Origin: Candidatus Omnitrophota bacterium
Lineage (GTDB): Bacteria > Omnitrophota > Gorgyraeia > Zapsychrales > Fredricksoniimonadaceae
Assembly: GCA_903860135.1 (NCBI GenBank)
Contig: CAIOPG010000017.1
Location: 203,364 to 267,363, forward strand
Reading direction: 5' to 3'
DNA length: 64,000 bases
How positions within the stretch are numbered: position 1 is the stretch's first letter; every line of letters starts with the position of its first letter. Of the stretch, positions 1 through 64,000 are shown piece after piece. The notes under the pieces were generated by a model. The model did not search any database. It was given only the letters and a program-made list of their open reading frames with translations, and was not told the DNA's origin. A program made the translations under genes and the position numbers.

Positions 1-29
1 TTCTCATACATCAACAAAGGAGCTTCTCC

Positions 30-377
30 ATGAATAAATTAACCTTAAGTTTCTGCCTGATAGCTGCTGCCGCCGTTATTTATTCCATCGCTACAACCGC
101 TCAACTTTCAGCGCAGTCATCACACTTCTCGAGCGTCATCCCCTTTTTCACATCCATTGGCCGAATGGCTTTCTTTGATCAGGGCAGTGGAAAACTTTAC
201 ATCTATGATGAAGACGGCAAAGAATGCCTTTATAAAGGGCAATTGTCTGAATTAGGCAAACCGCTGACAGCCATCACCAGCGAATCCACACCGCCACGAT
301 CAGTACAAACACCGCAATCAAACAAAAAGATCACGATCAACGAACGCGGCGAAAAGACAATCACACTTGACCCATAA
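30..377 (+). CDS. hypothetical small secreted protein (N-terminal signal peptide MNKLTLSFCLIAAAAVIYS)
   Basis: ORF with hydrophobic N-terminal signal-like segment; no recognisable domain. Confidence 0.35.
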   Translation: MNKLTLSFCLIAAAAVIYSIATTAQLSAQSSHFSSVIPFFTSIGRMAFFDQGSGKLYIYDEDGKECLYKGQLSELGKPLTAITSESTPPRSVQTPQSNKKITINERGEKTITLDP

Positions 378-390
378 GATCAAGGACTGA

Positions 391-975
391 TCAGCCCTTA
401 CGTAAAACAAAGATACCCGAATCAGCAAAAAGCCCGGTCATAAAAGCTACCCTGCATCCTTCACGCAGGTACCAGGCTTTTTCAATGCGCACATTTTTCT
501 CGACACAAAAATCCCTGAAATCTTTCAGGCTCAAGAACCGCACGTTGGGGGTGTTATACCACTTGTAAGGGAGGCTTTTGGTCACCGGCACCTGCCCCAT
601 GAAAAATATCTGCAGGCGCGCCCGAAGATTGCAAAAGTTCGGGATGCCGACGATAACCTTTTTCCCCACACGCAGGGAATCCGCCAATACTTTCTCGATA
701 TTCAAGACCTGCTGTAAACTTTCGTTCAAGATCACATAATCAAACCGCTTGTCCTCGTACACATCAAGGTCGGAATCAATATTCCCCTGGGCAACGGAAA
801 CACCGCGTTCCATGCACCGGATGATCTGCCGGGGCGATATTTCAATGCCCGTGGCCCGGCAGTTCTTTTTTTCTTTCAGCATGGACAAAAGTTCGCCATC
901 CCCGCAACCGAGGTCCAGCACCCTGGATCCTGGTTCAATGATATCGGCGATGATCTCATAATCCAGACGGATCAT
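391..975 (-). CDS. metW: methionine biosynthesis protein MetW
   Basis: ~194 aa SAM-MTase-like fold (VLDLGCGDGELL); sits immediately downstream of and overlapping metX as in metXW operons. Confidence 0.7.
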   Translation of the reverse strand: MIRLDYEIIADIIEPGSRVLDLGCGDGELLSMLKEKKNCRATGIEISPRQIIRCMERGVSVAQGNIDSDLDVYEDKRFDYVILNESLQQVLNIEKVLADSLRVGKKVIVGIPNFCNLRARLQIFFMGQVPVTKSLPYKWYNTPNVRFLSLKDFRDFCVEKNVRIEKAWYLREGCRVAFMTGLFADSGIFVLRKG

Positions 976-2180
976 ATAAGCCCTGCCCTTTCCCGCCCGA
1001 CCTTGGACAGATAATGCGCCACGGCGCGTGCCTGATCATCCAGTTCAACAAGGAATGCGTCATGCCCGTAATCCGAATGGATCTCCACATAAGAAACATC
1101 CGCATCCTCCGCCTGCAACGCACGCACCATTTCCCTGGACTGTGACGACGGATAAAGCCAGTCCGAGGTGAAGCTGATAACTAGGAAATCCGCCGTCACC
1201 CCTTTAAAGACCTCGCTGATCTTGCGGCCTTCGGCCAGATCGAAATAATCCATGGCCTTGGTCAAATAAATATAACTGTTGGCGTCAAAACGCTCGACGA
1301 AACTTTGCCCGCGGTATTCCAGGTAACTCTGCACCTCAAAGTCCTTGGAAAGGTCATACCCCAGTTTTTGCTTGTCCAAAAGTTTACGGCCGAATTTGCT
1401 CTCCATGGAAACCCAGCTCATATACGTGATGTGCCCGATCATCCGCGCCACCGATAACCCGCGCGCCGGGACTGCCTGTCCGTAATAATCGCCGTTGTTC
1501 CAGGCCGGATCCGCCATGACCGCCTGGCGCCCGACCTCATGGAACGCGATCTGCTGGGCCGTATGCCGGTGGCATGCGGCGATAATGATAACAGAATGCG
1601 CACATTGCGGATATTTCACCGCCCAGGTTATCGCCTGCATGCCGCCCATAGAGCCGCCCGCGCAACACAATAACTTACTGATGCCCAAATGATCCACGAG
1701 GGCCTTCTGCACATCCACCATGTCCTCAATGGTAATGACCGGGAATGCCAGCCCAAAGGGTTTTTCCGTCAGGGGATCAATGGAATCAGGGCCGGTCGTG
1801 CCTTTGCAGCTGCCCAGCACATTGGAACAGATCAGAAAATATTTATCCGTATCAAACGCTTTGCCGGGGCCGATCATGCCATCCCACCAACCCGGTTTCG
1901 TGTCACCGGCATGATAGAAGGCGGCATGCGCGTCGCCGGTAAAGGCATGCAGGATCAGGATCGCATTGGAACGGGCGGCATTGAGCGTCCCATAGGTTTC
2001 GTAGGCAACTGTCACCGGCCCAAGCTTTTCGCCACTCTTGATGCTGATCTGTCCCAAAGAAAAGTATTGTGTTGCAACGATCGTCGTATTATTCACAGGC
2101 TGTTTTCCTCGCCGGCCCCTGCTCGGCATAACGGAACATGGCCTCCAGGCACCCCAAGGCACGGGCGCGCACCTGCGCAT
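972..2180 (-). CDS. metX: homoserine O-acetyltransferase MetX (alpha/beta hydrolase); true start probably internal GTG near 2096 preceded by GAGGAAAA
   Basis: GGSMGGMQA nucleophile elbow, HAFTGD motif, length and metW partner; longest ORF overlaps nadA end by ~90 nt, internal start with SD removes most overlap. Confidence 0.85.
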   Translation of the reverse strand: MRRCAPVPWGAWRPCSVMPSRGRRGKQPVNNTTIVATQYFSLGQISIKSGEKLGPVTVAYETYGTLNAARSNAILILHAFTGDAHAAFYHAGDTKPGWWDGMIGPGKAFDTDKYFLICSNVLGSCKGTTGPDSIDPLTEKPFGLAFPVITIEDMVDVQKALVDHLGISKLLCCAGGSMGGMQAITWAVKYPQCAHSVIIIAACHRHTAQQIAFHEVGRQAVMADPAWNNGDYYGQAVPARGLSVARMIGHITYMSWVSMESKFGRKLLDKQKLGYDLSKDFEVQSYLEYRGQSFVERFDANSYIYLTKAMDYFDLAEGRKISEVFKGVTADFLVISFTSDWLYPSSQSREMVRALQAEDADVSYVEIHSDYGHDAFLVELDDQARAVAHYLSKVGRERAGLI

Positions 2181-3180
2181 CGACCTGGATAATGTCCGAC
2201 GGCTTAGGTGCCTTGAGCGTACTTAAAATGCTTTCGAGCGTATTCGATTTCATATATTTGCACAGGGTACAACTGCCCACAAGTTCCTTGTCCGGGAACT
2301 CCGACTGCAGCCGCGCCGAAAGGCCGCACTCGGTCAGCATCAAAAATTGCTTCGCGCGCGTCTGGCGCATATAATCCAGCATTTGCTCCGTACCACCCAC
2401 AAAATCCGAGTTCCCGACAACAACCGCATTGCATTCCGGGTGGCTGACGATCTTCACCCCCGGATACTGCGTGCGGATCTTCATGATCTGCTCGCCGGTG
2501 TATTCTTCATGGACATAGCACACACCTGAAAAATAACGGATATCTTTGGCCACCTTCCGGCGCGCCATTTCATTCTTCAGGTTGATGCCCATATATTTAT
2601 CCGGCAGGAAATAGATTTTGTCCGACGGGATACTCTCAACAACCTGATAGACGTTGGCCGACGTTACGCACACATCACATTCCGCCTTGACCTCGGCGGT
2701 AGTATTAACATAACAAACAAAGGTGTACCCCGGAAATTCCTGGCGCAAACGCCGGACATCGGCCGCCGTGATCGAATCCGCCAGCGTGCACCCCGGTTCG
2801 CGGGCCGGCATCAAAACGGTTTTGTCGGGATTAACGATCTTGGCCGTTTCCCCCATGAAACGGACGGCCACAAACACGATCGTTGCGGCCTTGGTCATCA
2901 TGGCATCGCGGCTCAGCTTGTAGGAATCCCCGACGAAGTCCGCCACTCCGTAAATGATCTCGGGGCTGGCATAGGAATGGACCAGGATGACCGCATTCCT
3001 GGCCACTTTCAGGGCATTGATCTCCTGGATCAACGGCACAAGTTCTTCGCATTTTTTCAGCGAATACTGGCACACCAGCGCGCCCGCGCGGACATTCTTG
3101 AGTTTCTGGTAAAGTTCCCCGGCCGTAACCGGCACAGCGGCTGACATATAGGTATCTTTCTGTTGGGAAAATTGTTTCAA
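2089..3180 (-). CDS. nadA: quinolinate synthase NadA
   Basis: NAVILVHSY, conserved Cys residues, ~360 aa, typical NadA architecture. Confidence 0.8.
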   Translation of the reverse strand: MKQFSQQKDTYMSAAVPVTAGELYQKLKNVRAGALVCQYSLKKCEELVPLIQEINALKVARNAVILVHSYASPEIIYGVADFVGDSYKLSRDAMMTKAATIVFVAVRFMGETAKIVNPDKTVLMPAREPGCTLADSITAADVRRLRQEFPGYTFVCYVNTTAEVKAECDVCVTSANVYQVVESIPSDKIYFLPDKYMGINLKNEMARRKVAKDIRYFSGVCYVHEEYTGEQIMKIRTQYPGVKIVSHPECNAVVVGNSDFVGGTEQMLDYMRQTRAKQFLMLTECGLSARLQSEFPDKELVGSCTLCKYMKSNTLESILSTLKAPKPSDIIQVDAQVRARALGCLEAMFRYAEQGPARKTACE

Positions 3181-3249
3181 AATACTATATATGAGTTTGC
3201 CGGATTATTCAAGGATATCAGGGGGAAAAATAGGGCGCGCGGGACCTCT

Positions 3250-4575
3250 TCACACGATGGATCTTTCATTCTCAATGACGTTGTAGATATCAGTCCGACG
3301 CCCACGATCCCAATCAAGATAAACCTGCCTGGACAGCTCCTTGTTCAACGGCAAAGAAGCCACTTTATTCGCCTGAAATACCTTCAAGACAGCAGGGGCG
3401 TACTTTTCACACAGCCAGCACTCTCCGGGATCTTTGAAGCAAGCCCTCATCCTGTCATATATGGCCGAAAAGTCTTCCTCGCATATATTTCCAAAGGAAA
3501 TGTTAAGGAACTCACAGGGCTGAACATCTCCTTTGGCATTGAGATAAAACCTGTCCGTGCCGCCGGCGGTACAGCCAAACACAAGAGGGTCCTCCTCGAT
3601 GATCTGGGCCGATATGGACGGGTACTCCCTGTACCGCGCCTCATTATTATACGCATGCACCAGTTCTTTAACCTTGTCCAGATCCGCTGCCGTGAAATTT
3701 TCGATCCCCGATTCCAGCCAGGCGCCAGAAGGCTTCGGCTTGATGACCTGCACCAGGCAAGCGCCAAAGTCCCTGGCTTTGGCCATCACCTGCGCGAAGG
3801 CACCATTATAAAAATCTTCCCGCCGGAGGCAGGCATTAAAGGCGACCGGCACATCCGCCGCGTGGCAGCAACGGATACCCTCCTGCAAAATAGCCCAGGC
3901 ATTTTCAGACCCCATGAAGGCATTCACATATTCAGGAACAGCACTATGCAAAGAGAACATGACCCCCGTCAACCCTAAACCTTTAAGCTCCCGCAACCGC
4001 TCCACACTCACCCCGTCACCTGTTGAATTGATCCATATCTCGGCGCCGCCATTGATAGACCCGCACAACCTCTTCAACCGGTCGTAGACCAAAAAAGGAT
4101 CCCCGCCTTCAATGTTAAAGAACGCCACGCCCTTCGCCTGCATGCGCTCAACAGCCTTAACCATAAGATCAATGGACACATCTTTGCCCGTGTCTTTTCT
4201 CTGATAACAATGCGCGCAGTGGTGCCGGCACGCCGATGTCACCGAGATCAGGGCCGTTGTGCACGGCAATTTGGCATCAAACACCATGAACTTGCGGCAA
4301 GCCGTGAAGAATGCCTTCGAAGGAAATCCGGGGATATATAATCCCACCCGGACATAGCGCCCGATGGCGACAAATTTGTTATGATAGATCTTGGACAAAA
4401 AATACAATAGCCGCTTCAGGAACATCCTATATCTGCCCACCGATAGCCTGCCCTTTAAAAGCTCCGGTAAGTAATAAAAGAAAATACACACCTTCAACTT
4501 AATGGAGAACAAAACCTTGTTGAATCCTGTGACATTCTTCACGCTGATCATAAGCCCCCTGCCTGCCGGTACCAT
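3250..4575 (-). CDS. radical SAM protein with C-terminal SPASM/twitch-like Cys cluster
   Basis: CRHHCAHCY (CxxxCxxC) radical SAM motif; C-terminal CTAGGTDRF...CEFL..C cluster; last gene of overlapped operon. Confidence 0.7.
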   Translation of the reverse strand: MVPAGRGLMISVKNVTGFNKVLFSIKLKVCIFFYYLPELLKGRLSVGRYRMFLKRLLYFLSKIYHNKFVAIGRYVRVGLYIPGFPSKAFFTACRKFMVFDAKLPCTTALISVTSACRHHCAHCYQRKDTGKDVSIDLMVKAVERMQAKGVAFFNIEGGDPFLVYDRLKRLCGSINGGAEIWINSTGDGVSVERLRELKGLGLTGVMFSLHSAVPEYVNAFMGSENAWAILQEGIRCCHAADVPVAFNACLRREDFYNGAFAQVMAKARDFGACLVQVIKPKPSGAWLESGIENFTAADLDKVKELVHAYNNEARYREYPSISAQIIEEDPLVFGCTAGGTDRFYLNAKGDVQPCEFLNISFGNICEEDFSAIYDRMRACFKDPGECWLCEKYAPAVLKVFQANKVASLPLNKELSRQVYLDWDRGRRTDIYNVIENERSIV

Positions 4576-5582
4576 TTGACCGTATTCCTTATCCCCTCAT
4601 CAAGGCTATAACGGGCCCTGAAGCCAAGGACTTCTTCGGCCTTGTGCGTGGCATATTCAATATTGTCATAGAACATATTCACCCGCCCGCGCGTCAACAG
4701 GGGCGGCGCTTTCATCTTTAACAATGTATAAACCAGCTCCATCAGGAAACCCGCCGGATAAACAAGCCATTTAGGCAACAGCAGCGGCTTCTTCACACCG
4801 GCATAACGGCAAAACAGTGAGAATATATGATCCATGCCGGCACAATCCGTGTCCGCAATGATCAGGTGCTGCACCCCCCTCAACCGCCGGATGAACGCCA
4901 GATAATAGGCCTCGGCAAGATCCGGGGCATAGATCACATGGAACTTGTTCTTGCGCGACCCGGGAGCAACCGCAACCCCCTGCTCAACGGACCTGATATA
5001 TTCCAAAAATACCGTATGCCGGCCATTCTCTCCGTAAACCCATACCGGATCGAGCACGGTTAGATTGATTGCTTCACGCCGGGCAAAGTCCATGGCACGT
5101 TCAGCCGCCAGGCATTTTGTATCACGGTAATGATTCAAACAGCACGGGAATATCCTGTCGAGAAAATAGGGATAATGCGCCTGATACGGTGAAGCCTCAT
5201 CTTTGACCTTGAACGAAGGCTCTTCCCCGTACACCGCATTGGTCCCTGTCATGATCACATCCTTGATCCCGTTCGCCACACAGGCTTCAAGGACATTCAA
5301 GGCCCCCTCAACATTCGTCTGATAAAAAGACTGGTACTCTCCCCAGTCTTTAACATACCCCGCATTATGAATGACAAAATCATGCCCTTGTAACGCCTCG
5401 ATCAACGACGCCCTGTTGCCAATATCTCCATATTTATATTCAACCGCATACCCTTGAATATCGGAAAGATCACTGCCCCGACGGACAAAACAGGTCACGG
5501 CCACCCCATGCCGGGTGAACAGGCTGACGAGATGGCTGCCGATAAACCCGTTAGCACCTGTGATCAATACGTTACGCTTCAT
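4548..5582 (-). CDS. NAD-dependent epimerase/dehydratase family (extended SDR) protein
   Basis: N-terminal VLITGANGFIGSHLV Rossmann motif; YxxxK region; 344 aa. Confidence 0.75.
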   Translation of the reverse strand: MKRNVLITGANGFIGSHLVSLFTRHGVAVTCFVRRGSDLSDIQGYAVEYKYGDIGNRASLIEALQGHDFVIHNAGYVKDWGEYQSFYQTNVEGALNVLEACVANGIKDVIMTGTNAVYGEEPSFKVKDEASPYQAHYPYFLDRIFPCCLNHYRDTKCLAAERAMDFARREAINLTVLDPVWVYGENGRHTVFLEYIRSVEQGVAVAPGSRKNKFHVIYAPDLAEAYYLAFIRRLRGVQHLIIADTDCAGMDHIFSLFCRYAGVKKPLLLPKWLVYPAGFLMELVYTLLKMKAPPLLTRGRVNMFYDNIEYATHKAEEVLGFRARYSLDEGIRNTVKWYRQAGGL

Positions 5583-6855
5583 GTTGTAGCTTTCTCAGGA
5601 GGACACCCGCATTGTGCCCGCCAAACCCGTAGGATGTGGATATCGCCGTATTAACTTCCGCCTCGATCGACGTGTGGACAAGGTTCAAATTCTCACGCGG
5701 ATCAGCCACGCCATTGCCGTGCACACGCGATGCCTTGATAGCCAGGGCCGTCACGGCGATCTCCAGCGCCCCGCTGGCGCCCAGCGTATGGCCGAGGATC
5801 CCTTTGGTTGAATTCACATAAGGCTGATCTGCCCGTGGACCAAAAATAGCGGCAATGGCATCGGCCTCAATGCTGTCATTGACAGCGGTCCCGCTGCCAT
5901 GGGCGTTAAGATAATCAATCGTCTGCCCCTGTTTGAGATCCCGTAATAATCGCCGGATCTGAGCGCCCGAAGGATCCATCTGGACAATATTATGCGCATC
6001 ACTGTTGCTTTGAAAATCAGCGATCTCCGCGTAGATCGCCGCCCCCCTGTTTAAGGCATGCTGATATTCTTCGAGCACAAGAACGCACGCGGCTCCTTGA
6101 GCGAACAGAAATCCTGTGCTTGTCTTTGAAAAAGGATAAGGAACGCCGTCAGCAGACCGGGTAAGGACCCCGAGCACATCAAAGCCCCGCATGATGCCGC
6201 CCATACTATCAGCCATACATTCCACGCCGCCGGTCAATACAACATCCTGCGGGCCATTCCTGATCGCATGATACGCTTGCCCAACGGCCACGGTCCCCGA
6301 CGCGCACGCGGCATTGACCGTATAACTGGGGCCCTTTAATCCATGCGCAATAGATATCCAGCTGGCCACCGCATTGGGCATCAGCATGGGTACAACCATG
6401 CGATTATAACGGACTTGCTGAATATCCATGGCAGAGGGGATTTCACTCTTATCCTTCACGATATGCGACAAGTAAGAACAAAAACCGGTTTCAAGGCTGC
6501 TCATCCCGATACCAACGATCACCCCGGCATCCATAATGTCCGGCGCTACAAACCCGTCCTCACGGCGGACAACAGAAAAACCGGCATCCTTCAAGGCCAG
6601 GGCTGCCGCGGCCAGAACCAACTTGTCTTCATCCTGCATGATCTTATTGTAATAAGAGGGAAACCCGTAGGCATCAAGATCAACGTGAGGACAAGGGCTG
6701 TAATAACGCGACTTGAACTGATACCCGCGTTCAAAATTCCCAGGTATCTCCCTGATACAACGCCGCCCATCAAGAATACCTTCGAGGAAATCCTTTTTCC
6801 CGACGCCTGTTGATGTGACCGGCCCGAGCCCGGTGATCACAACCCGGCGCATCAT
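5572..6855 (-). CDS. beta-ketoacyl-[ACP] synthase (KAS I/II, FabF-like)
   Basis: Active-site NAACASG Cys, HGSGT and GHTLGASG His motifs; 427 aa. Confidence 0.8.
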   Translation of the reverse strand: MMRRVVITGLGPVTSTGVGKKDFLEGILDGRRCIREIPGNFERGYQFKSRYYSPCPHVDLDAYGFPSYYNKIMQDEDKLVLAAAALALKDAGFSVVRREDGFVAPDIMDAGVIVGIGMSSLETGFCSYLSHIVKDKSEIPSAMDIQQVRYNRMVVPMLMPNAVASWISIAHGLKGPSYTVNAACASGTVAVGQAYHAIRNGPQDVVLTGGVECMADSMGGIMRGFDVLGVLTRSADGVPYPFSKTSTGFLFAQGAACVLVLEEYQHALNRGAAIYAEIADFQSNSDAHNIVQMDPSGAQIRRLLRDLKQGQTIDYLNAHGSGTAVNDSIEADAIAAIFGPRADQPYVNSTKGILGHTLGASGALEIAVTALAIKASRVHGNGVADPRENLNLVHTSIEAEVNTAISTSYGFGGHNAGVLLRKLQHEA

Positions 6856-7868
6856 GGCTGCTCCTTCAAATAACGGACAAGGGCCGCCAGGTAATCCTGG
6901 CGTTGATCAAAATCCCGGGCGCGCGCCACAAGCCCCCCCAGATCAACGCGTCTTTGCCCGTCGCACAAGCGCTTTGTTGCCGCCGTGATCTTGCCGATCC
7001 TGAAGAAGGTCAACCCTTCCTGGCTTGCCCTCGACAAGAACAACCCTTCATCCGCAGGTTGTACGGTAAAAAGCAACTCATACTCTCCGGCCTCGCCCAG
7101 GAACAGCAATTCTTTGGGCAGGGATAAAGCCGCCGCCCCCAACACACCGGCGTCAATATAAGGCAAGTCTGCCACCTCATACCCTACGCCATTAATGTCA
7201 GCCAGCGTATTCAACGCATTAAAAACACCGTCGCTGGTGTCTATGCAGCACCTGGCATAAAGGCCTATGAAGGCAGCTGCCTGAACACGCAACGGGAATC
7301 GGTTGCGGATCATGCCGGCCAACAACCGTAAACGGCCATCATCCGCGTAAAGCTTGAGCACCGCCTCGACATTTCCCAGCCCGATCCTGCCAGAAATATA
7401 AATTGAGTCCCCGACCTGAGCCCCTTTCCTGCCCAAAGGATATCTTCCCGGACTGCCTATAACAGCGGCGGTATAACGCCAGTGCGCAGCTTTCCCGAAA
7501 TCACCTCCCATAAAAGCCGTGCCGGCCTGCGCGAGCACATCAGCCACTCCTTGTGAGAACTTCTGAATATAATGCTCATCCCAGGCCTTGCTCACGGCCA
7601 TGGCATGGCCATAGAGGCACGGCTTGCCCGCGCAGGCAAGGATATCGCTGATCCCCCCGACAGCAACATTCCACCCCAAAGAGTACGGATCATCTTCACG
7701 CAACATGTCTTCGGCGGAAAACTCATCCATCGTAAAAAGAAGTTGCTTGTCATCCACCAAAACAACTTCCGCGTCAGACTCAAAAGGCCGGCTCAAACGG
7801 CAACGATCAGCCGGGAACATGCTGTCGATCAGGCGAATCGTTCTGGCCTCGGCGTCAATCTTACGCAT
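6852..7868 (-). CDS. AIR synthase-related (PurM-like superfamily; ThiL/HypE-like) ATP-dependent enzyme
   Basis: PurM-like N- and C-domain pattern (DDAAVL-like DAEVVLVDD, GGDT-like GGDFG); 338 aa. Confidence 0.5.
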   Translation of the reverse strand: MRKIDAEARTIRLIDSMFPADRCRLSRPFESDAEVVLVDDKQLLFTMDEFSAEDMLREDDPYSLGWNVAVGGISDILACAGKPCLYGHAMAVSKAWDEHYIQKFSQGVADVLAQAGTAFMGGDFGKAAHWRYTAAVIGSPGRYPLGRKGAQVGDSIYISGRIGLGNVEAVLKLYADDGRLRLLAGMIRNRFPLRVQAAAFIGLYARCCIDTSDGVFNALNTLADINGVGYEVADLPYIDAGVLGAAALSLPKELLFLGEAGEYELLFTVQPADEGLFLSRASQEGLTFFRIGKITAATKRLCDGQRRVDLGGLVARARDFDQRQDYLAALVRYLKEQP

Positions 7869-8820
7869 GGATCAGCTCCAGCTTATCCTTGGCCATGGTC
7901 ACCCCGCATGGCAGAAAACCCTGGGGATCCCCGTCAAATTCCACTTCGACCGCAGGCTGATCGGCCTTGACATCAACCCTCCGGGCATACGCAAGAGAAA
8001 TTTGCCGGCTGTTGCTGATCGGTTTCCCGCTATAGACAGCCATCAGGCAATGCGGCACGTGCCTCCAGGCGACATCTTTGACAGCTAATAAATAAAACCG
8101 TCCATCCCCTTCGATCAAGGTGCCGTTGACCTTGATGCCGGAGGCGATATGCCATGTTTTTCCTATGGAAAGATTACACAATCCCGGCCATATCTCTGCC
8201 CTGCCGTCACAGGACACAGCTAATTTTAAACGACGGTATTGCCTGAACGACCTGATAATAGCCCTGAGCGTTCCTACGCTATCCCCCCATCTTTTCCTGC
8301 CCCCGGCATTAGCCTCTCGGGCCACCGAAGCCCCCAGGCCGATATTGACGCAACAGGCAAAATAACGCGTCACACGCTCCGGCACGCCCTGCCCGGGACA
8401 CCCATCAGCGCCAGCCGTGTTCAAGGTTATTTGCCCCAGCTGGATCTGCGTTGTACGCCCCGCCAGGAGCACGTCGAGCGATCGCTCTATAGCCCCATAA
8501 GGAACCGCATAGCTTTTACAGAAATCCGGGCTTGTTCCGGTATAGATAACACCCAAACTGGCCCTGGAGAGCCTGGATCCGTTCTCATCGTAAAACCCGT
8601 TGATGACCCTGTTGATCGTGCCATCCCCCCCCACCGCAACGACCACATCATAGCCCGCCCTGTTGGCTTCTTTCGACAAGGTGCACGCATCGTGCAATGA
8701 TCCCGTTATCGCGCATTCAAAGATGACTTTCCGCGCCACCAACAAAGAACGCAGGCGCGCGATCAGCGGCGCGCTCTGCCCATGCCGCGACCCTGGATTA
8801 AAAATAAAGAAATACCTCAT
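7861..8820 (-). CDS. lipid kinase, diacylglycerol-kinase catalytic domain family (YegS/BmrU/ceramide-kinase-like)
   Basis: FIFNPGSRHG start and VAVGGDGTINRVING motif typical of DAGK_cat. Confidence 0.65.
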   Translation of the reverse strand: MRYFFIFNPGSRHGQSAPLIARLRSLLVARKVIFECAITGSLHDACTLSKEANRAGYDVVVAVGGDGTINRVINGFYDENGSRLSRASLGVIYTGTSPDFCKSYAVPYGAIERSLDVLLAGRTTQIQLGQITLNTAGADGCPGQGVPERVTRYFACCVNIGLGASVAREANAGGRKRWGDSVGTLRAIIRSFRQYRRLKLAVSCDGRAEIWPGLCNLSIGKTWHIASGIKVNGTLIEGDGRFYLLAVKDVAWRHVPHCLMAVYSGKPISNSRQISLAYARRVDVKADQPAVEVEFDGDPQGFLPCGVTMAKDKLELIHA

Positions 8821-10004
8821 ACGGCCGTCATTCTCCTGCCAATGGACTGAAACACATCGAGGACCCTGCCCACCGTGCCCTCGGACAAATTGGCTCCGGC
8901 GATCAATCGTATCTTGTTCTCATGCACCGGCACCGATGGAGGAACAAACGGTGTTACCAGAATATTGGCCTCATGGATCATTTTCGCCAGGCGCGCGCAA
9001 TCATCCAGATCCCTGACCATGATCGACGTGATCGGCGCACTCCCGTCTGTCACATTAAAACCGCTGGCAACAAGGCCTTGGCTGATCATCCTTTTGTACC
9101 GCCACATCTTTTCACTCAGGGCCGGAAACTCAGCATCGATGATATCGAGGACCGCTTCCACACCGGCAAGTACTGGCGGCGGCAAAGCGGTCGAATAAAT
9201 AAAAGCGGGGCATGAATACTTCAAATACTCGATAAACGCTTTCCTGCCACCGACAAAACCGCCGGCATTGGCCAAAGCCTTGCCCAAAGAGGCCGTGTAT
9301 ATCCCCTCGAAATTAACAACATTCTTTTCTTCCAAAACCCCCCGGCCTGAACGGCCGAGCACCCCGATCCCGTGGGAATCATCAATGACCGGCACCGCGT
9401 TGAATTGCGTGCACAACCGGATGATCTCATCACAAGGGGCCAGGCTCCCTTCGGTCGAAAAAACCGACTCGGTCACCACAAAGACCCGCCTGTACATTTC
9501 CGTCTTTGAAAGGACCTTTCTCAAATGATCCATATTGTTGTGCAGGAAAGGCCTGATCTTACACCCGGCCAGGCGTACCCCCTGGATGAGCGACGCATGC
9601 GCATAATGGTCAATGATGATCAGGTCTTCGGGCCCGGCCAATGACAGGAAGATCGCGCCATTGGCCTGATAAGCTGACGGGAAAATAATACCGGCCTCCA
9701 CCCCCGCGAACGTTGCCAGCCTTTGTTCCAGCCGCGTCAGGATCGCCATGGAACCGGTGGCTATCGGCGTGCCGCACATCGACGCTCCATAGCGCCCTGC
9801 GGCCAGCGCTATCGCCCGGGCAACGCGCGGGTCAGCGGCAAGGCCAAGATAATTATTAGCGGCCAGATTGATAAAGGCCGTGCCGTCAATGATAATGGGA
9901 TCCCCCAGGCTCGACTCAATATGGGCATAATACGGATTGAAATCATATTTTTGCGTCAAGCTTTTGTCCACCACCAGCCCGGTATAAAAAGGTTCGCGCG
10001 CCAT
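8817..10004 (-). CDS. alpha-oxoamine synthase family PLP enzyme (serine palmitoyltransferase / 8-amino-7-oxononanoate synthase / Kbl-like)
   Basis: NYLGL substrate-loop motif, class-II aminotransferase fold length 395 aa, PLP-Lys region; adjacent ACP. Confidence 0.8.
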   Translation of the reverse strand: MAREPFYTGLVVDKSLTQKYDFNPYYAHIESSLGDPIIIDGTAFINLAANNYLGLAADPRVARAIALAAGRYGASMCGTPIATGSMAILTRLEQRLATFAGVEAGIIFPSAYQANGAIFLSLAGPEDLIIIDHYAHASLIQGVRLAGCKIRPFLHNNMDHLRKVLSKTEMYRRVFVVTESVFSTEGSLAPCDEIIRLCTQFNAVPVIDDSHGIGVLGRSGRGVLEEKNVVNFEGIYTASLGKALANAGGFVGGRKAFIEYLKYSCPAFIYSTALPPPVLAGVEAVLDIIDAEFPALSEKMWRYKRMISQGLVASGFNVTDGSAPITSIMVRDLDDCARLAKMIHEANILVTPFVPPSVPVHENKIRLIAGANLSEGTVGRVLDVFQSIGRRMTAV

Positions 10005-10255
10005 CAGGGCTCCTTGAGGTCAGGATAATGCTGTTGCAGGCGCGCGACAATATCGGCCACATGAGCAATCCCGATAAAGTCCTTTTCCGCGATCGTGATA
10101 CTGAATTCATCCTCGAGGGCATTGATGATGATGAGCATGGCAAATGAATCGACCCCCAGGTCATGCCGCAGGTCCGTCGCGGGCGTGATCGTGGTCCGTT
10201 CTTTCCCTTCAAGATTCTTTTCAATGGTCCTGATGACCCTGTCTTGCAAGCTCAA
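10004..10255 (-). CDS. acyl carrier protein
   Basis: 83 aa acidic protein with LGVDSF phosphopantetheine-attachment-like motif; start overlaps AOS stop. Confidence 0.65.
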   Translation of the reverse strand: MSLQDRVIRTIEKNLEGKERTTITPATDLRHDLGVDSFAMLIIINALEDEFSITIAEKDFIGIAHVADIVARLQQHYPDLKEP

Positions 10256-10270
10256 GGGCGCCTCCTCTGG

Positions 10271-11491
10271 TTAAACATCCACCGCGCGATAACACCGCGT
10301 CGGCTGATGACTATCGGTCATGACCGCACACCTGTTACAGTTCAGGCATTTGGCTTTCCAGCCGTGATCCGCGATCAATTGATCAACGAGATCCGGTTCA
10401 CTGATAAACGGCCGCGACAAACCAACCATATCCGTTGCACCCCGTTCAACGGCAGTGGACATCTCTTGCCCTGTCCTGAAGCCACCAACAGAAATAATGG
10501 GGATCGCCGTGTGCTGTTTGGCCTGCCTGGCATAAGCCAGATTGTACATCGGAGAGAACAGCCTGATACCCGGCCTCATGAAGGGATAAAGCACATACCG
10601 GCGCCATAACCGCCCCAGGATCGATGCCGTCTTGTATTTCGGGTTATAGCGCCAGATGGCATCGAGCGGTACTGTCTGCCCCCTGAATATGTTCAAGGCC
10701 CGTTCCATGGTGCCACAACTGATCTCAATGGCATCCACCTTCATTTGATCAAGGAAACGCACCAAATGAATGAGCGGTGCCCCCTCCAAGCCATGCTGAG
10801 GCTGGTCATCGCCGCTGATCTTCACCCATAATGGAAAATCATGGCCACAGCGCTCCCTGACACGTTCAATGATCACTTTCAAAAACTGCGGCCCGATCCC
10901 GGTCTTGCGATCTATCCCAAAAATATCCCGACGGTCATTGATCGACGGCAAAAGGAATTGATGCACCAGATACCCATGCGCCGCATGGATCTGCACCCCA
11001 TCAAAACCTGCCTTTTGACATCTCAAAGCCGCTGTGGCAAAACCTTCTGCCAGCGCCCAGGCTTCGCTGGTTGTCAAGGCTTTCACCTTGACGCCAAAAT
11101 ACGCAGAACTCTGGCTGGATGCCCCGCGTGCCCAGCCACCCACGGCGCGGGCCGACGTCTGCCGCCCGCTATGCGCGATCTGCATGAGCACCTTGCCGCC
11201 ACGGGCATGGACCAGGCCGGTCATGGTTTTATACAGAGGGATCTTTGCGTCATCCTCGATCCCCGCCTGCCCCGGTTGCATCGCCCGCCCGCAAGGCGTG
11301 ACATACGCAAATCCCGTCAACAAAGCACCGATATGCTGCCCGGCCAAAGCCGCGTAAAGATCAAGGTATGCCTTTGTCGGCCGTCCGTCATCGTCGCACA
11401 GCCCTTCAAACGTCGCCGATCTCACGATCCGGTTCGCCAGGGTCAGGCGGCCTGTGGCCACGGGCTGAAAAAGTTTATCCATACGCCTCAT
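10271..11491 (-). CDS. NADH:flavin oxidoreductase, Old Yellow Enzyme family
   Basis: HAAHGYLVHQFL motif, TIM-barrel OYE signature, 406 aa. Confidence 0.75.
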   Translation of the reverse strand: MRRMDKLFQPVATGRLTLANRIVRSATFEGLCDDDGRPTKAYLDLYAALAGQHIGALLTGFAYVTPCGRAMQPGQAGIEDDAKIPLYKTMTGLVHARGGKVLMQIAHSGRQTSARAVGGWARGASSQSSAYFGVKVKALTTSEAWALAEGFATAALRCQKAGFDGVQIHAAHGYLVHQFLLPSINDRRDIFGIDRKTGIGPQFLKVIIERVRERCGHDFPLWVKISGDDQPQHGLEGAPLIHLVRFLDQMKVDAIEISCGTMERALNIFRGQTVPLDAIWRYNPKYKTASILGRLWRRYVLYPFMRPGIRLFSPMYNLAYARQAKQHTAIPIISVGGFRTGQEMSTAVERGATDMVGLSRPFISEPDLVDQLIADHGWKAKCLNCNRCAVMTDSHQPTRCYRAVDV

Positions 11492-12495
11492 GACCTCGGA
11501 TTGGCATGCAGGTCAAACAGGAAGCCTACCAGCATATACGACATGAGAAATAACCATAACGCCAGCTCGGGATTGAAGAAAGCCACGATCGTTGCCTCAC
11601 CGCAGACACACGCGCGGAAATTCATTTTCAACGACGCATAGGTCTTTTCTCCGGTAGCATGGCAATAGTAAAGGAACCCGGTCCAGGCCTGCATCAAAAT
11701 TGTCAAACAGCCTAGGATCACAAAAGTGCTGTTGATCGACACCTCGAGCATATGCGTGGCGCGCAAGATGAAAAATGTTACCGTCGGCAGGAATGTCGCA
11801 AAAAGCGCTATCAGGCGCGCCTTATTGATCCCGTAGCGGACAACAAGGGTTTCCTTCCCGGCCGCTTTATCCCCTTCATAATCCTTGAAATAGGTGTAGA
11901 ACGTCATCAGGCCGTTAATGATCAGGATAAGCAATAATGCGGAAGTACGGTGCGACGCCAGGAAGGATGCCTGGGTCGGGCCGCAGGCATAGAACCCGTA
12001 GAAAGGCGCCATGGTGATCATCAGCCCGAAAACAATATTACCAAGGATGCCATGCCCTTTGGCGTATTCATAAACAATGTTAAATATCACACCGGCCAAA
12101 AGAAAGATCACCGCCACCGGCTCCAGATACAACCACGTCACCGCCGCTGCAAGGATCAACATAACGATCGAAAGCCCCAGCGCCTTGTTGGCATCGAGTT
12201 CACCGGTCACCATGGGGCGTTCGGGCGCGTTGATCCTGTCCTCTTTAAGCCCCAGGTAATCATTGATGATCTGGTTGATCCCCCAGCTTAAAAACAGCAG
12301 GCACAGGATAACGATCTTCTTTTCATCACCAGGCAGAACTTCAATCGTCCTTTCCGGATGATGCCTGGCCAGCAATTCATAATAAGCCACGCCGATCCAC
12401 CCGGCTATCCCGGTCACAAAGGAATAATAAAGCCGCATTGATTTGATATATGCCGTGATGAACTTGATAAAGACCTCCCTGGTATCAGACCCCAT
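11488..12495 (-). CDS. UbiA-family aromatic/lipid prenyltransferase (integral membrane)
   Basis: Polytopic; first Asp-rich motif NDYLGLKED and second DYEGDKAAGKET (DxxxD...G..T) typical of UbiA superfamily. Confidence 0.65.
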   Translation of the reverse strand: MGSDTREVFIKFITAYIKSMRLYYSFVTGIAGWIGVAYYELLARHHPERTIEVLPGDEKKIVILCLLFLSWGINQIINDYLGLKEDRINAPERPMVTGELDANKALGLSIVMLILAAAVTWLYLEPVAVIFLLAGVIFNIVYEYAKGHGILGNIVFGLMITMAPFYGFYACGPTQASFLASHRTSALLLILIINGLMTFYTYFKDYEGDKAAGKETLVVRYGINKARLIALFATFLPTVTFFILRATHMLEVSINSTFVILGCLTILMQAWTGFLYYCHATGEKTYASLKMNFRACVCGEATIVAFFNPELALWLFLMSYMLVGFLFDLHANPRS

Positions 12496-12505
12496 CGTTA
12501 TAGAA

Positions 12506-12997
12506 TCAAGCCTTCAACCCATGGAACCACGTGTGCATCATGCCCGCCAGGGCCTTTTGCTCTGACGAAGAGATCTTGCCCATCAAATGTTCAACGGTCT
12601 TGATATACCCCGGCCAGGCGTCATCAAGCAGGCGCGACCCGCGCGCGGAGACCCGGATCACCTTGACCCGCTTGTCGCCGGAACGCGACGAACGCTCGAT
12701 CAATTTCTCACGCTCCAGTTTGTCCAGCAGGCGCGTCATGTTCGACGCTGTGACCATGAGCCGCTTGCCGATATCACACTGACTCAACCCGACATCCCCG
12801 CCCTGATGCTTGATGATCATCAGCACATTCATCTTCGCCGGCGTCAGGTCAAAGGTGTCCAGGTATTTCGAGACCTTGTCGAACAGGACGGTATACACCA
12901 GCACCAGCCCGTAAAAAGCTTCCTCGTAATACTGCCCCTTGCCCGCCTTGATCCCGAAAGCTTCCAGATAATCCATAGCCCCCTCCATGTCTGGCAT
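12506..12997 (-). CDS. MarR family transcriptional regulator (longest ORF extends to 13144 but overlaps miaB; likely start at MPDM/MEGAM)
   Basis: Winged-helix MarR core (LSQCDIGKRLMVTASNMTRLLDKLEREKLIER...DKRVKVIRVSARG). Confidence 0.7.
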   Translation of the reverse strand: MPDMEGAMDYLEAFGIKAGKGQYYEEAFYGLVLVYTVLFDKVSKYLDTFDLTPAKMNVLMIIKHQGGDVGLSQCDIGKRLMVTASNMTRLLDKLEREKLIERSSRSGDKRVKVIRVSARGSRLLDDAWPGYIKTVEHLMGKISSSEQKALAGMMHTWFHGLKA

Positions 12998-13028
12998 AAC
13001 AATATCACAACTTAGTTGATATGTCAAC
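12986..13028 (-). promoter_or_regulatory. candidate sigma70-like promoter (TTGACA-N17-TATTGT) with imperfect inverted repeat TATCAAC..GTTGTGATA (putative MarR operator) immediately at marR start
   Basis: Read on minus strand at miaB/marR junction: TTGACATATCAACTAAGTTGTGATATTGTTATG. Confidence 0.3.
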
Positions 13029-14348
13029 AATCTCGCCTTTGAGCTGATGCGGGGTGGCGCGGGTGATGCGGGCGTTGAGGATATCTCCGGGTTGGGCGAT
13101 GCCGTGCGGCAGGACAACGATCTTGTTGGCGTCATTGCGGCCATAAAGGGCGTTGGCCTTGATATCCCGCGCGCTTTCGATCATGACAGGCTGTATCCGG
13201 CCAACAAGAGCTTTGTTTTTCTGAAGGGAAATATCGGTCTGGAGCCGGTTGATCCGCACGATGCGCGCGGTCTTTTGAGCTTCGGTAACATCATCCTTGA
13301 GCGTTCGCTCGGCCTCGGTGTTGGGCCTGACGGAATATTTAAACATGAACGCCGTATCAAACTGAACCTCGTGCATGAGGCGGACCGTATCTTCGAACTC
13401 GATATCTGTTTCCGTCGGAAATCCAACGATAATATCCGTCGATAAGGCGATGTCCGGGCATGCACGGCGCAAGCGTCCGACCAAAGAAATAAAATCAGCC
13501 CCCGTATAGTGCCGATTCATCAGGGCCAGGACCCGGTCATGACCCGCCTGCAGAGGTAAATGCACCTGTTTGCAAACTTTCGGATTTTCAGCAAGGACAC
13601 GGATCAGGCTGTCCGGAAAATCCTTGGGATGCGGCGATGTAAAACGGATACGCTCGATGCCCTTGACCGTTGATACAGCGCTCAGCAAAGCGGCAAAATC
13701 CTGATCTTCATGCTGATAAGAATTCACATTCTGCCCGAGCAAGGTCACCTGTTTGAAGCCTTCATCGGCCAGGCGCTTCACCTCGTCGAGAATATTGCTC
13801 ACCGACCGACTGCGTTCACGCCCGCGGGTAAAAGGCACAATGCAGAATGAACAGAAATTGTTGCACCCGCGCATGACCGCCACCCAGGCATTGATCCCTG
13901 AAGTGCGCGCCGGGTACACATCCGCATAGGTCTCAAATTCCGACAAGGTCACATCATAGCCGGAATGTTGATCGCGGGCATGGCCCGATTGACACCCCGC
14001 CGCCAGCGCCGACGCCAATAGTCCAGGCAACCGTTTATAACTGTCCGGCCCGGCCACCACATCGAGCGCCAGCGCCTTATCCTCGATCAACTCCTTGCGC
14101 AACCCCGTCGCCATGCACCCCAGGATCCCGATCACCACCGGCCGCCCCTGACGCCGGTGACGGATCTCATGCACATGCCCATACACCTTACGGTGCGCAT
14201 TCTCCCGCACCGAGCACGTATTCAAAAGGACAATATCCGCCGCCGCCTCATCATCCACAAACACATACCCCGCCTCAATAAGGATCGCCCTCACGAGCTC
14301 GGAATCGTATTCGTTCATTTGGCACCCGAAAGTCTGTAAAAATATCAT
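13005..14348 (-). CDS. miaB: tRNA-2-methylthio-N6-dimethylallyladenosine synthase MiaB
   Basis: MIFLQTFGCQMNEYDSE N-terminal MTTase domain, CNNFCSFC radical SAM motif, TRAM C-terminus. Confidence 0.85.
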   Translation of the reverse strand: MIFLQTFGCQMNEYDSELVRAILIEAGYVFVDDEAAADIVLLNTCSVRENAHRKVYGHVHEIRHRRQGRPVVIGILGCMATGLRKELIEDKALALDVVAGPDSYKRLPGLLASALAAGCQSGHARDQHSGYDVTLSEFETYADVYPARTSGINAWVAVMRGCNNFCSFCIVPFTRGRERSRSVSNILDEVKRLADEGFKQVTLLGQNVNSYQHEDQDFAALLSAVSTVKGIERIRFTSPHPKDFPDSLIRVLAENPKVCKQVHLPLQAGHDRVLALMNRHYTGADFISLVGRLRRACPDIALSTDIIVGFPTETDIEFEDTVRLMHEVQFDTAFMFKYSVRPNTEAERTLKDDVTEAQKTARIVRINRLQTDISLQKNKALVGRIQPVMIESARDIKANALYGRNDANKIVVLPHGIAQPGDILNARITRATPHQLKGEIVDISTKL

Positions 14349-14406
14349 CTTAATGCCCCACTGTTATACAGAAATATAAGACTGTTAAATGCATCGCAAC
14401 CTATAT

Positions 14407-15078
14407 TCATCTCAATTCATCAACAGAAAATTCCTTCCCATGAGATGGAAATAATATTTTCGCCCCGCTACTGATAATCCTTGCCCAGCTTTCTTTTACG
14501 ACAATGTAATCTTCAGCCTCGATCGGGTACGGCTTAACACCGAATATGTTCATGGCGGCATCTCCGCAATAAGCTTTACCGTCATCCGTAATCAATGTTA
14601 TAGAATCTGCGCTGTGCCCGGGTGTATCGACAATCACACCATTAATACCGATCTCTTTCAAAACCTCTCTGCCGTCATCCCCAATCACGATATCCGTGTC
14701 ATTTGTAAATATAGGTGAATACGAAATCCTAATGAACAACCTCAGTGCTCTATCGAGCAACTTCAAAGAAAGATTGTACTGTTTAGTCTTTGCTATCTCC
14801 GTGTTTCCATTCTTCAATAAATCTACCTGTTTCTTATGCAATATCAATTTTGCGCCCATTATCGTTCGCAATTCGTTCACAAGCGCGGCATGGTCATGGT
14901 GATGGTGTGTGACCATTATATAGTTAACTTCCCTCGGATCTATACCAGCCTCATACATCTTTCTTAAAAACACGCTCATCTTGCCGTTCCACCCGGCATC
15001 TATCAACAAATATCCACCCTTTGCCCGCAAAAGGTAATAATTGGTATCACTATATCGTATCGTTTTGTGCTCACCCAT
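14407..15078 (-). CDS. MBL-fold metallo-hydrolase
   Basis: VTHHHHDH metal-binding motif, 223 aa. Confidence 0.7.
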   Translation of the reverse strand: MGEHKTIRYSDTNYYLLRAKGGYLLIDAGWNGKMSVFLRKMYEAGIDPREVNYIMVTHHHHDHAALVNELRTIMGAKLILHKKQVDLLKNGNTEIAKTKQYNLSLKLLDRALRLFIRISYSPIFTNDTDIVIGDDGREVLKEIGINGVIVDTPGHSADSITLITDDGKAYCGDAAMNIFGVKPYPIEAEDYIVVKESWARIISSGAKILFPSHGKEFSVDELR

Positions 15079-15134
15079 AATTCATTTCCGAAATTATTGC
15101 TCGTCCATCGGTTATAATTAACGGGACACAATAC

Positions 15135-15413
15135 TTATTTCCCCATCCGCCATTTGGCTGGCTTCCCCTTGCCAAGACAAACGATCTTCTTTTCAGCCTT
15201 GAGTGTCCGGAAGACTTTACGGATCATATCAGGATCGATGCCGGAACACGCCCCCCTAACTTCAGTCATCGAAAAATCACCCTGCTGTTTCAGGATCACA
15301 TCCCGAACGATTTCGGTTTTTGCCCCTCTGCGAACAGACAACTCTCCCGCCCGTTCACTGAACTCTTTATACGCTGTCAAAACAGTCACAAGAAAATAAT
15401 GCACCCACGGCAT
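15135..15413 (-). CDS. hypothetical protein (92 aa)
   Basis: ORF only; basic C-terminus; no recognisable motif. Confidence 0.25.
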   Translation of the reverse strand: MPWVHYFLVTVLTAYKEFSERAGELSVRRGAKTEIVRDVILKQQGDFSMTEVRGACSGIDPDMIRKVFRTLKAEKKIVCLGKGKPAKWRMGK

Positions 15414-15530
15414 GACATTGTGACGGCTCTCATGCTATTGACGGGAACTTATATTTAGAGTTTTATCAATAATAGTGTCAGTTCTCGACTACCCGATGCC
15501 TTGCAGGCACTTGACTAATAATTCCCCATG

Positions 15531-16526
15531 TCAATTCAATTTATTGATCAAATTCACAACCAGCGCCGCTATAACATCTTTTTCCTTTGCCTGACTCTCG
15601 GCGATCAGAAGTGTTATCGCGACCAGCGCATTATCCGCGATGCGCTTGCCCCCGTCAGCCTTGTACAGTATCCTGTTCCGATCAAGGAACCACACGAACA
15701 GGGCGGCCGCAATGCGCTTATTGCCGTCAGAAAATGCATGGTTCTTAACGACCAGATAAAGCAAATTGGCCGCCTTTTCTTCCACGCTGGAATAAAGATC
15801 TTTCCCGCCGAAGGTCTGGTAAACAGCACCCAGGGCACTCTTAAAGGAGGCGTCTTTCTCATTGCCGAACAAGCCGCTGACCCCAAATTTCTGCCGCATC
15901 TGGTCGATCACCCTTAAGCCTTCTTCATAGGTCAACTGATAGCACTCTTTAGCGGTAGACGACTTGATCCGGGTCCGCCCGTGATCATAATCATCCAGAA
16001 CATCCAGGCCATAACTGTAATCACGAATGACCTCGAACAACCCTTTAGCTTCATCGCTAGTCAAAGCCTTGCGCTCGCTCACATCCGCCAGCAATTTCAC
16101 TGCCTGCTGAAGGGTCTTTAGACTGGCCGTATGTTCTTTAAGCCTCTTATCATTGATCGTATACCCCTGAATCAAATGCTGCTTCAAGACATTCGTGGCC
16201 CAGATGCGAAATTGTGTCCCGCGCTTTGATTTAACCCGGTAACCAACAGAGATGATAACGTCCAAGTTATAAAAGACGGTCTCGTACGCTTTACCGTCGC
16301 TAGCAGTTATCCGGAAATTCCGGATAACTGACGACTTAACGAGCTCTTTTTCTTTAAAAATGTTCCCAATGTGCTCATTAATGGTGCGTAGATCTTTACT
16401 AAAAAGCTCTGCCATTTGCTTTTGAGAGAGCCAAACAGTTTCATCCTGTAACTTTACCTCAACAGAAACACCTACCCCCTGCTGGCGAAAAACAATCAAA
16501 TCTGTCTTTTTTACTTTATCATCCAT
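15531..16526 (-). CDS. RhuM-family / Fic-Doc domain fusion protein (Doc-like toxin domain)
   Basis: N-terminal RhuM-like region (YNLDVIISVGYRVKSKRGTQFRIWAT); C-terminal HAFSDGNKR Fic/Doc motif. Confidence 0.7.
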   Translation of the reverse strand: MDDKVKKTDLIVFRQQGVGVSVEVKLQDETVWLSQKQMAELFSKDLRTINEHIGNIFKEKELVKSSVIRNFRITASDGKAYETVFYNLDVIISVGYRVKSKRGTQFRIWATNVLKQHLIQGYTINDKRLKEHTASLKTLQQAVKLLADVSERKALTSDEAKGLFEVIRDYSYGLDVLDDYDHGRTRIKSSTAKECYQLTYEEGLRVIDQMRQKFGVSGLFGNEKDASFKSALGAVYQTFGGKDLYSSVEEKAANLLYLVVKNHAFSDGNKRIAAALFVWFLDRNRILYKADGGKRIADNALVAITLLIAESQAKEKDVIAALVVNLINKLN

Positions 16527-16554
16527 AAATTATCTCCAAAATCCTCAATATCAT

Positions 16555-16590
16555 CGTGCGTATCTTGCACATACGGTCAACCGTAGGTAG
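16555..16590. repeat. partial copy of recurring intergenic motif (TACGGTYGACCG..GTGCA..ATCTTA on coding strand) upstream of Fic/Doc gene
   Basis: Aligns to copies at 18115-18157 and 22851-22894. Confidence 0.45.
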
Positions 16591-16690
16591 TAATATGTAC
16601 GACTTTCCCGAACTCTTTGGAATTAATTGACTTATGTTGCATTTCAACTTGTCCTTCACTAATCCAATGGACTGTTACTACGACAGAAAT

Positions 16691-18055
16691 CTATCTATCC
16701 CTGCGTGATGCTCTCTTTAACGCCTCAACAAATCTTGGATTTATATCTCTGCCCAATGATTCAGCCTTGTGCAAATCATCCCACGCCTCATCATATTCTT
16801 TTTTCAAATAAAATGCTGACGACCGATTAATAAACGCTTCAGAAAAATTAGGGTTTAATTGAATGGCCTTATTGAAGTCCAAAATGGCCTGGTCAATATC
16901 GCCTTTGTTTAAATACCCGAACCCTCGATTATGGTAAGCATTGGCATCACGGGGGTTTAATTCTATAGCTTTGTTATAGTCGGAAATGGCTCGACCGTGG
17001 TCATTACTGCTTTGATAGCACACTCCTCGATTATAGTAAACCAGCGCATCAGCAGGGTTTAGTGCAATAGCCCGATTATAGTCAGAAATAGCTCGATCAA
17101 AGTTGCCTATATTTTGATAAACAAGCCCTCGATTATTGAAAGCATCCGCGTCATTAGGATTTAATTCTATAGCTCTACTATAGTCGGAAACGGCTTGGTC
17201 AAGGTTGCTCATTTTTTGATAGACCGCTCCTCGAGCGTAATAGGCATTGGCCAAATTAGGATTTAATCCGACAGCCTTATTAAAATCAGCAATGGCCTGC
17301 TCAAAGTTCCCTTTTTCCGAGTAAGCGTTACCTCGATTAGCAAACACGTCAGCATTATCTGGCTCTAATTCTATGACCTTGCTGTAATCCGAAATGGCCA
17401 GGTCAAAATTGCCCTGAGCTTTATAAACAAGCCCTCGATGATGGTAGACTAGTGCATCTTTAGGATTTAGCTCTATGGCCTTGCTATAGTCAGAAATCGC
17501 CTGAGCATCGTCACCCTTCTTGCCATAAACAAACCCCCTATTAGCATAGGCAATAGCATAATCAGGGGCTAATTCTATAGCTTTGCTATAGTCCAATAGA
17601 GCTTGGTCAAAGTTACCTTTCTTCTTGTAGAAAACACCGCGACTGTTATAGGCATCTGCGTAAGCAGGATCTAATTCTATGGCTTTACTATATTCTGCCA
17701 TAGCCCCGTCAAAGTTTTGTTTTTCCTCATATTCCAGCCCCCTATCATGCGCTTCCTTTGCAGCTTGCCGGTCATTTGAAGAAGTATTGACTGTGGGCCC
17801 TGAAACCTCTAAGATTTTTTGCTCAACCACAACCGTCTTATTGGGCAAAGCTCTCAGTGTTTCAGCCTGATCTTTTCTAATCATGCTAAAAGGAATTGTC
17901 ACTGTTTTGCCGTTGACGTCTTTGAGAGTGACATCGCTATCTGTCTTCTCAAGGATTTCGCCCTTTTTTACAACACCTGACTTTAACTGGACATCTTCAG
18001 GGAAGGCAAGGCCCGAAACCGTCAGGAACGCAGCCAACAGAATAACCTTCTTCAT
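16691..18055 (-). CDS. secreted tetratricopeptide-repeat protein
   Basis: Signal peptide MKKVILLAAFLTVSGLA; >10 TPR units with recurring AIELNP/AY.NRG motifs. Confidence 0.75.
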   Translation of the reverse strand: MKKVILLAAFLTVSGLAFPEDVQLKSGVVKKGEILEKTDSDVTLKDVNGKTVTIPFSMIRKDQAETLRALPNKTVVVEQKILEVSGPTVNTSSNDRQAAKEAHDRGLEYEEKQNFDGAMAEYSKAIELDPAYADAYNSRGVFYKKKGNFDQALLDYSKAIELAPDYAIAYANRGFVYGKKGDDAQAISDYSKAIELNPKDALVYHHRGLVYKAQGNFDLAISDYSKVIELEPDNADVFANRGNAYSEKGNFEQAIADFNKAVGLNPNLANAYYARGAVYQKMSNLDQAVSDYSRAIELNPNDADAFNNRGLVYQNIGNFDRAISDYNRAIALNPADALVYYNRGVCYQSSNDHGRAISDYNKAIELNPRDANAYHNRGFGYLNKGDIDQAILDFNKAIQLNPNFSEAFINRSSAFYLKKEYDEAWDDLHKAESLGRDINPRFVEALKRASRRDR

Positions 18056-18063
18056 TTACTCAC

Positions 18064-18122
18064 TCCAATCAATCGACATTGTTAAGCCCGTAAATCCGTC
18101 TCAAGAATACTCCAAAAGCCGT
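18064..18122. repeat. ~58 bp 5' leader/RBS segment of TPR gene, duplicated in degenerate form at 18394-18450
   Basis: Two aligned intergenic segments (~65% identity); second copy followed on minus strand by GGGGAAATGAAGAAACTTTATTAG (MKKLY-stop) mimicking the TPR gene start MKKVILL. Confidence 0.4.
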
Positions 18123-18157
18123 AAGATAGTGCACCCATCGGTCAGCCGTAGGTTGCT
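18115..18157. repeat. recurring ~42 bp intergenic motif, copy B (aaagccgtaagatagtgcacccatcggtcagccgtaggttgc)
   Basis: 37/42 identical to copy at 22851-22894; ~60 bp upstream of TPR gene start. Confidence 0.55.
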
Positions 18158-18476
18158 GGGAAGACTTTCTTATTCACAATTACTCTACCCATGAGCAGTT
18201 ACATCAAAATATTTTCCTTATATGACATTTTAAATACCCTAAGAACCATACTCGTTGATCGGCACGTGTTCAAAAGGCCACACAATTTATTATCTACATG
18301 CCTGCGTACATCCACCATCACAAACCTTCTTGTATAACCTATCCGCCTCGGAGAAATTCCTTTCTTTTGCTAATAAAGTTTCTTCATTTCCCCTTCAATC
18401 ACTCGACAATGTCAGACCAGTAAATCCTCTTCAAAAACGCGAAAATCGGGACACACTATTATTTCTATCTTGCCCC

Positions 18477-18803
18477 TCAATCGCCACTCTTCTTCAGCCG
18501 ATCCTTGCCCTTCTTAGTTAAACGATATTTCTGCAACCGACTATTAGGCTTATCGGGAATAGTAAATTCCACCAAAGAATCCGATACAAGTTTCTTTAAA
18601 ACATTCTTGAGCTGTCCGGAAACCTGCCGCTGACCCAACTCCTTCGATATATGAGATAAAGGCAAAGAACCATCCTTTAACAGGAACAAAACATGTTCCT
18701 CTAATGACTTGTACTGTTCTTGTACTGGTCTTGTACTGGTCTTCGGCTGCGACTTCGGCTGTGAATCTACCTTTGCTAGAGCATTCTTTCGCCAAACGGT
18801 CAA
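18477..18803 (-). CDS. hypothetical basic protein (108 aa) containing in-frame tandem nucleotide repeats
   Basis: ORF; 3 x 11-nt and 2 x ~10-nt tandem repeats inside coding sequence; alternative overlapping ORF 18550-18816 also possible. Confidence 0.3.
   Translation of the reverse strand: MTVWRKNALAKVDSQPKSQPKTSTRPVQEQYKSLEEHVLFLLKDGSLPLSHISKELGQRQVSGQLKNVLKKLVSDSLVEFTIPDKPNSRLQKYRLTKKGKDRLKKSGD
18708..18763. repeat. short tandem repeats (3 x cttgtactgKt, 2 x cttcggctg) inside the 108-aa ORF
   Basis: Visible directly in sequence. Confidence 0.6.
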
Positions 18804-18857
18804 AATAAAGAATCAAACACGATCAGCAGCACCCCCGCTATTTTTCTGAACATCATT

Positions 18858-20627
18858 TTAAGCTCCATGTTGTTTCTCCATCTCTTTGAACATCTTGCCG
18901 ATCGTATCGTTAATCTCGACCATTTTCCGGCATGTATCGAGCAAGGCCTGAAAGATATTGCCGGGATCATCCGTTGGAAGCGTCCCTAAATAACCCTTCA
19001 GATCCATAACAACAGGCGTGTTCAAAAGTCCTTCATTGAGCGCAGCCCAATCTTTAGGCAAAGTAGACAGCGCACTTTCTTCCGCCACGTCCCACGTGCT
19101 TCCGGCTGTCCCGTTGTCGATCCTGGCCTTCACCTCATTGTAAGAACCCATGATGATGCCTTTATCAGGAATATCGTCGATGATCGCCAGCGCAACGGCA
19201 AGCGTTTGACGGGCGCCCTCGACATCTCTTGCCTGAGATTGTGCTTCTGCAATCTCCTGCTTGGCGAGACTGGCTTGAAAGGGCGAACCTTGGATGCTGT
19301 CCGCTGTTCTCAACGCGGCTTCAATGTCCCCGGCGCGGGCCAGCCCTAAAGAAAGATATTGTTTGGCAATGGCTTTAAAATTGGGCTCCGTCGAATCTGG
19401 CATGCCATCAGCGATCACAACGCCATCAGCAAGAGTTTGTAACGCTCCCGCAAGGTCCCCCGCCTTCGTCTGCTCGCGCGCAACCCAATTCTTGGCCGTA
19501 CTTTTCGTGAAAAGATCATGGATGGCATCAACGGTATGAAGCGCCAGCTTTACATCCCCTGCCTTAGCCTGCGCCTCGGCAATGGAACGCAACAAACTGT
19601 CCTTGGTCGTGGCATCCCCGATCAGTTCGAGCGTTCGTAACGCAGCGGCAAAATCACCCCGTTTGAGCTGCGCTTGCGCGACCTTTTCTTTCGCAGAGCT
19701 TTTCGAACTGTACTCATCTTCCTGGATGTTATCGACGGTTTTAAATGCCGCCGCGTCATTTCCGGCCCTGGCCCAGAGATCCGCGACATTCACCAGATCG
19801 AAATATCTTGAATGCGCGTCCATGCCCTGGTTGGCAATTTTTTCGACGAGCGCAATGAAACGGGACAGGGCTCGCTCGCGAAGTTGCCGGATCTGTTCTT
19901 TGATGATTAACGCCCGAGAGGAATCAGGATCAGCGGCCAAATACGCGCCATACCACGCCATAGCCCTGAACTCCCTTCCCGGGATCCTTGATTCTGCCAG
20001 GCCAAGGTTATAGTCAATGTCCGCGTCATCCGGCGCGATCTTGCGCGCTTCTTCAAAGTTCAGGATGGCGGATAGATAATCTTTTTGTTTCGCCGCCACA
20101 TAACCCTTATTCATAGTGGCGTTCACGGCCTCTTGCTGGGAGGGGGCAAGATCAAGAAGATACAACCCGTCTGGAAACTCCATATCCAGAATAAACCGGC
20201 AAACAGTGGCCGCTGACTCCATCCGCACCGCTTCATCTGAATCCACCGAACCGGCATCCATGTCAAACCTGATGGTGTTGCCATTCTGCCAGGTCATATT
20301 TACGACCCGCTCACCCTGCGGATCCTTGGGATCAATGGTCGACGCGCTGATAGCTGCTACGTGCAAAGAATCCAATATAGCCAATATTCTCCTGGCTCGG
20401 GTCGAGCCCTCCCAGACCTCTCCTTCTTTCTGCCGGTGATCCATATAAAGCGCCCGCAGCGTGGAATATTCCGGTGTCTCCTCCATGATCCGCGTTACCG
20501 TAACGGCCAGGGGCCCAAACTTGTCGGCAGGTTGATCTGTCTGTGCCCAGGAAGGAATGCTAGTGGCAGAAGAAATAATGATAAATAATAAAGTGTTCCG
20601 GAAAGACCGGCTTAAAGGCAAACTCAT
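18858..20627 (-). CDS. secreted hypothetical protein with degenerate ~35-aa alpha-helical repeats (K/RAGDxxxALxTxDxI)
   Basis: Signal peptide; at least 4 copies of AGD..AL.T motif (HEAT/TPR-like); first gene of 3-gene overlapped operon. Confidence 0.5.
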   Translation of the reverse strand: MSLPLSRSFRNTLLFIIISSATSIPSWAQTDQPADKFGPLAVTVTRIMEETPEYSTLRALYMDHRQKEGEVWEGSTRARRILAILDSLHVAAISASTIDPKDPQGERVVNMTWQNGNTIRFDMDAGSVDSDEAVRMESAATVCRFILDMEFPDGLYLLDLAPSQQEAVNATMNKGYVAAKQKDYLSAILNFEEARKIAPDDADIDYNLGLAESRIPGREFRAMAWYGAYLAADPDSSRALIIKEQIRQLRERALSRFIALVEKIANQGMDAHSRYFDLVNVADLWARAGNDAAAFKTVDNIQEDEYSSKSSAKEKVAQAQLKRGDFAAALRTLELIGDATTKDSLLRSIAEAQAKAGDVKLALHTVDAIHDLFTKSTAKNWVAREQTKAGDLAGALQTLADGVVIADGMPDSTEPNFKAIAKQYLSLGLARAGDIEAALRTADSIQGSPFQASLAKQEIAEAQSQARDVEGARQTLAVALAIIDDIPDKGIIMGSYNEVKARIDNGTAGSTWDVAEESALSTLPKDWAALNEGLLNTPVVMDLKGYLGTLPTDDPGNIFQALLDTCRKMVEINDTIGKMFKEMEKQHGA

Positions 20628-21655
20628 TCGGCTCCCGTTGGACTTAGAAATTCTATAACAGTTTTCTCATCAGGCGTCACTGTAACGCCGTTCTCTTTAA
20701 GCAACATCCTGAGTTCTTTTTCGTTGAGATAAAGCCTTTGCTGCACACCTGCTTCATTGGAGTCGATCATCTCATACCAGGTCCCGCCTTCATGCTGAAA
20801 TGTCTTTGTCAGAACAACTTCATGCCCATCCTTCATCGCCCCATCATAAGGGACAAAATTCACCATCACCGGCCGGCCGCTTTCTAACGTCTTAACAAAT
20901 TCCCCGCTTGGCACGATCCTGACTTCCCCTAAAGCTTCCGCAACCAGGATCACCTCGCCGCCATTGAGCCCGCCCTTTTCAATGGTCTGCTGCACATCCC
21001 GACGCGCATCAACAGAGCGCCACGTGGCATCTTTAATAAATTCTGCCGCCCTGGCAGCGGCCACGCCGTATGGCACACCCGCCGCATTTGCCAAAGAAAA
21101 GACCGCACAGTCCTGATAGTTCGTCTGTCCACCGGCACCAGGCATCCCGGGCCCCTTTCCTTGAGATGCTTCCCACGCAAAGACGTCGTTATCACGGCGG
21201 GCTTGCACATCCTTCCAGATCAGCTGAACATCATCACGGCTTGCGTCATCGCCATCGCCTTTAAGCGTGTTCAACGCGGTCACGGCACGATCCTTTTCCT
21301 TATCCTGCCACGGCAAGGTTTTAACATGCGCTATCATGGCATCCCGAACCCACTTCTCCGCAGCATCAAGCACGTCCTTATTAAAAGCGAGGACCACAAC
21401 AATATAATTTGCCCGCTGGGTCTGAATGGCGTCAAACTCTTTATCCGTCTGATTTTCCGTAGTCTTGGCCGAGAACGCATCTGCAACGGCCTTAAAAGCT
21501 GCATACGCGCTATCAAGGGTCAGCGCTTGCTGATCAAACTGAATTTTGTCTGCAGCGGTTAGGGTAAAAGGAACATCTTCCCGGACGGGTATCAGATCTT
21601 CGGCGTAAGCTGTGGCACAAGACATGATCAAAAGCGCTGTTATAAAAGCTTTCAT
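20624..21655 (-). CDS. secreted hypothetical protein; C-terminal half has papain-like Q-x5-C ... H arrangement (tentative cysteine peptidase-like)
   Basis: Signal peptide MKAFITALLIMSCATAYA; GGQTNYQDCAVF and DGHEVV motifs; start overlaps upstream gene stop. Confidence 0.4.
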   Translation of the reverse strand: MKAFITALLIMSCATAYAEDLIPVREDVPFTLTAADKIQFDQQALTLDSAYAAFKAVADAFSAKTTENQTDKEFDAIQTQRANYIVVVLAFNKDVLDAAEKWVRDAMIAHVKTLPWQDKEKDRAVTALNTLKGDGDDASRDDVQLIWKDVQARRDNDVFAWEASQGKGPGMPGAGGQTNYQDCAVFSLANAAGVPYGVAAARAAEFIKDATWRSVDARRDVQQTIEKGGLNGGEVILVAEALGEVRIVPSGEFVKTLESGRPVMVNFVPYDGAMKDGHEVVLTKTFQHEGGTWYEMIDSNEAGVQQRLYLNEKELRMLLKENGVTVTPDEKTVIEFLSPTGAE

Positions 21656-21665
21656 GGGATATCCT

Positions 21666-22694
21666 CTAGTTTCTCTTCTTTTCAGTACTGATCACCCGAT
21701 GCAACACCTTGATCTTCTCTTCTTTCTTATAAACATCAAATAACTTTTCTTCTTTGATCTTATTTTGCGCGTCGATCGCGCTGGTGAGATCCTGCACAAC
21801 AGCAGAATCCTTAGCGACGATTCGTTCTGAAGTAAGCTTAGCGATCGCCTTATCAATAACGGCCTGCTCGGTCTTTAAATCGGCAAGCTCAGCCGTGGCC
21901 TTGAGCATGCGCGGGTCCGTGCTGGCCACATCTTTCGGTGGAGCAACTGTCACGGTCCCCATCAGCCGCCGATCGTTATCAAATCCTTGACGAGCTTGTT
22001 CGCTGATCGCCTCAAGGTCATTGGGATCACCAAATTCCAGAACCCCAGGTGCCTTGACAACCGTTCCTGCCGTTGCAGGACCTGTATCCAAATTGGCAGT
22101 AAATTCACGGATACGCGCATTGATCTTTGTTACGGCCGCAATGTCTTCTTTTTCCCGCACCCGCGCATTTGCTTCAGCCGCCTTACGCTCGCGCGCTTCA
22201 CGGGCAGGGCGTTCACGCTCTGCTTTCTCAGCAGCTTCAACACTTTCCACATGACGGAGATTCTCATCTGTAAAAGCCTTGGGCTCCATGCTGATCGCAT
22301 GACGTAATTCAGCGGCAGTTTTAGCCTCTGTCCATGCGATCACTGCTTTCGCTGACGAGATCCATCTGCGTAAAGTGGGCCCATCAGCAACCTTTTGCCG
22401 CTCTTGGCAAAGCCGTAAATATTCACGGAAATCTTTTCTAGCCCATACCGCTTGCACCTGTTCATCAAAAGCCCTGGCAATCGCATTTAACTCCGCGACC
22501 TGCTCCGGGGAAACTTCCCACTCCTTCTCACGGCGCTGCCGTGGTTCATTATAAACAGGAGACGGACTATCATCACCGCAGTTCATGCAAACACCCGTTG
22601 GATTCTGCCAATCATTCGCCTGAACAAGAACGGAAGGAAAAAACAGCAGGCCGCCAACAATCAAAGCTACACTTCCCGATAACTTTATTTTCAT
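21666..22694 (-). CDS. secreted hypothetical protein, charged coiled-coil rich (ERERPAREARERKAAE)
   Basis: Signal peptide, low-complexity E/R/K/A helical region. Confidence 0.45.
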   Translation of the reverse strand: MKIKLSGSVALIVGGLLFFPSVLVQANDWQNPTGVCMNCGDDSPSPVYNEPRQRREKEWEVSPEQVAELNAIARAFDEQVQAVWARKDFREYLRLCQERQKVADGPTLRRWISSAKAVIAWTEAKTAAELRHAISMEPKAFTDENLRHVESVEAAEKAERERPAREARERKAAEANARVREKEDIAAVTKINARIREFTANLDTGPATAGTVVKAPGVLEFGDPNDLEAISEQARQGFDNDRRLMGTVTVAPPKDVASTDPRMLKATAELADLKTEQAVIDKAIAKLTSERIVAKDSAVVQDLTSAIDAQNKIKEEKLFDVYKKEEKIKVLHRVISTEKKRN

Positions 22695-22850
22695 CTTTTT
22701 TCCCAGTCAATTTTAAACCCGTCAAAAAACCTTATAGGCACTATCATTTTCCAATAATTACCGACCAAATTCAATTTTATCTGCGACAGAAATCGTAATG
22801 GAAATATCTGCTTTATTGCTCTTTTCCGTAAACTGTCGTAAGAAATCGCC

Positions 22851-22894
22851 GCAAAGCCATAAGATAGTGCGTCCATCGGTCAGCCGTATGTAAC
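22851..22894. repeat. recurring ~42 bp intergenic motif, copy C
   Basis: caaagccataagatagtgcgtccatcggtcagccgtatgtaac; ~160 bp upstream of the 21666-22694 gene start. Confidence 0.55.
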
Positions 22895-23097
22895 TAGCAA
22901 AATTCTCTTATCTTGTTTCATATCAGCACTCTGTAATTTCATGGCCAAACTTAAAAATTTCTTAAACCGATGCATGGATACGGCTCTCCTCACGCATTTA
23001 ATCTTTATTCGATTCTCCTTGCCCTCCATCTTTGCTCCAGAAAAAAGTTTAACCGGGAATTTTTCTCCGGACTCATGATCTTTTGATCTGTTATTCA

Positions 23098-23867
23098 TCA
23101 AACCAGCTCAAGCCGCTGGAATCGCTCGATCAGAAGCTTGTCGAACGCTTCAGCCAATTCTTCGGGAAGGAATGACGCCGCAAGCCTTGAAGGGAACAGC
23201 TCTTTCTTACCCGCAAACTTCTCGAATCTGATCTTCTCCGGGATGCCGTTGTATTTATCCTGCTTCTCCAGGATCTGGGCAAAGTCCTCCTGGTGAACTT
23301 TCCGTCGCCCTTCCCGATCGAAACGCTTGACCACATAGGCCAGGCTCTTATCCTTCAGGTGCACCAGGCAATGCGCGGGCACATCGATCCCAATATCCTC
23401 GGCGATCGTCATGCAAAGCTCTTCGTTCTCCGGCAGATTTGCGAACGCCTGCACCTGCGGCTTAAGGATATATTGGCGACCCGCACCAGTGACTTCCAGA
23501 TGCGAATCACCTGCCCGGTCAGCCAATTTCACGGCAAGTTTGAGCTGCACGCCAGAGATCGACATCTTTCCAACCATCTCCTGAGCCTTTAAAGACACCC
23601 CGGCCAGCGTCAGGTCAATGCAAGGATCCCTGTCGATACCAAAGACTTTACGCCATAATGATCGTTCGTTCCTCATACGGCACCACTCTCTTTCACAGTA
23701 ACAGCGCAGATCGTGCTCTCACCTGTCACCAATAAGATCCCGAATTCATCGGACGGGTCAATTTTCCTTGTCGCGCACACGATGTCCCTGTACCATCCTT
23801 CTGAATTTAACCCGGTAAAGAATGGAAAAAGTATTGTTGATTCAAAAGGCGCCTCCCGCAAAGGCAA
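23098..23867 (-). pseudogene. hipA: hipA-like toxin gene remnant: frameshifted N-terminus (23673-23867 fragment) and truncated before the catalytic kinase motifs
   Basis: FFTGLNSEGWYRD...ICAVTV (HipA N-terminal region) in one frame, MSISGVQLKL...VKRFDREG in the next; total ~260 aa versus ~440 aa for HipA, no D-x-H-x-K-N loop. Confidence 0.5.
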
Positions 23868-23987
23868 AGAAAGAGAAACCGCCTTTCCGCTCTTGAGATA
23901 CGCGGGGTCATAGGTGAACCTGTACCCCGCGTCCGTTTCCTCAAGAACCCCGACAAGGCGGTCGTGATAAAAACATCAGCTTTTCTT

Positions 23988-24194
23988 TTATTGTTCCCTG
24001 CCATTACGCACGACCTCAAGATGGTGCCCCAAGAATTCAAGGACCACATTGACCTTGTCCAGACGCACCGTGTTCTTCCCCTGCTCGAGCTCTCTCACGA
24101 AACGGAGCCCGACACCGGCACGCTTCGCGAACTCGATCTGGTCGAGACCTGCTTTCTTTCGCAGAACCTGTATTATCTTCCCGATACTTTTCAT
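23988..24194 (-). CDS. hipB: HipB-like XRE-family HTH antitoxin/transcriptional regulator
   Basis: LDQIEFAKRAGVGLRFVRELEQGKNTVRLDKVNVVLEFLG HTH_XRE pattern; immediately upstream of hipA remnant. Confidence 0.6.
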   Translation of the reverse strand: MKSIGKIIQVLRKKAGLDQIEFAKRAGVGLRFVRELEQGKNTVRLDKVNVVLEFLGHHLEVVRNGREQ

Positions 24195-24419
24195 GATTAG
24201 AATATACACCCTAAAGGGTATAAAACAAGATTTAATATTGAAAGTCTGGAGAAACAATCATCCAAACACCATAAATACACCCTATCGGGTGTATTTTAGA
24301 TTTTACTTCTGAGCTGTTATCTATTCAATTCCATACGCCCAAAGGTAAAATCTTTTCCCTCCCTTCGGCCATATCAAATATCAATGATGACCGGCTCGTT
24401 AACCAATTGATAATCCTCA

Positions 24420-24989
24420 TCAAGGGCTGAACAGTTGATGAAAATCGATAGATAGGACTTCAATACTTTTAACAAGATATTGAAAAGACCCTTCAACGCT
24501 ACGGCCTTCGGTCACAACTGTGATCTGTGGTGATCCAGGGATATCATAGGGATCATCGATCCCGGTAAAATGTTTGATCTCCCCGGCCCTGGCCTTCTTG
24601 TAAAGTCCTTTAGGGTCGCGGCGCTCACACTCCGTCAACGAAGCTTCCACATAAACTTCGATAAAATTACGGCAGCTGCGCCGCACGGCCATGCGTGCGT
24701 CGTTATAGGGTGAAATGAACGAGGCCACCACGATCACCCCGTTGCGCTCGAGCAAAGAAGCGATATAACCAACACGCATGATGTGCTCATCACGGTCCTT
24801 CTTCGAGAAACCTGTCAGAGGGAATACCGCACGCACCGCATCCCCGTCAAGATGTTCGACACGAAATCCCTTGGCCTTGTAAAACGCACACAGCTTCTCG
24901 GCCAATGTGCTTTTACCGGAACCGGACAGCCCCGTTAACCACACCACAAAACCCTTGTTTTTTTCTTCTGGCATCATCAGAAACCCCAA
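24420..24989 (-). CDS. cysC: adenylyl-sulfate (APS) kinase
   Basis: GLSGSGKSTLA P-loop, LDGD motif, 189 aa; start overlaps TpsB stop. Confidence 0.8.
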   Translation of the reverse strand: MGFLMMPEEKNKGFVVWLTGLSGSGKSTLAEKLCAFYKAKGFRVEHLDGDAVRAVFPLTGFSKKDRDEHIMRVGYIASLLERNGVIVVASFISPYNDARMAVRRSCRNFIEVYVEASLTECERRDPKGLYKKARAGEIKHFTGIDDPYDIPGSPQITVVTEGRSVEGSFQYLVKSIEVLSIDFHQLFSP

Positions 24990-26677
24990 CGTACGGCAAG
25001 GTGGAACTGAGCCGCATGGTTGTCGGAAGGGTCATCGCCCAGCGGAAACCCTGTGTCAAAGGTGATATTGGAATCAGGGCTTAAATAAAACCTGAGACCG
25101 ATGCCAGCCCCGACCAAGGTTGTATCTTTTAACGACGACACCTGCTCTCGCTTACGATTAAAAACTCGCCCGGCATCAATGAACGTCGCCAATGAAAGCG
25201 CATCACGCCAGGTCTTGTCCTTCATGCCGACAACGTGCCAGGTCTCAGGGATAAAATAAACAGGGATACGCCATTCCTGCGACACACTAAAGCCGCTGTC
25301 GCCGGAGGCGTCGTTCTCGGGATAGCCCCTTACCGAATACATCCCCCCCAGGTTAAACTGCTCCAGAGAATTCAGGGCCGCATCGCTGAACTGCCCTGAA
25401 GCCTGCGAAATCAGCGCCATTCCCAGCGGCAAGCGCTGGATCCTCGCGAGATTGAGCGTCTCGTACACAAAACTTCCGCCGGAATCCATACGGCTGGCAA
25501 GGCTGTCATGGTGAGATGAAGATCCCATGAACCCTGCAGCACCTGTGTGCACATCAGCACCTGCAAAAGTGCGGCCGGTTGCATCATTAAACGTCACCCT
25601 CGGCCCGGCCACAAGCACCCGGTTACGGTCAAACGAAAACTTGTCCTTCAAAACGTCGGTCTTGGAATCCTTGATCTCAAAACGAACATCACCCTCCAGT
25701 CTCACCCTTGTATCTTCAACAAACGTGTGCGTCCATCCGGAGATAAAACTTATCAAATTGCCTGTCACATGCAGATCATACAAATTCTTTTGAAGACGGC
25801 TTTGCGCCCTACCCACATCCAAATGAAACACATCTCTCGTCTTGGGGATGGGCATTTCATAATGCATGGAACTCGCGTAAAGTGCCCCTGCCTCAGCCAT
25901 TGAAAATGTTGACTTAAGGCTATCCCCATGCCCGGTGAGATTATTATCAGTCAGGTGCAGGAGGTACCTGTCTCCACCGGTCAGCTTGGATCCGGTTAAA
26001 TTATACTCCAGCGACGCATGCAGCGGCTGCTGATCCTGAACTTTCATCAGAATATCGGTCGTACCAGGTTCATGTCCCGGCGCAAGGTAGGTCGTGGCAA
26101 AACGATCCGGCTGGGTGTTAATCTTGCGCAAGGCGTTCTCCAGATCCCCCATTTCAAAATGATCGCCACTGTTGAGTCCCAAGGCATTCCGGTACAGGCT
26201 TTTGCTAAACCAGCGCTCCCCCTCAACAGACACCTTACCGACGCGCACTTCGAGGATATGGATCGATACCACCCCGTCTACGACCTTCTGGGGTGGAATA
26301 TAAGCCCGGCTTGTTGTATACCCATGCTTATGGTAAAGAATAGTGATGCGATCAGCGAATTTCTGAAGATCGGCCAAGGACATCATCGTCCCTTCAAGTT
26401 GATGTGCCTCGGCCAGTAAATCATCGGACTTAAAAAGCCCGTTCCCCTCAATGACGATTTTCTTGACCAGAAATTGAATACCTTCCGCCACAACCTTCTT
26501 CTCTTCTTTCTTTTCTATGACAACTTTCTTCGAAGGCTGTACGGAGGCCTTATTCGCGCGCTCCAAAGGATTGGTCTGGGTGGTCAATTGACGCTGAACG
26601 ACTTCATTGACAGGTTGGGCAAAGACAAAAGCTGTCTGTACCAAGCATACACACAACAAAATTATGGATATTCGCAT
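24977..26677 (-). CDS. two-partner secretion outer-membrane transporter (TpsB; ShlB/FhaC/HecB family)
   Basis: Signal peptide, POTRA region, Omp85-type C-terminal beta-barrel ending ...LAVRWGF. Confidence 0.8.
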   Translation of the reverse strand: MRISIILLCVCLVQTAFVFAQPVNEVVQRQLTTQTNPLERANKASVQPSKKVVIEKKEEKKVVAEGIQFLVKKIVIEGNGLFKSDDLLAEAHQLEGTMMSLADLQKFADRITILYHKHGYTTSRAYIPPQKVVDGVVSIHILEVRVGKVSVEGERWFSKSLYRNALGLNSGDHFEMGDLENALRKINTQPDRFATTYLAPGHEPGTTDILMKVQDQQPLHASLEYNLTGSKLTGGDRYLLHLTDNNLTGHGDSLKSTFSMAEAGALYASSMHYEMPIPKTRDVFHLDVGRAQSRLQKNLYDLHVTGNLISFISGWTHTFVEDTRVRLEGDVRFEIKDSKTDVLKDKFSFDRNRVLVAGPRVTFNDATGRTFAGADVHTGAAGFMGSSSHHDSLASRMDSGGSFVYETLNLARIQRLPLGMALISQASGQFSDAALNSLEQFNLGGMYSVRGYPENDASGDSGFSVSQEWRIPVYFIPETWHVVGMKDKTWRDALSLATFIDAGRVFNRKREQVSSLKDTTLVGAGIGLRFYLSPDSNITFDTGFPLGDDPSDNHAAQFHLAVRWGF

Positions 26678-26726
26678 ACTGACCTTTTTAAGTTTAACCA
26701 GAATAGTACCACTTCAAACCCCAAGA

Positions 26727-29700
26727 TCAAGAGACAAGCTCAACACCATCACCCGACATAATGGCATGCCCGGCCTGCGGGAACCCGCCAACAGGCGTAC
26801 CAAAGATCGGGCCAAGGGTATTGGGCACATGCGGCAAATCCCTAAAGTTAAAGCCAGTGATCCCAGGGATCATCTCATGCACGATCGCTTCATGCGTCGG
26901 TTCATCCACAAGTCCAGACGACGGTGCCGGTGCTGGTGTTGGTGTTGGTGTTGGTGTTGGTGTTTCGGAAGGGAATAGCCAGTTGAGGTTATTACCGGAA
27001 TCCATACAGTCCGTCGTGCAATCCAGCTCCAGTCCGGATGCCTTTGAATCCTTGACGTCAAGGTAAGACAATGTTGACGTGCCCGTGAGCTTCAATAAAG
27101 CGCGTGTTCCAGGGACAGAAGCGCGGATATTCAGAGGATCTGTGGCACTGCCACCCTCCAGATCAAGTTCACCACCCACGACCTGTTCACTGCCCGATTC
27201 AAAGGTCAGCGTATGCCCGCCGTCCGCAAACTTCTTGAGATTATGGAACGTCGTAGTGCCATGGATCGCCTGGTCCGTACCATTGAAATTCACGGTCGAT
27301 GTCCCGGCATGGAATACCCCGTCATTCGTCCAATCCCCTCCAACCTCAACATCACCCGCCGTGGCTGTCACAGCCGCACCGAAGCCTATATCAACATTAC
27401 CGGCAAGGCTCCATGTCCCGGCATCATCGGCAGCATCATTGATCGACCCGGCTGTCACCGTCAATCCGCCCACGGTTAACGCATGATTACCGAAACTCAC
27501 ATCACCGGTGCCCTGCTTCGTGAAAAGACCTGTGATACTGATATCCGCATTGAAATTAACCACACTGTCTGTGTCGTTCACAATAGTGAAATCCGTCAGC
27601 CTGCTCACGCTACCTGAGCCGACCACACCTAGACCCACCGTGCCTGTCCCCGTATTCAGCGTTAACAACTCGGCCACCCCGCCCAGCGTGCCATCAATAG
27701 TGCCGGTCACCGTAATATTCTGGTCATTCGTGGCGACCACCGGAGCATGCCCTTCGGCTATCGTCAGTGCCCCGTCAATATTCAGATTGCCACCACCGGC
27801 AGACAGATCGATCGCATTATTGTCAAACGTCACATTATTAAAATGCTGGCCATTGGTTGCAATCGCCTGGGTGCCTGTACCATTAAACACAACACGACCG
27901 GTCCCGGAGTTGAACAGCCCTGCCGTCAACGCAAGATCAAGGCCGACGGCAAGCGTGTAACTGTTTTGATTGAACGTCCCGTCAGCCTGGATATAACTGC
28001 CACTAATAGAAAGATCCGCATTCTGGCTAACAACACCCGTATACCCGGGATCGATGTTCAACCGGGCAATGGTACTCGCAAAACCCGCATCGATCGTGGC
28101 ATTGTTGATGCTGGTGCCGTTGAAAAGAACATTGGTTGATGACGTCGGTACACCATGGTTCCAGTTGCCGGCCACAGACCATGCATCACTCAAAGCTCCA
28201 GTCCAGATATCTGTCAGGTCATTCACCCCGAATGTCGGATAGGAAACCCCTGATACCCAGATAAAATCAAAATCCCAGGGATTTGTCCCGTTATAGACCG
28301 TATGTGTCGAATCAAAGAAATCGCTCGCAGCCGTCGCTTTCTCCCATTGCCCATCACTGGTGGCTGAACCGCTGGCTCCAACACCATTATCAAGGGCGTT
28401 GTACCACCAGTTGTTTGTCAACGTATCGGTGCTAACAACATACCCCACAAGCCCACCAACTTCCGTTTCACCGCTGACACTACCCGTGGCGTAGCTGCTA
28501 TCAATGCTGGATAAATCAGAATTAAAACCAACAAGGCCACCGACATAACTGGCGCCACTCACATCGCCCGTGGCGTAGCTGTTATGAATGCTCGATGAAT
28601 CAGAACTATAACCCACCAACCCCCCAACATCCGAAATATTATTATCCCCGACATTCACATTGCCCGTGGCGTAACTGTTATCCATACTTGAATTATAAAA
28701 AGAACCTACCAGTCCGCCAACGTCCCAAATGCCTTCTCCCGTTACATCCACGTTGGCGTAGGCATTGCGAATAATTGTGTTATGACCCGAACCCACCAGC
28801 GCGCCGACGCTATTACCGCCTATGACCGACCCACTGATAATCTCGATATCATGGATATTAGTGCCCGTGGCATAGCCAAAGAACCCGATGTTGTCGTTAT
28901 TCGGCATGTTAATGTTCAGATGGCTGACAGTTTTGGAATTGCCATCCAGTTCATTGACACCAAGATACGGGATATACAACCCGGAAGAACCGGCCAGATC
29001 CAGGTTCGCAGTAAGTTTGAACTTATCGGTGCTGTGATCGAACTCTGCAAAACCTAAGAAATCCTTGAGGTCAGCAACGCTGGTGATTTCATAGAAACCG
29101 GCAACCAAATTCAAATAATCAGTGATCGCCAGCGATTTGCCATGGCCCAACCAGTCCTGAAACTGCCCGTCATAAATCCCGCCGACCGTTATGGCAGGAA
29201 CACCGTTGATAAGCACACTGTCAATGTTATAGAATGAATTGCTAATAGTGCCGCCACCACCGTTATAACCAACCATCCCCCCAACCGCCAGAATGGTATC
29301 CCCGCTGTTCACATTGCCCGTGGCATAACTATTTTCAATAATGCCATAATAATTATTTTTTCCAACAAGCCCTCCAACATTTTCACTGCCGAGCCCAACG
29401 GTCACACTGCCAGTGGCATAACTGTTAGAAATGACGCCACTATACACATTGCAACCAACCAATCCCCCGACATCCCAACTGTCATCCCCGCCGATCACAT
29501 CACCCGTGGCGTAGCTGTTATCAATACTGGATGAATCAGAATTATAACCAACAAGACCGCCGACCCACCTCACACCGGTCAGATTAACCGTGGTATGGCT
29601 GTTGGAAATGGTGCTGCTATAGTCATTACGACCAACCAAACCACCACTCATATCGCCAGCCACATCACCCGTGGTGTAGCTGTTATCAATGCTCGATGAA

Positions 29701-31361
29701 TACGCATTATACCCAACAAGGCCGCCGACATCCGAGGCTCCTGTGACATTGTTATTCACAAGTCCGACATTTTTAATAGTCGCGCCGGATACATAACCAA
29801 ACAACCCGACACAATTCGTTGAAGGACGATTGATGAAAAGACCCGAAATGGTATAGTTATCGCCATTAAAAGAGCCAGTAAAGGGCGTAACATCATCGCC
29901 GATAGGCGCGAATCCAGCACCTGCATTCCAGGTTGAGGTATCAGCAGCATTAATATTGTTCGCCTGTTTATAAACATTGCCTAGGCCTTGGGTCGGGATA
30001 TACTGCAAACCACCCACGACGTTAGACACAGAATAGATCATGTACGGATCGCCTGCCGTGCCCGATCCTTGTGACCTTGAAAAGCGCGCATGGTAATTGG
30101 TCTTGAGTGTTGCCACACTGAAAGCAGCTCCTGTGGAGGTGAACGTCCTGTCGTCCGTGGTCGATGCGTTGAGCGTCAGGAGATCGACACCCGTGATCGA
30201 ACCGTTAAGCGTGTCATTCACGCCCGTATACATCTCAAGGTCAAACCCGTTGCCAGTCAACGCAAACCCGTTCATGATGACCGAACCGGCCGTCCCGCTG
30301 CCGCCCGAATCCGCCTGGAACGTCGCGCTGCCGATCAAATTGACAACCCCTGTAAAATGAATATTGCCTGCATCCGATTGAATCCCGCCGACATCCCCGG
30401 AAATATTGATAGCCCCGTCCAAGTTGCTGTAATACCCATGCCCCACATCAAGGACGCCTGAAGAATAAAACGTATAGCCGCTCTCGTTCAGCTGGCTTGC
30501 CTGAATCGTGCCGCTGTTCTCAATACCGCCATCGGCAACAAGCTCCACCAAGCCTCCGTGTTCACGCACGCTGTTGGCCTCGATGATCCCTTCATTATTC
30601 ACAACACTTGCCAACGTTGTCTTCAACAGCGCCGCCGTTATCTGCACCTTGCCACCCGCCGCGCTGATATCACCCTTGTTCGTGATCTGCGCATCCGCCA
30701 GCTGCTGCGACACCCCCTTATTCACAACAAGGTTCACCAGCCCGCTTGGGTCAAAGCTCACCGCGATCTTCTCGCCCGACCCCATGGCCACACTGCCCAG
30801 ATACGCCGTGATCGTCCCGTTATTGATGATCTTGTCCGCCATAAAGATCAAATACCCGCCATCCTTGACCTTGATATTCGCATCATTGAGGACCTGTGCC
30901 GTAGCTGAGCCGCTGACCTTCTCGAAGGCCAGTTGACCGGTCAGGAACTGTTCGTTCTGGATATTGAGCGTTGAAGCAATAAGAGAAGCGACATTGATAC
31001 TGGCCGAGGCACCAATATAGACGCCATTGGTGTTGATCAACACCACTTTACCCGTAGCCAGAAAAGTGCCCAGCCAATTGGTTGTCGAGTCGGTAATGTC
31101 CCTGAAAAGAACATCGCTGGTACCAAGCACGCGCACCGTCTCACCAGCCCCGATACTGGTATCGCCGTGCAGGATCGCGCGGTCTTTAAGTGTGATGGTG
31201 GTGATGTCGCCGGATTTTAAGACGGAAGCATCCCCATCGGTCACGTCGACATTGAAAGCAAAGGCGGGGTGACATACAGACAAGAAAATGAAACAAACAG
31301 CCGTATACGCGGCCAGGAATTGCTTGATAGGAAAAGTAAATTCTTTTCTCGTTATGCACAT
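26727..31361 (-). CDS. large TpsA-type exoprotein: N-terminal TPS (haemagglutination activity) domain, ~20 GLUG-like repeats (GGLVGxN), beta-helical repeats, (TP)n linker and ~65-aa C-terminal domain
   Basis: Extended signal peptide, LINTNGVYIG TPS motif, recurring VGGLVGYN..SSI.NSYATG units, C-terminal TPTPTPTPTPAPAP. Confidence 0.75.
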   Translation of the reverse strand: MCITRKEFTFPIKQFLAAYTAVCFIFLSVCHPAFAFNVDVTDGDASVLKSGDITTITLKDRAILHGDTSIGAGETVRVLGTSDVLFRDITDSTTNWLGTFLATGKVVLINTNGVYIGASASINVASLIASTLNIQNEQFLTGQLAFEKVSGSATAQVLNDANIKVKDGGYLIFMADKIINNGTITAYLGSVAMGSGEKIAVSFDPSGLVNLVVNKGVSQQLADAQITNKGDISAAGGKVQITAALLKTTLASVVNNEGIIEANSVREHGGLVELVADGGIENSGTIQASQLNESGYTFYSSGVLDVGHGYYSNLDGAINISGDVGGIQSDAGNIHFTGVVNLIGSATFQADSGGSGTAGSVIMNGFALTGNGFDLEMYTGVNDTLNGSITGVDLLTLNASTTDDRTFTSTGAAFSVATLKTNYHARFSRSQGSGTAGDPYMIYSVSNVVGGLQYIPTQGLGNVYKQANNINAADTSTWNAGAGFAPIGDDVTPFTGSFNGDNYTISGLFINRPSTNCVGLFGYVSGATIKNVGLVNNNVTGASDVGGLVGYNAYSSSIDNSYTTGDVAGDMSGGLVGRNDYSSTISNSHTTVNLTGVRWVGGLVGYNSDSSSIDNSYATGDVIGGDDSWDVGGLVGCNVYSGVISNSYATGSVTVGLGSENVGGLVGKNNYYGIIENSYATGNVNSGDTILAVGGMVGYNGGGGTISNSFYNIDSVLINGVPAITVGGIYDGQFQDWLGHGKSLAITDYLNLVAGFYEITSVADLKDFLGFAEFDHSTDKFKLTANLDLAGSSGLYIPYLGVNELDGNSKTVSHLNINMPNNDNIGFFGYATGTNIHDIEIISGSVIGGNSVGALVGSGHNTIIRNAYANVDVTGEGIWDVGGLVGSFYNSSMDNSYATGNVNVGDNNISDVGGLVGYSSDSSSIHNSYATGDVSGASYVGGLVGFNSDLSSIDSSYATGSVSGETEVGGLVGYVVSTDTLTNNWWYNALDNGVGASGSATSDGQWEKATAASDFFDSTHTVYNGTNPWDFDFIWVSGVSYPTFGVNDLTDIWTGALSDAWSVAGNWNHGVPTSSTNVLFNGTSINNATIDAGFASTIARLNIDPGYTGVVSQNADLSISGSYIQADGTFNQNSYTLAVGLDLALTAGLFNSGTGRVVFNGTGTQAIATNGQHFNNVTFDNNAIDLSAGGGNLNIDGALTIAEGHAPVVATNDQNITVTGTIDGTLGGVAELLTLNTGTGTVGLGVVGSGSVSRLTDFTIVNDTDSVVNFNADISITGLFTKQGTGDVSFGNHALTVGGLTVTAGSINDAADDAGTWSLAGNVDIGFGAAVTATAGDVEVGGDWTNDGVFHAGTSTVNFNGTDQAIHGTTTFHNLKKFADGGHTLTFESGSEQVVGGELDLEGGSATDPLNIRASVPGTRALLKLTGTSTLSYLDVKDSKASGLELDCTTDCMDSGNNLNWLFPSETPTPTPTPTPAPAPSSGLVDEPTHEAIVHEMIPGITGFNFRDLPHVPNTLGPIFGTPVGGFPQAGHAIMSGDGVELVS
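26922..26963. repeat. hexanucleotide tandem repeat (ggtgYY x7) encoding the (TP/AP)n linker of TpsA
   Basis: ggtgcc ggtgct ggtgtt x5 read directly. Confidence 0.8.
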
Positions 31362-31449
31362 ATTATATATATAACATATTAATTTAAAACGATGTTGTCT
31401 AAACTGGAAATAATGGAAAAGACCACCGGAACCGAGACAGGAAAGGATT

Positions 31450-32568
31450 TTATTTCTTTAAGAATGATTCAATAAAACACGGGGCATAACGCACCATGCG
31501 GTAGATCCACTGGCGACGGCCAAAACTCTCCGGATGCATGGAGTTGGCAACATCCTGACGTTGTGGGTGATAATATTCCCAAACAATCTCTCCCGCTGAT
31601 GTGATCTCAAAAGATCGCCCGCGCTCACTCTCGGTTACCAGCGTATTCCCGTTGGGGAAACGCTGAACATAACCTTGCGATAAGGTAAAGAAACCATCCG
31701 CCCGATATTCCCACGTGATCCGCATCGCCCGCGGGTCAAGTTCAATGACCCGTGACCAGCCGCGATAACGGCCATTCTCAAACACAAGGATCCGCCCGCT
31801 GGGCAGCATTGTGGGAGCATGCTGGCCTTGTAGTCCGTCGGGAATATCATCGGCAATGCATTTCCAAACAACCTTCTTCGTCACCTGATCCATGATAAAG
31901 ATCATACTGCCATGACGAAAACTGACCAGCCAGTTCCCTTCCCGAAAACGGGGATCGTGCGTGCCCAAAGCGTTCCTAGGCAGCAATTGAAAAGAGTTCA
32001 ATCGATAATAATCATAATTACCACCCCAGGGTGTTGCTCCCTTACGTTTGGCGGCTTCAGGCCAAAGAAATATCCTAGGACGATCCAACTCCAGCGGATA
32101 ATGCAATGACTGGAGATATTTCAAGTTCTCCCATGTCGACCAGCGCGCTATCTGCCGCCCCTGCAGATCAAACTCCACCACAGCACAAAAATCAACCTTC
32201 CGGCCTTTGTACACATGCATTTCTTTGGTCAGCGTGATGATCGTGCCGCGGGACGTATACACAATGTCGTGATGGATAGGGAAATCCTGTTCCCAGATCA
32301 CCTGGTCGTCAAACGTATACATCCCCCATTTGCACGACTCATAATAGGCTTGGGCTACGTATCGGCCATCGGGCAATAGAAGCCCCAGATAACGCGATCT
32401 CCACTGCTTCCAGCTATTGCCCTGAAGGTCGATCAGCTGGCCATCAAAAAGATTATAACCCGGTGAAATTTGTTGCGGCATACGCGCATGGGCACCCGAA
32501 AGCGTCGCGTCAAAACGCGGCTCTTCGAGTTCACGGAGCTTCAACTTTACAAGATCGGAAAATGCCAT
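31450..32568 (-). CDS. arylsulfotransferase (ASST)-like beta-propeller protein, no signal peptide (tentative family assignment)
   Basis: NYDYYRLNS, NGNTLVTES, repeated W/hydrophobic blades; paralog of next gene. Confidence 0.4.
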   Translation of the reverse strand: MAFSDLVKLKLRELEEPRFDATLSGAHARMPQQISPGYNLFDGQLIDLQGNSWKQWRSRYLGLLLPDGRYVAQAYYESCKWGMYTFDDQVIWEQDFPIHHDIVYTSRGTIITLTKEMHVYKGRKVDFCAVVEFDLQGRQIARWSTWENLKYLQSLHYPLELDRPRIFLWPEAAKRKGATPWGGNYDYYRLNSFQLLPRNALGTHDPRFREGNWLVSFRHGSMIFIMDQVTKKVVWKCIADDIPDGLQGQHAPTMLPSGRILVFENGRYRGWSRVIELDPRAMRITWEYRADGFFTLSQGYVQRFPNGNTLVTESERGRSFEITSAGEIVWEYYHPQRQDVANSMHPESFGRRQWIYRMVRYAPCFIESFLKK

Positions 32569-32569
32569 T

Positions 32570-34015
32570 TTAAGGTTTCAGCAAAGGATCGATCATGTTT
32601 GGGGGGTAACGGGTCATGCGGTATATCTCCTGCCGCTGGCCCCATTTCTTTTTATCTGTAGAATTCTTTTCATTCTGCTTGTCAGGATTGTAGAACTCCC
32701 AAACGATCCTGTTGTCCGGCGTTAATTCGAACACACGCCCTTCTTCTGCTTCCGTAACGAGCATATTTTGGTTGGAAAGTTTTTGAACAAACCCCTGGGA
32801 CAAAGAATAGAAATGCTCGCTGCGGTATTCCCAGACGACTTTAAGTGTCATGGGGTTCAATTCAAGCAAACGCGACCATTTACGATAACGGCCGTTATCA
32901 AGTAGAAGGATGTTCCCATTGGGGATCATCGATGGCGCATGCGGACCTTCCAGCCGATCCTTGACCTGATCATCAATGGCGCGCCAAAGGATTTTATGGC
33001 TATCCTTATCAAGAATAAATACCATGCTTCCATGCCGCAAACTGATAAGCCAGTTGCCCGGTGTAAAAGCCGGGTGACGGCCCTGTAACGGCGTGGGCGG
33101 CACAATAGACAAAGAATTAAGATGATAGTAATCATAATGACCGCCAAAAACGCTCTTAACCATTCGATGGTTCTGCGGCATGGGGATATTGGCGGGCATA
33201 TCGAGTTCAAGTTTCTTGTGGTACTTCTGGAATTCCTGAAGATGATCCCAGAAAGAATACCGCTGCAATTCATTGCCGTCTTTGTCATACTCGAGGATCA
33301 CATCGAACTCAACATCACGGCCATTATATCTGTGCACTTCCTTCGTGAATGTCATCACCGTGCCCTGCGGGGTCAATAACAACTCGTGATGGATGGGGAA
33401 ATGCTTTTCCCAGACGACTTTACCATCCCACGTATAACGGCCCCAGAGAGGCGCCTCAAAATATTTCTCGGCATAATAATCGCCATTCTTATCAATAACA
33501 CCCAAATAAATGCTCGGCCATTGCTTGACCACGCGCCCTTGGTTATCCATGAGTTTACCTTCATAAAGGTTATAACCAGGACTGACACGGGAGGTATCCA
33601 CGCTGTGCACCCCCGAGCGTGCGCGATCGAATTTTACAATAGACGGCATATGCAGAGCCTTGAAAATAAAGAAGCCGAACATACCCGAGACAATAAGAAT
33701 GCCCGCGAGAAAAAACACCCGGTGTCGGCACCATAAAAAACTAACACCTTTAATGATAATGCTGCGGAAGAAATGAATAACAACAGCAGAAGCAAAAGCA
33801 AAGAAAGCAATTATCCCGGTCAGTATCGAACTGATAAGATAACCGCCGCTGCCGGGGTCAATGTAAGCACCGGCATCTGCGGGGTACAATGAAAAGCAGA
33901 CCACCCATAGGATAAGATTTAAAATCATACTGCCTTGATCCCCGTGTTTACTATAAAAACGTCTGAACGATAAGCATAAACACTCAAAAACCAAAGGGTT
34001 GTACCCATCGCTCAA
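32570..34015 (-). CDS. membrane-anchored paralog of ASST-like beta-propeller protein (N-terminal 3 TM helices; start probably at MILNLILW ~33928)
   Basis: ~40% identity by eye to 31450-32568 product (SPGYNLYEG, HYDYYHLNS, NQNMLVTEAE); N-terminal hydrophobic helices. Confidence 0.4.
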   Translation of the reverse strand: MSDGYNPLVFECLCLSFRRFYSKHGDQGSMILNLILWVVCFSLYPADAGAYIDPGSGGYLISSILTGIIAFFAFASAVVIHFFRSIIIKGVSFLWCRHRVFFLAGILIVSGMFGFFIFKALHMPSIVKFDRARSGVHSVDTSRVSPGYNLYEGKLMDNQGRVVKQWPSIYLGVIDKNGDYYAEKYFEAPLWGRYTWDGKVVWEKHFPIHHELLLTPQGTVMTFTKEVHRYNGRDVEFDVILEYDKDGNELQRYSFWDHLQEFQKYHKKLELDMPANIPMPQNHRMVKSVFGGHYDYYHLNSLSIVPPTPLQGRHPAFTPGNWLISLRHGSMVFILDKDSHKILWRAIDDQVKDRLEGPHAPSMIPNGNILLLDNGRYRKWSRLLELNPMTLKVVWEYRSEHFYSLSQGFVQKLSNQNMLVTEAEEGRVFELTPDNRIVWEFYNPDKQNEKNSTDKKKWGQRQEIYRMTRYPPNMIDPLLKP

Positions 34016-35637
34016 CCCTTGGCTTTGGCAAATTCCTCCCGCAGGGTTTTGACGCGCGCATCGGACAGGTAATCATCAAAGGTCGTGCCTGTGCGGTCGA
34101 TCATGCCGGCCGGGGTGATCTCGATGATACGATTGGCCACGGTCTGCACGAGTTCATGGTCATGCGAGGAAAACAGGATCGTGCCCTTATAACGCTTGAG
34201 GCCTTCATTGAGCGCGGTGATCGATTCAAGGTCCAGGTGATTGGTCGGCTCATCGAGGATAACAACGTTGGGCTTCATCAGCATCATGCGCGACAGCATG
34301 CAGCGCACCTTCTCCCCGCCGGAAAGGACTTTGGATGACTTTTGCGACTCTTCGCCCGTAAAAAGCATCTTGCCCAGAAAACCGCGTATAAAGATCTCGG
34401 ACTTCTCCTCGGAATACTGCCGCAGCCAGTCGACAATACTCAGGTCGGATTTAAAATACTCGGCATTGTCCTTGGGAAAATACGCGCGCCGCGTGGAAAA
34501 GCCCCATTTGAAAGCCCCCTGGTCTACCGGAAGTTCACTCATAAGCACCTGGAAAAGGGTTGTCCTGATCAGGTCATTGGTGCCGACGAAAGCCACCTTG
34601 TCGCCTTTCTGGATCGTGAAGGATATCTTGCGGAACATCGCCTGACCATCCACAGACCTGGAAAGATCGATAACATCAAGAAGATCATTGCCCGCTTCGC
34701 GTTCCTGCTCAAAATGAACATACGGATATTTACGCGACGACGGCTCAATGTCTTCAATGACAAGTTTCTCGAGGATCTTCTTGCGGCTGGTTGCCTGACG
34801 CGACTTGGACAGATTGGAACTGAACCGCGCGATGAAATCCTGCAATTCCTTGCGGCGATCCTCGACCTTCTTGTTCTCCTCACTGCGCTGTTTGGCGGCG
34901 AGGCGGCTTGATTCCGACCAGAACGTATAATTGCCGGAATATATCTTTACCTTCCCGAAATCAATATCGGCGATATGCGTGCACACATTATCGAGAAAAT
35001 GGCGGTCATGGGAAACCACAATCGCCGTATTCTCAAACCGGGACAGAAAGTCCTCCAGCCACATGCAGGTCTCGACATCAAGATGGTTCGTCGGCTCGTC
35101 GAGCAGCAGGATGTCGGGGTTACCGAAAAGTGCTTGCGCCAACAGCACGCGCACCTTGTCGCCGCCTTCGAGCTGTTTCATCTGCCGGGTGTGCGCGGAG
35201 GTGGGGATACCCAGTTCTGCCAGAAGTTTACCGGCATCGGATTCTGCGTTCCAGCCGTCCATTTCCACAAACTCGGCTTCAAGCTCGGAAACGCGCATGC
35301 CATCTGCATCGGAGAAATCCGCCTTGGCATAAATGGCGTCTTTTTCGAGCATGACATCAAAGAGCCGTTTGTGCCCCATAATGACCGTCGTTAAGACCGG
35401 ATACTCGTCAAAGGCAAAATGATCCTGCCGCAATACCGACATGCGTTTGCCCGAATCAATGGCCACCGTGCCTTCGGTCGAGTCGATCTCGCCGGAAAGG
35501 ATCTTGAGGAACGTTGATTTCCCGGACCCGTTGGCGCCGATAAGGCCGTAACAGTTGCCCTGGGAAAAAACGATATTAACACCGGAAAAAAGTTTCCGCT
35601 GGCCATACTGAAGCGTGACATTATTAACTGTGATCAT
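34012..35637 (-). CDS. ABC-F family ATPase (two tandem ABC domains, no TMD; YbiT/Uup-like)
   Basis: Two Walker A (GANGSGKST / GTNDLIRTT-region), two LSGGE signatures, 541 aa. Confidence 0.8.
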   Translation of the reverse strand: MITVNNVTLQYGQRKLFSGVNIVFSQGNCYGLIGANGSGKSTFLKILSGEIDSTEGTVAIDSGKRMSVLRQDHFAFDEYPVLTTVIMGHKRLFDVMLEKDAIYAKADFSDADGMRVSELEAEFVEMDGWNAESDAGKLLAELGIPTSAHTRQMKQLEGGDKVRVLLAQALFGNPDILLLDEPTNHLDVETCMWLEDFLSRFENTAIVVSHDRHFLDNVCTHIADIDFGKVKIYSGNYTFWSESSRLAAKQRSEENKKVEDRRKELQDFIARFSSNLSKSRQATSRKKILEKLVIEDIEPSSRKYPYVHFEQEREAGNDLLDVIDLSRSVDGQAMFRKISFTIQKGDKVAFVGTNDLIRTTLFQVLMSELPVDQGAFKWGFSTRRAYFPKDNAEYFKSDLSIVDWLRQYSEEKSEIFIRGFLGKMLFTGEESQKSSKVLSGGEKVRCMLSRMMLMKPNVVILDEPTNHLDLESITALNEGLKRYKGTILFSSHDHELVQTVANRIIEITPAGMIDRTGTTFDDYLSDARVKTLREEFAKAKG

Positions 35638-37426
35638 GCTGACTGCCTCTCGGGTTAAATTGCTTTTTCATTCCCTGTTTACCTAAAATATGAAGCGCCT
35701 TATCAATCCATGGCGCACTGCCGGGATTCTGCGACTGCACCAGCGCCCGCTGCATGGCGCGTTCATTATCTTTCTTGGGCACATAAACACTTTTACCCGT
35801 CAAAGGATGCTTCCCCGTGTGATACATGCACGCCGACACCGTCATGGGCAAAGGCAAAAAATCCTGCACCTGCTCCGGGCGCATCCCGTGGGATAAAAGG
35901 GTTGTGGCACAATCAAAAGCCTCTTTAAGCCCTGCCCCGGGATGGGCGCTGACAAAATAATTTACTAAAAACTGCCGTTTGCCCAGACTGGCGTTCATTT
36001 CATTAAAAAGCCGGACAAACGCTTCATACCGCGCATACGGCGGCTTGTTCATGAGCGCAAGGACCTCGTCGGATGTATGCTCAGGGGCCACCTTCATCTG
36101 CCCGCTGACATGATCACGGCATAATACCTTAAAATAATCGAGCGCTGCCGGTTCGAGCAAAAGATCATACCGCAAACCGCTCTGCACGAACATATGTTTT
36201 ATGCCCGGCACACGCCGTATCGCCGCATACAAGGAAACGGCCGCCCGACATCCTATATCCAGCGACGGGCATTTCGACGGCATCAGGCACTGCTTGCCGC
36301 GGCAAGCCCGGCCTTTATTCCACTGGGCACAGCTGGCGCCGTACAAATTTGCTGTCGGACCGCCCACATCCTGGATCGTCCCCCGGAACGCCGGATCCCG
36401 CGCCAGGCCTTCAGCCTCGCGGACAATGGAAGCCTCGCTCCGGCTCTGCACGATCCTGCCCTGATGAAAAGTGATCCCGCAAAAATTACATTCACCCGGA
36501 CAGCCGCGCAACGCCGTGATCGACCAGCGCACCGTCTCCAAACCCTTCACGCCACCCAGGGCATCGTACGACGGATGCCAGGTGCGCGCATACGCTACGT
36601 CATAGCTAGCATCCAGTTCCTGGGATGTCAGGGGCAAGGCCGGCGGCAACTGCAAGACCCATTGATCCGCGTGCCGCTGGGCCAGGGGCTTGCCATCTTC
36701 CGGTGCCATTTCCGCATACGCCAACCGAAAAGCTTCATTAAAAATTTCAGGGTCGCGGCTAACCTCTTCAAATGCCGGCAGTTCGATCGTGCCGGCAGGA
36801 AATTCCCCCGGCTTCCCACGCACCACCGTACCACGCACATCACGGATCGACGCTATCAGTTCACCTTGCGCCAGGCGCGCCATCACCTCAACGACGGACC
36901 GCTCCGCCATGCCGTAGATGATCATGTCCGCCTTGGCATCGATCAACACCGAACGCCGCACCGCATCATCCCAATAATCGTAATGCGCCAGGCGCCGCAG
37001 GCTGGCCTCAACACCGCCGAGAATGACCGGCAAACCCTTGAACGCCGCCTTGGCACGATTGGCATACACGATCGCCGCCCGGTCCGGCCTCAAGCCGTCC
37101 TTGCCACCCGGCGCAAAATCATCCCCGTGCCGCCGCCGCTTGTTGGCCGTGTAATGCGCGACCATGGAATCCACATTGCCCGCCGTAACGCAAACACACA
37201 GGCGCGGACGCCCCAGGCGCGTAAAATCATCGATCGACCGCCAGTCCGGCTGGGCAATAATACCGACGCGATACCCCTTGCTTTCCAGGAGACGTCCGAT
37301 CAAGGCCGTGCCGTAGGAAGGATGATCCACATAGGCATCGCCGCTGATGATGATGACATCCAGCTCCCCCCACCCCCGGGCCGCCAGCTCATCAAGATAC
37401 ATGGGAAGAAACGAAGTTTTTTTCAT
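35624..37426 (-). CDS. YgiQ family radical SAM protein (UPF0313)
   Basis: N-terminal IISGDAYVDHPSYG, CxxxCxxC region CPGECNFC... typical YgiQ, 600 aa. Confidence 0.8.
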   Translation of the reverse strand: MKKTSFLPMYLDELAARGWGELDVIIISGDAYVDHPSYGTALIGRLLESKGYRVGIIAQPDWRSIDDFTRLGRPRLCVCVTAGNVDSMVAHYTANKRRRHGDDFAPGGKDGLRPDRAAIVYANRAKAAFKGLPVILGGVEASLRRLAHYDYWDDAVRRSVLIDAKADMIIYGMAERSVVEVMARLAQGELIASIRDVRGTVVRGKPGEFPAGTIELPAFEEVSRDPEIFNEAFRLAYAEMAPEDGKPLAQRHADQWVLQLPPALPLTSQELDASYDVAYARTWHPSYDALGGVKGLETVRWSITALRGCPGECNFCGITFHQGRIVQSRSEASIVREAEGLARDPAFRGTIQDVGGPTANLYGASCAQWNKGRACRGKQCLMPSKCPSLDIGCRAAVSLYAAIRRVPGIKHMFVQSGLRYDLLLEPAALDYFKVLCRDHVSGQMKVAPEHTSDEVLALMNKPPYARYEAFVRLFNEMNASLGKRQFLVNYFVSAHPGAGLKEAFDCATTLLSHGMRPEQVQDFLPLPMTVSACMYHTGKHPLTGKSVYVPKKDNERAMQRALVQSQNPGSAPWIDKALHILGKQGMKKQFNPRGSQHDHS

Positions 37427-37496
37427 AGCGCCATCAGCATTAATCCCGCCTGAACAGCGCCATTATAAGGTTGATTGCAGGTTTGTCGATGAAATA

Positions 37497-38477
37497 TTAC
37501 TTGATGCCCAATAGGGCCGCTACATCAGCCAGTGGGCGAATACTCATAATAACAGGCGTAAAGCCGGCGACATTGCCCAGGCTACCTAATTGATAAGAAT
37601 AAGCCATATCAACCTTTTTTCCGATACTCTGTATCTTCAAATTCCGGGCATTAAGATCAATACCACCCACGCGCTCTGCCTGATCTATTTGCTTGATCTG
37701 GTCAAGATTATGCCGAGCATTGTTCTCCGCCAACAGCAAGGTCAGATAATCTTCCAAAAGACGAAGATTTTTCACCTTATGCCGCTCAGCCAAGTCGCGA
37801 TAGAACATGACACTGTAATATTCCTTCAATAATTCCTTACGGTTAGGCGAATCAATAACCGCCGGAAATCCCCCTGTATCTAAGTATTCATTGAAAGCCT
37901 TCTTCACGAGTGGCCGCTCACGGCTGTACAAAATGCGCTCCACATCGACCGCTATGCCCCGGGCTGAAAGAAATTCCTTGAAACTTAACGGAAATACATT
38001 AACGCTCAACGTCCTCCCTCTCAGTTCTGTGGCGATCTCACGGCTCAAAAGCTTCGACGATGAACCCGTGATGATCAACTTGATATTGGGATGTTGATCC
38101 GTGATCCGTCGCGCCCATTTCGACCAGTTAGCCGCATTTTGGATCTCATCCACAAAGAGATAGACCCTTTGGGTCATATCAACATCCAGCATTTCCCGGC
38201 AAATATCCCACAACAAGGACAATTCATCTCCTCGAACAGGCGAAAGCCGTTCATCCTCAAGGTTAATATAAATAACATTACCAACGGGCACCTTCTGCTT
38301 CGCCCACCGCGCCATCTGGTAACATAAATATGTTTTCCCGGTCCTGCGGGCACCGATGATCGAAAGGATCTCTTTGCCATCCAGAAATCGATTATCAAAA
38401 TCGCGGGCATACCCTTGCGGAATATCGAATTCCTTCCACTCCTGAAGGATGCGTTTAATTTTATCTCGTGTGATCAT
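37497..38477 (-). CDS. AAA-family ATPase with DUF4143 (AAA_14/DUF4143 family)
   Basis: Walker A GARRTGKT, Walker B LFVDEIQ, C-terminal DUF4143-like region. Confidence 0.65.
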   Translation of the reverse strand: MITRDKIKRILQEWKEFDIPQGYARDFDNRFLDGKEILSIIGARRTGKTYLCYQMARWAKQKVPVGNVIYINLEDERLSPVRGDELSLLWDICREMLDVDMTQRVYLFVDEIQNAANWSKWARRITDQHPNIKLIITGSSSKLLSREIATELRGRTLSVNVFPLSFKEFLSARGIAVDVERILYSRERPLVKKAFNEYLDTGGFPAVIDSPNRKELLKEYYSVMFYRDLAERHKVKNLRLLEDYLTLLLAENNARHNLDQIKQIDQAERVGGIDLNARNLKIQSIGKKVDMAYSYQLGSLGNVAGFTPVIMSIRPLADVAALLGIK

Positions 38478-38576
38478 ATGTCCTCCTTACTGGACATAAG
38501 CATACCATATTAGTCCTATATATAGGACACGTTAATATATTCTTGTGGCATAGGTAAAGAATTCGAGATACACCGA

Positions 38577-38593
38577 ACGGGTTTAAAACCCGT
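38577..38593. promoter_or_regulatory. 17-bp perfect palindrome acgggttt-a-aaacccgt between the two DUF4143 ATPase genes
   Basis: Seen directly; candidate operator or hairpin. Confidence 0.3.
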
Positions 38594-38675
38594 CCCTACA
38601 TGGCATACTCTTACCAGAACCCTGTGGCCATAATTGACCTTTTCCCCTATTATTCTTCTGGTAGAAACCAATGCT

Positions 38676-39848
38676 TCAAACCAATCCACCCAGAAACTTA
38701 GCGACGGAGATAATGCGAATATCTTCCTTTAAGACATCAATATTTTGATCCTGAACAACCAGGAACAGGAACGGCACCTTCAATTTGCGCCCAAAATATG
38801 ATAAGGATGAAGATACCCCTTTAAAAGAAGATTTTACTTCAACGCAAAACCATGGCTTATGATCAACACAAACCATGAAATCAACCTCTCTCTGTTCTTT
38901 ATCCCGCACATAGTAAAGCTCCGCTTTATATCCGTCCCGATCAGACAAAAAGTGGCAAAACTTTAAGAGATGCGACGCCACAATATTTTCAAGCCTGGCA
39001 CCGGGATCCTGTACTTCTGACCAGTCCCATAAATATAATTTCGGCTCTTTCCTTAATGACTTAATAGCCGTGCTCTGCCAGGGATATATCCGAAAATGAT
39101 AATAAAACTTCTCAAGAATATCGACCCACAATGAAACCGTCTTGTGCGTTACCTGCAGATCCTCCCTTAGCGCATTCATGGAAAAAAGTGACCCTACTTT
39201 ATCGGGAAGAAGCTGAACAAGAACCTGCAACGCAGAAAGATCACGAACAATTTCAACATCCCGAATATCTTCCTTGATCAGACGATCCGCCCTTTCCTGA
39301 TGCCAACGTCTCAAACTACGTTCAGTCTGCCTGGCGACCTGTTCCGGAAACCCTCCGAATTTTAATAATGTCTCAAATGCTTGTGGCTGTGCTGAAGGAA
39401 AATCAAGACTTCCCCCAATCCGAAATTCCTGGGACTTTATTCCAGCAAGCTCGGCTGTCGAGAAAGGATTCAACCTATAGGAACGATACCGCCCCAGAAG
39501 AGAATCCCCTCCTTTACGATAGACATCGAGTCGAGCACTGCCTGTCACAAGAACATGAAACTTGTCCTTATGCTTGTCATACTCACCTTTAAGCAACGTT
39601 TTCCACTTCTTGTACTTATGGATCTCATCAAGAATAAACAGCCTAGTGTCAGCCTGCCACAATCCTTTTAAAATCTGTTTTCTATCTACGCCGTAATCCC
39701 AGTTCAAATACGCTGACGCTCCCGCGAAAGCATCACCGGCAACATTCTTGGCCAGCGTAGTCTTACCAACCTGACGAGGCCCGCTGATAAAGACCATCTT
39801 CTCGTTTAAGTCTTCAAGAATATACTTCTCAAGATATCGCTTGATCAT
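38676..39848 (-). CDS. AAA-family ATPase with DUF4143 (second paralog)
   Basis: Walker A GPRQVGKTT, Walker B ILDEIH, 390 aa. Confidence 0.65.
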   Translation of the reverse strand: MIKRYLEKYILEDLNEKMVFISGPRQVGKTTLAKNVAGDAFAGASAYLNWDYGVDRKQILKGLWQADTRLFILDEIHKYKKWKTLLKGEYDKHKDKFHVLVTGSARLDVYRKGGDSLLGRYRSYRLNPFSTAELAGIKSQEFRIGGSLDFPSAQPQAFETLLKFGGFPEQVARQTERSLRRWHQERADRLIKEDIRDVEIVRDLSALQVLVQLLPDKVGSLFSMNALREDLQVTHKTVSLWVDILEKFYYHFRIYPWQSTAIKSLRKEPKLYLWDWSEVQDPGARLENIVASHLLKFCHFLSDRDGYKAELYYVRDKEQREVDFMVCVDHKPWFCVEVKSSFKGVSSSLSYFGRKLKVPFLFLVVQDQNIDVLKEDIRIISVAKFLGGLV

Positions 39849-40043
39849 TCCAGCCCCCGATTGATGCTCCTACATTTTCTACCATAGTAGAATAAAGTAT
39901 ACAACATTTTCTAATCTGGTCAAGTAAGCTGGGGATGTTCTCAATCACATACCCCCTATGATCACGCCTCTTTCTTCGGTCGCTCGCCATAGTATTGGTA
40001 ATAATTGACTTCGATGTCGCTATAAGCCAAAGAAGGGGGCATC

Positions 40044-40916
40044 CTAAGGTTCCTTCCTGACAGCCGGCGTGAATGCCTCGCGGCTGAGATCGTTTAATTC
40101 AATTCCGGCCGCGCTGACAGCCAAAGCATCATGCCCCGGCCAGGGCACAACGACCAGCTTGATCGTCGGGGTACCGCTGTTGCCATAATAAAGCTTGAAT
40201 GTTGAACGCGGCTGGAACACAGGATTCCCCAGGACCTGCTTCAACCCCGGAAAGATGAAATTCTTCACATAATTGATCCAGCCGGCCTTGTTGATGGCCG
40301 CCACCGCCGCCTCATTCACCAGAAGCTCCTCGCCCGACCAGCCTTGGTTGAACTCATCATGGCCCTGCACCACAACCCGAATCTTCACATGAACAGGAAC
40401 AGGCGCATGCGCCTCAAAGCGTTCGATCAACTGACCTGTCAAATGCGCCACCCCGAACCACGCCTGCTGGGCATCATCAAAACTTCCGGCGAGCCTGAAA
40501 GCCTCGAGACTTTCTTTCGCCGGGAACCATATCTGCCACGCCCGCTGGATATCATCCCATATTCCCTTAAGCGACGGATCCGCCTGCAGGGCCCGGCGCA
40601 TGATATTGCTGATCTCCACCCGCAGGTCATAGGGGATCTCCCGGATGAACCGCGCCGCCAGCGGTGATGCCGGATTCCCGGGCTCCTGATGCCCCACATG
40701 TAGGATAGCTCCGTCCTGACGGATGACCGTGCCATTGGAACTGCCGGTCACCTGCAACGGGATCACCAGCCCCCGCTTGACCTGCACACGCAACGGCGTC
40801 ACCCCGTACTCGATGGCCGACGGCAGGCTCAATTCTATCTCATGATCAACAAGCTCCCGCGGGAACTTCCTGTCATCCAGAAAACCTGATTCTCTTAATC
40901 TGTCATGGGGGATCAT
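40044..40916 (-). CDS. hypothetical protein (290 aa), no recognisable motif
   Basis: ORF downstream of XRE gene. Confidence 0.35.
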   Translation of the reverse strand: MIPHDRLRESGFLDDRKFPRELVDHEIELSLPSAIEYGVTPLRVQVKRGLVIPLQVTGSSNGTVIRQDGAILHVGHQEPGNPASPLAARFIREIPYDLRVEISNIMRRALQADPSLKGIWDDIQRAWQIWFPAKESLEAFRLAGSFDDAQQAWFGVAHLTGQLIERFEAHAPVPVHVKIRVVVQGHDEFNQGWSGEELLVNEAAVAAINKAGWINYVKNFIFPGLKQVLGNPVFQPRSTFKLYYGNSGTPTIKLVVVPWPGHDALAVSAAGIELNDLSREAFTPAVRKEP

Positions 40917-40996
40917 AAGACCTTCAGTTGATTAGTATGCCCAACCAGCCCAACGAATAACATTCTTCAATGAGTCAACGGGAGCAACGCTTCTTG

Positions 40997-41299
40997 TTAA
41001 ATCACTCCGATCAAACCTTTTTCCTCAATAATGTGCAACAATTTTAAAGCAGTCCCCGACGGTTTCTTGATGCCCTGCTCCCACCCCTGGACTGTTTGCA
41101 CGCTCGTATTGATAAATCTGGCAAAGGCCGCCTGACTTAATTTTAATTTTCTCCGTAATCTAACGATCGCTTTAGGTTCATAGGGCTTCACGTCAAGCGC
41201 AAAAGCTTTGACTTCACGGAGAGTTATTTCCGTAATAGAACCATTTTTATAAAGGTCTTCCATTGATTCCAGAACCATGTTTTTAATGTTGTTTTCCAT
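40997..41299 (-). CDS. XRE-family HTH antitoxin-like protein (COG2944/HigA-MqsA-like)
   Basis: LKLSQAAFARFINTSVQTVQGWEQG HTH; preceded by a 32-codon ORF (MYYLKNKYFYRWVKKQGITDDALFEV...) resembling the N-terminus of a RelE-like toxin. Confidence 0.55.
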   Translation of the reverse strand: MENNIKNMVLESMEDLYKNGSITEITLREVKAFALDVKPYEPKAIVRLRRKLKLSQAAFARFINTSVQTVQGWEQGIKKPSGTALKLLHIIEEKGLIGVI

Positions 41300-41480
41300 T
41301 TAACCATCATCCTTTTTTGAAACTTCAAAAAGTGCATCGTCCGTAATTCCCTGCTTTTTGACCCAACGATAGAAATATTTATTTTTTAAATAATACATTT
41401 GGACTCCCTACTACTGACCAACACCCACATAAAGTATACCGCTCAGTAGCATACCTATCAAGTAGAAACTCCCGAGGGAT

Positions 41481-41512
41481 TGGGAATGATACCATTGATC
41501 ATTCCCCCCCCC
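41481..41512. repeat. 9-bp inverted repeat (gggaatgat..atcattccc) fused to a 10-nt poly-C homopolymer
   Basis: Seen directly in intergenic region between the YhcG-like gene (41568-42653) and the XRE gene. Confidence 0.7.
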
Positions 41513-41567
41513 CTGAGCGACGAGGATATCCAACACGGCCTGTTCAACTTCGAACGCGGTGATTAAT

Positions 41568-42653
41568 TTACTTATTGTGTAATATTAACTGGTTATGTAG
41601 CTGTTTCTCTGACGGTAACGCTAATTTATATTTAGATGCAAAAATCTTGTTATTCATTCCGCCTAAAACATATTTGGCAAAAACTTCGCTCTTTTTCGTG
41701 CAAAGAATAAGACCTATCGGATCATTTTCATCCGGACCTTTCTCGTGCTCCTTGAAATAATTCAGGTAAAGATTCATCTGCCCGGCATCCGCGTGATCAA
41801 GCTCACCGGACTTGAGGTCCACCAATACAAAACATTTCAAAAGGCGATTATAAAAAACAAGATCAACCCGATAGTGCCTGTTGGCAACCGTAATCCTTCT
41901 TTGACGTGCTACAAAAGAAAAGCCTTTGCCCAATTCCAACAGGAAATATTGTAGCTTGTCAATCAGGGCTTGTTCCAGTTGAGTTTCCGAATAAGCGGCG
42001 TCCTCGCGTAAATTCAAAAACTCCAAAATATACGGATCCTTGATCGCGTCTTCCGGCTTCTCGATGATATGACCCTGCTTGGCCAGTTGAAGAACCTTCT
42101 TCTTGTCCTTACTGAGCGACAACCTCTCAAACAGCGATGCGTTCATTTGTCTCTTAAGCTCGCGGACAGACCATCTGTTCTCGACAGATTCTTTCTCGTA
42201 GAATGCCCGCGCCAGATCACCGTCCTCTTTTAAAAGCTCACAATAATGCGACCAACCCAATAACGGACGAAATTGGTCAGACGACGTCTGACCAATCATC
42301 TTGAGAGCGCTCGCCTTGGATCCCGGCACTGATTCGTCAGACACTGTCTGACGAATTGGGAACACCTGATAAAATAATCGCATCATTTTCAAATTCGTTG
42401 TAGAGAAACCTTTTCCAAACCTCTGTCTCATATCTTCAGACAAGCGATCAATCAACGCATCGCCGTATTCGGCACGCGACCGGCCTTTTTGCTCATATTC
42501 AACAATCGATTGACCAATACGCCAATAAGCTGACACCTGCGTTGTGTCAATCACCTGCACAACCTGACGCCGTGCATTAATAATAATTTCGCCGATCACG
42601 TCCAATAAGGATCCGTATCCGGCAGCAACAGGTTTGATTGATTTCTTCGTCAT
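41568..42653 (-). CDS. YhcG/DUF1016 family PDDEXK-type nuclease-like protein
   Basis: Length 361 aa, C-terminal D...(V/L)DLK..E(L) PD-(D/E)xK-like core (VLVDLKSGE), N-terminal helical domain typical of DUF1016. Confidence 0.55.
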   Translation of the reverse strand: MTKKSIKPVAAGYGSLLDVIGEIIINARRQVVQVIDTTQVSAYWRIGQSIVEYEQKGRSRAEYGDALIDRLSEDMRQRFGKGFSTTNLKMMRLFYQVFPIRQTVSDESVPGSKASALKMIGQTSSDQFRPLLGWSHYCELLKEDGDLARAFYEKESVENRWSVRELKRQMNASLFERLSLSKDKKKVLQLAKQGHIIEKPEDAIKDPYILEFLNLREDAAYSETQLEQALIDKLQYFLLELGKGFSFVARQRRITVANRHYRVDLVFYNRLLKCFVLVDLKSGELDHADAGQMNLYLNYFKEHEKGPDENDPIGLILCTKKSEVFAKYVLGGMNNKIFASKYKLALPSEKQLHNQLILHNK

Positions 42654-42719
42654 TGAACAAACTCCCTTGAAATGCCCGTTATACCTACCTGGTAAACATT
42701 TACACTTATTCTCTAAAGT

Positions 42720-43523
42720 CTACCCCAGATTCTCCGCGCTATAGCGCGCAATAAGGCCGGTGCGGACGGCGTGGCGGTAGGTGGCGGTGAAGAATTTGCA
42801 GGCAAGGATGACATAAAGGGCGGCCAGCGTGATACTCGCCAGGAGCGGCGCTAACGGGACACTGCCCCCTGAGGCCATGACGCGCATTGACTCAAAGACA
42901 TACGACGGCGGCACGGCGTGGGCGATGATCTGCATCCAGGGGGGTAAGGTGGAGAGCGGATAAAAGACACCGGCAAACGGGGCGATCAGGGCGGGTAAAG
43001 GCCATATCAGCCATTCGGCGGCAGGGCCAAAACGCAGGACAACCGCACAACCCAGAACGCCCATGGCGATCCCAAATAAAAAGAGAACGAAAATAAACGG
43101 CACCAGCATCAGGCCATAAACAGCAAAGGACAGGCCAAAAAACCCTGTTGCCAGAATAAGCATCATGATCACCCCGACACAGCTGGTCGCTATGCTCGAC
43201 AGCACAAGCCCGATGATATACTCCGATATCAGTAAAGGCGACGCAAAAATATTAAGAAAGTTGCGCGACCAGACATCTTCAAAGAACACCATGGTCACCC
43301 CCTGCATGATGCGCAGGAAGAAATCCCACAACAAAACAGCCCCCAGGATCACCGGGATAAAATCAAGCCCAGCAGGAACGACCGAATTAAGATACCGGCT
43401 CATGAACCCCCATAAAACAATATCAATGACCACCCAGATAAATAACGGCACCATTCGGGTAAAACTCCCGCGGATGAGGTAAAACTGGCGCAATAAGATC
43501 GCGTAAATACGATGGATTGACAT
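42720..43523 (-). CDS. ABC-2 type transporter permease (longest ORF to 43799 is an artefact overlapping the ATPase gene)
   Basis: 6 TM helices; start MSIHRIYAILLRQFYLIRGS just downstream of ATPase stop. Confidence 0.7.
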   Translation of the reverse strand: MSIHRIYAILLRQFYLIRGSFTRMVPLFIWVVIDIVLWGFMSRYLNSVVPAGLDFIPVILGAVLLWDFFLRIMQGVTMVFFEDVWSRNFLNIFASPLLISEYIIGLVLSSIATSCVGVIMMLILATGFFGLSFAVYGLMLVPFIFVLFLFGIAMGVLGCAVVLRFGPAAEWLIWPLPALIAPFAGVFYPLSTLPPWMQIIAHAVPPSYVFESMRVMASGGSVPLAPLLASITLAALYVILACKFFTATYRHAVRTGLIARYSAENLG

Positions 43524-43527
43524 AGGG

Positions 43528-44274
43528 TTATCCGTCAGACAATGTGAGGGGTTCACGCGCCACTGTAATAAAAAGATCCTCGAGCGATGCCTTGCCATGC
43601 TGGGCCGGAAGAGTTTTGGGATCACCCTGAAGCAGGATTTTGCCGTGGGAAAGGAATAAGACCCGGTCGCACACCACCTCAACTTCGTGCATATTGTGAG
43701 ATGTCCACAGAACCCCGCCGGTCCCCCCGACCGTGAAGCCCCTGATCTTCTGGCGGATATCACGCGCTGTCGACGGATCAAGAGACGCTGTCGGCTCATC
43801 GAGCAATAAGAGTTTAGGCTGATTCAGCATGGCCTTGGCCAGGCACAAGCGCGTCTGCTCACCCGAAGAAAGCGCCCCGCACTTGACACGACGGAATGCT
43901 TCAAGCCCGAACTGCGCCATCAATGCCTCAATGCGCGCCGTGATATCTTTAACACCATAAAGCAAACCAAAAAAATGCAGATTCTCGGTTACAGTAAGAT
44001 TCCCCGGTAAGGGCGCATAGACAGCCGCAAAGTTGGTGCGTGTCAAAGCCGGCGAACGGTGTTTCTGAATATCAAGGCCGTCAATACTCACGGTCCCCGC
44101 TGAAGGCTCAAGCACCCCCAGGATCATATTGATCGTCGTGGTCTTCCCCGCCCCGTTAGGCCCTAAAAGCCCCACGATCTCGCCGGGCGCCACATCAAAG
44201 GACACGCCCGCCACCGCAGCCTTATCGCCGTAATTCTTGCATAGATTGGAAATAGAAAGGATATGTTCTGGCAT
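43528..44274 (-). CDS. ABC transporter ATP-binding protein
   Basis: GPNGAGKTT, LSSGEQ, LLLDEPT. Confidence 0.85.
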   Translation of the reverse strand: MPEHILSISNLCKNYGDKAAVAGVSFDVAPGEIVGLLGPNGAGKTTTINMILGVLEPSAGTVSIDGLDIQKHRSPALTRTNFAAVYAPLPGNLTVTENLHFFGLLYGVKDITARIEALMAQFGLEAFRRVKCGALSSGEQTRLCLAKAMLNQPKLLLLDEPTASLDPSTARDIRQKIRGFTVGGTGGVLWTSHNMHEVEVVCDRVLFLSHGKILLQGDPKTLPAQHGKASLEDLFITVAREPLTLSDG

Positions 44275-44308
44275 AGGGAAGGATTATAACAGATAACCCA
44301 TTCAAATC

Positions 44309-44716
44309 TCATTTCCTGGCTTCTTTTTCTATCAACGAGAACGAAACAAAGCACCCTTCGATTTCCTTCAACGGTAACACGGTTTCTTGGGTGCCGCGTT
44401 TGACGGTCACAAACACCTCTCCCGGGATCTCTTTCCGGTTAATGATCGACACGTCCTCGTAAACGTCCGTCACAAAATCTGCAAGTCGCTTGGAACGGTT
44501 GCCCGGCTCCATGAAAATAACCTGCTCCCCAACCATTGGTTTACGGAATTTATAATCCAGCTTATACACGATCCCCCGGTCAACACGCCCATCGGCATAC
44601 ATGACCTTACTGGACTCCGCAACAAAGTGACGTGTCAATAACAGCACCACATACAACAAGAAAAGAACGCTCCCGATCCTGGGTACGAGCTTTGACCCGG
44701 CATTATTCCTGGGCAC
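44309..44716 (-). CDS. hypothetical membrane-anchored protein (135 aa)
   Basis: Single N-terminal TM helix. Confidence 0.35.
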   Translation of the reverse strand: MPRNNAGSKLVPRIGSVLFLLYVVLLLTRHFVAESSKVMYADGRVDRGIVYKLDYKFRKPMVGEQVIFMEPGNRSKRLADFVTDVYEDVSIINRKEIPGEVFVTVKRGTQETVLPLKEIEGCFVSFSLIEKEARK

Positions 44717-44779
44717 ATCTTGTGCCTCCGACGGCTACATGTCATTCATCATGGCAATAATTCTCCGTTCTTCATCACC

Positions 44780-46354
44780 CTAAACATCCAATTTTTTATC
44801 CCCAAGAATATGCAACGCCATCGCCCTGCGCGTCTCATACGCCAAAAAGCTCATCACGCCGGCAACAATACACGGCGCCATTACCGCTATAAACTCGAAC
44901 TGCTTTTGTTCCAACAATAAAGAAGCGGCATATGGCAGAGCCATGAACGGCGATATTGTCGCCATTGAAACATGCTCATTCAACCTGAAATTCATCATCA
45001 GTGCCATCATCCATGGCAAAAACACCCACCATATCAGCAGGGCCGTAAGAATGAAAATCCGTTTATTCCGCCAGCGGCTCAATCTGAAGAACTCCAGGAA
45101 TCCCGCGAAGGCCATGATATGACTGCTTATAATCAGAAAATATGAGATGCCGCTCAACAGCGAGCAATGAACAACCATTACATACGGCAGAATGAAAAGC
45201 CCCCCCATCCCGACATAAACAAGGACTGTCAGCATGCCGGTGGCGCCATCATCGGCCATCACCTTCCCCGCAATTCCAAAACTTTTGTTCAACATCAGAT
45301 ACTTTGAACATCTAAAATATGTCGGGACACAAAAGAAACTGATCAAGCCGCCGGCCATGACAAATAACGAAGTGAACAATGAGATTTCTGACCAGATGAA
45401 CCTATTAAGAAAGGACTTCATTGACCCGTCGGAATAGAAAGTAAAGTAGGCACTTGCTTTAAAAAGTTCATCAATATGCATATAATTTGCCACAAAAAAA
45501 CCTGTCACCACAAACAAAATGAAACCACAAAAACGCATCACGTCAGCTTTTGACCAGGCAAGGCTGTTGGGCAGGCAGAATAGCCGCGTGATCCCCTTGA
45601 TCACCAGCAACAACAAGGGTATTTGAACAATGGCCTGCATCACAATCAATGGGAAATCTAGGATATAAAAATGACCGTTAAAATGCGGCGCACTCGGCAC
45701 ATGCCACAAACCTGGGAGAATAGCCTGAAACGCCGTCACCCCTGATACATGAGAAAAGAACGTACAAGATGTTGCCAATAGAAATGCCCCGAGAATAGGA
45801 ACACCAAAGAAAAGAAAAAGCAACAATAAAAATATTGGATTAATACGTTTTTTATTGGCTGATGAGAGGGCAGCCATCACGGCTATAGAATGGAAAAGAA
45901 CCCCTGTCATGATCAGGGATACATTGAATGTAACAACCTGGAGAATCCTCACCTCAGGTAAAACCGTAAAGAATAATTCAAGCACAAATAAAATGCAGAA
46001 AATCCCCCACTCCACACACGTACTTCCAAAAATAAGGCCAATGACTTTATGCCCCACCGGCTGAGGGGAATTCCGATGAAAATCCAGCGTTTCCCCTGTC
46101 CGCTCACGGGCCGCCATCTGCCCGGCCAGCATCGTCCCCTGCACCAAAAGAACCAGCGCCTGAACAATAACAATCGTATTGAATAAGGACAAACAAACAG
46201 CTGACAATTGTGTCTGATGCAATGACGCGCTCAGAAATCCCAGGAATATACTCCCTAAAATCAATATGCCGATACAGATCAGCTGCACCGGGCGCGTACG
46301 TTCATACCAGCAACTTAAGAAAAGTGCGTTATTTTTCAAATCCAGGCAATTCAT
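44780..46354 (-). CDS. polytopic membrane protein, putative ABC-2-like permease partner of 46351-47376 ATPase
   Basis: ~12 predicted hydrophobic helices; start overlaps ATPase stop. Confidence 0.5.
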   Translation of the reverse strand: MNCLDLKNNALFLSCWYERTRPVQLICIGILILGSIFLGFLSASLHQTQLSAVCLSLFNTIVIVQALVLLVQGTMLAGQMAARERTGETLDFHRNSPQPVGHKVIGLIFGSTCVEWGIFCILFVLELFFTVLPEVRILQVVTFNVSLIMTGVLFHSIAVMAALSSANKKRINPIFLLLLFLFFGVPILGAFLLATSCTFFSHVSGVTAFQAILPGLWHVPSAPHFNGHFYILDFPLIVMQAIVQIPLLLLVIKGITRLFCLPNSLAWSKADVMRFCGFILFVVTGFFVANYMHIDELFKASAYFTFYSDGSMKSFLNRFIWSEISLFTSLFVMAGGLISFFCVPTYFRCSKYLMLNKSFGIAGKVMADDGATGMLTVLVYVGMGGLFILPYVMVVHCSLLSGISYFLIISSHIMAFAGFLEFFRLSRWRNKRIFILTALLIWWVFLPWMMALMMNFRLNEHVSMATISPFMALPYAASLLLEQKQFEFIAVMAPCIVAGVMSFLAYETRRAMALHILGDKKLDV

Positions 46355-47376
46355 GCAACCTCCTTGGCGCCGACTTTAAGAAAGATATCTTCTATGTCAT
46401 CGCTGGCTAGTGAACATTCCAATAAACCGACATTAGCCGCCAATATTTTCTTCAGAAATTGAGATGCGGCTTCTTCGGCATTCTGAAAATAAATAACATA
46501 TCGGGTCCCCTCTTGGCGTACGCGATCCTTGCCAAGACCTTCTTCAAGCAACAAACCTTCAAGCGCTGCAAGTCCCTCCGCTTCTTTGGCAAAGCGGATG
46601 ATCAACTTCTGCGTGCCCCCTGTCTGCCTACGGAGCTCATCCATCGTCCCCGCCATGACCAGCCTGCCTTTTTCCAGGATAATAATCGAATCAACAAACT
46701 CACTCAACTCAGAAAGAATATGACTGGAAATAAGGATCGTGGCGCCATTGGCCCTGGCTTCTTTCAGCAGGTCACGCATTTGTTTGCGCGCCAGAGGATC
46801 AAGCCCGCTGGCAGGTTCATCAAGGAGCAATATCAGCGGATAAACCTCGAGGGTCTTCGCCAATACCAGGCGCTGCTGCATCCCGCGCGACAAACCCTTG
46901 ATCAACGCATCTCTTTTCGTGCCTAGGTCACTCTTGATCAGCCACTTTTCAACGCAGCTGGGACGATCTTCTGCCTTAATACCGTAAGCGGCAGCAAAAA
47001 TATCCAGATATTCCCACACTTTCAAATTTTCATAGACCGGAGAAAAATCCGGCATATACCCCACACACGCCAATGCTTTTTCACGCGCTGTTTCCAGATT
47101 AAATCCATTCAGGCTTATCTTGCCCTGGGCAGGCTCAAGAACACCGGCCAGCGCCTTGATCGTCGACGTTTTACCGGCACCATTAGGGCCGATAAAACCA
47201 TAGATCTTCCCGCGTTCCAGCTGGAAGGAAAGATCATTCACCGCCGTCATGCCATCATAAACGATGCACAAGTTTGAGACTTCAACAAAACTCATGTTTT
47301 CTCCTTGTCTTGGGTGAACACATATTCCCGCGCACTCCAACGAATCCACAACCACTTTCCCCTGCGGATACATCAA
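46351..47376 (-). CDS. ABC transporter ATP-binding protein (probable start MSFVEVSNL ~47295)
   Basis: GPNGAGKTST, LSRGMQQR, LLLDEPASGLD. Confidence 0.85.
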   Translation of the reverse strand: MMYPQGKVVVDSLECAGICVHPRQGENMSFVEVSNLCIVYDGMTAVNDLSFQLERGKIYGFIGPNGAGKTSTIKALAGVLEPAQGKISLNGFNLETAREKALACVGYMPDFSPVYENLKVWEYLDIFAAAYGIKAEDRPSCVEKWLIKSDLGTKRDALIKGLSRGMQQRLVLAKTLEVYPLILLLDEPASGLDPLARKQMRDLLKEARANGATILISSHILSELSEFVDSIIILEKGRLVMAGTMDELRRQTGGTQKLIIRFAKEAEGLAALEGLLLEEGLGKDRVRQEGTRYVIYFQNAEEAASQFLKKILAANVGLLECSLASDDIEDIFLKVGAKEVA

Positions 47377-47501
47377 CCTTAATCAAAACTGACAGAATAC
47401 TCATACCATGGCCCGAACAAATGCCCCCGAAGCTTTTCAAGTTTCTTATGCTTTGGATTATAGCAGATGCCTGACGATCAAGTCATTAGACTCATTAACC
47501 T

Positions 47502-48050
47502 TTATTTCCCTTCATCCCACGTCCTAGTCGCTGAATGATAAGTTGGCCCTAAAAGCCCTGCCGTATGACTATCAAGTGGCGATGTAATATACAAGTCAAA
47601 ATTACCTGATTTAGGCCAATAAGAATACTCATCCCCTGGACATCCGATTTGTGCTAATCCTTTGGGGTATTCCCCATGTCTTTGCTTGAATTTCTCGAGT
47701 TTGAAAATAATATGTTGCGTACGGCTATCATGAGGATCAGGAAACCTGTAACCTCTGAATCCCTCCAGTATCACCCAAAAACCCAATGACACAAATAAAA
47801 CCGGTGCCAAAACCGATGTTAATACTCCGATACAAATAGCGCGCCGGCGCTTCCATAAATAGATGATTAAAAAAATCCAAGTCAACAGCACTAACGCTGC
47901 ACTTACATTAGTTGCCATATATGACTTCCATGGGAAAACCTGCAAAATAAATATTGCCAAAGGAAGATATAAACAGCCTATGCAAAAGAGAATAAAAGTT
48001 TTTATCATAAAATTCCGATGTATAAGACTAACGAAACCCTTGGATAACAA
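47502..48050 (-). CDS. hypothetical membrane protein (182 aa)
   Basis: 3 hydrophobic helices. Confidence 0.35.
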   Translation of the reverse strand: MLSKGFVSLIHRNFMIKTFILFCIGCLYLPLAIFILQVFPWKSYMATNVSAALVLLTWIFLIIYLWKRRRAICIGVLTSVLAPVLFVSLGFWVILEGFRGYRFPDPHDSRTQHIIFKLEKFKQRHGEYPKGLAQIGCPGDEYSYWPKSGNFDLYITSPLDSHTAGLLGPTYHSATRTWDEGK

Positions 48051-48101
48051 CCCCCACCACGCTGAACCTTCTCCCGGGAAGAAGGGGTCGCGTGTGGCGG
48101 G

Positions 48102-48305
48102 TTATTTCTGGGCGTTGAGGACCGCGAAGCTGATGAGCCCGCCCGACATGAGAACACCGCCGGCAATAAAAAACAGTGCTGTTGCCGCAGCCACCTGCAA
48201 TGTTCCAAAGGCGAGCGGCAGACAAGCGATACATCCCAATCCTCCGACGGCCACAAATATTGCCGCAAGAGCCTTGCCAAACTTGGTTATAGCTTCTGGT
48301 GTCAT
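48102..48305 (-). CDS. small two-helix membrane protein (67 aa; longest ORF to 48443 lacks RBS)
   Basis: AGGAGG RBS 6 nt upstream of ATG at 48305; Gly/Ala-rich TM helices. Confidence 0.4.
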   Translation of the reverse strand: MTPEAITKFGKALAAIFVAVGGLGCIACLPLAFGTLQVAAATALFFIAGGVLMSGGLISFAVLNAQK

Positions 48306-48500
48306 AACAACCTCCTGGTTTAATATACTTCCCTGGCTGCTACTTCTAACGGGGAACAGCCTTGACCCTTTGCTTAAAACCCCTCCCCCTGCCCCCTCCC
48401 ACGCTGACGCGGGGCGGGGGATTTCATATCCCATGCAAGACAACTACCTTTTGACGCACACATATCCAAGCATGCCTGTACGGATACATTCAACTACTTA

Positions 48501-49823
48501 TTAAACTTCCTCATAACACCACCGACGGTATGTTAGCGCGACAAGGCTGGCCGTTACAATCACGGCCAATCCAAGATGCCATAAAAGAATCGGCAGGCTG
48601 TACGCTGAAATATGCATGAACTCGACGAGCACATAGGCCGCATACAGGACAACAAGGCCAATGGCGCCCGGCTTATCTTTTAGGGCCGCCACATACATCA
48701 GGCAGGCCAGTGTCATCTGGGCGAAAACTCCGGTAAATACAAGATAGACCCAAAATTTAGATGTCATGATAAATGGCAAATGCCAGATAACGGCAGGGAG
48801 TATGCCAAAAACAACCGCAATGATGCCCCAGGCACCTGTGAGAATGATTGTCAAAAAAGTCCCCCATTGCAAGGCAATTTTTTCACGGCATACTGGACGC
48901 AATAAGGCATAATCGCGGAACGACACAGTGCGATAACAAAAACACAACATCACTGCCAGCGGCAATACCGAGAGGACAAGGAAATTGGCATAAGGACGCG
49001 CATAAAATCCCGTCGGACCTGCGATATAAATAACATACCCGGTGAAAATCAGTGCCCCCGCCGAAAAGATCCCGATAATCCCCGGAATATCCTCGGCTTC
49101 AACATACGCCCAGTGAAAAGCTTGCGCGATCAGGCTTTTCTGCTGCACATAAAGGGGCACTTCACGCGGCACATAGGCACGCATTGATGCCGATGTTTTG
49201 GCCCGGTGCAGGGGCCAGGACAAAACGCAGCCAAATTCCGCCATGCCTTCTCTTAACGATGCCAAGCGCCAGACAAATCCGCCCAACATCACAACGGCTA
49301 AACCTGTCAACCCGTAATACACCGGATCCGAGATGATGAGAAGATGCAGAAAATCCCGCGTATATCCGACGATGAGTAAGAGAAGCCCGTAACCAATAAA
49401 GAGGATCCGCCGTTCTGAAATATAGGCGATCACAAGGGTGGCGAAATAGGTTGCAAGGCATAAAAATATCCAGCTCGAATTGCTCCGGTCACTAATAGTA
49501 TTCTGTAACGCCGATACCCAGCACCCCATGATGATCGCCACCAAAACCCAAATAAAGACCGCGACAAAAATGTGCGCCGCACGATACCCCGGCATCAATC
49601 CCGCCATGGGCGATACCATCTGACGCTTGATCATTATTCCCAATTGAAAGCCAAGGGTCATCCACAGGCAAAGCCAGATCGTGGTCATATCATCAAACCA
49701 ACCCCATTCTCCCCTGGCCACGGCCATATGACCAAAAGGCACGATCAGCACAAGGGCCGCCATGAGCGTCAGCATCAACTTACGCTCCCGATACAGCATC
49801 AAGACCGCTATGATATTTTTCAT
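48501..49823 (-). CDS. polytopic membrane protein, putative ABC-2-like permease partner of 49820-50695 ATPase
   Basis: ~10-12 hydrophobic helices; start overlaps ATPase stop. Confidence 0.5.
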   Translation of the reverse strand: MKNIIAVLMLYRERKLMLTLMAALVLIVPFGHMAVARGEWGWFDDMTTIWLCLWMTLGFQLGIMIKRQMVSPMAGLMPGYRAAHIFVAVFIWVLVAIIMGCWVSALQNTISDRSNSSWIFLCLATYFATLVIAYISERRILFIGYGLLLLIVGYTRDFLHLLIISDPVYYGLTGLAVVMLGGFVWRLASLREGMAEFGCVLSWPLHRAKTSASMRAYVPREVPLYVQQKSLIAQAFHWAYVEAEDIPGIIGIFSAGALIFTGYVIYIAGPTGFYARPYANFLVLSVLPLAVMLCFCYRTVSFRDYALLRPVCREKIALQWGTFLTIILTGAWGIIAVVFGILPAVIWHLPFIMTSKFWVYLVFTGVFAQMTLACLMYVAALKDKPGAIGLVVLYAAYVLVEFMHISAYSLPILLWHLGLAVIVTASLVALTYRRWCYEEV

Positions 49824-50695
49824 CGGTTCATCTCCAGAAAGATCTCTTCGAGGTTCAGGTCCTCAACGTCAACGAGTGCGCCGAATGTTTTTTCCAAGGA
49901 TTCACGCCGGGCATCGCTGTAATCACGCACCGTCAGTATGGCCTGCTGGCCACGCACATAACTGTTAATGACCCCTTCCTGGCCCATGTCCGGCAAAACT
50001 CCCGTCGGGCAATAAAGGCGGACGCGCTTGACGCTCTCCTTAAGAACATCAATCCCACCGCAAAAGTCGATCGTGCCGGCACGCAGGACAGCCACGGTGT
50101 CAGCGATACGTTCCAGATCCGACGTGATATGCGTTGAAAAAAGAACCGTACAGGGACGCTCGGCCACAACATCCAGGATCGTCTTTAGAAATTCGCGTCG
50201 CGCCACCGGATCCAGACTGGCCACGGGCTCATCAAAGACAAGCAATGGCGGCTCGTGCCCCAAGGCAAGGATAATCAGAAGTTTCTGCAGTTCTCCCTCG
50301 GAAAGCGTATCCACGCGCACGGAAAGGTCCAATTTCCAGTCTTTGACAAGCTGCGCGGCCAACGCCGTATTCCACTGCGGATAGAACGACGCTGTATACT
50401 CTATAAGCCGCCCTGCCTGCAACCACGGATACGGCCGATACCCCTGCGGCACATACCCGATGCCGGCCTTGACAGCCGCCGATAAATGCCATGGATCCTC
50501 GCCGAGAATAGATGCTTTCCCCGCATCCACTTTAAGCAGGCCCAAGAGGCATTTGAGCAGTGTCGTCTTGCCGGCTCCGTTTGTGCCCAGCAGTCCGATC
50601 ACCATACCCTCGGGCACAGCCAGTGAAACCCCATCGAGGACAACCTTGCGGCCATACCCTTTGCTGACATCCTGAAGATAAATAATATTACGCAT
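49820..50695 (-). CDS. ABC transporter ATP-binding protein
   Basis: GTNGAGKTTLL, LSEGELQK, LVFDEP. Confidence 0.85.
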   Translation of the reverse strand: MRNIIYLQDVSKGYGRKVVLDGVSLAVPEGMVIGLLGTNGAGKTTLLKCLLGLLKVDAGKASILGEDPWHLSAAVKAGIGYVPQGYRPYPWLQAGRLIEYTASFYPQWNTALAAQLVKDWKLDLSVRVDTLSEGELQKLLIILALGHEPPLLVFDEPVASLDPVARREFLKTILDVVAERPCTVLFSTHITSDLERIADTVAVLRAGTIDFCGGIDVLKESVKRVRLYCPTGVLPDMGQEGVINSYVRGQQAILTVRDYSDARRESLEKTFGALVDVEDLNLEEIFLEMNR

Positions 50696-51092
50696 GACGA
50701 TCTTCCTCCCAGATAGCCCTCAGTTTTTGCACAACACTTGCCTCATCCAGGGACAACTGCTGTGCGCTGTTGATCACTTCCTTTATAAGCAGGGTCAAAC
50801 GCTCCTGATCCCTGTCCGGCATGGTAATTCCCTCTGCCTTCACCGGAATGCGCATCCCCTGCCCGCGCACCAATTCAATGATCCCGCTCTTTTCCAATGA
50901 TGAATACGCCTTCGACACGGTCATGGGATTGACCTCAAGGCTTTTGGAAACATCCCGGATCGATGGCAGGAATTCACCCGCCACAAACTTCCCCAGCGCG
51001 ATCCCGATCTTCACCTGATCATAGATCTGACGGTAGATCGGCACCCCCGATGCGGGACTGATCTGAAAATATAACCTGGCATTATGATCCAT
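50688..51092 (-). CDS. GntR-family (YtrA-subfamily-like, short) transcriptional regulator
   Basis: LPSIRDVSKSLEVNPMTVSKAYSSLEKSGIIE GntR HTH; 134 aa; heads ABC operon as ytrA does. Confidence 0.75.
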   Translation of the reverse strand: MDHNARLYFQISPASGVPIYRQIYDQVKIGIALGKFVAGEFLPSIRDVSKSLEVNPMTVSKAYSSLEKSGIIELVRGQGMRIPVKAEGITMPDRDQERLTLLIKEVINSAQQLSLDEASVVQKLRAIWEEDRHA

Positions 51093-51325
51093 AATTCTCC
51101 TCTGATAACGCTACTGCATTAGAAGTATAATACACCAATACACCATTGTCAAGGGTAGGGCGAGAAAATAGCGAGAAAATATCATGAAATATTCATAACA
51201 TATACGGATATAACAGGTAGGAAACGGTTTACAACCGTTCCTTGATCTGAATAAATAAACGAATGAATGAAAAGGAAGGAAAACCGAATGCGGCGAACAT
51301 ATTCAAAATAACGCGCCAGCTTAAA

Positions 51326-52072
51326 TCATCCGAGGGATAAAACCATGCCACCTTCAAAATTAAATTTCAATACCGAACCCGTCCTGTCAACCGCGTTCAA
51401 CGCAAGCCCGATCAACCGGAACAACGCCGTACCCTGCCGTTGCATGAAGGGCTGGGCACGATCAATTGCTGTGCCTTTACTGTCTAGAAGCACCCAGCTC
51501 TTCTCTATCATCAGAAGCTCATGGCCATAAAAATAAATTCCGACTTCATCTTTCGACCAGAAAACCCTGCTCACCGATTGACCACATATCGCAGTTAAAC
51601 GCGCGATATCTTTAGCCAAGACATTAACCCTGTGAACAAGCATCTTCTTCTTATCTTTTTTCCCCAACAAAGAACCCGGGGTCGTTAACGCCAGAGGATC
51701 CCATAAAACCGCCCAACGACTCGTGATCCCGTCAGTCAAACGCGGCTGATCCTCTGCTAACGGAAGCTGGAGCGTATGCTTATCAAAAACAAGCTCCATG
51801 CATCCGCTTTTTAAATCAACCTTGTTCAGTTTCTGCCCTGTCAAAAACAAGCTACAGGCTGTCTGCCTGAGCTTGAGACCAAAACTCCTGTCAACCTCTT
51901 GCTGCTGTACATCCTTCAACGACCACGTACCCTCGACAAGAAAAGCACTGTCCTGGAGAAAATGCACACCAATATCATAGGCCGACATAGATACGCGCGC
52001 GACCGACTTGCCAATAAAAGGATTTAAATCATTTGGAACACGGATCGTCACCGCCATACCCTGTCCTGTCAT
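51326..52072 (-). CDS. hypothetical protein (248 aa) co-oriented downstream of PilB/GspE-like ATPase
   Basis: ORF only. Confidence 0.35.
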   Translation of the reverse strand: MTGQGMAVTIRVPNDLNPFIGKSVARVSMSAYDIGVHFLQDSAFLVEGTWSLKDVQQQEVDRSFGLKLRQTACSLFLTGQKLNKVDLKSGCMELVFDKHTLQLPLAEDQPRLTDGITSRWAVLWDPLALTTPGSLLGKKDKKKMLVHRVNVLAKDIARLTAICGQSVSRVFWSKDEVGIYFYGHELLMIEKSWVLLDSKGTAIDRAQPFMQRQGTALFRLIGLALNAVDRTGSVLKFNFEGGMVLSLG

Positions 52073-52099
52073 TTATAAGAATTATCAAACCCTTGTTGG

Positions 52100-53482
52100 T
52101 CAGGAACCTTTTTCCAGCAAGATCGGATAAATATCTTCAACTGTTACAAGCCCCTGTTTGGCTTTTTCGATCGCATCCATAGCAATAGAACGAAAGCCTT
52201 TCTGACGGGCGATCGTTTCAAGCTCGGTAATGGACGCATTACGGATAATCGCGTCGCGCAAATCTTCACTGAAGAAAACAACCTCAAAAATACCGACGCG
52301 CCCATGATAGCCGGTATTATTGCAATTTTTGCAACCCGCTTTCTTGTAGAATGTGACCTTGATCGGCTTGATCTTATTTTGATCACTTTCATCGAGATAT
52401 TGCATGCCTTTACCCGAATGATCGGCTTTGTCAGATGAAAACAACTGGATGTCAAGTCCGCACTGTTCACAAAGCACCTTCAAAACACTTTCATCAAGAA
52501 CATAGGGGATACGGCAACTATTACATAATTGGGGCACAAGCCTTTGCGTTACAGCCCCAATGACGGCATACGAAACCATATAACGCTCCAACCCCATATT
52601 CACAAGGCGGATCACGGTGCCAATGGCGCTGTTGGCATGCAGACTTGTCAAGACCAAATGCCCGGTAATAGCCGCACGGATAGCAATATCAGCCGTTTCT
52701 AAATCACGGATCTCGCCAATCAAGATAACATTGGGATCCTGGCGCAGAATGGCCTTCAACCCCGACGCAAAAGCTTCATCATCCTTTTTATCGATGTCGC
52801 ACTGATTGATCCCGTCGATCTGGTATTCCACAGGATCTTCAAGCGTTACAATATTAACCTGAGACGTATGAATACGATTGAGGATGGCATAGAGCGTGGT
52901 TGTTTTACCACTACCTGTCGGTCCACTCACGATCAAAAGCCCGTTCTTACGCTGAAGAATCTTCTCAAGGCAAGCCAGATCAGTGGTCCCCAGCCCGATC
53001 TTGTTTAAATCCACAAGCCCATGATCTTTATTAAGGATACGGATGGCTAACTTTTCGCCAAGCAAGGTTGGAAACGTAGCCACACGAAAATCATATTCAT
53101 TCTTCCCGATCGTCATCGAAAACCTGCCATCCATCGCCTTGCGGGCACTCATGGCATCCGTGGACATATTGGCCGAAATCTTGATGCGCGCGATAACAGT
53201 AACATTATGAATATGCGGAATACGCAAGACTTCATAAAGAAGACCATCCACGCGAAACCTCACGCGCAACCATTCCTGGAAAGGCTCAAGATGTATATCG
53301 CTCGCCCTAGACTGGATCGCTTCCGTAAAAATGGCATTAAGGACGTCGCTGGCCAGGGTAGCTCCGCTGACAGCCGGGGCACTGCCCCAGGAGGCACGCC
53401 GAGGATCCTTCTGGGCAGCAATCATTTGCGCATAATTTTCCTTGAGTGAATGCATAACATACCTTTCAGCAAACTTGAACAA
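52100..53482 (-). CDS. type II secretion / type IV pilus assembly ATPase, GspE/PilB family
   Basis: Walker A GPTGSGKTT, Asp box, His box LTSLH, C-terminal tetracysteine CKNC.. Confidence 0.8.
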   Translation of the reverse strand: MFKFAERYVMHSLKENYAQMIAAQKDPRRASWGSAPAVSGATLASDVLNAIFTEAIQSRASDIHLEPFQEWLRVRFRVDGLLYEVLRIPHIHNVTVIARIKISANMSTDAMSARKAMDGRFSMTIGKNEYDFRVATFPTLLGEKLAIRILNKDHGLVDLNKIGLGTTDLACLEKILQRKNGLLIVSGPTGSGKTTTLYAILNRIHTSQVNIVTLEDPVEYQIDGINQCDIDKKDDEAFASGLKAILRQDPNVILIGEIRDLETADIAIRAAITGHLVLTSLHANSAIGTVIRLVNMGLERYMVSYAVIGAVTQRLVPQLCNSCRIPYVLDESVLKVLCEQCGLDIQLFSSDKADHSGKGMQYLDESDQNKIKPIKVTFYKKAGCKNCNNTGYHGRVGIFEVVFFSEDLRDAIIRNASITELETIARQKGFRSIAMDAIEKAKQGLVTVEDIYPILLEKGS

Positions 53483-53493
53483 ACTTTTTTTGT

Positions 53494-54204
53494 TTATCCC
53501 GACTTACCCATTGTAAGGCTAATCCCGCCGTGCTCGATGGCGATCTGACGTTCTTTATAGAGGAGGCCGATGGCCATCTTGAATTTCTTTTTGCTCACGC
53601 CGAATAAACGGTAGATCTCTTCAGGCGGGGTTTTATCCGTTAGCTCCATGGATCCGCCGGACTTCTTGAGAAAAGCCACGATCTTGTCCGACAAGGCATC
53701 GACCGCCGCATAGCCAGGTTTCTGCAAGCAAAGATCGATCTTGCCGTCTTCCCTGACCTTTTTGACAAAACCTTGGATCCGTTGACCGTACGTCAAGGGC
53801 TGAAATATCTCGGGCTTGTATAAAAGCCCCCAGTAGGCATTGTTCACAATGGCCTTGTACCCCAGTGGGGTAGGATCACAGATCAAAAGGTCGACGGTGT
53901 CGCCGTCATGGACATCAACCGCCGCATTGCCCATGCACTTGTCCAGACGGGCTGAAGCCGCAAAACGTCCGGCTTCATCACAATAGATGTAAACAATGTA
54001 TGACTCACCCTCTTTCATGCGCCGCTGTTGTTCCACCCATGGCACGAAAAGATCCTTGGCAAAACCCCAGTCAAGAAAAGCACCAAAATCGGTGATAGAA
54101 ACAACCTTGAAGAAATCAAACATCCCCACAAGCTCCGCCGGATCTTCGACAAGATCGGGTTCTTTGACGATCTTTGACTTTTCAGGTTTCTTGATCTCTG
54201 CCAT
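53494..54204 (-). CDS. CvfB/YitL-family S1-like RNA-binding protein
   Basis: Repeated S1-like segments and C-terminal winged-helix tail, 236 aa. Confidence 0.6.
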   Translation of the reverse strand: MAEIKKPEKSKIVKEPDLVEDPAELVGMFDFFKVVSITDFGAFLDWGFAKDLFVPWVEQQRRMKEGESYIVYIYCDEAGRFAASARLDKCMGNAAVDVHDGDTVDLLICDPTPLGYKAIVNNAYWGLLYKPEIFQPLTYGQRIQGFVKKVREDGKIDLCLQKPGYAAVDALSDKIVAFLKKSGGSMELTDKTPPEEIYRLFGVSKKKFKMAIGLLYKERQIAIEHGGISLTMGKSG

Positions 54205-54260
54205 AAAATCATCCCTTATTTCTCTAACAACAATTCACTATTGCCAGCAATATACCATAA

Positions 54261-54446
54261 TCAAGATTTACATTCTGCCTTTTTTAGAATTGATATCATC
54301 GGGCACCAGTTGGTGAATGCCGACTGCAGCAGATTCGCGCCGACAAAAGCCGTGAACCAGAGCCACCCCGGATGCACAAAATGCGCCAGCAAAAGGCTGA
54401 TGAGGACAAAAACACCGGCAATGCCACGTAATTTTCTTTCGATCAT
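54261..54446 (-). CDS. DUF2892 (YgaP-like) small membrane protein
   Basis: 61 aa; NLLQSAFTNWCPMISIL matches the G..CP motif of DUF2892. Confidence 0.5.
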   Translation of the reverse strand: MIERKLRGIAGVFVLISLLLAHFVHPGWLWFTAFVGANLLQSAFTNWCPMISILKKAECKS

Positions 54447-57400
54447 TTCTTCCCCCTTTTTATAATTACACTTGAAACAACTTTCGGCTTCATGACCATA
54501 TAATAGATCACCGGGATCGCTGTGCGTGAAAGTAGCGTCGAGGCGATCTCGCCGGCCATCAACGATAATGCCAGCCCCTGGAAAATAGGATCGAATAAAA
54601 TGACCGACGCCCCAACAACCACGGCAGCCGCCGTCAGGAGCATAGGCCGAAAACGCTTGGCCCCTGCGTCAATGACCGCTTCCTCGAGCGGCACCCCTTC
54701 CTTGATCCGCAGTTCAATGAAATCAACAAGGATGATCGAGTTACGCACCACGATCCCTGCCCCGGCGATCATGCCGATCATCGAGGTTGCCGTAAAGAAC
54801 ATCCCGCTCATCCAGTGCGCCGGCAGTATGCCTATCAAGGTCAAGGGGATCGGCAGCATGATGATCAACGGCGTCTTGAACGATTTAAACCAGCCCACGA
54901 CCAGCGTGAAAATCAGAATAAGCACAATGGCAAACGCTATCCCCAGGTCCCTGAAAACCTCGAACGTGATCTGCCATTCCCCGTCCCATTTGATCGACCA
55001 GCGGTCATCGGTTTCAGGCTGTCCCATAAAAAGGACATCCGGGTGAACCTGTGCTTTGGGATTCAACGCTGGCAAAGGCAGCCTGTCGAGCCCGGCGTTT
55101 AAGCCAAGCATACCGTACACCGGACTGTCAAACCGACCCTGCACATCACCGATCACGTATGTTACACGTTCCAGGTTCTTGTGATAAATGACATGCTCTT
55201 TCATGACCGGATCAACCGTGACCAAATCCTTGACAGGGATGCGGCTTCCCGAACGCGCCAGCACGGTAAGATCAAGAACAGCATCGAGGGTCATGCGTTT
55301 TTCCCTGGGCAGGCGCAACACGATCTCGAGCGGCTCATTTTCGTTCGATAAATGGGCCAGGTCCGCCGTCTCACCCTGAATAGCACCGGCAATGATCTCA
55401 GCTACCGCATTCACAGCGATCCCATTAAGGAAACAGGCCTGCGCATTGATCCTCAAGCTGTAAAGCTTTTCCTGACGCCCGACATAACTGTCCACATCCG
55501 TGACACCAGGGTCGCTGTTCAACAGCTTTTCTACATGCGCCGCCAGATGACGCTGGCCTGCGAGCGTCGGCCCATAAACTTCGAGCACCAGGGTGGAAAG
55601 GACCGGCGGCCCGGGTGGCACTTCCGCTACCTGGACATGGCCGCCATGCTTGAGGACGATCGCGTGGATCCCCGGGCGTAACGCGGCGGCGATCGCATGG
55701 CTCTGGCGACGGCGTTCTTTCTTCCCGGCAAGATTGACCTGAAGATCCGCCTGCCATGGCTTGTCGCGCAGGAAATAATGGCGCACCAGGCCGTTAAAAT
55801 TATAAGGCGCGCTCGTGCCAATATAGGCCGTGATATTCTTCACCTCGGGGGTGGCCACAATGTAGGCGGCGAGCTCCTCGATCACAACCCGCGTCTCTGC
55901 CAGCGGCGTTCCTTCGGGCATATTCAGGACAACCTGAAATTCATCCTTGTTATCAAACGGCAGCATCTTGGCCTTCACAAGTTTCAGCGGCACCAGAAGG
56001 ATCGACCCCGACAGAAGGACCAGCATCACCATGATAAATATCTTGCGTACCCGCGCCTGATAAATAAGCGGCTGCATGTACGAACGGTATATGCGCGTCA
56101 GCAGATCATCTTTTTCCCCCTCCGCCCCGTGATCCTTGAGCGACCCCTTCTGCCAGGCGCCCCCGAGGATCCTGTAAGCAGCCCACGGTGTGGCCACGAA
56201 AGCCACGATCATGGAAAACACCATGGCCATGCTGGCGCCGATAGGGATAGGGCGCATGTACGGACCCATAAGCCCGCTGACAAAAGCCATGGGCAGGATG
56301 GCGGCAATGACCGTCAAGGTCGCAAGGATGAGCGGGCTCTGGACTTCCTTGAAGGCTTCAACCGTAACCTCCAGAAGGTCCCGCCCCTTATTCCTGGACA
56401 TGCGCAAATGGCGGACAATGTTCTCAACACCGACGATCGGGTCATCCACAAGGATCCCGATGGAAAATATAAGCGCGAAAAGCGTGATGCGGTTCAGGGT
56501 GAACCCAAGGAAATAGAATCCGGCCAGGGTCAATGACAGCGTCATCGGGATCGCGATGGCCACCACCGCTGATTCGCGCCATCCGAGCACCAACCCCATA
56601 AGGAGCGTCACGCCCAGCACAGCCAGCCCCATATGAAAAAGGAGCTCGTTTGATTTCTCGTCGGCCGTGGCTCCGTAATCGCGGGTCACGGTCCAGCTGA
56701 CATCTGCCGGGATCACGCTCCCGCGCAAGCCCTCCACTTTTTTAAGGATCTGCGCGCACAGGCGTGAAGCATTGGCCCCCTTGCGTTTTGAAACAGCCAA
56801 TGTTACAGCATCCACCGGCCCGGGAGCACTGGCCGCCCCGATAGCACCAAAACGGATATTCACGGCCGACTCTTCTTCATCGGCGCCGTCCACCACGCGC
56901 GCCACATCCTTGAGATAAACCTCCGCCCCCTGGCTTACGCTGATCACAAGATTTTCAAGGTCTTCTCTCGAACGAAAAAACCCGTCGGCTTCCACATTCA
57001 CAAGTTCCGGAACGCTTTCCAGATGCCCGGCAGAAGCTTTGACATTGGCCTGGCGGATCAACCGGCTTAGATCCAAAGGATTCAGGAATCTTGCCTTGAG
57101 CTTGTCCGCGTCAAAGAAAACCTGGAACTGGCGTTTGCGCCCGCCGGTGATCATGGTCTGGGAAATATCGGGGATCACATTAACGCTCGCCTGAACATCC
57201 GTTACCAACTTGCGCAAGCGCACAGGATCTGGCATAGAACTGTGAAATGTGAGAGTCAGCACCGGAACGTCATCAATGGAGCGCACCTTGATCAGCGGCT
57301 GAGACCCGCCCTTGGCCAGGACATCAAGGTTCGAAGCCACCTTGGTATATAATTTGATGAGGCTCTTTTCCATGTCTTCCCCCACACGGAAGCGCACCGT

Positions 57401-57697
57401 AATCACAGCGCCCTCCGCCTGGGTCATGGAATAGACATACTCCACCCCGCCGATCTCCCAAAGCTTGCGCTCACCCACGTTGACAATGCGCCGCTCCACT
57501 TCCTCGGCCGTCGCGCCAGGGTAAGCAACAAGCACATCAAACATCGGAACCGAGATCTGCGGCTCTTCTTCCCGGGGTAAATTAATAACCGAAAGGACAC
57601 CGAGGAAAACGGCAAAACCGATGATCAGCGGCGTTACCTTTGACCTAACAAAAACCCCCACGACCCGGCCGATAAAACTTTCCTGGTAAGGACTCAA
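54443..57697 (-). CDS. efflux RND transporter permease subunit (AcrB/CzcA superfamily)
   Basis: 1084 aa, 12 TM helices with two large periplasmic loops, typical N-terminus. Confidence 0.85.
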   Translation of the reverse strand: MSPYQESFIGRVVGVFVRSKVTPLIIGFAVFLGVLSVINLPREEEPQISVPMFDVLVAYPGATAEEVERRIVNVGERKLWEIGGVEYVYSMTQAEGAVITVRFRVGEDMEKSLIKLYTKVASNLDVLAKGGSQPLIKVRSIDDVPVLTLTFHSSMPDPVRLRKLVTDVQASVNVIPDISQTMITGGRKRQFQVFFDADKLKARFLNPLDLSRLIRQANVKASAGHLESVPELVNVEADGFFRSREDLENLVISVSQGAEVYLKDVARVVDGADEEESAVNIRFGAIGAASAPGPVDAVTLAVSKRKGANASRLCAQILKKVEGLRGSVIPADVSWTVTRDYGATADEKSNELLFHMGLAVLGVTLLMGLVLGWRESAVVAIAIPMTLSLTLAGFYFLGFTLNRITLFALIFSIGILVDDPIVGVENIVRHLRMSRNKGRDLLEVTVEAFKEVQSPLILATLTVIAAILPMAFVSGLMGPYMRPIPIGASMAMVFSMIVAFVATPWAAYRILGGAWQKGSLKDHGAEGEKDDLLTRIYRSYMQPLIYQARVRKIFIMVMLVLLSGSILLVPLKLVKAKMLPFDNKDEFQVVLNMPEGTPLAETRVVIEELAAYIVATPEVKNITAYIGTSAPYNFNGLVRHYFLRDKPWQADLQVNLAGKKERRRQSHAIAAALRPGIHAIVLKHGGHVQVAEVPPGPPVLSTLVLEVYGPTLAGQRHLAAHVEKLLNSDPGVTDVDSYVGRQEKLYSLRINAQACFLNGIAVNAVAEIIAGAIQGETADLAHLSNENEPLEIVLRLPREKRMTLDAVLDLTVLARSGSRIPVKDLVTVDPVMKEHVIYHKNLERVTYVIGDVQGRFDSPVYGMLGLNAGLDRLPLPALNPKAQVHPDVLFMGQPETDDRWSIKWDGEWQITFEVFRDLGIAFAIVLILIFTLVVGWFKSFKTPLIIMLPIPLTLIGILPAHWMSGMFFTATSMIGMIAGAGIVVRNSIILVDFIELRIKEGVPLEEAVIDAGAKRFRPMLLTAAAVVVGASVILFDPIFQGLALSLMAGEIASTLLSRTAIPVIYYMVMKPKVVSSVIIKRGKK

Positions 57698-59091
57698 CGT
57701 GCGACCTCCTTTAAGAGAACAACATTATCCACGCTCAATTCTCCGGATAAAAATAACAGGCGGGCGCGCGCGAGGCGTAACCCGGCCATGGCCTTTTCAT
57801 TGGCCTGGACTGCCTGCCAATAAGCCATGCGCATCTCCATAAGATCCACGATCGATTTACGCCCTTCATTATAAAGCGGCTCCATCAGCAAAGCCGCCTC
57901 CCGGGCGTCATCGGCCATCGCCTGAAAAACACCCCTGTTATCGCGCAATGCGGCGTAACGCGCATGCTCTTCAGCCTGCGCACGGCGCAGATCATCCTTG
58001 ACCGTTTGAATTTCTGATGCCAGACGGGCCCTTTGGGCAACGGCTTCTTTCAGGCGACCGGAACGGCCGGGATCAAACAACGGCATCTGTGCCCTGACAC
58101 CCACCGTGAAATTATTCCCGCCGGGCACCGCGAGCCTGTCACGGTCATTGACCGCGCTCGCGAAAGCGCCAAGGCTCGGCCATGCCGTTGAACGTTCCCG
58201 GCGAAGATCGCTATCCAGTGCCTCCAGGCGGGCTTCGAGCGCCAATATATCCGGGCGCCGATCGACCCCCCCGACGGCCCCATCACGCGCTTCACCATCG
58301 GGCACGTGCCCATCACCGGCCAAAGGAACATAGCTCCAAACCCGATTTCCTGATTCTCCCATCAAAATATTCACAAGCACCGCCATGGCGTGCTTCTGGC
58401 GCTCCATATCATGGCTGAGACGCATGAGCTCACCGTGCATGACCCGTGCCGCATAATAATCAGCCCCGAGGATCATGCCGCGCTCCTTGAGTTCCACGGC
58501 CTTGTGCATATCAGCAGCAGCACGGCGCAAGACCTCCTCGAGAACGAGCGACAACCTGTCGAGCGTCAAGGCATTCACAAAAGCATCCTGGGCCACAAGC
58601 AGCGCCTCCATGCGCGTAAATACCTCGGCCATGCCCCCCGCCTTGACCTCTGCCGCCGCAGAACGCGCACGGTAGATCGTCTGCATGGCATCCCACAAAG
58701 GGATCTCGGCGTGCACCCCGGCGGCAATATCCTGATGACGGCGCGGCGTATTCAAATGCTTGAGATCAAAATCCGACGCTGTAAACCGCTCCTGGCGTAA
58801 AAGCATCCCGAACACATTGACCGGTTCCTCACTGACCTGATACCCGGCAGATAAATTCAGCGACGGCCAAAACCCCGCCTTGGCCTGCATCTGCCGCCCC
58901 AACGCAACCTCCACATCAGCATGCGCGGCTTGAAGTGCCGGATAATAGGCCACAACCTTTTCACAGAAACGCTCGAGTGTCAGGCTTTCAGCCTGCGCCG
59001 CAACAGGCGTCATCCCGTCGGCGTGAACTGCCGGCATCAACACCAGCAACAAGCCTGCCCACAAAAAGCACATCCTTTTAAAGATCACCAT
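57694..59091 (-). CDS. TolC-family outer membrane efflux protein
   Basis: Signal peptide, two-fold repeated alpha/beta TolC architecture, 465 aa. Confidence 0.75.
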   Translation of the reverse strand: MVIFKRMCFLWAGLLLVLMPAVHADGMTPVAAQAESLTLERFCEKVVAYYPALQAAHADVEVALGRQMQAKAGFWPSLNLSAGYQVSEEPVNVFGMLLRQERFTASDFDLKHLNTPRRHQDIAAGVHAEIPLWDAMQTIYRARSAAAEVKAGGMAEVFTRMEALLVAQDAFVNALTLDRLSLVLEEVLRRAAADMHKAVELKERGMILGADYYAARVMHGELMRLSHDMERQKHAMAVLVNILMGESGNRVWSYVPLAGDGHVPDGEARDGAVGGVDRRPDILALEARLEALDSDLRRERSTAWPSLGAFASAVNDRDRLAVPGGNNFTVGVRAQMPLFDPGRSGRLKEAVAQRARLASEIQTVKDDLRRAQAEEHARYAALRDNRGVFQAMADDAREAALLMEPLYNEGRKSIVDLMEMRMAYWQAVQANEKAMAGLRLARARLLFLSGELSVDNVVLLKEVAR

Positions 59092-59231
59092 GGCCTTCCC
59101 CCCGAAAATTGAATATCAAGAAAATCTCTAACACCCTTCATCCATCGTAATATCTGGATAATACATTTATTGCGTGCGCTTGTCAACCCTTGCCACCCAA
59201 GGATACCAGCCTTACCAATACCTGATTTTTT

Positions 59232-59567
59232 TTATTTAAGAAGACCGTTCAAACGCCGCGTCGAGGAATCATCCATGGCCGTGAAATAAATGGCAAGACC
59301 CTCCCCCACAACGATGCGTGAAATGCGTGCTTGGCCATGAACAGCAGGCTCGGCATGAACAGGAGAACACTGGATAGAAAAACCAACTTCATCATTGAGT
59401 TTAAGATAAACAGTACTTTTCATCGTAATAAAAGCACTCTTCGATGACAGATCTTTTAACAACCCGTCGATCGTCAACTGCGAACCGACGCTGATCTTCG
59501 CCGGAAGCTCCACGCCGACGCGCGACTCCAGTCGCTGCTCGTCTGATTTCCTTAAATAACTCATCAC
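59232..59567 (-). CDS. PilZ-domain protein (tentative c-di-GMP receptor)
   Basis: EQRLESR (RxxxR) and DLSSKS (DxSxxG-like) motifs, 111 aa. Confidence 0.4.
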   Translation of the reverse strand: MMSYLRKSDEQRLESRVGVELPAKISVGSQLTIDGLLKDLSSKSAFITMKSTVYLKLNDEVGFSIQCSPVHAEPAVHGQARISRIVVGEGLAIYFTAMDDSSTRRLNGLLK

Positions 59568-59579
59568 GCCTCCTGCGGA

Positions 59580-60221
59580 TTAATAATTCTCGACCCTGAG
59601 TTCAAACACAGACTGCGGATTCTGGCACACCGGACACGCCCGGGGCGCCTGTTTGCCAATATGAATATAACCGCATTCGCGGCAAACCCACGCGGCCTCG
59701 GTATCCTTCGCAAACACCTGGCCTTCCTTCACATTCACCGCCAGCTTCCGAAAACGATCTTCGTGCTCTTTCTCGACCTTGGCCACCATGCGAAACTGAT
59801 TGGCGATCTTGACAAATCCTTCCTTCTCGGCGACATCAGCAAAATGCGGGTAAATATCCACAAATTCCTCATGCTCTCCATTGGCCGCGGCCACAAGATT
59901 ATCGAATGTCCCTGCCACGATCCCCGCCGGATAAACCGCCGTGATCTCAACCGCACCACCTTCGAGGAACGCAAAGAAGACCTCCGCATGATGTTCTTCA
60001 TTGTGTGCTGTTTCCAGAAAGATCGCCGCGATCTGGTCAAAACCGTCCTCTTTGGCAACCCCGGCGAACATCTTGTACCTGTTACGTGCCTGCGACTCCC
60101 CCGCAAACGCCTTCAGCAAATTCTTTTCCGTTTCAGTCCCGCTCAGGGATTTACCATTTTTGTAAGCTGTAAATTTCTCGCGTAATTCTTTTTTCATACA
60201 GCAGTCTCCTGATATATTCAT
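59580..60221 (-). CDS. rubrerythrin (ferritin-like diiron domain + C-terminal rubredoxin-like CxxC..CxxC)
   Basis: E..H diiron motifs (ETAHNEEHH), C-terminal CRECGY...CPVC. Confidence 0.8.
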   Translation of the reverse strand: MNISGDCCMKKELREKFTAYKNGKSLSGTETEKNLLKAFAGESQARNRYKMFAGVAKEDGFDQIAAIFLETAHNEEHHAEVFFAFLEGGAVEITAVYPAGIVAGTFDNLVAAANGEHEEFVDIYPHFADVAEKEGFVKIANQFRMVAKVEKEHEDRFRKLAVNVKEGQVFAKDTEAAWVCRECGYIHIGKQAPRACPVCQNPQSVFELRVENY

Positions 60222-60272
60222 TAACTGATATTATATAAGATATAGCGATGACACGCCCCTGTCAATGCCAAC

Positions 60273-60304
60273 ACAAAAAAGCCGCCACATTAAACTGTGA
60301 CGGC
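60273..60304 (-). terminator. rho-independent terminator downstream of vapBC (stem GCCGTCACA..TGTGGCGGC followed by TTTTTT on minus strand)
   Basis: Hairpin plus U-tract read on minus strand. Confidence 0.45.
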
Positions 60305-60409
60305 CTTTGGCATCAAAAAATTATTCTGGGAATCGTATCAACCCCAAAAAACCTGCCCATCAACAACTGTGAGATAATTTTCTGCGTAGCGTACATTCCT
60401 TGCCAATAA

Positions 60410-60832
60410 TTACTTAAACGGATCAATGATCCTAACCCCGTCTATACATCGGTCGTGTTGCATATCTTCAGAATAAACGACACGGCATCCGGCTTCACCG
60501 GCAGCAACAAGGATCAGCGCATCATAAAATGAAAAACCGGTTTCTTCACTCATATTCAGCGCGCGGGTATAACTGGCAGCTGTGGGATAAACAGCGCATA
60601 AAGGCAGCAGAACATCCTCCAGATACATATGTATATCCCGTCGGTTCAACTTGACCGCAAATTTCTTGATAGCGACATTCAAAAACTCCTGGACTACCTG
60701 TGAACTGATCAATCCTGCATCATGCTCCATGGCATCGTCGATGAGTCTCACCGCCTTCTTCTGCTTGTCCGGAGCCGCATGATCAAAGCTGTAAACAAGA
60801 ATATTGGTGTCCAGAAAATACTTAGCGCTCAT
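60410..60832 (-). CDS. vapC: PIN-domain ribonuclease toxin VapC
   Basis: YFLDTNILVY start, conserved acidic residues, 140 aa. Confidence 0.75.
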   Translation of the reverse strand: MSAKYFLDTNILVYSFDHAAPDKQKKAVRLIDDAMEHDAGLISSQVVQEFLNVAIKKFAVKLNRRDIHMYLEDVLLPLCAVYPTAASYTRALNMSEETGFSFYDALILVAAGEAGCRVVYSEDMQHDRCIDGVRIIDPFK

Positions 60833-61040
60833 TTAATTCTTCCCGCGTAAATTTCTTCCCCGGCGAGGCATAGGACAATTTCTTCATCAGGTCGCGGTAT
60901 TTTCCATCGCGCCCCTGACGGACATAGCCCGTGATCCATTCACGAAAAAGGACATTCAACACCTTCCGCTCCTGCACCGCTTTCTCGCGCGCTTTACGTA
61001 ACAACAAAGGTTCAACTGTAAATGTTACATTCGTCAACAT
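60822..61040 (-). CDS. vapB: VapB-like antitoxin (~72 aa; longest ORF to 61271 unlikely)
   Basis: GAGGAGG RBS before ATG (MPMLTNVTFTVEPLLLRKAREKA...); stop overlaps vapC start by 11 nt. Confidence 0.5.
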   Translation of the reverse strand: MLTNVTFTVEPLLLRKAREKAVQERKVLNVLFREWITGYVRQGRDGKYRDLMKKLSYASPGKKFTREELNER

Positions 61041-61358
61041 AGGCATCCTCCTCAATGAAATGTACACGAAGTTCGTGCGCCTGTCAAGATGCCCCAAGCT
61101 GCTAATGGCAAATAGTAATAACTCAGCTCGTGGAAGGACCGTCAACAGATCAATCGAATGAAACATGGGTGGAGGGCAACCAACAACGGTGACCACTCCT
61201 CGACCAACCGCAGGTTCTGTCAAAATTAACTCTTTCCCTGAGCTCCACGCGAGTTTGGGAATCCAAACCACAACATTCGACTATAACTCTTTGGAAATCC
61301 GATCGATGATTATCCGGGGTTGACTATCGATATTTTTTTAATACCTGCTAATATCTTC

Positions 61359-61391
61359 TTGACAAGCTTAAAAAACGATCTAAAGTATATA
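61359..61391 (+). promoter_or_regulatory. candidate sigma70-like promoter for rrf2 (TTGACA ... TAAAGT/TATATA)
   Basis: TTGACA at 61359-61364 and AT-rich -10 candidates ~30 nt upstream of rrf2 ATG. Confidence 0.3.
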
Positions 61392-61418
61392 AAATCAATA
61401 GACATAATAGGATAGTAT

Positions 61419-61859
61419 ATGAAAATCACACACAAGGGCGATTACGCATTGAAGGCGGTCTTGGATCTGGCTGTCCACTACGACGAAGGGGTTGTCACTA
61501 TCCAGGCGATCGCCAAACGCATTGATGCGCCTTCCAAATTCCTTGAACAAGTTTTATTGGAATTAAAACGCGGCGGGTTTATCGAGAGCCGCAGGGGGAA
61601 GATCGGCGGCTATATGTTGTCCAAACCTCCCCAGGATATCACGCTTGGAGAGATCATACGCTTCGTCGATGGGCCACTTGAGCCCATTGCCTGTGTCAAT
61701 AAAGGTTACGCGGACTGCCACGACCTGCACACCTGCGTCTTTCGGCCCGTCTGGCAAAAAGTATTTCAGGCAACATCGGCCATTGTCGATCACGTTACCT
61801 TTGAAACACTGGCCCGGGAAGTCAAGGCTTCCGAGAATATACCTACTTACTCGATTTGA
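61419..61859 (+). CDS. Rrf2-family transcriptional regulator (IscR/CymR/NsrR-like; C-x6-C-x5-C cluster present)
   Basis: MKITHKGDYALKAVLDLA N-terminal wHTH, CVNKGYADCHDLHTC. Confidence 0.8.
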   Translation: MKITHKGDYALKAVLDLAVHYDEGVVTIQAIAKRIDAPSKFLEQVLLELKRGGFIESRRGKIGGYMLSKPPQDITLGEIIRFVDGPLEPIACVNKGYADCHDLHTCVFRPVWQKVFQATSAIVDHVTFETLAREVKASENIPTYSI

Positions 61860-61870
61860 TATTTACAGTG

Positions 61871-61916
61871 CGGGGACACGTACCCAATACAAAGGGCGTA
61901 TGGGGTACATGTCCCC
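61871..61916. terminator. long hairpin (15-bp stem, one mismatch) between convergent rrf2 and metY; possible bidirectional terminator
   Basis: cggggacacgtaccc ... gggtacatgtccccg. Confidence 0.35.
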
Positions 61917-61923
61917 GTTCTAA

Positions 61924-63231
61924 TTACAACGCTGATCGTTCAAACGCCTGTCCGATATCCCACAATAGATCGTCGACATTCTCAGTACCGATCGAGAACC
62001 GGATCTGTTCGGGTTTGACACCGGCGAGGCGTTGTTCGGCTTCGGTCAACTGGCCGTGCGTGACGGTGGCCGGATGCACAACGAGCGACTTTGAATCCCC
62101 GACATTAGCCAGGAATGAAAAAACCTTCATGCTCTCGATGAATTTTTTTGCACGCGCAAAGCCACCCTTGACGCCGAAAGCCAGGATCGCCCCCGGTCCC
62201 TTGGGCAGGTACTTCTTCGCTAACGCATAATACGGGCTGGTCTTAAGCCCGGGATAATTGATCCAGGCGACCTCAGGATGTGCCGCCAGATATTCAGCGA
62301 TCCGCTGGGCACTGGCCACCTGACGCGCAACGCGGAAAGATAACGTTTCAATCCCCTGAAGGAAAAGAAACGCATTGAACGGGCTCATGCACGCGCCAAA
62401 ATCACGCAGGTAATGCAGGCGCACCTTGATGATATAAGCGATATTGCCGACACCGGGATAATTGCCCCAGCGATCCCAGTGAATGAACCCGCTGTACGCC
62501 GGATCAGGCGTCGTGAAATCCGGAAACTTGCCGCTCTTGGCCCAGTCAAAGTTACCGCCATCGACGATCAATCCGCCGATGCTGGTGCCGTGCCCGCCGA
62601 TATACTTTGTGGCAGAATGCACAATGATATTGGCGCCATGATCAAAAGGCTTAAAAAGATACGGCGTGCCGAAGGTGTTATCAACGATCAGCGGGATGCC
62701 ATGCTCGGCGGCGATGCGCGCGACCTTTTCAAAATCAATGATGTTAATATCAGGGTTGCCAATGGTCTCAATGAAGATCGCCTTGGTCTTTTCATTGATC
62801 GCCCGACGGAAATTCTCGGGATCGACCGGATCCACGAGGCGCGTCTTGACCCCGTGCTTGGGCAGGGTGTTCTGGAACAGGTTGAAACTCCCGCCGTAAA
62901 GGGTTTTCGCCGCAACGATCTCATCACCGGTATGGGTGATATTGAGGATCGCATAGGCGGTAGCCGCTGAACCGGACGCAACCGCGAGGGCTCCTGTGCC
63001 GCCTTCAAGTGCCGCAATGCGGTTTTCCAGGACCTCGCAGGTCGGATTGGTGATACGGCTGTAATCAAAACCGAATTCCTCGACGGAGCTGATCAGCCTG
63101 GCCTGCTCAAAATTCTTGAACACGAAAGAGGTGGTCTGATAGATCGGCACCGCCCGCGCTCCGGTCACAGGATCAGGCACCTGCCCGGCATGGACCTGCA
63201 GGGTGTCAAAATGTAATTTTCTCTCGCTCAT
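61924..63231 (-). CDS. metY: O-acetylhomoserine aminocarboxypropyltransferase / O-acetylhomoserine sulfhydrylase
   Basis: Cys/Met-metabolism PLP family, N-terminus MSERKLHFDTLQVHAGQ, 435 aa. Confidence 0.85.
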   Translation of the reverse strand: MSERKLHFDTLQVHAGQVPDPVTGARAVPIYQTTSFVFKNFEQARLISSVEEFGFDYSRITNPTCEVLENRIAALEGGTGALAVASGSAATAYAILNITHTGDEIVAAKTLYGGSFNLFQNTLPKHGVKTRLVDPVDPENFRRAINEKTKAIFIETIGNPDINIIDFEKVARIAAEHGIPLIVDNTFGTPYLFKPFDHGANIIVHSATKYIGGHGTSIGGLIVDGGNFDWAKSGKFPDFTTPDPAYSGFIHWDRWGNYPGVGNIAYIIKVRLHYLRDFGACMSPFNAFLFLQGIETLSFRVARQVASAQRIAEYLAAHPEVAWINYPGLKTSPYYALAKKYLPKGPGAILAFGVKGGFARAKKFIESMKVFSFLANVGDSKSLVVHPATVTHGQLTEAEQRLAGVKPEQIRFSIGTENVDDLLWDIGQAFERSAL

Positions 63232-63803
63232 ATTTTCTCCTTACCTGTGTAGTGTGATGACCCGGCGAATGCCACTTCCGGCTGGATTTGATACGCATCG
63301 AGTGCTTCATCAAGATCCACCTGCAACGCGCTGTTAAAAACATTATTCACGATCATGAGCGCGCCCAAAACCGTCAACTCAACGATCTGGGCGGGCGTCA
63401 GGAATGCCTGCAATGACTGAAAAAGGGCATCCTTCACGCGATTGGGATCCGCCGCCAGCTGACGGCCAAAAGCGACAACAGCTTGGTCTTTCTCGTCGAG
63501 CTTCAGATCACGCGGATCTTCGCCGCCTTTTAAGATCGCGCGGTTCATGTACGTCGCGCACAGGGTGCAGGCATTCTCGCGTGAGATCGCGTCGCAAAAA
63601 AGGATGGTGCGGCGCTCGCCGAGCACCGGCTTGACCTTGTCGTAAAGGGTGTACCATTCAAGCACAGCCTTTAATGCCGCCGGTGAATGCAGGAGCGTGG
63701 CTTTCATATTCGACACAGCCCCGTGTTTGGCAACGACCTTGTTATATTCCGCCTGAAGCTCCGGCGATGCGCTCTCATATTGAATGAGCGGTATACGTCC
63801 CAT
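63228..63803 (-). CDS. carboxymuconolactone decarboxylase (CMD/AhpD-like) family protein
   Basis: 191 aa all-alpha, conserved Cys pair in ISRENACTLC. Confidence 0.55.
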   Translation of the reverse strand: MGRIPLIQYESASPELQAEYNKVVAKHGAVSNMKATLLHSPAALKAVLEWYTLYDKVKPVLGERRTILFCDAISRENACTLCATYMNRAILKGGEDPRDLKLDEKDQAVVAFGRQLAADPNRVKDALFQSLQAFLTPAQIVELTVLGALMIVNNVFNSALQVDLDEALDAYQIQPEVAFAGSSHYTGKEKI

Positions 63804-63818
63804 AGGATCTCCTTATTT

Positions 63819-64000
63819 CTTTATTGCTGATGCCTTAACCGCTTTAACCGCCGCGCCAACAGCCTCAATGACAATTGCCGCGATGCGGTCAATATCCTCA
63901 GCACTGATCACCAACGGCGGCGCCAGGCAGATCACATCATCGAGCACACGCGTATAAAGGCCGCGCTGAAAAAGCTCCTGCCGCACGCGTTTGCCGATCC
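63819..64000 (-). CDS. class-III aminotransferase, C-terminal fragment (gene continues beyond window)
   Basis: ...IGKRVRQELFQRGLYTRVLDDVICLAPPLVISAEDIDRIAAIVIEAV... typical AT-III C-terminus. Confidence 0.5.

Follow-up and report, generated by a model that had tools for sequence, protein, structure and literature searches.

SXT/R391 elements reportedly reside in the 5′ end of prfC, an observation attributed to Hochhut and Waldor in 1999. Islands and prophages with DAI tyrosine integrases integrate in the 5′ end of dusA, replace it and leave a remnant at the far junction, and rimO, which is MiaB-like, is a mobile-element target in Polaromonas (PMC4482086). According to two accounts of the staphylococcal SCC and SCCmec elements (bioRxiv 10.1101/336396; PMC11470126), tandem cassettes occupy one site inside rlmH (orfX), with CcrAB or CcrC as large serine recombinases; the direct repeats at their junctions contain the end of rlmH, many psi-SCC elements are recombinase-less and moved in trans, and the cargo includes defence and accessory genes.

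The system described here unites features known separately: tandem cassettes of the SCC kind together with a serine recombinase that resembles Ccr, the exchange of a gene's 5′ end as at dusA and prfC, and tiny cassettes like those of integrons. Within the 64,000 nucleotides of Omnitrophota DNA that were analysed (the window), a conserved motif occurs three times. We conclude, with a probability of about 0.78, that these copies are attL-type junctions of tandem gene cassettes inserted into the 5′ end of miaB, which encodes the tRNA ms2i6A37 methylthiotransferase. The data that support this reading are the anatomy of the junctions, their adjacency to miaB in 7 genomes, a breakpoint that falls on the core, the mosaicism of the two halves, and the adjacency of a recombinase gene (one locus) or of its 3′-end remnants (two loci). 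They point to a hotspot at miaB where this uncultivated phylum, the Omnitrophota, collects cassettes, with a large serine recombinase as the probable agent. The layout of the array is given in Table 1.

Table 1. Junctions, cassettes and miaB in the window, in the order in which they are met on the minus strand.
Feature	Position	Strand	Content	Detail
Junction C, first in array	22826..22921	(-)	Displaced miaB 5′ ORF and type-1 arm	ORF from ATG 22921 to TGA 22882-22880, encoding MKQDKRILLVTYG then stop; core TG 22882-22881; type-1 cassette arm 22880->22826 (ACCGATGGACGCACTATCTTATGG...GTTTACGG)
Cassette 1	18264..22825	(-)	61-aa ORF; genes of 342, 343 and 589 aa; Fic-like_C fragment; junction remnant	Weak TPR hits for the 589-aa gene product; Fic-like_C fragment 18477-18803; decayed junction remnant 18380-18465
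Junction B	18087..18263	(-)	Long left arm, displaced 5′ ORF and type-1 arm	Left arm begins at 18263 (GCCGATCAACGAGTATGG...); ORF from ATG 18192 or GTG 18177 to TGA 18144-18142, encoding (MGRVI)VNKKVFPATYG then stop; core TG 18144-18143; type-1 arm 18142->18087
Cassette 2	16643..18086	(-)	Lone gene	TPR-repeat protein, 16691-18055
Junction A	16527..16642	(-)	Displaced 5′ ORF and type-2 arm	ORF from ATG 16642 to TGA 16579-16577, encoding MQHKSINSKEFGKVVHITTYG then stop; core TG 16579-16578, within dyad TACGG-TTGA-CCGTA; type-2 cassette arm 16577->16527, reaching the Fic ATG
Cassette(s) 3	14349..16526	(-)	RhuM-Fic, 92-aa ORF, metallo-beta-lactamase-fold gene; ends at current miaB start	RhuM-Fic 15531-16526; 92-aa ORF 15135-15413; metallo-beta-lactamase-fold gene 14407-15078; possible decayed arm remnant 15095-15141
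Intact miaB	13005..14348	(-)	447 aa, MIFLQTFGCQMNEYDS...	Translation; TIGR01574; homologues named MiaB (Candidatus Omnitrophota); candidate live attachment site (attR/attB-like) about 14348-14316; first-Cys TG 14324-14323

The original prediction described three copies of a ~40-bp motif, and all three are present. Copies B (18115-18157) and C (22851-22894) lie where they had been placed; their likeness stands, whereas the 37 identities in 42 positions first counted become 36/42 on recount of the ungapped alignment. Similarity extends past these 42 bases (59 nt at 81%, 86-87 nt at 77%), and a 29-nt core pattern found in both gave 0 matches in 100 shuffles. The shorter copy, A (16555-16590), is a genuine but more diverged relative that shares the invariant core AC-TACGG-Y-TGACCG with the other two. 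It scores E=1.5e-8 in nhmmer with a model of 11 junctions and E=1e-12 with a second model, A itself being included in both models. Scanning the 64-kb window with these models returned nothing beyond A, B and C, and the fourth-best match to the 11-junction model is the real miaB start (14352-14316, E=0.008). Each copy does lie upstream of a minus-strand gene start, as had been claimed (Fic ATG 16526, TPR ATG 18055, operon ATG 22694). The conserved unit is larger than the ~40-bp motif, at about 95-180 nt; a short ORF, conserved in the manner of coding sequence, makes up its 5′ part, and the units are members of one array that ends at miaB.

Read on the coding (minus) strand, each copy is a short ORF, for example MKQDKRILLVTYG-TGA, and each type of ORF has its counterpart among the real MiaB N-termini of Omnitrophota (…TYGCQMN). 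Identity to miaB stops at the first-Cys TG, where a conserved arm of non-miaB sequence takes over. The left half of junction C closely resembles the functional miaB start of locus L016 (P0022, MKQDKRICLITYGC; about 39/44, counted by eye), and homology of its left arm to the region upstream of that gene reaches about 22990. The left arm of junction B is homologous to L004:3167 and L013:4619, of the type MDKEIMSKKVFLSTYG followed by a stop, which is that of the real MiaB proteins P0032 and P0019. For junction A, the left half matches functional miaB starts in L020 (85% over 67 nt) and L017 (64/83). Among the other left-half types, MQHKS..HITTYG corresponds to MiaB P0029, P0004 and P0006, and MKQDKR to P0022 and P0017; N-terminal types that are displaced in some genomes are the functional ones elsewhere. 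Upstream of the TGA, codon-position entropy is 13.7 at third positions versus 7.4 and 7.1 at first and second positions, and no codon periodicity was found downstream of it. This third-position variation, together with the matches of N-terminal type, identifies the left halves as genuine miaB starts.

The gene that ends the array is intact and lies directly downstream of it on the same strand. Its product scores 448.9 bits against TIGR01574 MiaB (cut-off 355.3) and is 68% identical to an ORF at L011:1-555 and 58% identical to one at L006:2-577; the UPF0004, radical SAM and TRAM domains by which MiaB is recognised were found, the Pfam domains being seen in L001. A search of the window and of partial Omnitrophota genomes, in which copies far from miaB may have been missed, found the copies clustered next to miaB: 25 junctions in 10 loci from different Omnitrophota, all in one orientation. 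The downstream end is visible in 7 of the 10 loci, and the array adjoins miaB in 7/7; the arrays of L004, L012 and L013 run out at contig or locus limits and stand outside this count. These seven loci (the window, L006, L011, L016, L018, L021 and L022) hold 18 junctions, all upstream of miaB and on its strand, as co-oriented hybrid sites built up in tandem at one target. Genes upstream of miaB vary among genomes, and the downstream order nadA-hydrolase-metW is conserved. L014 has variable content upstream of miaB, yet neither a junction nor a recombinase remnant.

Comparisons between loci place the breakpoint at the core. The RhuM-Fic cassette is common to the window (16579->15533) and L018 (3463-4509), at 76% over 1054 nt; homology begins at the T of the core TGA (16579) and stops at the Fic stop codon (15533), and the left halves at this junction are unrelated. 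Junction C and L011:4307 have the same left half, GATATGAAACAAGATA, joined to type-1 and type-2 right halves, respectively. Left and right halves thus reassort at a fixed point, and the points at which homology breaks off leave for the exchange only TG and 1-2 bp on either side. TG is usually followed by A; type 3 arms have A or T there, so that this base is not strictly bound to arm type and the crossover maps to about 2-4 bp only. The surrounding core, TACGG-Y-TG-A-CCGTA, forms a dyad that is perfect in copy A and partial in B and C, a modest symmetry. One junction copy has an IS21 element inside it.

A candidate enzyme of 545 aa, with Resolvase, Recombinase and Zn_ribbon_recom domains, is encoded in L017 by a gene that overlaps the miaB start; an arm like the left half of junction A overlaps the 3′ end of this large serine recombinase gene. 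In NCBIfam the enzyme comes closest to CcrB and CcrC, which it matches over its full length at 184 and 172 bits versus a cut-off of 900, and with scores so far below the family cut-offs it is not a Ccr orthologue. Remnants of the 3′ end of an L017-type gene adjoin miaB in L020 (93 aa, 73% identity) and L015 (45 aa), and an intact recombinase is present in 1 of 11 miaB loci. In the 64-kb window no recombinase was found among ORFs of at least 150 aa or by tblastn. The cassettes of the window array, having no recombinase of their own, would be fossils or else be moved by an enzyme acting in trans. The loci examined, which come from partial genomes, showed neither an excised circle nor an attP or an empty site, and the arrays could be old and immobile.

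From these arrangements we infer that cassettes would enter successively within the first dozen codons of miaB. Each left half would be a once-functional miaB 5′ end, consisting of a start codon and about 10-20 codons to ...T-Y/F-G, and each right half a conserved arm that moves with its downstream cassette, the two being joined at the first-Cys TG. The cassette arm would supply the next base, usually an A, so that TGC or TGT (Cys) would become TGA and truncate the displaced ORF. The far end of the incoming cassette would bring a replacement miaB 5′ end, so that miaB stays intact and older starts are pushed upstream, and an intact miaB with displaced starts upstream of it is what is found. As to chemistry, the enzyme would most likely be a large serine recombinase for which the TG in the partly dyad-symmetric core serves as a 2-bp crossover.

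The same junctions could have arisen by another mechanism, with the serine recombinase as cargo: through a tyrosine recombinase (dusA- or integron-like), or by repeated homologous or illegitimate recombination between miaB 5′ fragments. Known 5′-end-replacing islands do employ tyrosine integrases (PMC4482086), only a single intact serine recombinase was found, and left-arm similarity would be sufficient for occasional homologous exchange. However, no array locus contains a tyrosine integrase (Phage_integrase family) or IntI, an attC-like hairpin is absent, and three loci have the left arm physically joined to a serine recombinase gene or to what remains of its 3′ end. The very short exchange region (about 2-4 bp around TG) is as with serine recombinases, and homologous recombination between left halves as diverged as these would not yield a fixed breakpoint. 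We regard such a mechanism as improbable.

The leading idea of the original prediction was that the motif is an operator or promoter for a shared regulator of secreted-protein and toxin genes. The copies do lie 40-160 nt upstream of gene starts, TACGG occurs three times per unit, and the long-form left arm, which reaches about 85 nt further upstream, carries one sigma-70-like match (TTGAAA-16-TATTTT, seen in L013); expression of cassette genes from displaced miaB promoters may therefore well be a by-product. The core itself has no sigma-70 match, as had been noted from the start, and the copies are not regulon-wide: in the window, as in six further genomes, they are restricted to one array directly upstream of miaB, and the other ~57 kb of the window are free of them. 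Genes downstream are functionally unrelated across genomes, where junctions precede a methyltransferase, a Fur-ZnuA-Cbi operon, an AAA ATPase and a HigBA pair, and the apparent link to secreted proteins and toxins dissolves into incidental cargo. A 5′ part that has coding periodicity and equals MiaB N-termini is also unlike an operator, and regulation as the function of the motif is very unlikely.

A cis-acting RNA, either a structured 5′ UTR or a leader peptide that regulates the downstream gene through stalling or re-initiation at its UGA-C stop, would account for a conserved mini-ORF with a constrained amino-acid sequence and for the weak-context UGA-C stop followed 3 nt on by AUG in type-1 arms. 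Folding, however, gave copies B and C no more structure than shuffles (z = +0.6 and -0.1), with no conserved structure found. Rfam returned 0 matches over the whole window at the gathering threshold, and at E<=10 the interval 17900-18500 gave three chance hits elsewhere in the stretch, none over copy B. Moreover, TGG, TGT or TGC replaces the stop in 6 of the 25 junctions, the element is seen next to miaB only, and the constraint on the peptide is accounted for by its past role as a MiaB N-terminus. We give this reading, which the original prediction had also raised, a very slim chance. Its third suggestion, a short non-autonomous repeat, came closest in spirit, and several diverged copies per genome in several Omnitrophota, one of them containing IS21, would suit a dispersed MITE or REP-like element clustered here by chance; such an element is nevertheless highly improbable, as no terminal inverted repeats, palindromic body or inverted repeat at the sites was found, 25/25 copies found in the partial genomes share a single orientation, the copies cluster in arrays that end at miaB, and a left half that is a gene start and halves that reassort at a fixed point mark site-specific insertion junctions and not a transposing repeat.

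Insertion of cassettes at miaB thus accounts for a puzzling conserved motif as a set of recombination junctions. A full-text literature search found no report of a hotspot at the miaB 5′ end, and the first codons of miaB are a previously undescribed acquisition site for accessory genes, in a phylum that is poorly understood. The junctions provide a marker with which to locate accessory and defence genes in Omnitrophota MAGs; the arrays offer a reason why assemblies break and MiaB starts are mis-called here, and the recombinase, for which a natural attB is defined, is a candidate serine integrase for genome-engineering tests. More tentatively, and at somewhat less than even odds, the arrays may constitute an Omnitrophota gene-capture platform that resembles an integron with a different chemistry, in which a serine recombinase would put cassettes of ~0.1-5 kb, mostly recombinase-less, into miaB codons ~8-13. 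Each insertion would swap the MiaB N-terminus and give the old miaB start, along with any arm promoter, to the new cassette as an expression signal. The array would thus promote itself, and RhuM-Fic, Bro-N, TPR and other cassettes would circulate between species.

Like SCC, the miaB arrays are tandem cassettes in a conserved RNA-modification gene, with gene-end repeats at the junctions and recombinase-less elements, and CcrB and CcrC are the nearest families to the L017 enzyme. Unlike SCC, which targets the 3′ end of rlmH, they target the 5′ end of miaB, so that every insertion must bring a new start codon and N-terminus; their cassettes can be tiny (about 0.1-5 kb), and they belong to the phylum Omnitrophota. 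The 5′ end of a housekeeping gene is also hit by the dusA and prfC islands, and dusA is likewise a tRNA-modification gene. Those elements are tens of kb long, usually single and served by a tyrosine integrase, whereas the miaB arrays hold up to five small cassettes with a serine recombinase implicated. The arrays share with integrons (IntI, attI, attC) small, co-oriented, mostly promoter-less and recombinase-less cassettes that pile up at one platform, with a recombination site between successive cassettes. They differ in having no IntI, attC hairpin or R′′/R′ boxes, single strands of B and C folding like shuffles on either strand. The miaB site is instead double-stranded and gene-derived, and its platform is the start of a functional gene.

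The conserved intergenic motif of the window is a hybrid junction. In each of its three copies (A, B and C), the left half is the displaced 5′ end of a miaB gene, which encodes a tRNA ms2i6A37 methylthiotransferase, and it is joined through the TG of the first Cys codon to a right half consisting of a cassette arm. Together the copies make up an array bounded at its end by the intact miaB gene, and cassettes reappear, right arms included, beside other left halves in other genomes. The motif sequence reported in the original prediction was borne out on reading the positions of all three copies, and the likeness of B and C is real, at 36 of 42 positions instead of 37. It also extends past the core, to 59 nt at 81% and 86-87 nt at 77%. 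A 29-nt core pattern matched only B and C in the window and gave no match in 100 shuffles. Copy A is more diverged, sharing with B and C the invariant block AC-TACGG-Y-TGACCG; it was found by profile search (E = 1e-12 with one model and 1.5e-8 with an 11-junction model), both models including A itself. The 64-kb window holds no further copies beyond these three, which fall within some 10 kb of lower GC content. Every gene in the window is encoded on the minus strand, and on the coding strand A, B and C alike have an in-frame TGA after ...T-Y-G.

Relatives of the motif were sought in other genomes. An exact-pattern scan gave no match in GTDB genomes and two true relatives in JGI metagenomes (loci L004 and L006), and a looser, degenerate scan of GTDB genomes added three more (L011-L013), all from Candidatus Omnitrophota MAGs. 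Each of these loci carries several co-oriented copies within a few kb. Loci L005, L007 and L008-L010 were left out as chance matches, having the core pattern only, in GC-rich sequence. Further loci were obtained by looking up MiaB homologues that are named MiaB of Omnitrophota in their sources. The resulting collection, from partial genomes, comprises 25 junctions in 10 loci. Wherever the downstream end is visible (the window, L006, L011, L016, L018, L021 and L022), every array ends at miaB, and 18/18 junctions are upstream of miaB and co-oriented with it; the other three arrays run to a contig or locus limit. In the Omnitrophota loci compared, the genes downstream of miaB are conserved (nadA-hydrolase-metW), and those upstream are different in every genome. 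At the miaB locus of L014 there is no junction and no recombinase remnant. In another Omnitrophota genome (place CUuVAKfb), the variable genes upstream of miaB include a diversity-generating retroelement (bAvd and reverse transcriptase) and an ISL3 transposase.

Features of the miaB-proximal array, its relatives and its surroundings (window positions unless a locus is named; displaced ORFs end at a stop codon)
Feature	Position	Displaced ORF	Real MiaB N-terminus (protein)	Remarks
Junction A	16555-16590	MQHKSINSKEFGKVVHITTYG	MQHKSSNGREFGKVVHITTYGC (P0029)	
Junction B	18115-18157			
Junction C	22851-22894	MKQDKRILLVTYG	MKQDKRICLITYGC (P0022)	
Long form, B-related		MDKEIMSKKVFLSTYG	MDKEIMSKKVFLSTYGC (P0032)	
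Candidate fourth copy, D	15095-15141			possible decayed junction remnant; arm-like ACCGATGGACG..., just upstream of MBL-fold gene; 11-mer common to D and C
Decayed junction remnant	18380-18465			second copy of distal type-1 arm and TPR gene start, 78% over 50 nt
Intact miaB	13005-14348 (-)		MIFLQTFGCQMN	
nadA	2089-3180			
Cluster between miaB and nadA	3250-13144			about 10 kb
Palindrome in RhuM-Fic gene	16304-16330			near-perfect, 27 nt, CAGTTATCCGGAAATTCCGGATAACTG
Similar sequence	L021 (~4935)			GTTATCCGGAAGTTCCGGATAAC, just after Fic gene
Mini-cassette	L018:4544-4654; L021:9150-9260 and 3790			about 110 nt, between two junctions
Fragmented HipBA module	22880-24257			upstream of junction C
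APS kinase gene	24420-24989			
Secretion and arylsulfotransferase genes	24977-31361			just upstream of island
IS21-family element (istA, istB)	L004:967-3167			within junction right arm, cut after GCACT
Metagenome contig start	L019:1			exactly at miaB start; assembly break at variable junction

Candidate copy D was not detected by nhmmer.

When the copies are aligned on the TGA, a short ORF of the form M-x-K-K-[VI]-F-[IL]-x-T-Y-G-stop emerges, and its peptide reads as the typical N-terminus of MiaB-type methylthiotransferases. Real miaB genes start ...ACC TAC GGC TGC CAA ATG AAC..., and the motif is identical in kind until the TG of the first Cys codon, where it turns to A-CCG-ATG-G.... The protein encoded by the intact gene in the window scores above the TIGR01574 (MiaB) cut-off, and in an all-against-all protein comparison it shared 68% identity with an ORF lying at L011's downstream edge and 58% with an ORF in L006, which places the array directly upstream of a real miaB, on the same strand, in three genomes. 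Type for type, the displaced ORFs have counterparts among the real MiaB N-termini of other Omnitrophota. In DNA comparisons, the functional miaB start of L016 is closely similar to the left half of C, and this homology extends for roughly another 65 nt upstream; the left half of A has 85% identity over 67 nt with the functional start in L020. Each left half was thus a real miaB 5′ end at one time, which accounts for its coding periodicity: upstream of the stop, variation at third codon positions is 13.7, versus 7.4 and 7.1 at first and second positions. Downstream of the stop there is no such periodicity. Many database MiaB entries (P0003, P0014, P0023, P0028 and others, and also the window gene) have been given the internal Met of CQMNEYD as their start, so that the first cluster-binding Cys is dropped.

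Sequence comparison shows the right halves to travel with the cassette that lies downstream of them. A counterpart of the RhuM-Fic gene that follows copy A is present in L018, which comes from another Omnitrophota genome of the same habitat, and the BLAST homology between the two (1054 nt, 76%) begins in the window at 16579, where the T of the core TGA lies, and ends with the Fic stop codon at 15533; left of the core the sequences are unrelated. Conversely, junction C and the junction at L011:4307 have a common left half and right arms of different types, at least four of which occur. This reassortment confines the exchange to the core, about 2-4 bp around the TG. The arm contributes the base that follows the TG: in 19/25 junctions this is A, which produces TGA, and the remaining junctions have G, T or C, so that the stop is common and not obligatory. 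One 19-20-nt sequence in the window follows both the end of the Fic-like_C fragment and the end of a 92-aa ORF. The recurrent mini-cassette, which has no ORF, contains a GC-rich hairpin (GGCCTGCGGCC), and its left junction retains the Cys codon; it may represent an empty cassette or else a terminator module.

A candidate enzyme is found in L017: directly upstream of miaB, and overlapping the MQHKS-type miaB start, is a 545-aa gene (L017:3384-5021) whose product has Resolvase, Recombinase and zinc-ribbon domains. Its best curated-family matches, full length and well below cut-offs, are the staphylococcal cassette recombinases CcrB and CcrC, and it also matches the SPbeta and TP901-1 integrases. 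Remnants of the same type of gene abut miaB in L020 (93 aa of the 3′ end, 73% identity) and L015 (45 aa); the recombinase link is based on one intact gene and two 3′-end remnants. The left arm of copy A is homologous to this recombinase-end/miaB-start region, and its core, TACGG-TTGA-CCGTA, is a perfect dyad with TG in the centre; the core resembles a serine-integrase site. No recombinase was found among window ORFs of at least 150 aa. We propose that a large serine recombinase would insert the cassettes at the miaB-proximal site, each cassette bringing a replacement miaB 5′ end and pushing older starts upstream. Cassettes that lack a recombinase may have been moved in trans or may be fossils. 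Displaced starts may give cassettes expression signals, the sole promoter evidence being that the long left arm of L013 contains one sigma-70-like match. These partial genomes showed no excision product.

Several other readings of the motif were weighed and set aside. A selenocysteine or read-through MiaB paralogue would use the in-frame TGA, which is replaced by TGG, TGT or TGC in 6/25 junctions, and the ORFs stop within about 20 codons in all frames. A programmed +1 frameshift at GGC-UGA-C is countered by the loss of codon periodicity beyond the TGA. The C-terminus of a conserved protein ('...TYG*') is likewise improbable: the 72-aa ORF terminating within copy C is an orphan, which found only itself among 5.8 billion proteins and had no Pfam, NCBIfam or PDB match, and is probably merely the untranslated left arm of junction C. 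As a sigma-70, sigma-54 or ECF promoter, the core has inconsistent spacing between copies and no match in a promoter scan. The 5′-UTR RNA element offered in the original prediction also lost ground, since single strands of B and C, as RNA or DNA, fold no better than shuffled controls and Rfam gave no match. A tie to the three-gene operon downstream of copy C is contradicted by the sole homologous operon found (L003, 65% identity), which is without the motif. Integron attC and Xer/dif-like sites were rejected for want of a hairpin or dif-like arms, and a tRNA or tmRNA fragment serving as att site because the window has no tRNA genes. Plasmid, phage and IMG/VR viral contig collections contained no similarity to the region.

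In other Omnitrophota loci with a visible flank, nadA-hydrolase-metW follows miaB directly or after one extra gene (L018); the cluster that separates miaB from nadA in the window indicates that the 3′ flank of miaB carries an insertion as well. Its genes are MarR, UbiA, an OYE-type oxidoreductase, acyl-carrier protein, an aminotransferase, a DAG-kinase-like gene, AIRS, ketoacyl synthase, an epimerase and a radical SAM gene. On the other side, the HipBA module is broken into an HTH gene, a 64-aa Couple_hipA piece and a 192-aa HipA_C piece, after which comes the 72-aa orphan ORF. Farther upstream are a two-partner secretion pair, composed of a ShlB-type transporter and a 1544-aa exoprotein with GLUG repeats, and then two arylsulfotransferase genes.

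SXT in prfC is among the closest analogues of these arrays. So are the SCC/SCCmec composite islands at rlmH. The islands that replace the dusA 5′ end belong here too, and in that work the MiaB-like rimO gene is also a target (PMC4482086). We found no description in the literature of a system like the present one. Integron arrays are analogous in outline only. What sets the Omnitrophota case apart from SCC/SCCmec, the dusA islands, SXT-prfC and integrons is its combination of a candidate serine recombinase, a 5′-end target that has to be restored with every insertion, and arrays of up to five very small cassettes.

What the first reader, a model, noticed from the sequence alone, without database searches (positions are those of the whole stretch)
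24420..35637. Two-partner secretion operon coupled to PAPS synthesis (cysC) and two sulfotransferase-like beta-propeller paralogs
All these genes are on the minus strand and run ABC-F ATPase, ASST-like (membrane-anchored), ASST-like (soluble), TpsA, TpsB, cysC. The cysC start overlaps the TpsB stop, and the two ASST-like genes are separated by one nucleotide. An APS kinase on its own (no cysDN here) inside a secretion operon suggests local supply of the sulfate donor PAPS. Together with two arylsulfotransferase-like proteins, this points to sulfation of the exported TpsA adhesin or toxin, or of a co-secreted small molecule. The precedent is NodH with NodPQ in Nod-factor sulfation. I do not know of a described sulfated TPS system.
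Basis: partly seen in the sequence, partly recalled or inferred. Interest (0 to 1): 0.7.

Follow-up and report, generated by a model that had tools for sequence, protein, structure and literature searches.

The report
Sulfation genes wired to secreted adhesin
An uncultured, probably Omnitrophota, bacterium carries a conserved gene set: a kinase that makes the activated-sulfate donor PAPS, two sulfotransferase-like enzymes predicted to sit on opposite sides of the cell membrane, and a large secreted surface protein with its export pore; the same core also occurs in tiny DPANN archaea, which suggests an undescribed way of sulfating cell-surface adhesins.

Summary
On the minus strand lie ASST-like (membrane-anchored, 32570-33928), ASST-like (soluble, 31450-32568), a TpsA with Glug repeats (26727-31361), TpsB (24977-26677) and APS kinase cysC (24420-24977). 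The junctions are 1 nt apart or overlap by 1 nt.

Two details are wrong. The anchored paralog starts at 33928, not 34015. The ABC-F gene (and YgiQ) is not a conserved partner.

The module recurs in related genomes:
- The anchored/soluble pair is adjacent in most loci from Omnitrophota and DPANN archaea.
- A Glug-repeat protein lies nearby in 12 of 28 genome loci, against 0 of 80 control loci.
- cysC abuts the pair in five separate loci; one archaeal operon also carries ATP sulfurylase.

Best reading: a dedicated sulfation module acting on the exported Glug/TpsA protein or its glycan. The cytoplasmic paralog would draw on PAPS and the external paralog would act outside the membrane. Known ASSTs do not use PAPS, so this needs new chemistry or a missing carrier. 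No biochemistry exists. I class it as a new variant of a known kind, interest about 0.7.

The parts
32570..33928 (-). ASSTm: membrane-anchored ASST-fold sulfotransferase-like protein (452 aa). Layout: signal-peptide-like helix (AxA|Y), YIDPGSGG motif, TM helix, positively charged loop, TM helix, then a beta-propeller predicted to face the periplasm.
   Evidence: Pfam PF14269 E 2.6e-17 and PF05935 E 3.6e-16. The start at 33928 is supported by gene callers and homolog N-termini. The loop between helices 2 and 3 carries 4-7 K/R in most of the 35 homologs, which by the positive-inside rule places the propeller outside. The position matching E. coli His356 is His in 31 of 35 TM-type sequences.
31450..32568 (-). 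ASSTs: soluble ASST-fold sulfotransferase-like paralog (372 aa) with no signal peptide, predicted cytoplasmic.
26727..31361 (-). TpsA-type exoprotein (1544 aa): Sec signal peptide, TPS secretion domain, two blocks of Glug repeats, a beta-helix-like C-terminal region and a PT-rich linker. Candidate sulfation substrate.
   Evidence: PF05860 37.8 bits (cutoff 33.5) and PF07581 Glug x7, E 5e-41. Homologous TpsA or giant Glug proteins lie next to ASST pairs in L003, L005, L007, L012 and L121. Glug-module proteins lie next to ASST pairs in 8 archaeal loci.
24977..26677 (-). TpsB outer-membrane transporter (566 aa) for the TpsA.
   Evidence: PF08479 POTRA_2 E 1.4e-20 and PF03865 ShlB E 1.1e-24. Orthologs lie directly upstream of cysC in L003 and L121.
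24420..24977 (-). cysC, APS kinase (185 aa), which makes PAPS from APS. Its start overlaps the TpsB stop by 1 nt.
   Evidence: PF01583 E 2e-53 across the full profile. TIGR00455 194 bits, cutoff 138.7. TGATG junction. Context of the closest homologs that could be examined: 4 beside an ASST pair and 1 beside a Sulfotransfer_4 gene in an EPS cluster.

Best explanation
The five genes ASSTm-ASSTs-TpsA-TpsB-cysC form a dedicated, non-assimilatory sulfation-plus-export module.

**Proposed mechanism**
1. CysC converts APS to PAPS in the cytoplasm. The APS must come from an ATP sulfurylase encoded elsewhere in the genome.
2. The soluble ASST-fold paralog, predicted cytoplasmic, takes the sulfuryl group onto its conserved catalytic histidine (H250). 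The source is PAPS directly or a PAPS-derived donor. It then loads an acceptor that can leave the cell.
3. The anchored paralog has its propeller predicted on the outer face of the inner membrane. It performs the final ping-pong sulfuryl transfer outside the cytoplasm.
4. The most likely final acceptor is the Glug-repeat TpsA, or a glycan on it, as it passes through the periplasm on its way to TpsB.

In DPANN archaea the same pair would act on Glug-repeat surface proteins without a TpsB.

**Shown here**
- Gene identities.
- ASST fold and conserved catalytic residues.
- The conserved and co-evolving paralog pair.
- Repeated genomic linkage to APS kinase, to sulfate-activation genes and to Glug/TpsA proteins.

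**Inferred, not shown**
- Opposite membrane sidedness of the two paralogs.
- PAPS as the ultimate donor.
- The identity of the acceptor.
- How the sulfuryl group crosses the membrane. One possibility is that sulfotyrosines loaded on the exported protein itself serve as the aryl-sulfate donor outside.
For: **1. The paralogs are ASST-type enzymes.**
- Pfam hits are above cutoff.
- The equivalents of E. coli ASST His252, Asn358, Arg374 and catalytic His436 are invariant or nearly so in 122 sequences.

**2. The pair works as a unit.**
- TM-type and soluble-type genes are adjacent in most loci.
- In an NJ tree they form two clades with mirrored substructure across Omnitrophota, DPANN archaea and a Bdellovibrionales MAG.

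**3. The pair is linked to sulfate activation in separate contexts and gene orders.**
- Window: pair-TpsA-TpsB-cysC.
- L003: pair-TpsB-cysC.
- L121: TpsA-TpsB-cysC-pair.
- L123: pair-cysC.
- Archaeon UBA583, L027: pair-cysC-ATP sulfurylase as a tight operon.
- L005: a TauE/TSUP transporter lies between the two paralogs. Homologous TauE genes flank cysC in 5 control loci, 4 of them with sat as well.
- No Pfam hit to a PAPS reductase among the called or scanned genes of the loci that carry cysC beside the pair.
- A close cysC homolog (69% identity) sits beside a classical Sulfotransfer_4 in an EPS cluster. This cysC group therefore appears to serve sulfation.

**4. The pair is linked to the proposed substrate.**
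- Glug-module proteins lie within 10 kb in 12 of 28 genome-scan loci, against 0 of 80 control loci (Fisher p 1e-8).
- This includes archaea confirmed by archaeal ribosomal genes on the same contig.

**5. Topology.**
- The TM-type has one more TM helix than the anchored s-type variants.
- Charge distribution puts the two propellers on opposite sides of the membrane.
Against: - All characterised ASSTs are PAPS-independent and use aryl sulfates as donors (PMC13426309). No PAPS-dependent sulfotransferase and no carrier-forming enzyme is present in the window. One step of the relay therefore lacks a known catalyst.
- The hhalign match to E. coli ASST has low probability (25%, E 8e-4), although its register is chemically consistent.
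- About a third of ASST-pair loci with adequate flanks have no Glug protein (L011, L028, L031, L119). Some sit next to other large proteins or glycan genes (L006, L120, L119, L123).
- cysC lies next to the pair in only 5 of about 31 distinct loci.
- Topology rests on hydropathy and the positive-inside rule only.
- No transcript, protein or mass-spectrometry data exist.
- The control set for Glug adjacency comes from other taxa.
Confidence: 0.5

Rival explanations
1. The ASST pair plus cysC is a real sulfation module, but its acceptor is not the TpsA. It could be an envelope glycan, a lipid, an osmoregulated glucan or a small secreted molecule. The TPS genes would then be neighbours only because surface-related genes cluster together.
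For: - Cpz4, the closest structural relative, sulfates a sugar hydroxyl (PMC13426309).
- L123 has MdoG and a GT2 glycosyltransferase upstream of the pair.
- L119 places the pair in a glycosyltransferase / radical-SAM / Sulfotransfer_1 cluster.
- L124 couples a close cysC homolog to EPS synthesis.
- Several pairs have no Glug protein nearby.
Against: - Glug proteins are the most frequent neighbour of the pair in both bacteria and archaea: 12 of 28 loci against 0 of 80 controls.
- cysC is translationally coupled to TpsB in the window and in L003.
- In L029 three Glug genes interleave with the two ASST genes.
Confidence: 0.27
2. The pair are ordinary PAPS-independent aryl-sulfate sulfotransferases that shuffle sulfate between environmental or host phenolics. 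cysC would sit nearby for unrelated sulfur assimilation.
For: This is the only biochemically documented ASST activity, and the natural substrates of most ASSTs are unknown (PMC13426309). No ATP sulfurylase lies in the window.
Against: - cysC adjacency recurs in five separate loci with different gene orders, including an archaeal pair-cysC-sat operon.
- No PAPS reductase was seen near any of them.
- One paralog lacks a signal peptide and so cannot reach external phenolics.
- In 80 generic cysC loci, none has an ASST.
Confidence: 0.1
3. The ASST-like propellers are non-catalytic. They would act as chaperones, receptors or assembly factors for giant Glug/TpsA proteins.
For: Beta-propellers often serve as scaffolds (many non-enzymatic propellers appear). 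The genes sit beside large exported proteins of at least two unrelated families.
Against: Every position matching an E. coli ASST catalytic or sulfuryl-binding residue is invariant or nearly so across 122 sequences from two domains. This reading also does not explain the linkage to cysC, sat and TauE.
Confidence: 0.06
4. The gene order in the window is a chance juxtaposition inside a variable island rich in toxin-antitoxin genes, with no functional link.
For: The cluster is flanked by HipA/HTH, AAA_14/DUF4143 and YhcG genes.
Against: The same gene set recurs in L003, L121, L123 and L027 with different flanks.
Confidence: 0.02

Closest known systems
Cpz8/Cpz4 two-step sulfation in caprazamycin biosynthesis (Streptomyces). 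PAPS passes through the PAPS-dependent Cpz8 to a sulfated triketide pyrone, and the ASST-type Cpz4 transfers the sulfate to the product.
   Different: - No Sulfotransfer_1-type enzyme and no type III PKS is present here.
- Both steps would be carried out by ASST-fold paralogs.
- The two paralogs are predicted on opposite sides of the membrane.
- The context is protein secretion in Omnitrophota and DPANN, not an antibiotic cluster.
- Sequence identity to Cpz4 is only 18-22%.
E. coli CFT073 periplasmic arylsulfate sulfotransferase (AssT, PDB 3ELQ) with DsbL/DsbI
   Different: - The window proteins lack the N-terminal beta-sandwich domain.
- No dsbL/dsbI genes are present.
- A second, cytoplasmic paralog carries Arg at the His356 position.
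- The genes are linked to cysC and TPS.
- E. coli ASST is PAPS-independent with an unknown natural substrate (PMC13426309).
RaxST/RaxX with RaxPQ in Xanthomonas: PAPS-dependent tyrosine sulfation of a secreted peptide (my own knowledge, plus PMC4892823 for RaxST).
   Same: A bacterial system in which PAPS synthesis supports sulfation of an exported polypeptide.
   Different: RaxST is a classical PAPS-binding sulfotransferase fold. Its substrate is a small RiPP-like peptide exported by a type I system, not a TPS or Glug protein.
   Same: Dedicated sulfate-activation genes clustered with a sulfotransferase for a secreted product (my own knowledge).
   Different: NodH is a PAPS-dependent sulfotransferase acting on a lipo-chitooligosaccharide. 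NodPQ includes ATP sulfurylase. There is no ASST-fold enzyme and no TPS.
Classical two-partner secretion systems (FHA/FhaC, ShlA/ShlB)
   Same: A TpsA with an N-terminal TPS domain next to an Omp85-type TpsB with POTRA_2 and ShlB domains.
   Different: - The passenger is built from Glug modules, which expand to proteins of more than 3,300 aa in relatives.
- The TpsB stop is translationally coupled to an APS kinase.
- ShlB-type activation involves lipid. No TPS system with sulfation genes turned up in my literature searches.

Membership tests
Arylsulfate sulfotransferase (ASST; PF05935/PF14269; E. coli ASST, Cpz4) | Significant match to the family profiles | tested here: met
   Both paralogs score above the gathering cutoffs for PF14269 (68.7 and 63.6 bits, cutoff 27) and PF05935 (36.3 and 59.6 bits, cutoff 24.2). 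There is no NCBIfam model for them.
Arylsulfate sulfotransferase (ASST; PF05935/PF14269; E. coli ASST, Cpz4) | Six-bladed beta-propeller fold closest to solved ASSTs | tested here: met
Arylsulfate sulfotransferase (ASST; PF05935/PF14269; E. coli ASST, Cpz4) | Catalytic histidine (E. coli His436) and sulfuryl-binding residues (His252, His356, Asn358, Arg374, Thr501) | tested here: met
   hhalign register: H100, R189 (His in the TM-type), N191, R218, H250, S297/Q298. In 122 homologs H100 and H250 are invariant; N191, R218 and S297 are nearly invariant. The His356 position is Arg in 83 of 86 soluble and His in 31 of 35 anchored paralogs. Caveat: hhalign probability is only 25%.
Arylsulfate sulfotransferase (ASST; PF05935/PF14269; E. 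coli ASST, Cpz4) | PAPS-independent ping-pong transfer from aryl sulfates through a sulfo-His intermediate | not testable with these tools
   Needs an enzyme assay. The genomic link to cysC and sat hints that donor use may differ.
Arylsulfate sulfotransferase (ASST; PF05935/PF14269; E. coli ASST, Cpz4) | E. coli ASST-type N-terminal beta-sandwich domain and Dsb partner genes | tested here: not met
   The alignment covers only E. coli ASST residues 233-543. The proteins are 372 and 452 aa. No dsbL/dsbI-like gene is in the window. This feature is specific to the enterobacterial subgroup, not to the Pfam family.
Two-partner secretion (TpsA/TpsB) | Omp85-type TpsB with POTRA_2 and ShlB barrel | tested here: met
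   PF08479 E 1.4e-20 and PF03865 E 1.1e-24.
Two-partner secretion (TpsA/TpsB) | TpsA with a Sec signal peptide and N-terminal TPS domain, encoded next to TpsB | tested here: met
   PF05860 37.8 bits, cutoff 33.5. TIGR01901 is below cutoff at 24.7 against 29.1. The N-terminus has a hydrophobic signal ending AFA|F. The gap to tpsB is 49 nt.
Two-partner secretion (TpsA/TpsB) | TpsB-dependent secretion of TpsA | not testable with these tools
   Experimental.
APS kinase (CysC) | Full-length APS_kinase domain with P-loop | tested here: met
   PF01583 positions 1-151 of 152, E 2e-53. TIGR00455 is above cutoff. The GLSGSGKS, LDGD and FISP motifs are visible in the sequence.
APS kinase (CysC) | Accompanying ATP sulfurylase (Sat or CysDN) to supply APS | tested here: not met
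   None in the 64-kb window. Sat is adjacent in archaeal locus L027 and in about 27 of the 80 generic cysC loci.
Cpz8/Cpz4-type two-step sulfation | PAPS-dependent sulfotransferase (Sulfotransfer_1 type) that charges a phenolic carrier, plus a carrier-forming enzyme | tested here: not met
   No Sulfotransfer_* or PKS domain is in the window. A Sulfotransfer_1/3 gene lies near an ASST pair only in L119.
TPST/RaxST-type protein tyrosine sulfation | PAPS-binding sulfotransferase fold acting on Tyr of a secreted polypeptide | tested here: not met
   No such domain is present. The sulfotransferase candidates here have a propeller fold. Whether Tyr is the acceptor was not tested.

The most novel reading that the evidence does not exclude
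A previously unrecognised sulfation system shared by ultra-small episymbiotic or predatory prokaryotes of both domains (Omnitrophota, DPANN archaea).
- A cytoplasmic ASST-fold enzyme uses PAPS directly. That would be the first PAPS-dependent member of a family defined as PAPS-independent.
- A co-evolving, outward-facing paralog completes a trans-membrane sulfuryl relay.
- The relay sulfates Glug-repeat adhesins, including giant ones, possibly using sulfotyrosines on the exported protein as the carrier.
- This would give these cells polyanionic, glycosaminoglycan-like surface proteins for attaching to hosts.
Probability: 0.25. Interest if true: 0.85.

Novelty: new variant of a known kind. Interest (0 to 1): 0.7.

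Why it matters
- **Natural role of ASSTs.** The natural substrates and physiological role of bacterial ASSTs are largely unknown (PMC13426309). This module offers a concrete, testable setting with a defined donor pathway, two partner enzymes and a candidate protein acceptor.
- **Protein sulfation in prokaryotes.** It is almost undocumented outside RaxST, as far as I know. Sulfated adhesins in Omnitrophota and DPANN would add a new kind of surface chemistry to organisms thought to live attached to other cells. The giant surface proteins of these organisms are otherwise described as poorly understood (PMC10066038).
- **New enzymology.** An ASST-fold enzyme that accepts PAPS, or a sulfuryl relay across a membrane, would be new and potentially useful for biocatalytic sulfation.
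- **Cross-domain transfer.** The pair appears to have moved between bacteria and archaea as a unit, together with its likely substrates.

Tried and rejected
- **phmmer of the anchored paralog against PDB sequences:** no hit even at E 10. I needed the profile search, fold searches and the E. coli CFT073 assT gene fetched by coordinates to map catalytic residues.
- **cysC-centred metagenome scan**: the back-translated patterns caught generic cysC genes at about 50% identity, none with ASST, TpsB or Glug neighbours. It did not find close relatives, but it served as a control set and showed the usual TauE-cysC-sat arrangement.
- **Matching contig lengths** between the cysC and ASST homolog tables. 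This suggested P0133 with P0023 (2661 bp) and P0136 with P0032 (13437 bp) lie on the same contigs.
- **ABC-F and YgiQ as module members:** rejected because they are not conserved neighbours. The ABC-F is a YbiT-like translation-factor type.
- **The two ORFs downstream (20624-21655 and 21666-22694) as paralogs or module parts:** no similarity to each other, no Pfam hits, and not conserved in L003.
- **Promoter and terminator scan**: counts are close to the shuffled expectation, so it does not define the operon. A weak -35/-10 match lies in the AT-rich gap before tpsA.
- **Rfam and tRNA scans of the window:** nothing found.
- **Literature searches** linking Omnitrophota, DPANN, Glug or TPS to (aryl)sulfotransferases: nothing relevant.
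- **The conserved Tyr of the Glug motif (NSYATG) as evidence for Tyr sulfation:** rejected. From memory, that Tyr belongs to the generic Glug consensus, which I did not check here.

Full report
**1. What is in the window**

Between 24420 and 35637 all long ORFs lie on the minus strand. In transcription order, Pfam assigns them as follows.
- ABC-F ATPase, 34012-35637.
- ASST-like protein with N-terminal hydrophobic helices, 32570-33928/34015 (PF14269 and PF05935).
- A second, shorter ASST-like protein, 31450-32568.
- A 1544-aa protein with a TPS secretion domain (37.8 bits, cutoff 33.5) and seven Glug motifs, 26727-31361.
- An Omp85-type TpsB with POTRA_2 and ShlB domains, 24977-26677.
- An APS kinase, 24420-24977/24989 (PF01583, E 2e-53; TIGR00455 above its cutoff).

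- TpsB stop and cysC start overlap as TGATG.
- The two ASST genes are joined as TAA-A-ATG.

Two details need correction.
- Gene callers and the N-termini of homologs put the start of the anchored paralog at 33928 (452 aa). That leaves an 83-nt gap after ABC-F rather than an overlap.
- cysC most likely starts at the ATG at 24977.

No ATP sulfurylase, CysDN or PAPS reductase is encoded anywhere in the 64-kb window.

The window is part of a 399-kb ENA metagenome scaffold. Its nearest relatives are MAGs labelled Candidatus Omnitrophota.

**2. Are the paralogs really sulfotransferase-like?**

Yes, as far as computation can show.
- An AlphaFold2 model of the soluble paralog is confident (pLDDT 89, pTM 0.88).
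- I fetched the E. coli CFT073 assT gene and aligned it to a family profile.
- The hhalign probability is low (25%, E 8e-4). Even so, the register places every published active-site residue of E. coli ASST (PMC13426309) on a conserved family column:

| E. coli ASST | Window soluble paralog |
|---|---|
| His252 | H100 |
| His356 | R189 |
| Asn358 | N191 |
| Arg374 | R218 |
| His436 (catalytic) | H250 |
| Thr501 | S297/Q298 |

- In an alignment of 122 family members, H100 and H250 are invariant and N191, R218 and S297 nearly so.
- The only systematic difference between the two classes is at the His356 position. It is Arg in 83 of 86 soluble paralogs and His in 31 of 35 anchored paralogs.

**3. 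The two paralogs form a conserved, co-evolving pair, probably on opposite sides of the membrane**

A genome scan with the family profile returned 28 loci. They come from Omnitrophota MAGs and, unexpectedly, from DPANN archaea (Woesearchaeota, Nanoarchaeota and others). A few Bdellovibrionales and Acidobacteriota loci also appeared.

The archaeal assignments are credible. One contig carries archaeal ribosomal protein genes, and one locus lies on a complete Woesearchaeota chromosome.

In most loci an anchored-type gene and a soluble-type gene are adjacent. A neighbour-joining tree splits the family into an anchored clade and a soluble clade with mirrored internal structure. A Bdellovibrionales pair nests among archaeal pairs in both clades. 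The duplication is therefore old, and the pair moves between lineages as a unit.

The topology inference runs as follows.
- Anchored paralogs begin with a signal-peptide-like helix ending AxA|Y. A conserved YIDPGSGG motif follows, then a TM helix, a loop with 4-7 Lys/Arg, a second TM helix and the propeller.
- By the positive-inside rule the propeller lies outside the cytoplasmic membrane.
- Soluble paralogs have no hydrophobic N-terminus.
- A subgroup of soluble-type sequences (P0031, P0034, P0045, P0074) carries the same signal peptide, YIDPG motif and one TM helix. A basic stretch and the propeller follow directly.
- With one helix fewer, that propeller would stay inside.

This is an inference from sequence, not a measurement.

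**4. Link to sulfate activation**

That also fails. cysC lies directly beside the pair in five separate loci with different gene orders and flanks.

| Locus | Arrangement |
|---|---|
| Window | pair-TpsA-TpsB-cysC |
| L003 | pair-TpsB-cysC, then ExbB-ExbD-TPR-VWA and a giant Glug TpsA |
| L121 | giant TpsA-TpsB-cysC-pair |
| L123 | pair-cysC |
| L027 (archaeon UBA583) | anchored-soluble-APS kinase-ATP sulfurylase, tight four-gene operon |

- No Pfam hit to a PAPS reductase appears among the called or scanned genes of these loci.
- In L005 a TauE/TSUP transporter sits between the two paralogs. Homologous TauE genes flank cysC in five of the generic control loci, and four of those also carry sat.
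- I examined the genomic context of four of the closest cysC homologs. Three are beside an ASST pair. The fourth (69% identity) is beside a classical Sulfotransfer_4 in a Wzx/Wzy exopolysaccharide cluster.
- This cysC group therefore appears to feed sulfation rather than assimilation, with the ASST pair occupying the consumer position.
- In 80 generic cysC loci (667 kb) no ASST, TpsB or Glug gene was seen.

**5. Link to the secreted protein**

- Proteins sharing the Glug modules of the window TpsA lie within 10 kb of the ASST genes in 12 of 28 genome-scan loci, and in 0 of 80 control loci (Fisher p about 1e-8). The controls come from other taxa, so this is only a rough yardstick.
- In Omnitrophota these neighbours also share the N-terminal TPS region. 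The Glug modules can be repeated into proteins of more than 3,300 aa.
- TpsB is present in four distinct bacterial loci.
- In archaea, which have no outer membrane, the neighbours share only the Glug modules and no TpsB is present. In L029 three Glug genes interleave with the two ASST genes.
- Some pairs instead neighbour another family of large exported proteins (L006, L120) or glycan and radical-SAM genes plus a Sulfotransfer_1 (L119).
- ABC-F and YgiQ are not conserved neighbours, except for a frameshifted ABC-F ortholog 2.4 kb from the L121 cluster. They look like housekeeping genes: a YbiT-type ABC-F and YgiQ.

**6. Most likely mechanism**

I propose a dedicated sulfation-and-export module.
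1. CysC makes PAPS in the cytoplasm from APS supplied by a sulfurylase encoded elsewhere.
2. The cytoplasmic paralog picks up the sulfuryl group on H250, from PAPS or from a PAPS-derived donor.
3. The outward-facing paralog carries out the last transfer onto the Glug-repeat TpsA, or a glycan on it, as it crosses the periplasm to TpsB.

The steps that are shown and those that are inferred are listed under the best explanation.

The main difficulty is biochemical. All characterised ASSTs are PAPS-independent and use aryl sulfates (PMC13426309). The window has neither a classical PAPS-dependent sulfotransferase nor a carrier-forming enzyme like those of the Cpz8/Cpz6/Cpz4 system (PMC4257720). Three resolutions are possible.
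- The cytoplasmic paralog uses PAPS directly. Its Arg at the His356 position and the family's extra invariant arginines (R267, R269) would suit a phosphate-bearing donor. That is speculation.
- The loaded acceptor is the exported protein itself, whose sulfotyrosines would be legitimate aryl-sulfate donors outside the cell.
- A component is encoded elsewhere.

**7. Rivals**

- Same module, different acceptor such as a glycan, lipid or small molecule: about 0.27. Support comes from Cpz4's preference for a sugar hydroxyl and from the L119, L123 and L124 contexts.
- Ordinary PAPS-independent ASSTs with an unrelated cysC: about 0.1. The repeated cysC and sat linkage and the cytoplasmic paralog count against it.
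- Non-catalytic propellers: about 0.06. The invariant catalytic residues count against it.
- Chance adjacency: about 0.02. Recurrence in other genomes counts against it.

**8. Comparison with known systems and novelty**

- In fold and residues the paralogs belong to the ASST superfamily. They form a distinct, unnamed subfamily with no NCBIfam model. They lack the E. coli ASST N-terminal domain and Dsb partners.
- As a system, the nearest precedent is the Cpz8/Cpz4 two-step sulfation.
- RaxST/RaxX and NodH/NodPQ share only the general logic of dedicated PAPS synthesis for a secreted product.
- Full-text searches found no paper connecting Omnitrophota, DPANN, Glug proteins or two-partner secretion with ASST-type sulfotransferases. 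These included the two giant-gene preprints on Omnitrophota and the 2023 Omnitrophota survey.

I class the finding as a new variant of a known kind, with an interest of about 0.7. The comparative evidence for a functional module is strong and spans two domains of life. The chemistry and the acceptor remain untested.

Noticed in passing
window 23098-24257 and 37497-42653: The module is bracketed by toxin-antitoxin or defence-type genes. Downstream lie an XRE-HTH gene and a truncated HipA_C gene. Upstream lie two AAA_14 ATPases (one with DUF4143), an unknown 290-aa ORF and a YhcG/DUF1016 PDDEXK nuclease. This suggests a variable genomic island.
   Followed up: partly
window 24273-24296: A perfect 10-bp-stem palindromic hairpin (AAATACACCC-GATA-GGGTGTATTT) lies about 125 nt after the cysC stop and just upstream of the HTH gene. 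It has no clear T-tract, so it could be a terminator or an operator site.
   Followed up: no
window 14000-18100: A low-GC patch (0.42-0.47 against about 0.52-0.55 nearby) carries a RhuM/Fic-domain gene (15531-16526) and a TPR-rich protein (16691-18055). It may be horizontally acquired.
   Followed up: no
window 1-64000: Every sizeable credible ORF is on the minus strand and GC skew is negative throughout. No tRNA or Rfam match was found in 64 kb.
   Followed up: partly
window 32570-33928 (N-terminus); proteins P0031, P0034, P0045, P0074, P0099, P0111: A conserved N-terminal module, 'signal peptide AxA|YIDPG(S/T)GGYL + TM helix', is shared by the anchored paralogs and by some soluble-type paralogs that have one TM helix fewer. 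Its function is unknown. It could mediate pairing of the two enzymes across the membrane.
   Followed up: partly
L120 2874-8558; L006 11411-14866: A second, unannotated family of large exported proteins (1177-1895 aa) sits next to ASST genes in place of a Glug protein. Members share the N-terminus DDF(R/H)LP.PG.MV.LS...NPFRF.FILD.
   Followed up: no
L119 1-11113: An ASST pair lies at the end of a cluster with four radical-SAM/SPASM genes, a GT28-like glycosyltransferase, an Asn-synthase homolog, DUF2334 and a classical Sulfotransfer_1/3 gene. This may be a Cpz8/Cpz4-like arrangement on a peptide or glycan product.
   Followed up: no
L124 4511-20546: A close cysC homolog (69% identity) overlaps a Sulfotransfer_4 gene inside a Wzx/Wzy/Poly_export polysaccharide cluster. 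This is probably a sulfated exopolysaccharide locus.
   Followed up: no
L003 13620-21116: ExbB-ExbD, a 780-aa TPR protein, a VWA protein and a 187-aa ORF lie between cysC and a giant Glug TpsA (2567 aa as called, truncated by the locus end). This hints at an energised accessory system for the giant protein.
   Followed up: no
L005 9255-9998; control loci L061, L064, L073, L110, L115: A TauE/TSUP transporter is inserted between the two ASST genes in L005. Homologous TauE genes lie beside cysC in five generic loci, four of which also carry sat. This fits a role for this TSUP clade as a sulfate (or sulfo-compound) permease.
   Followed up: partly
window 1-12500: A run of biosynthetic genes: MetW, MetX-like hydrolase, NadA, radical SAM, NAD-epimerase, beta-ketoacyl synthase, AIR-synthase-like, diacylglycerol-kinase-like, aminotransferase, OYE flavin oxidoreductase and UbiA prenyltransferase. 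It may be a lipid or prenylated-product cluster.
   Followed up: no
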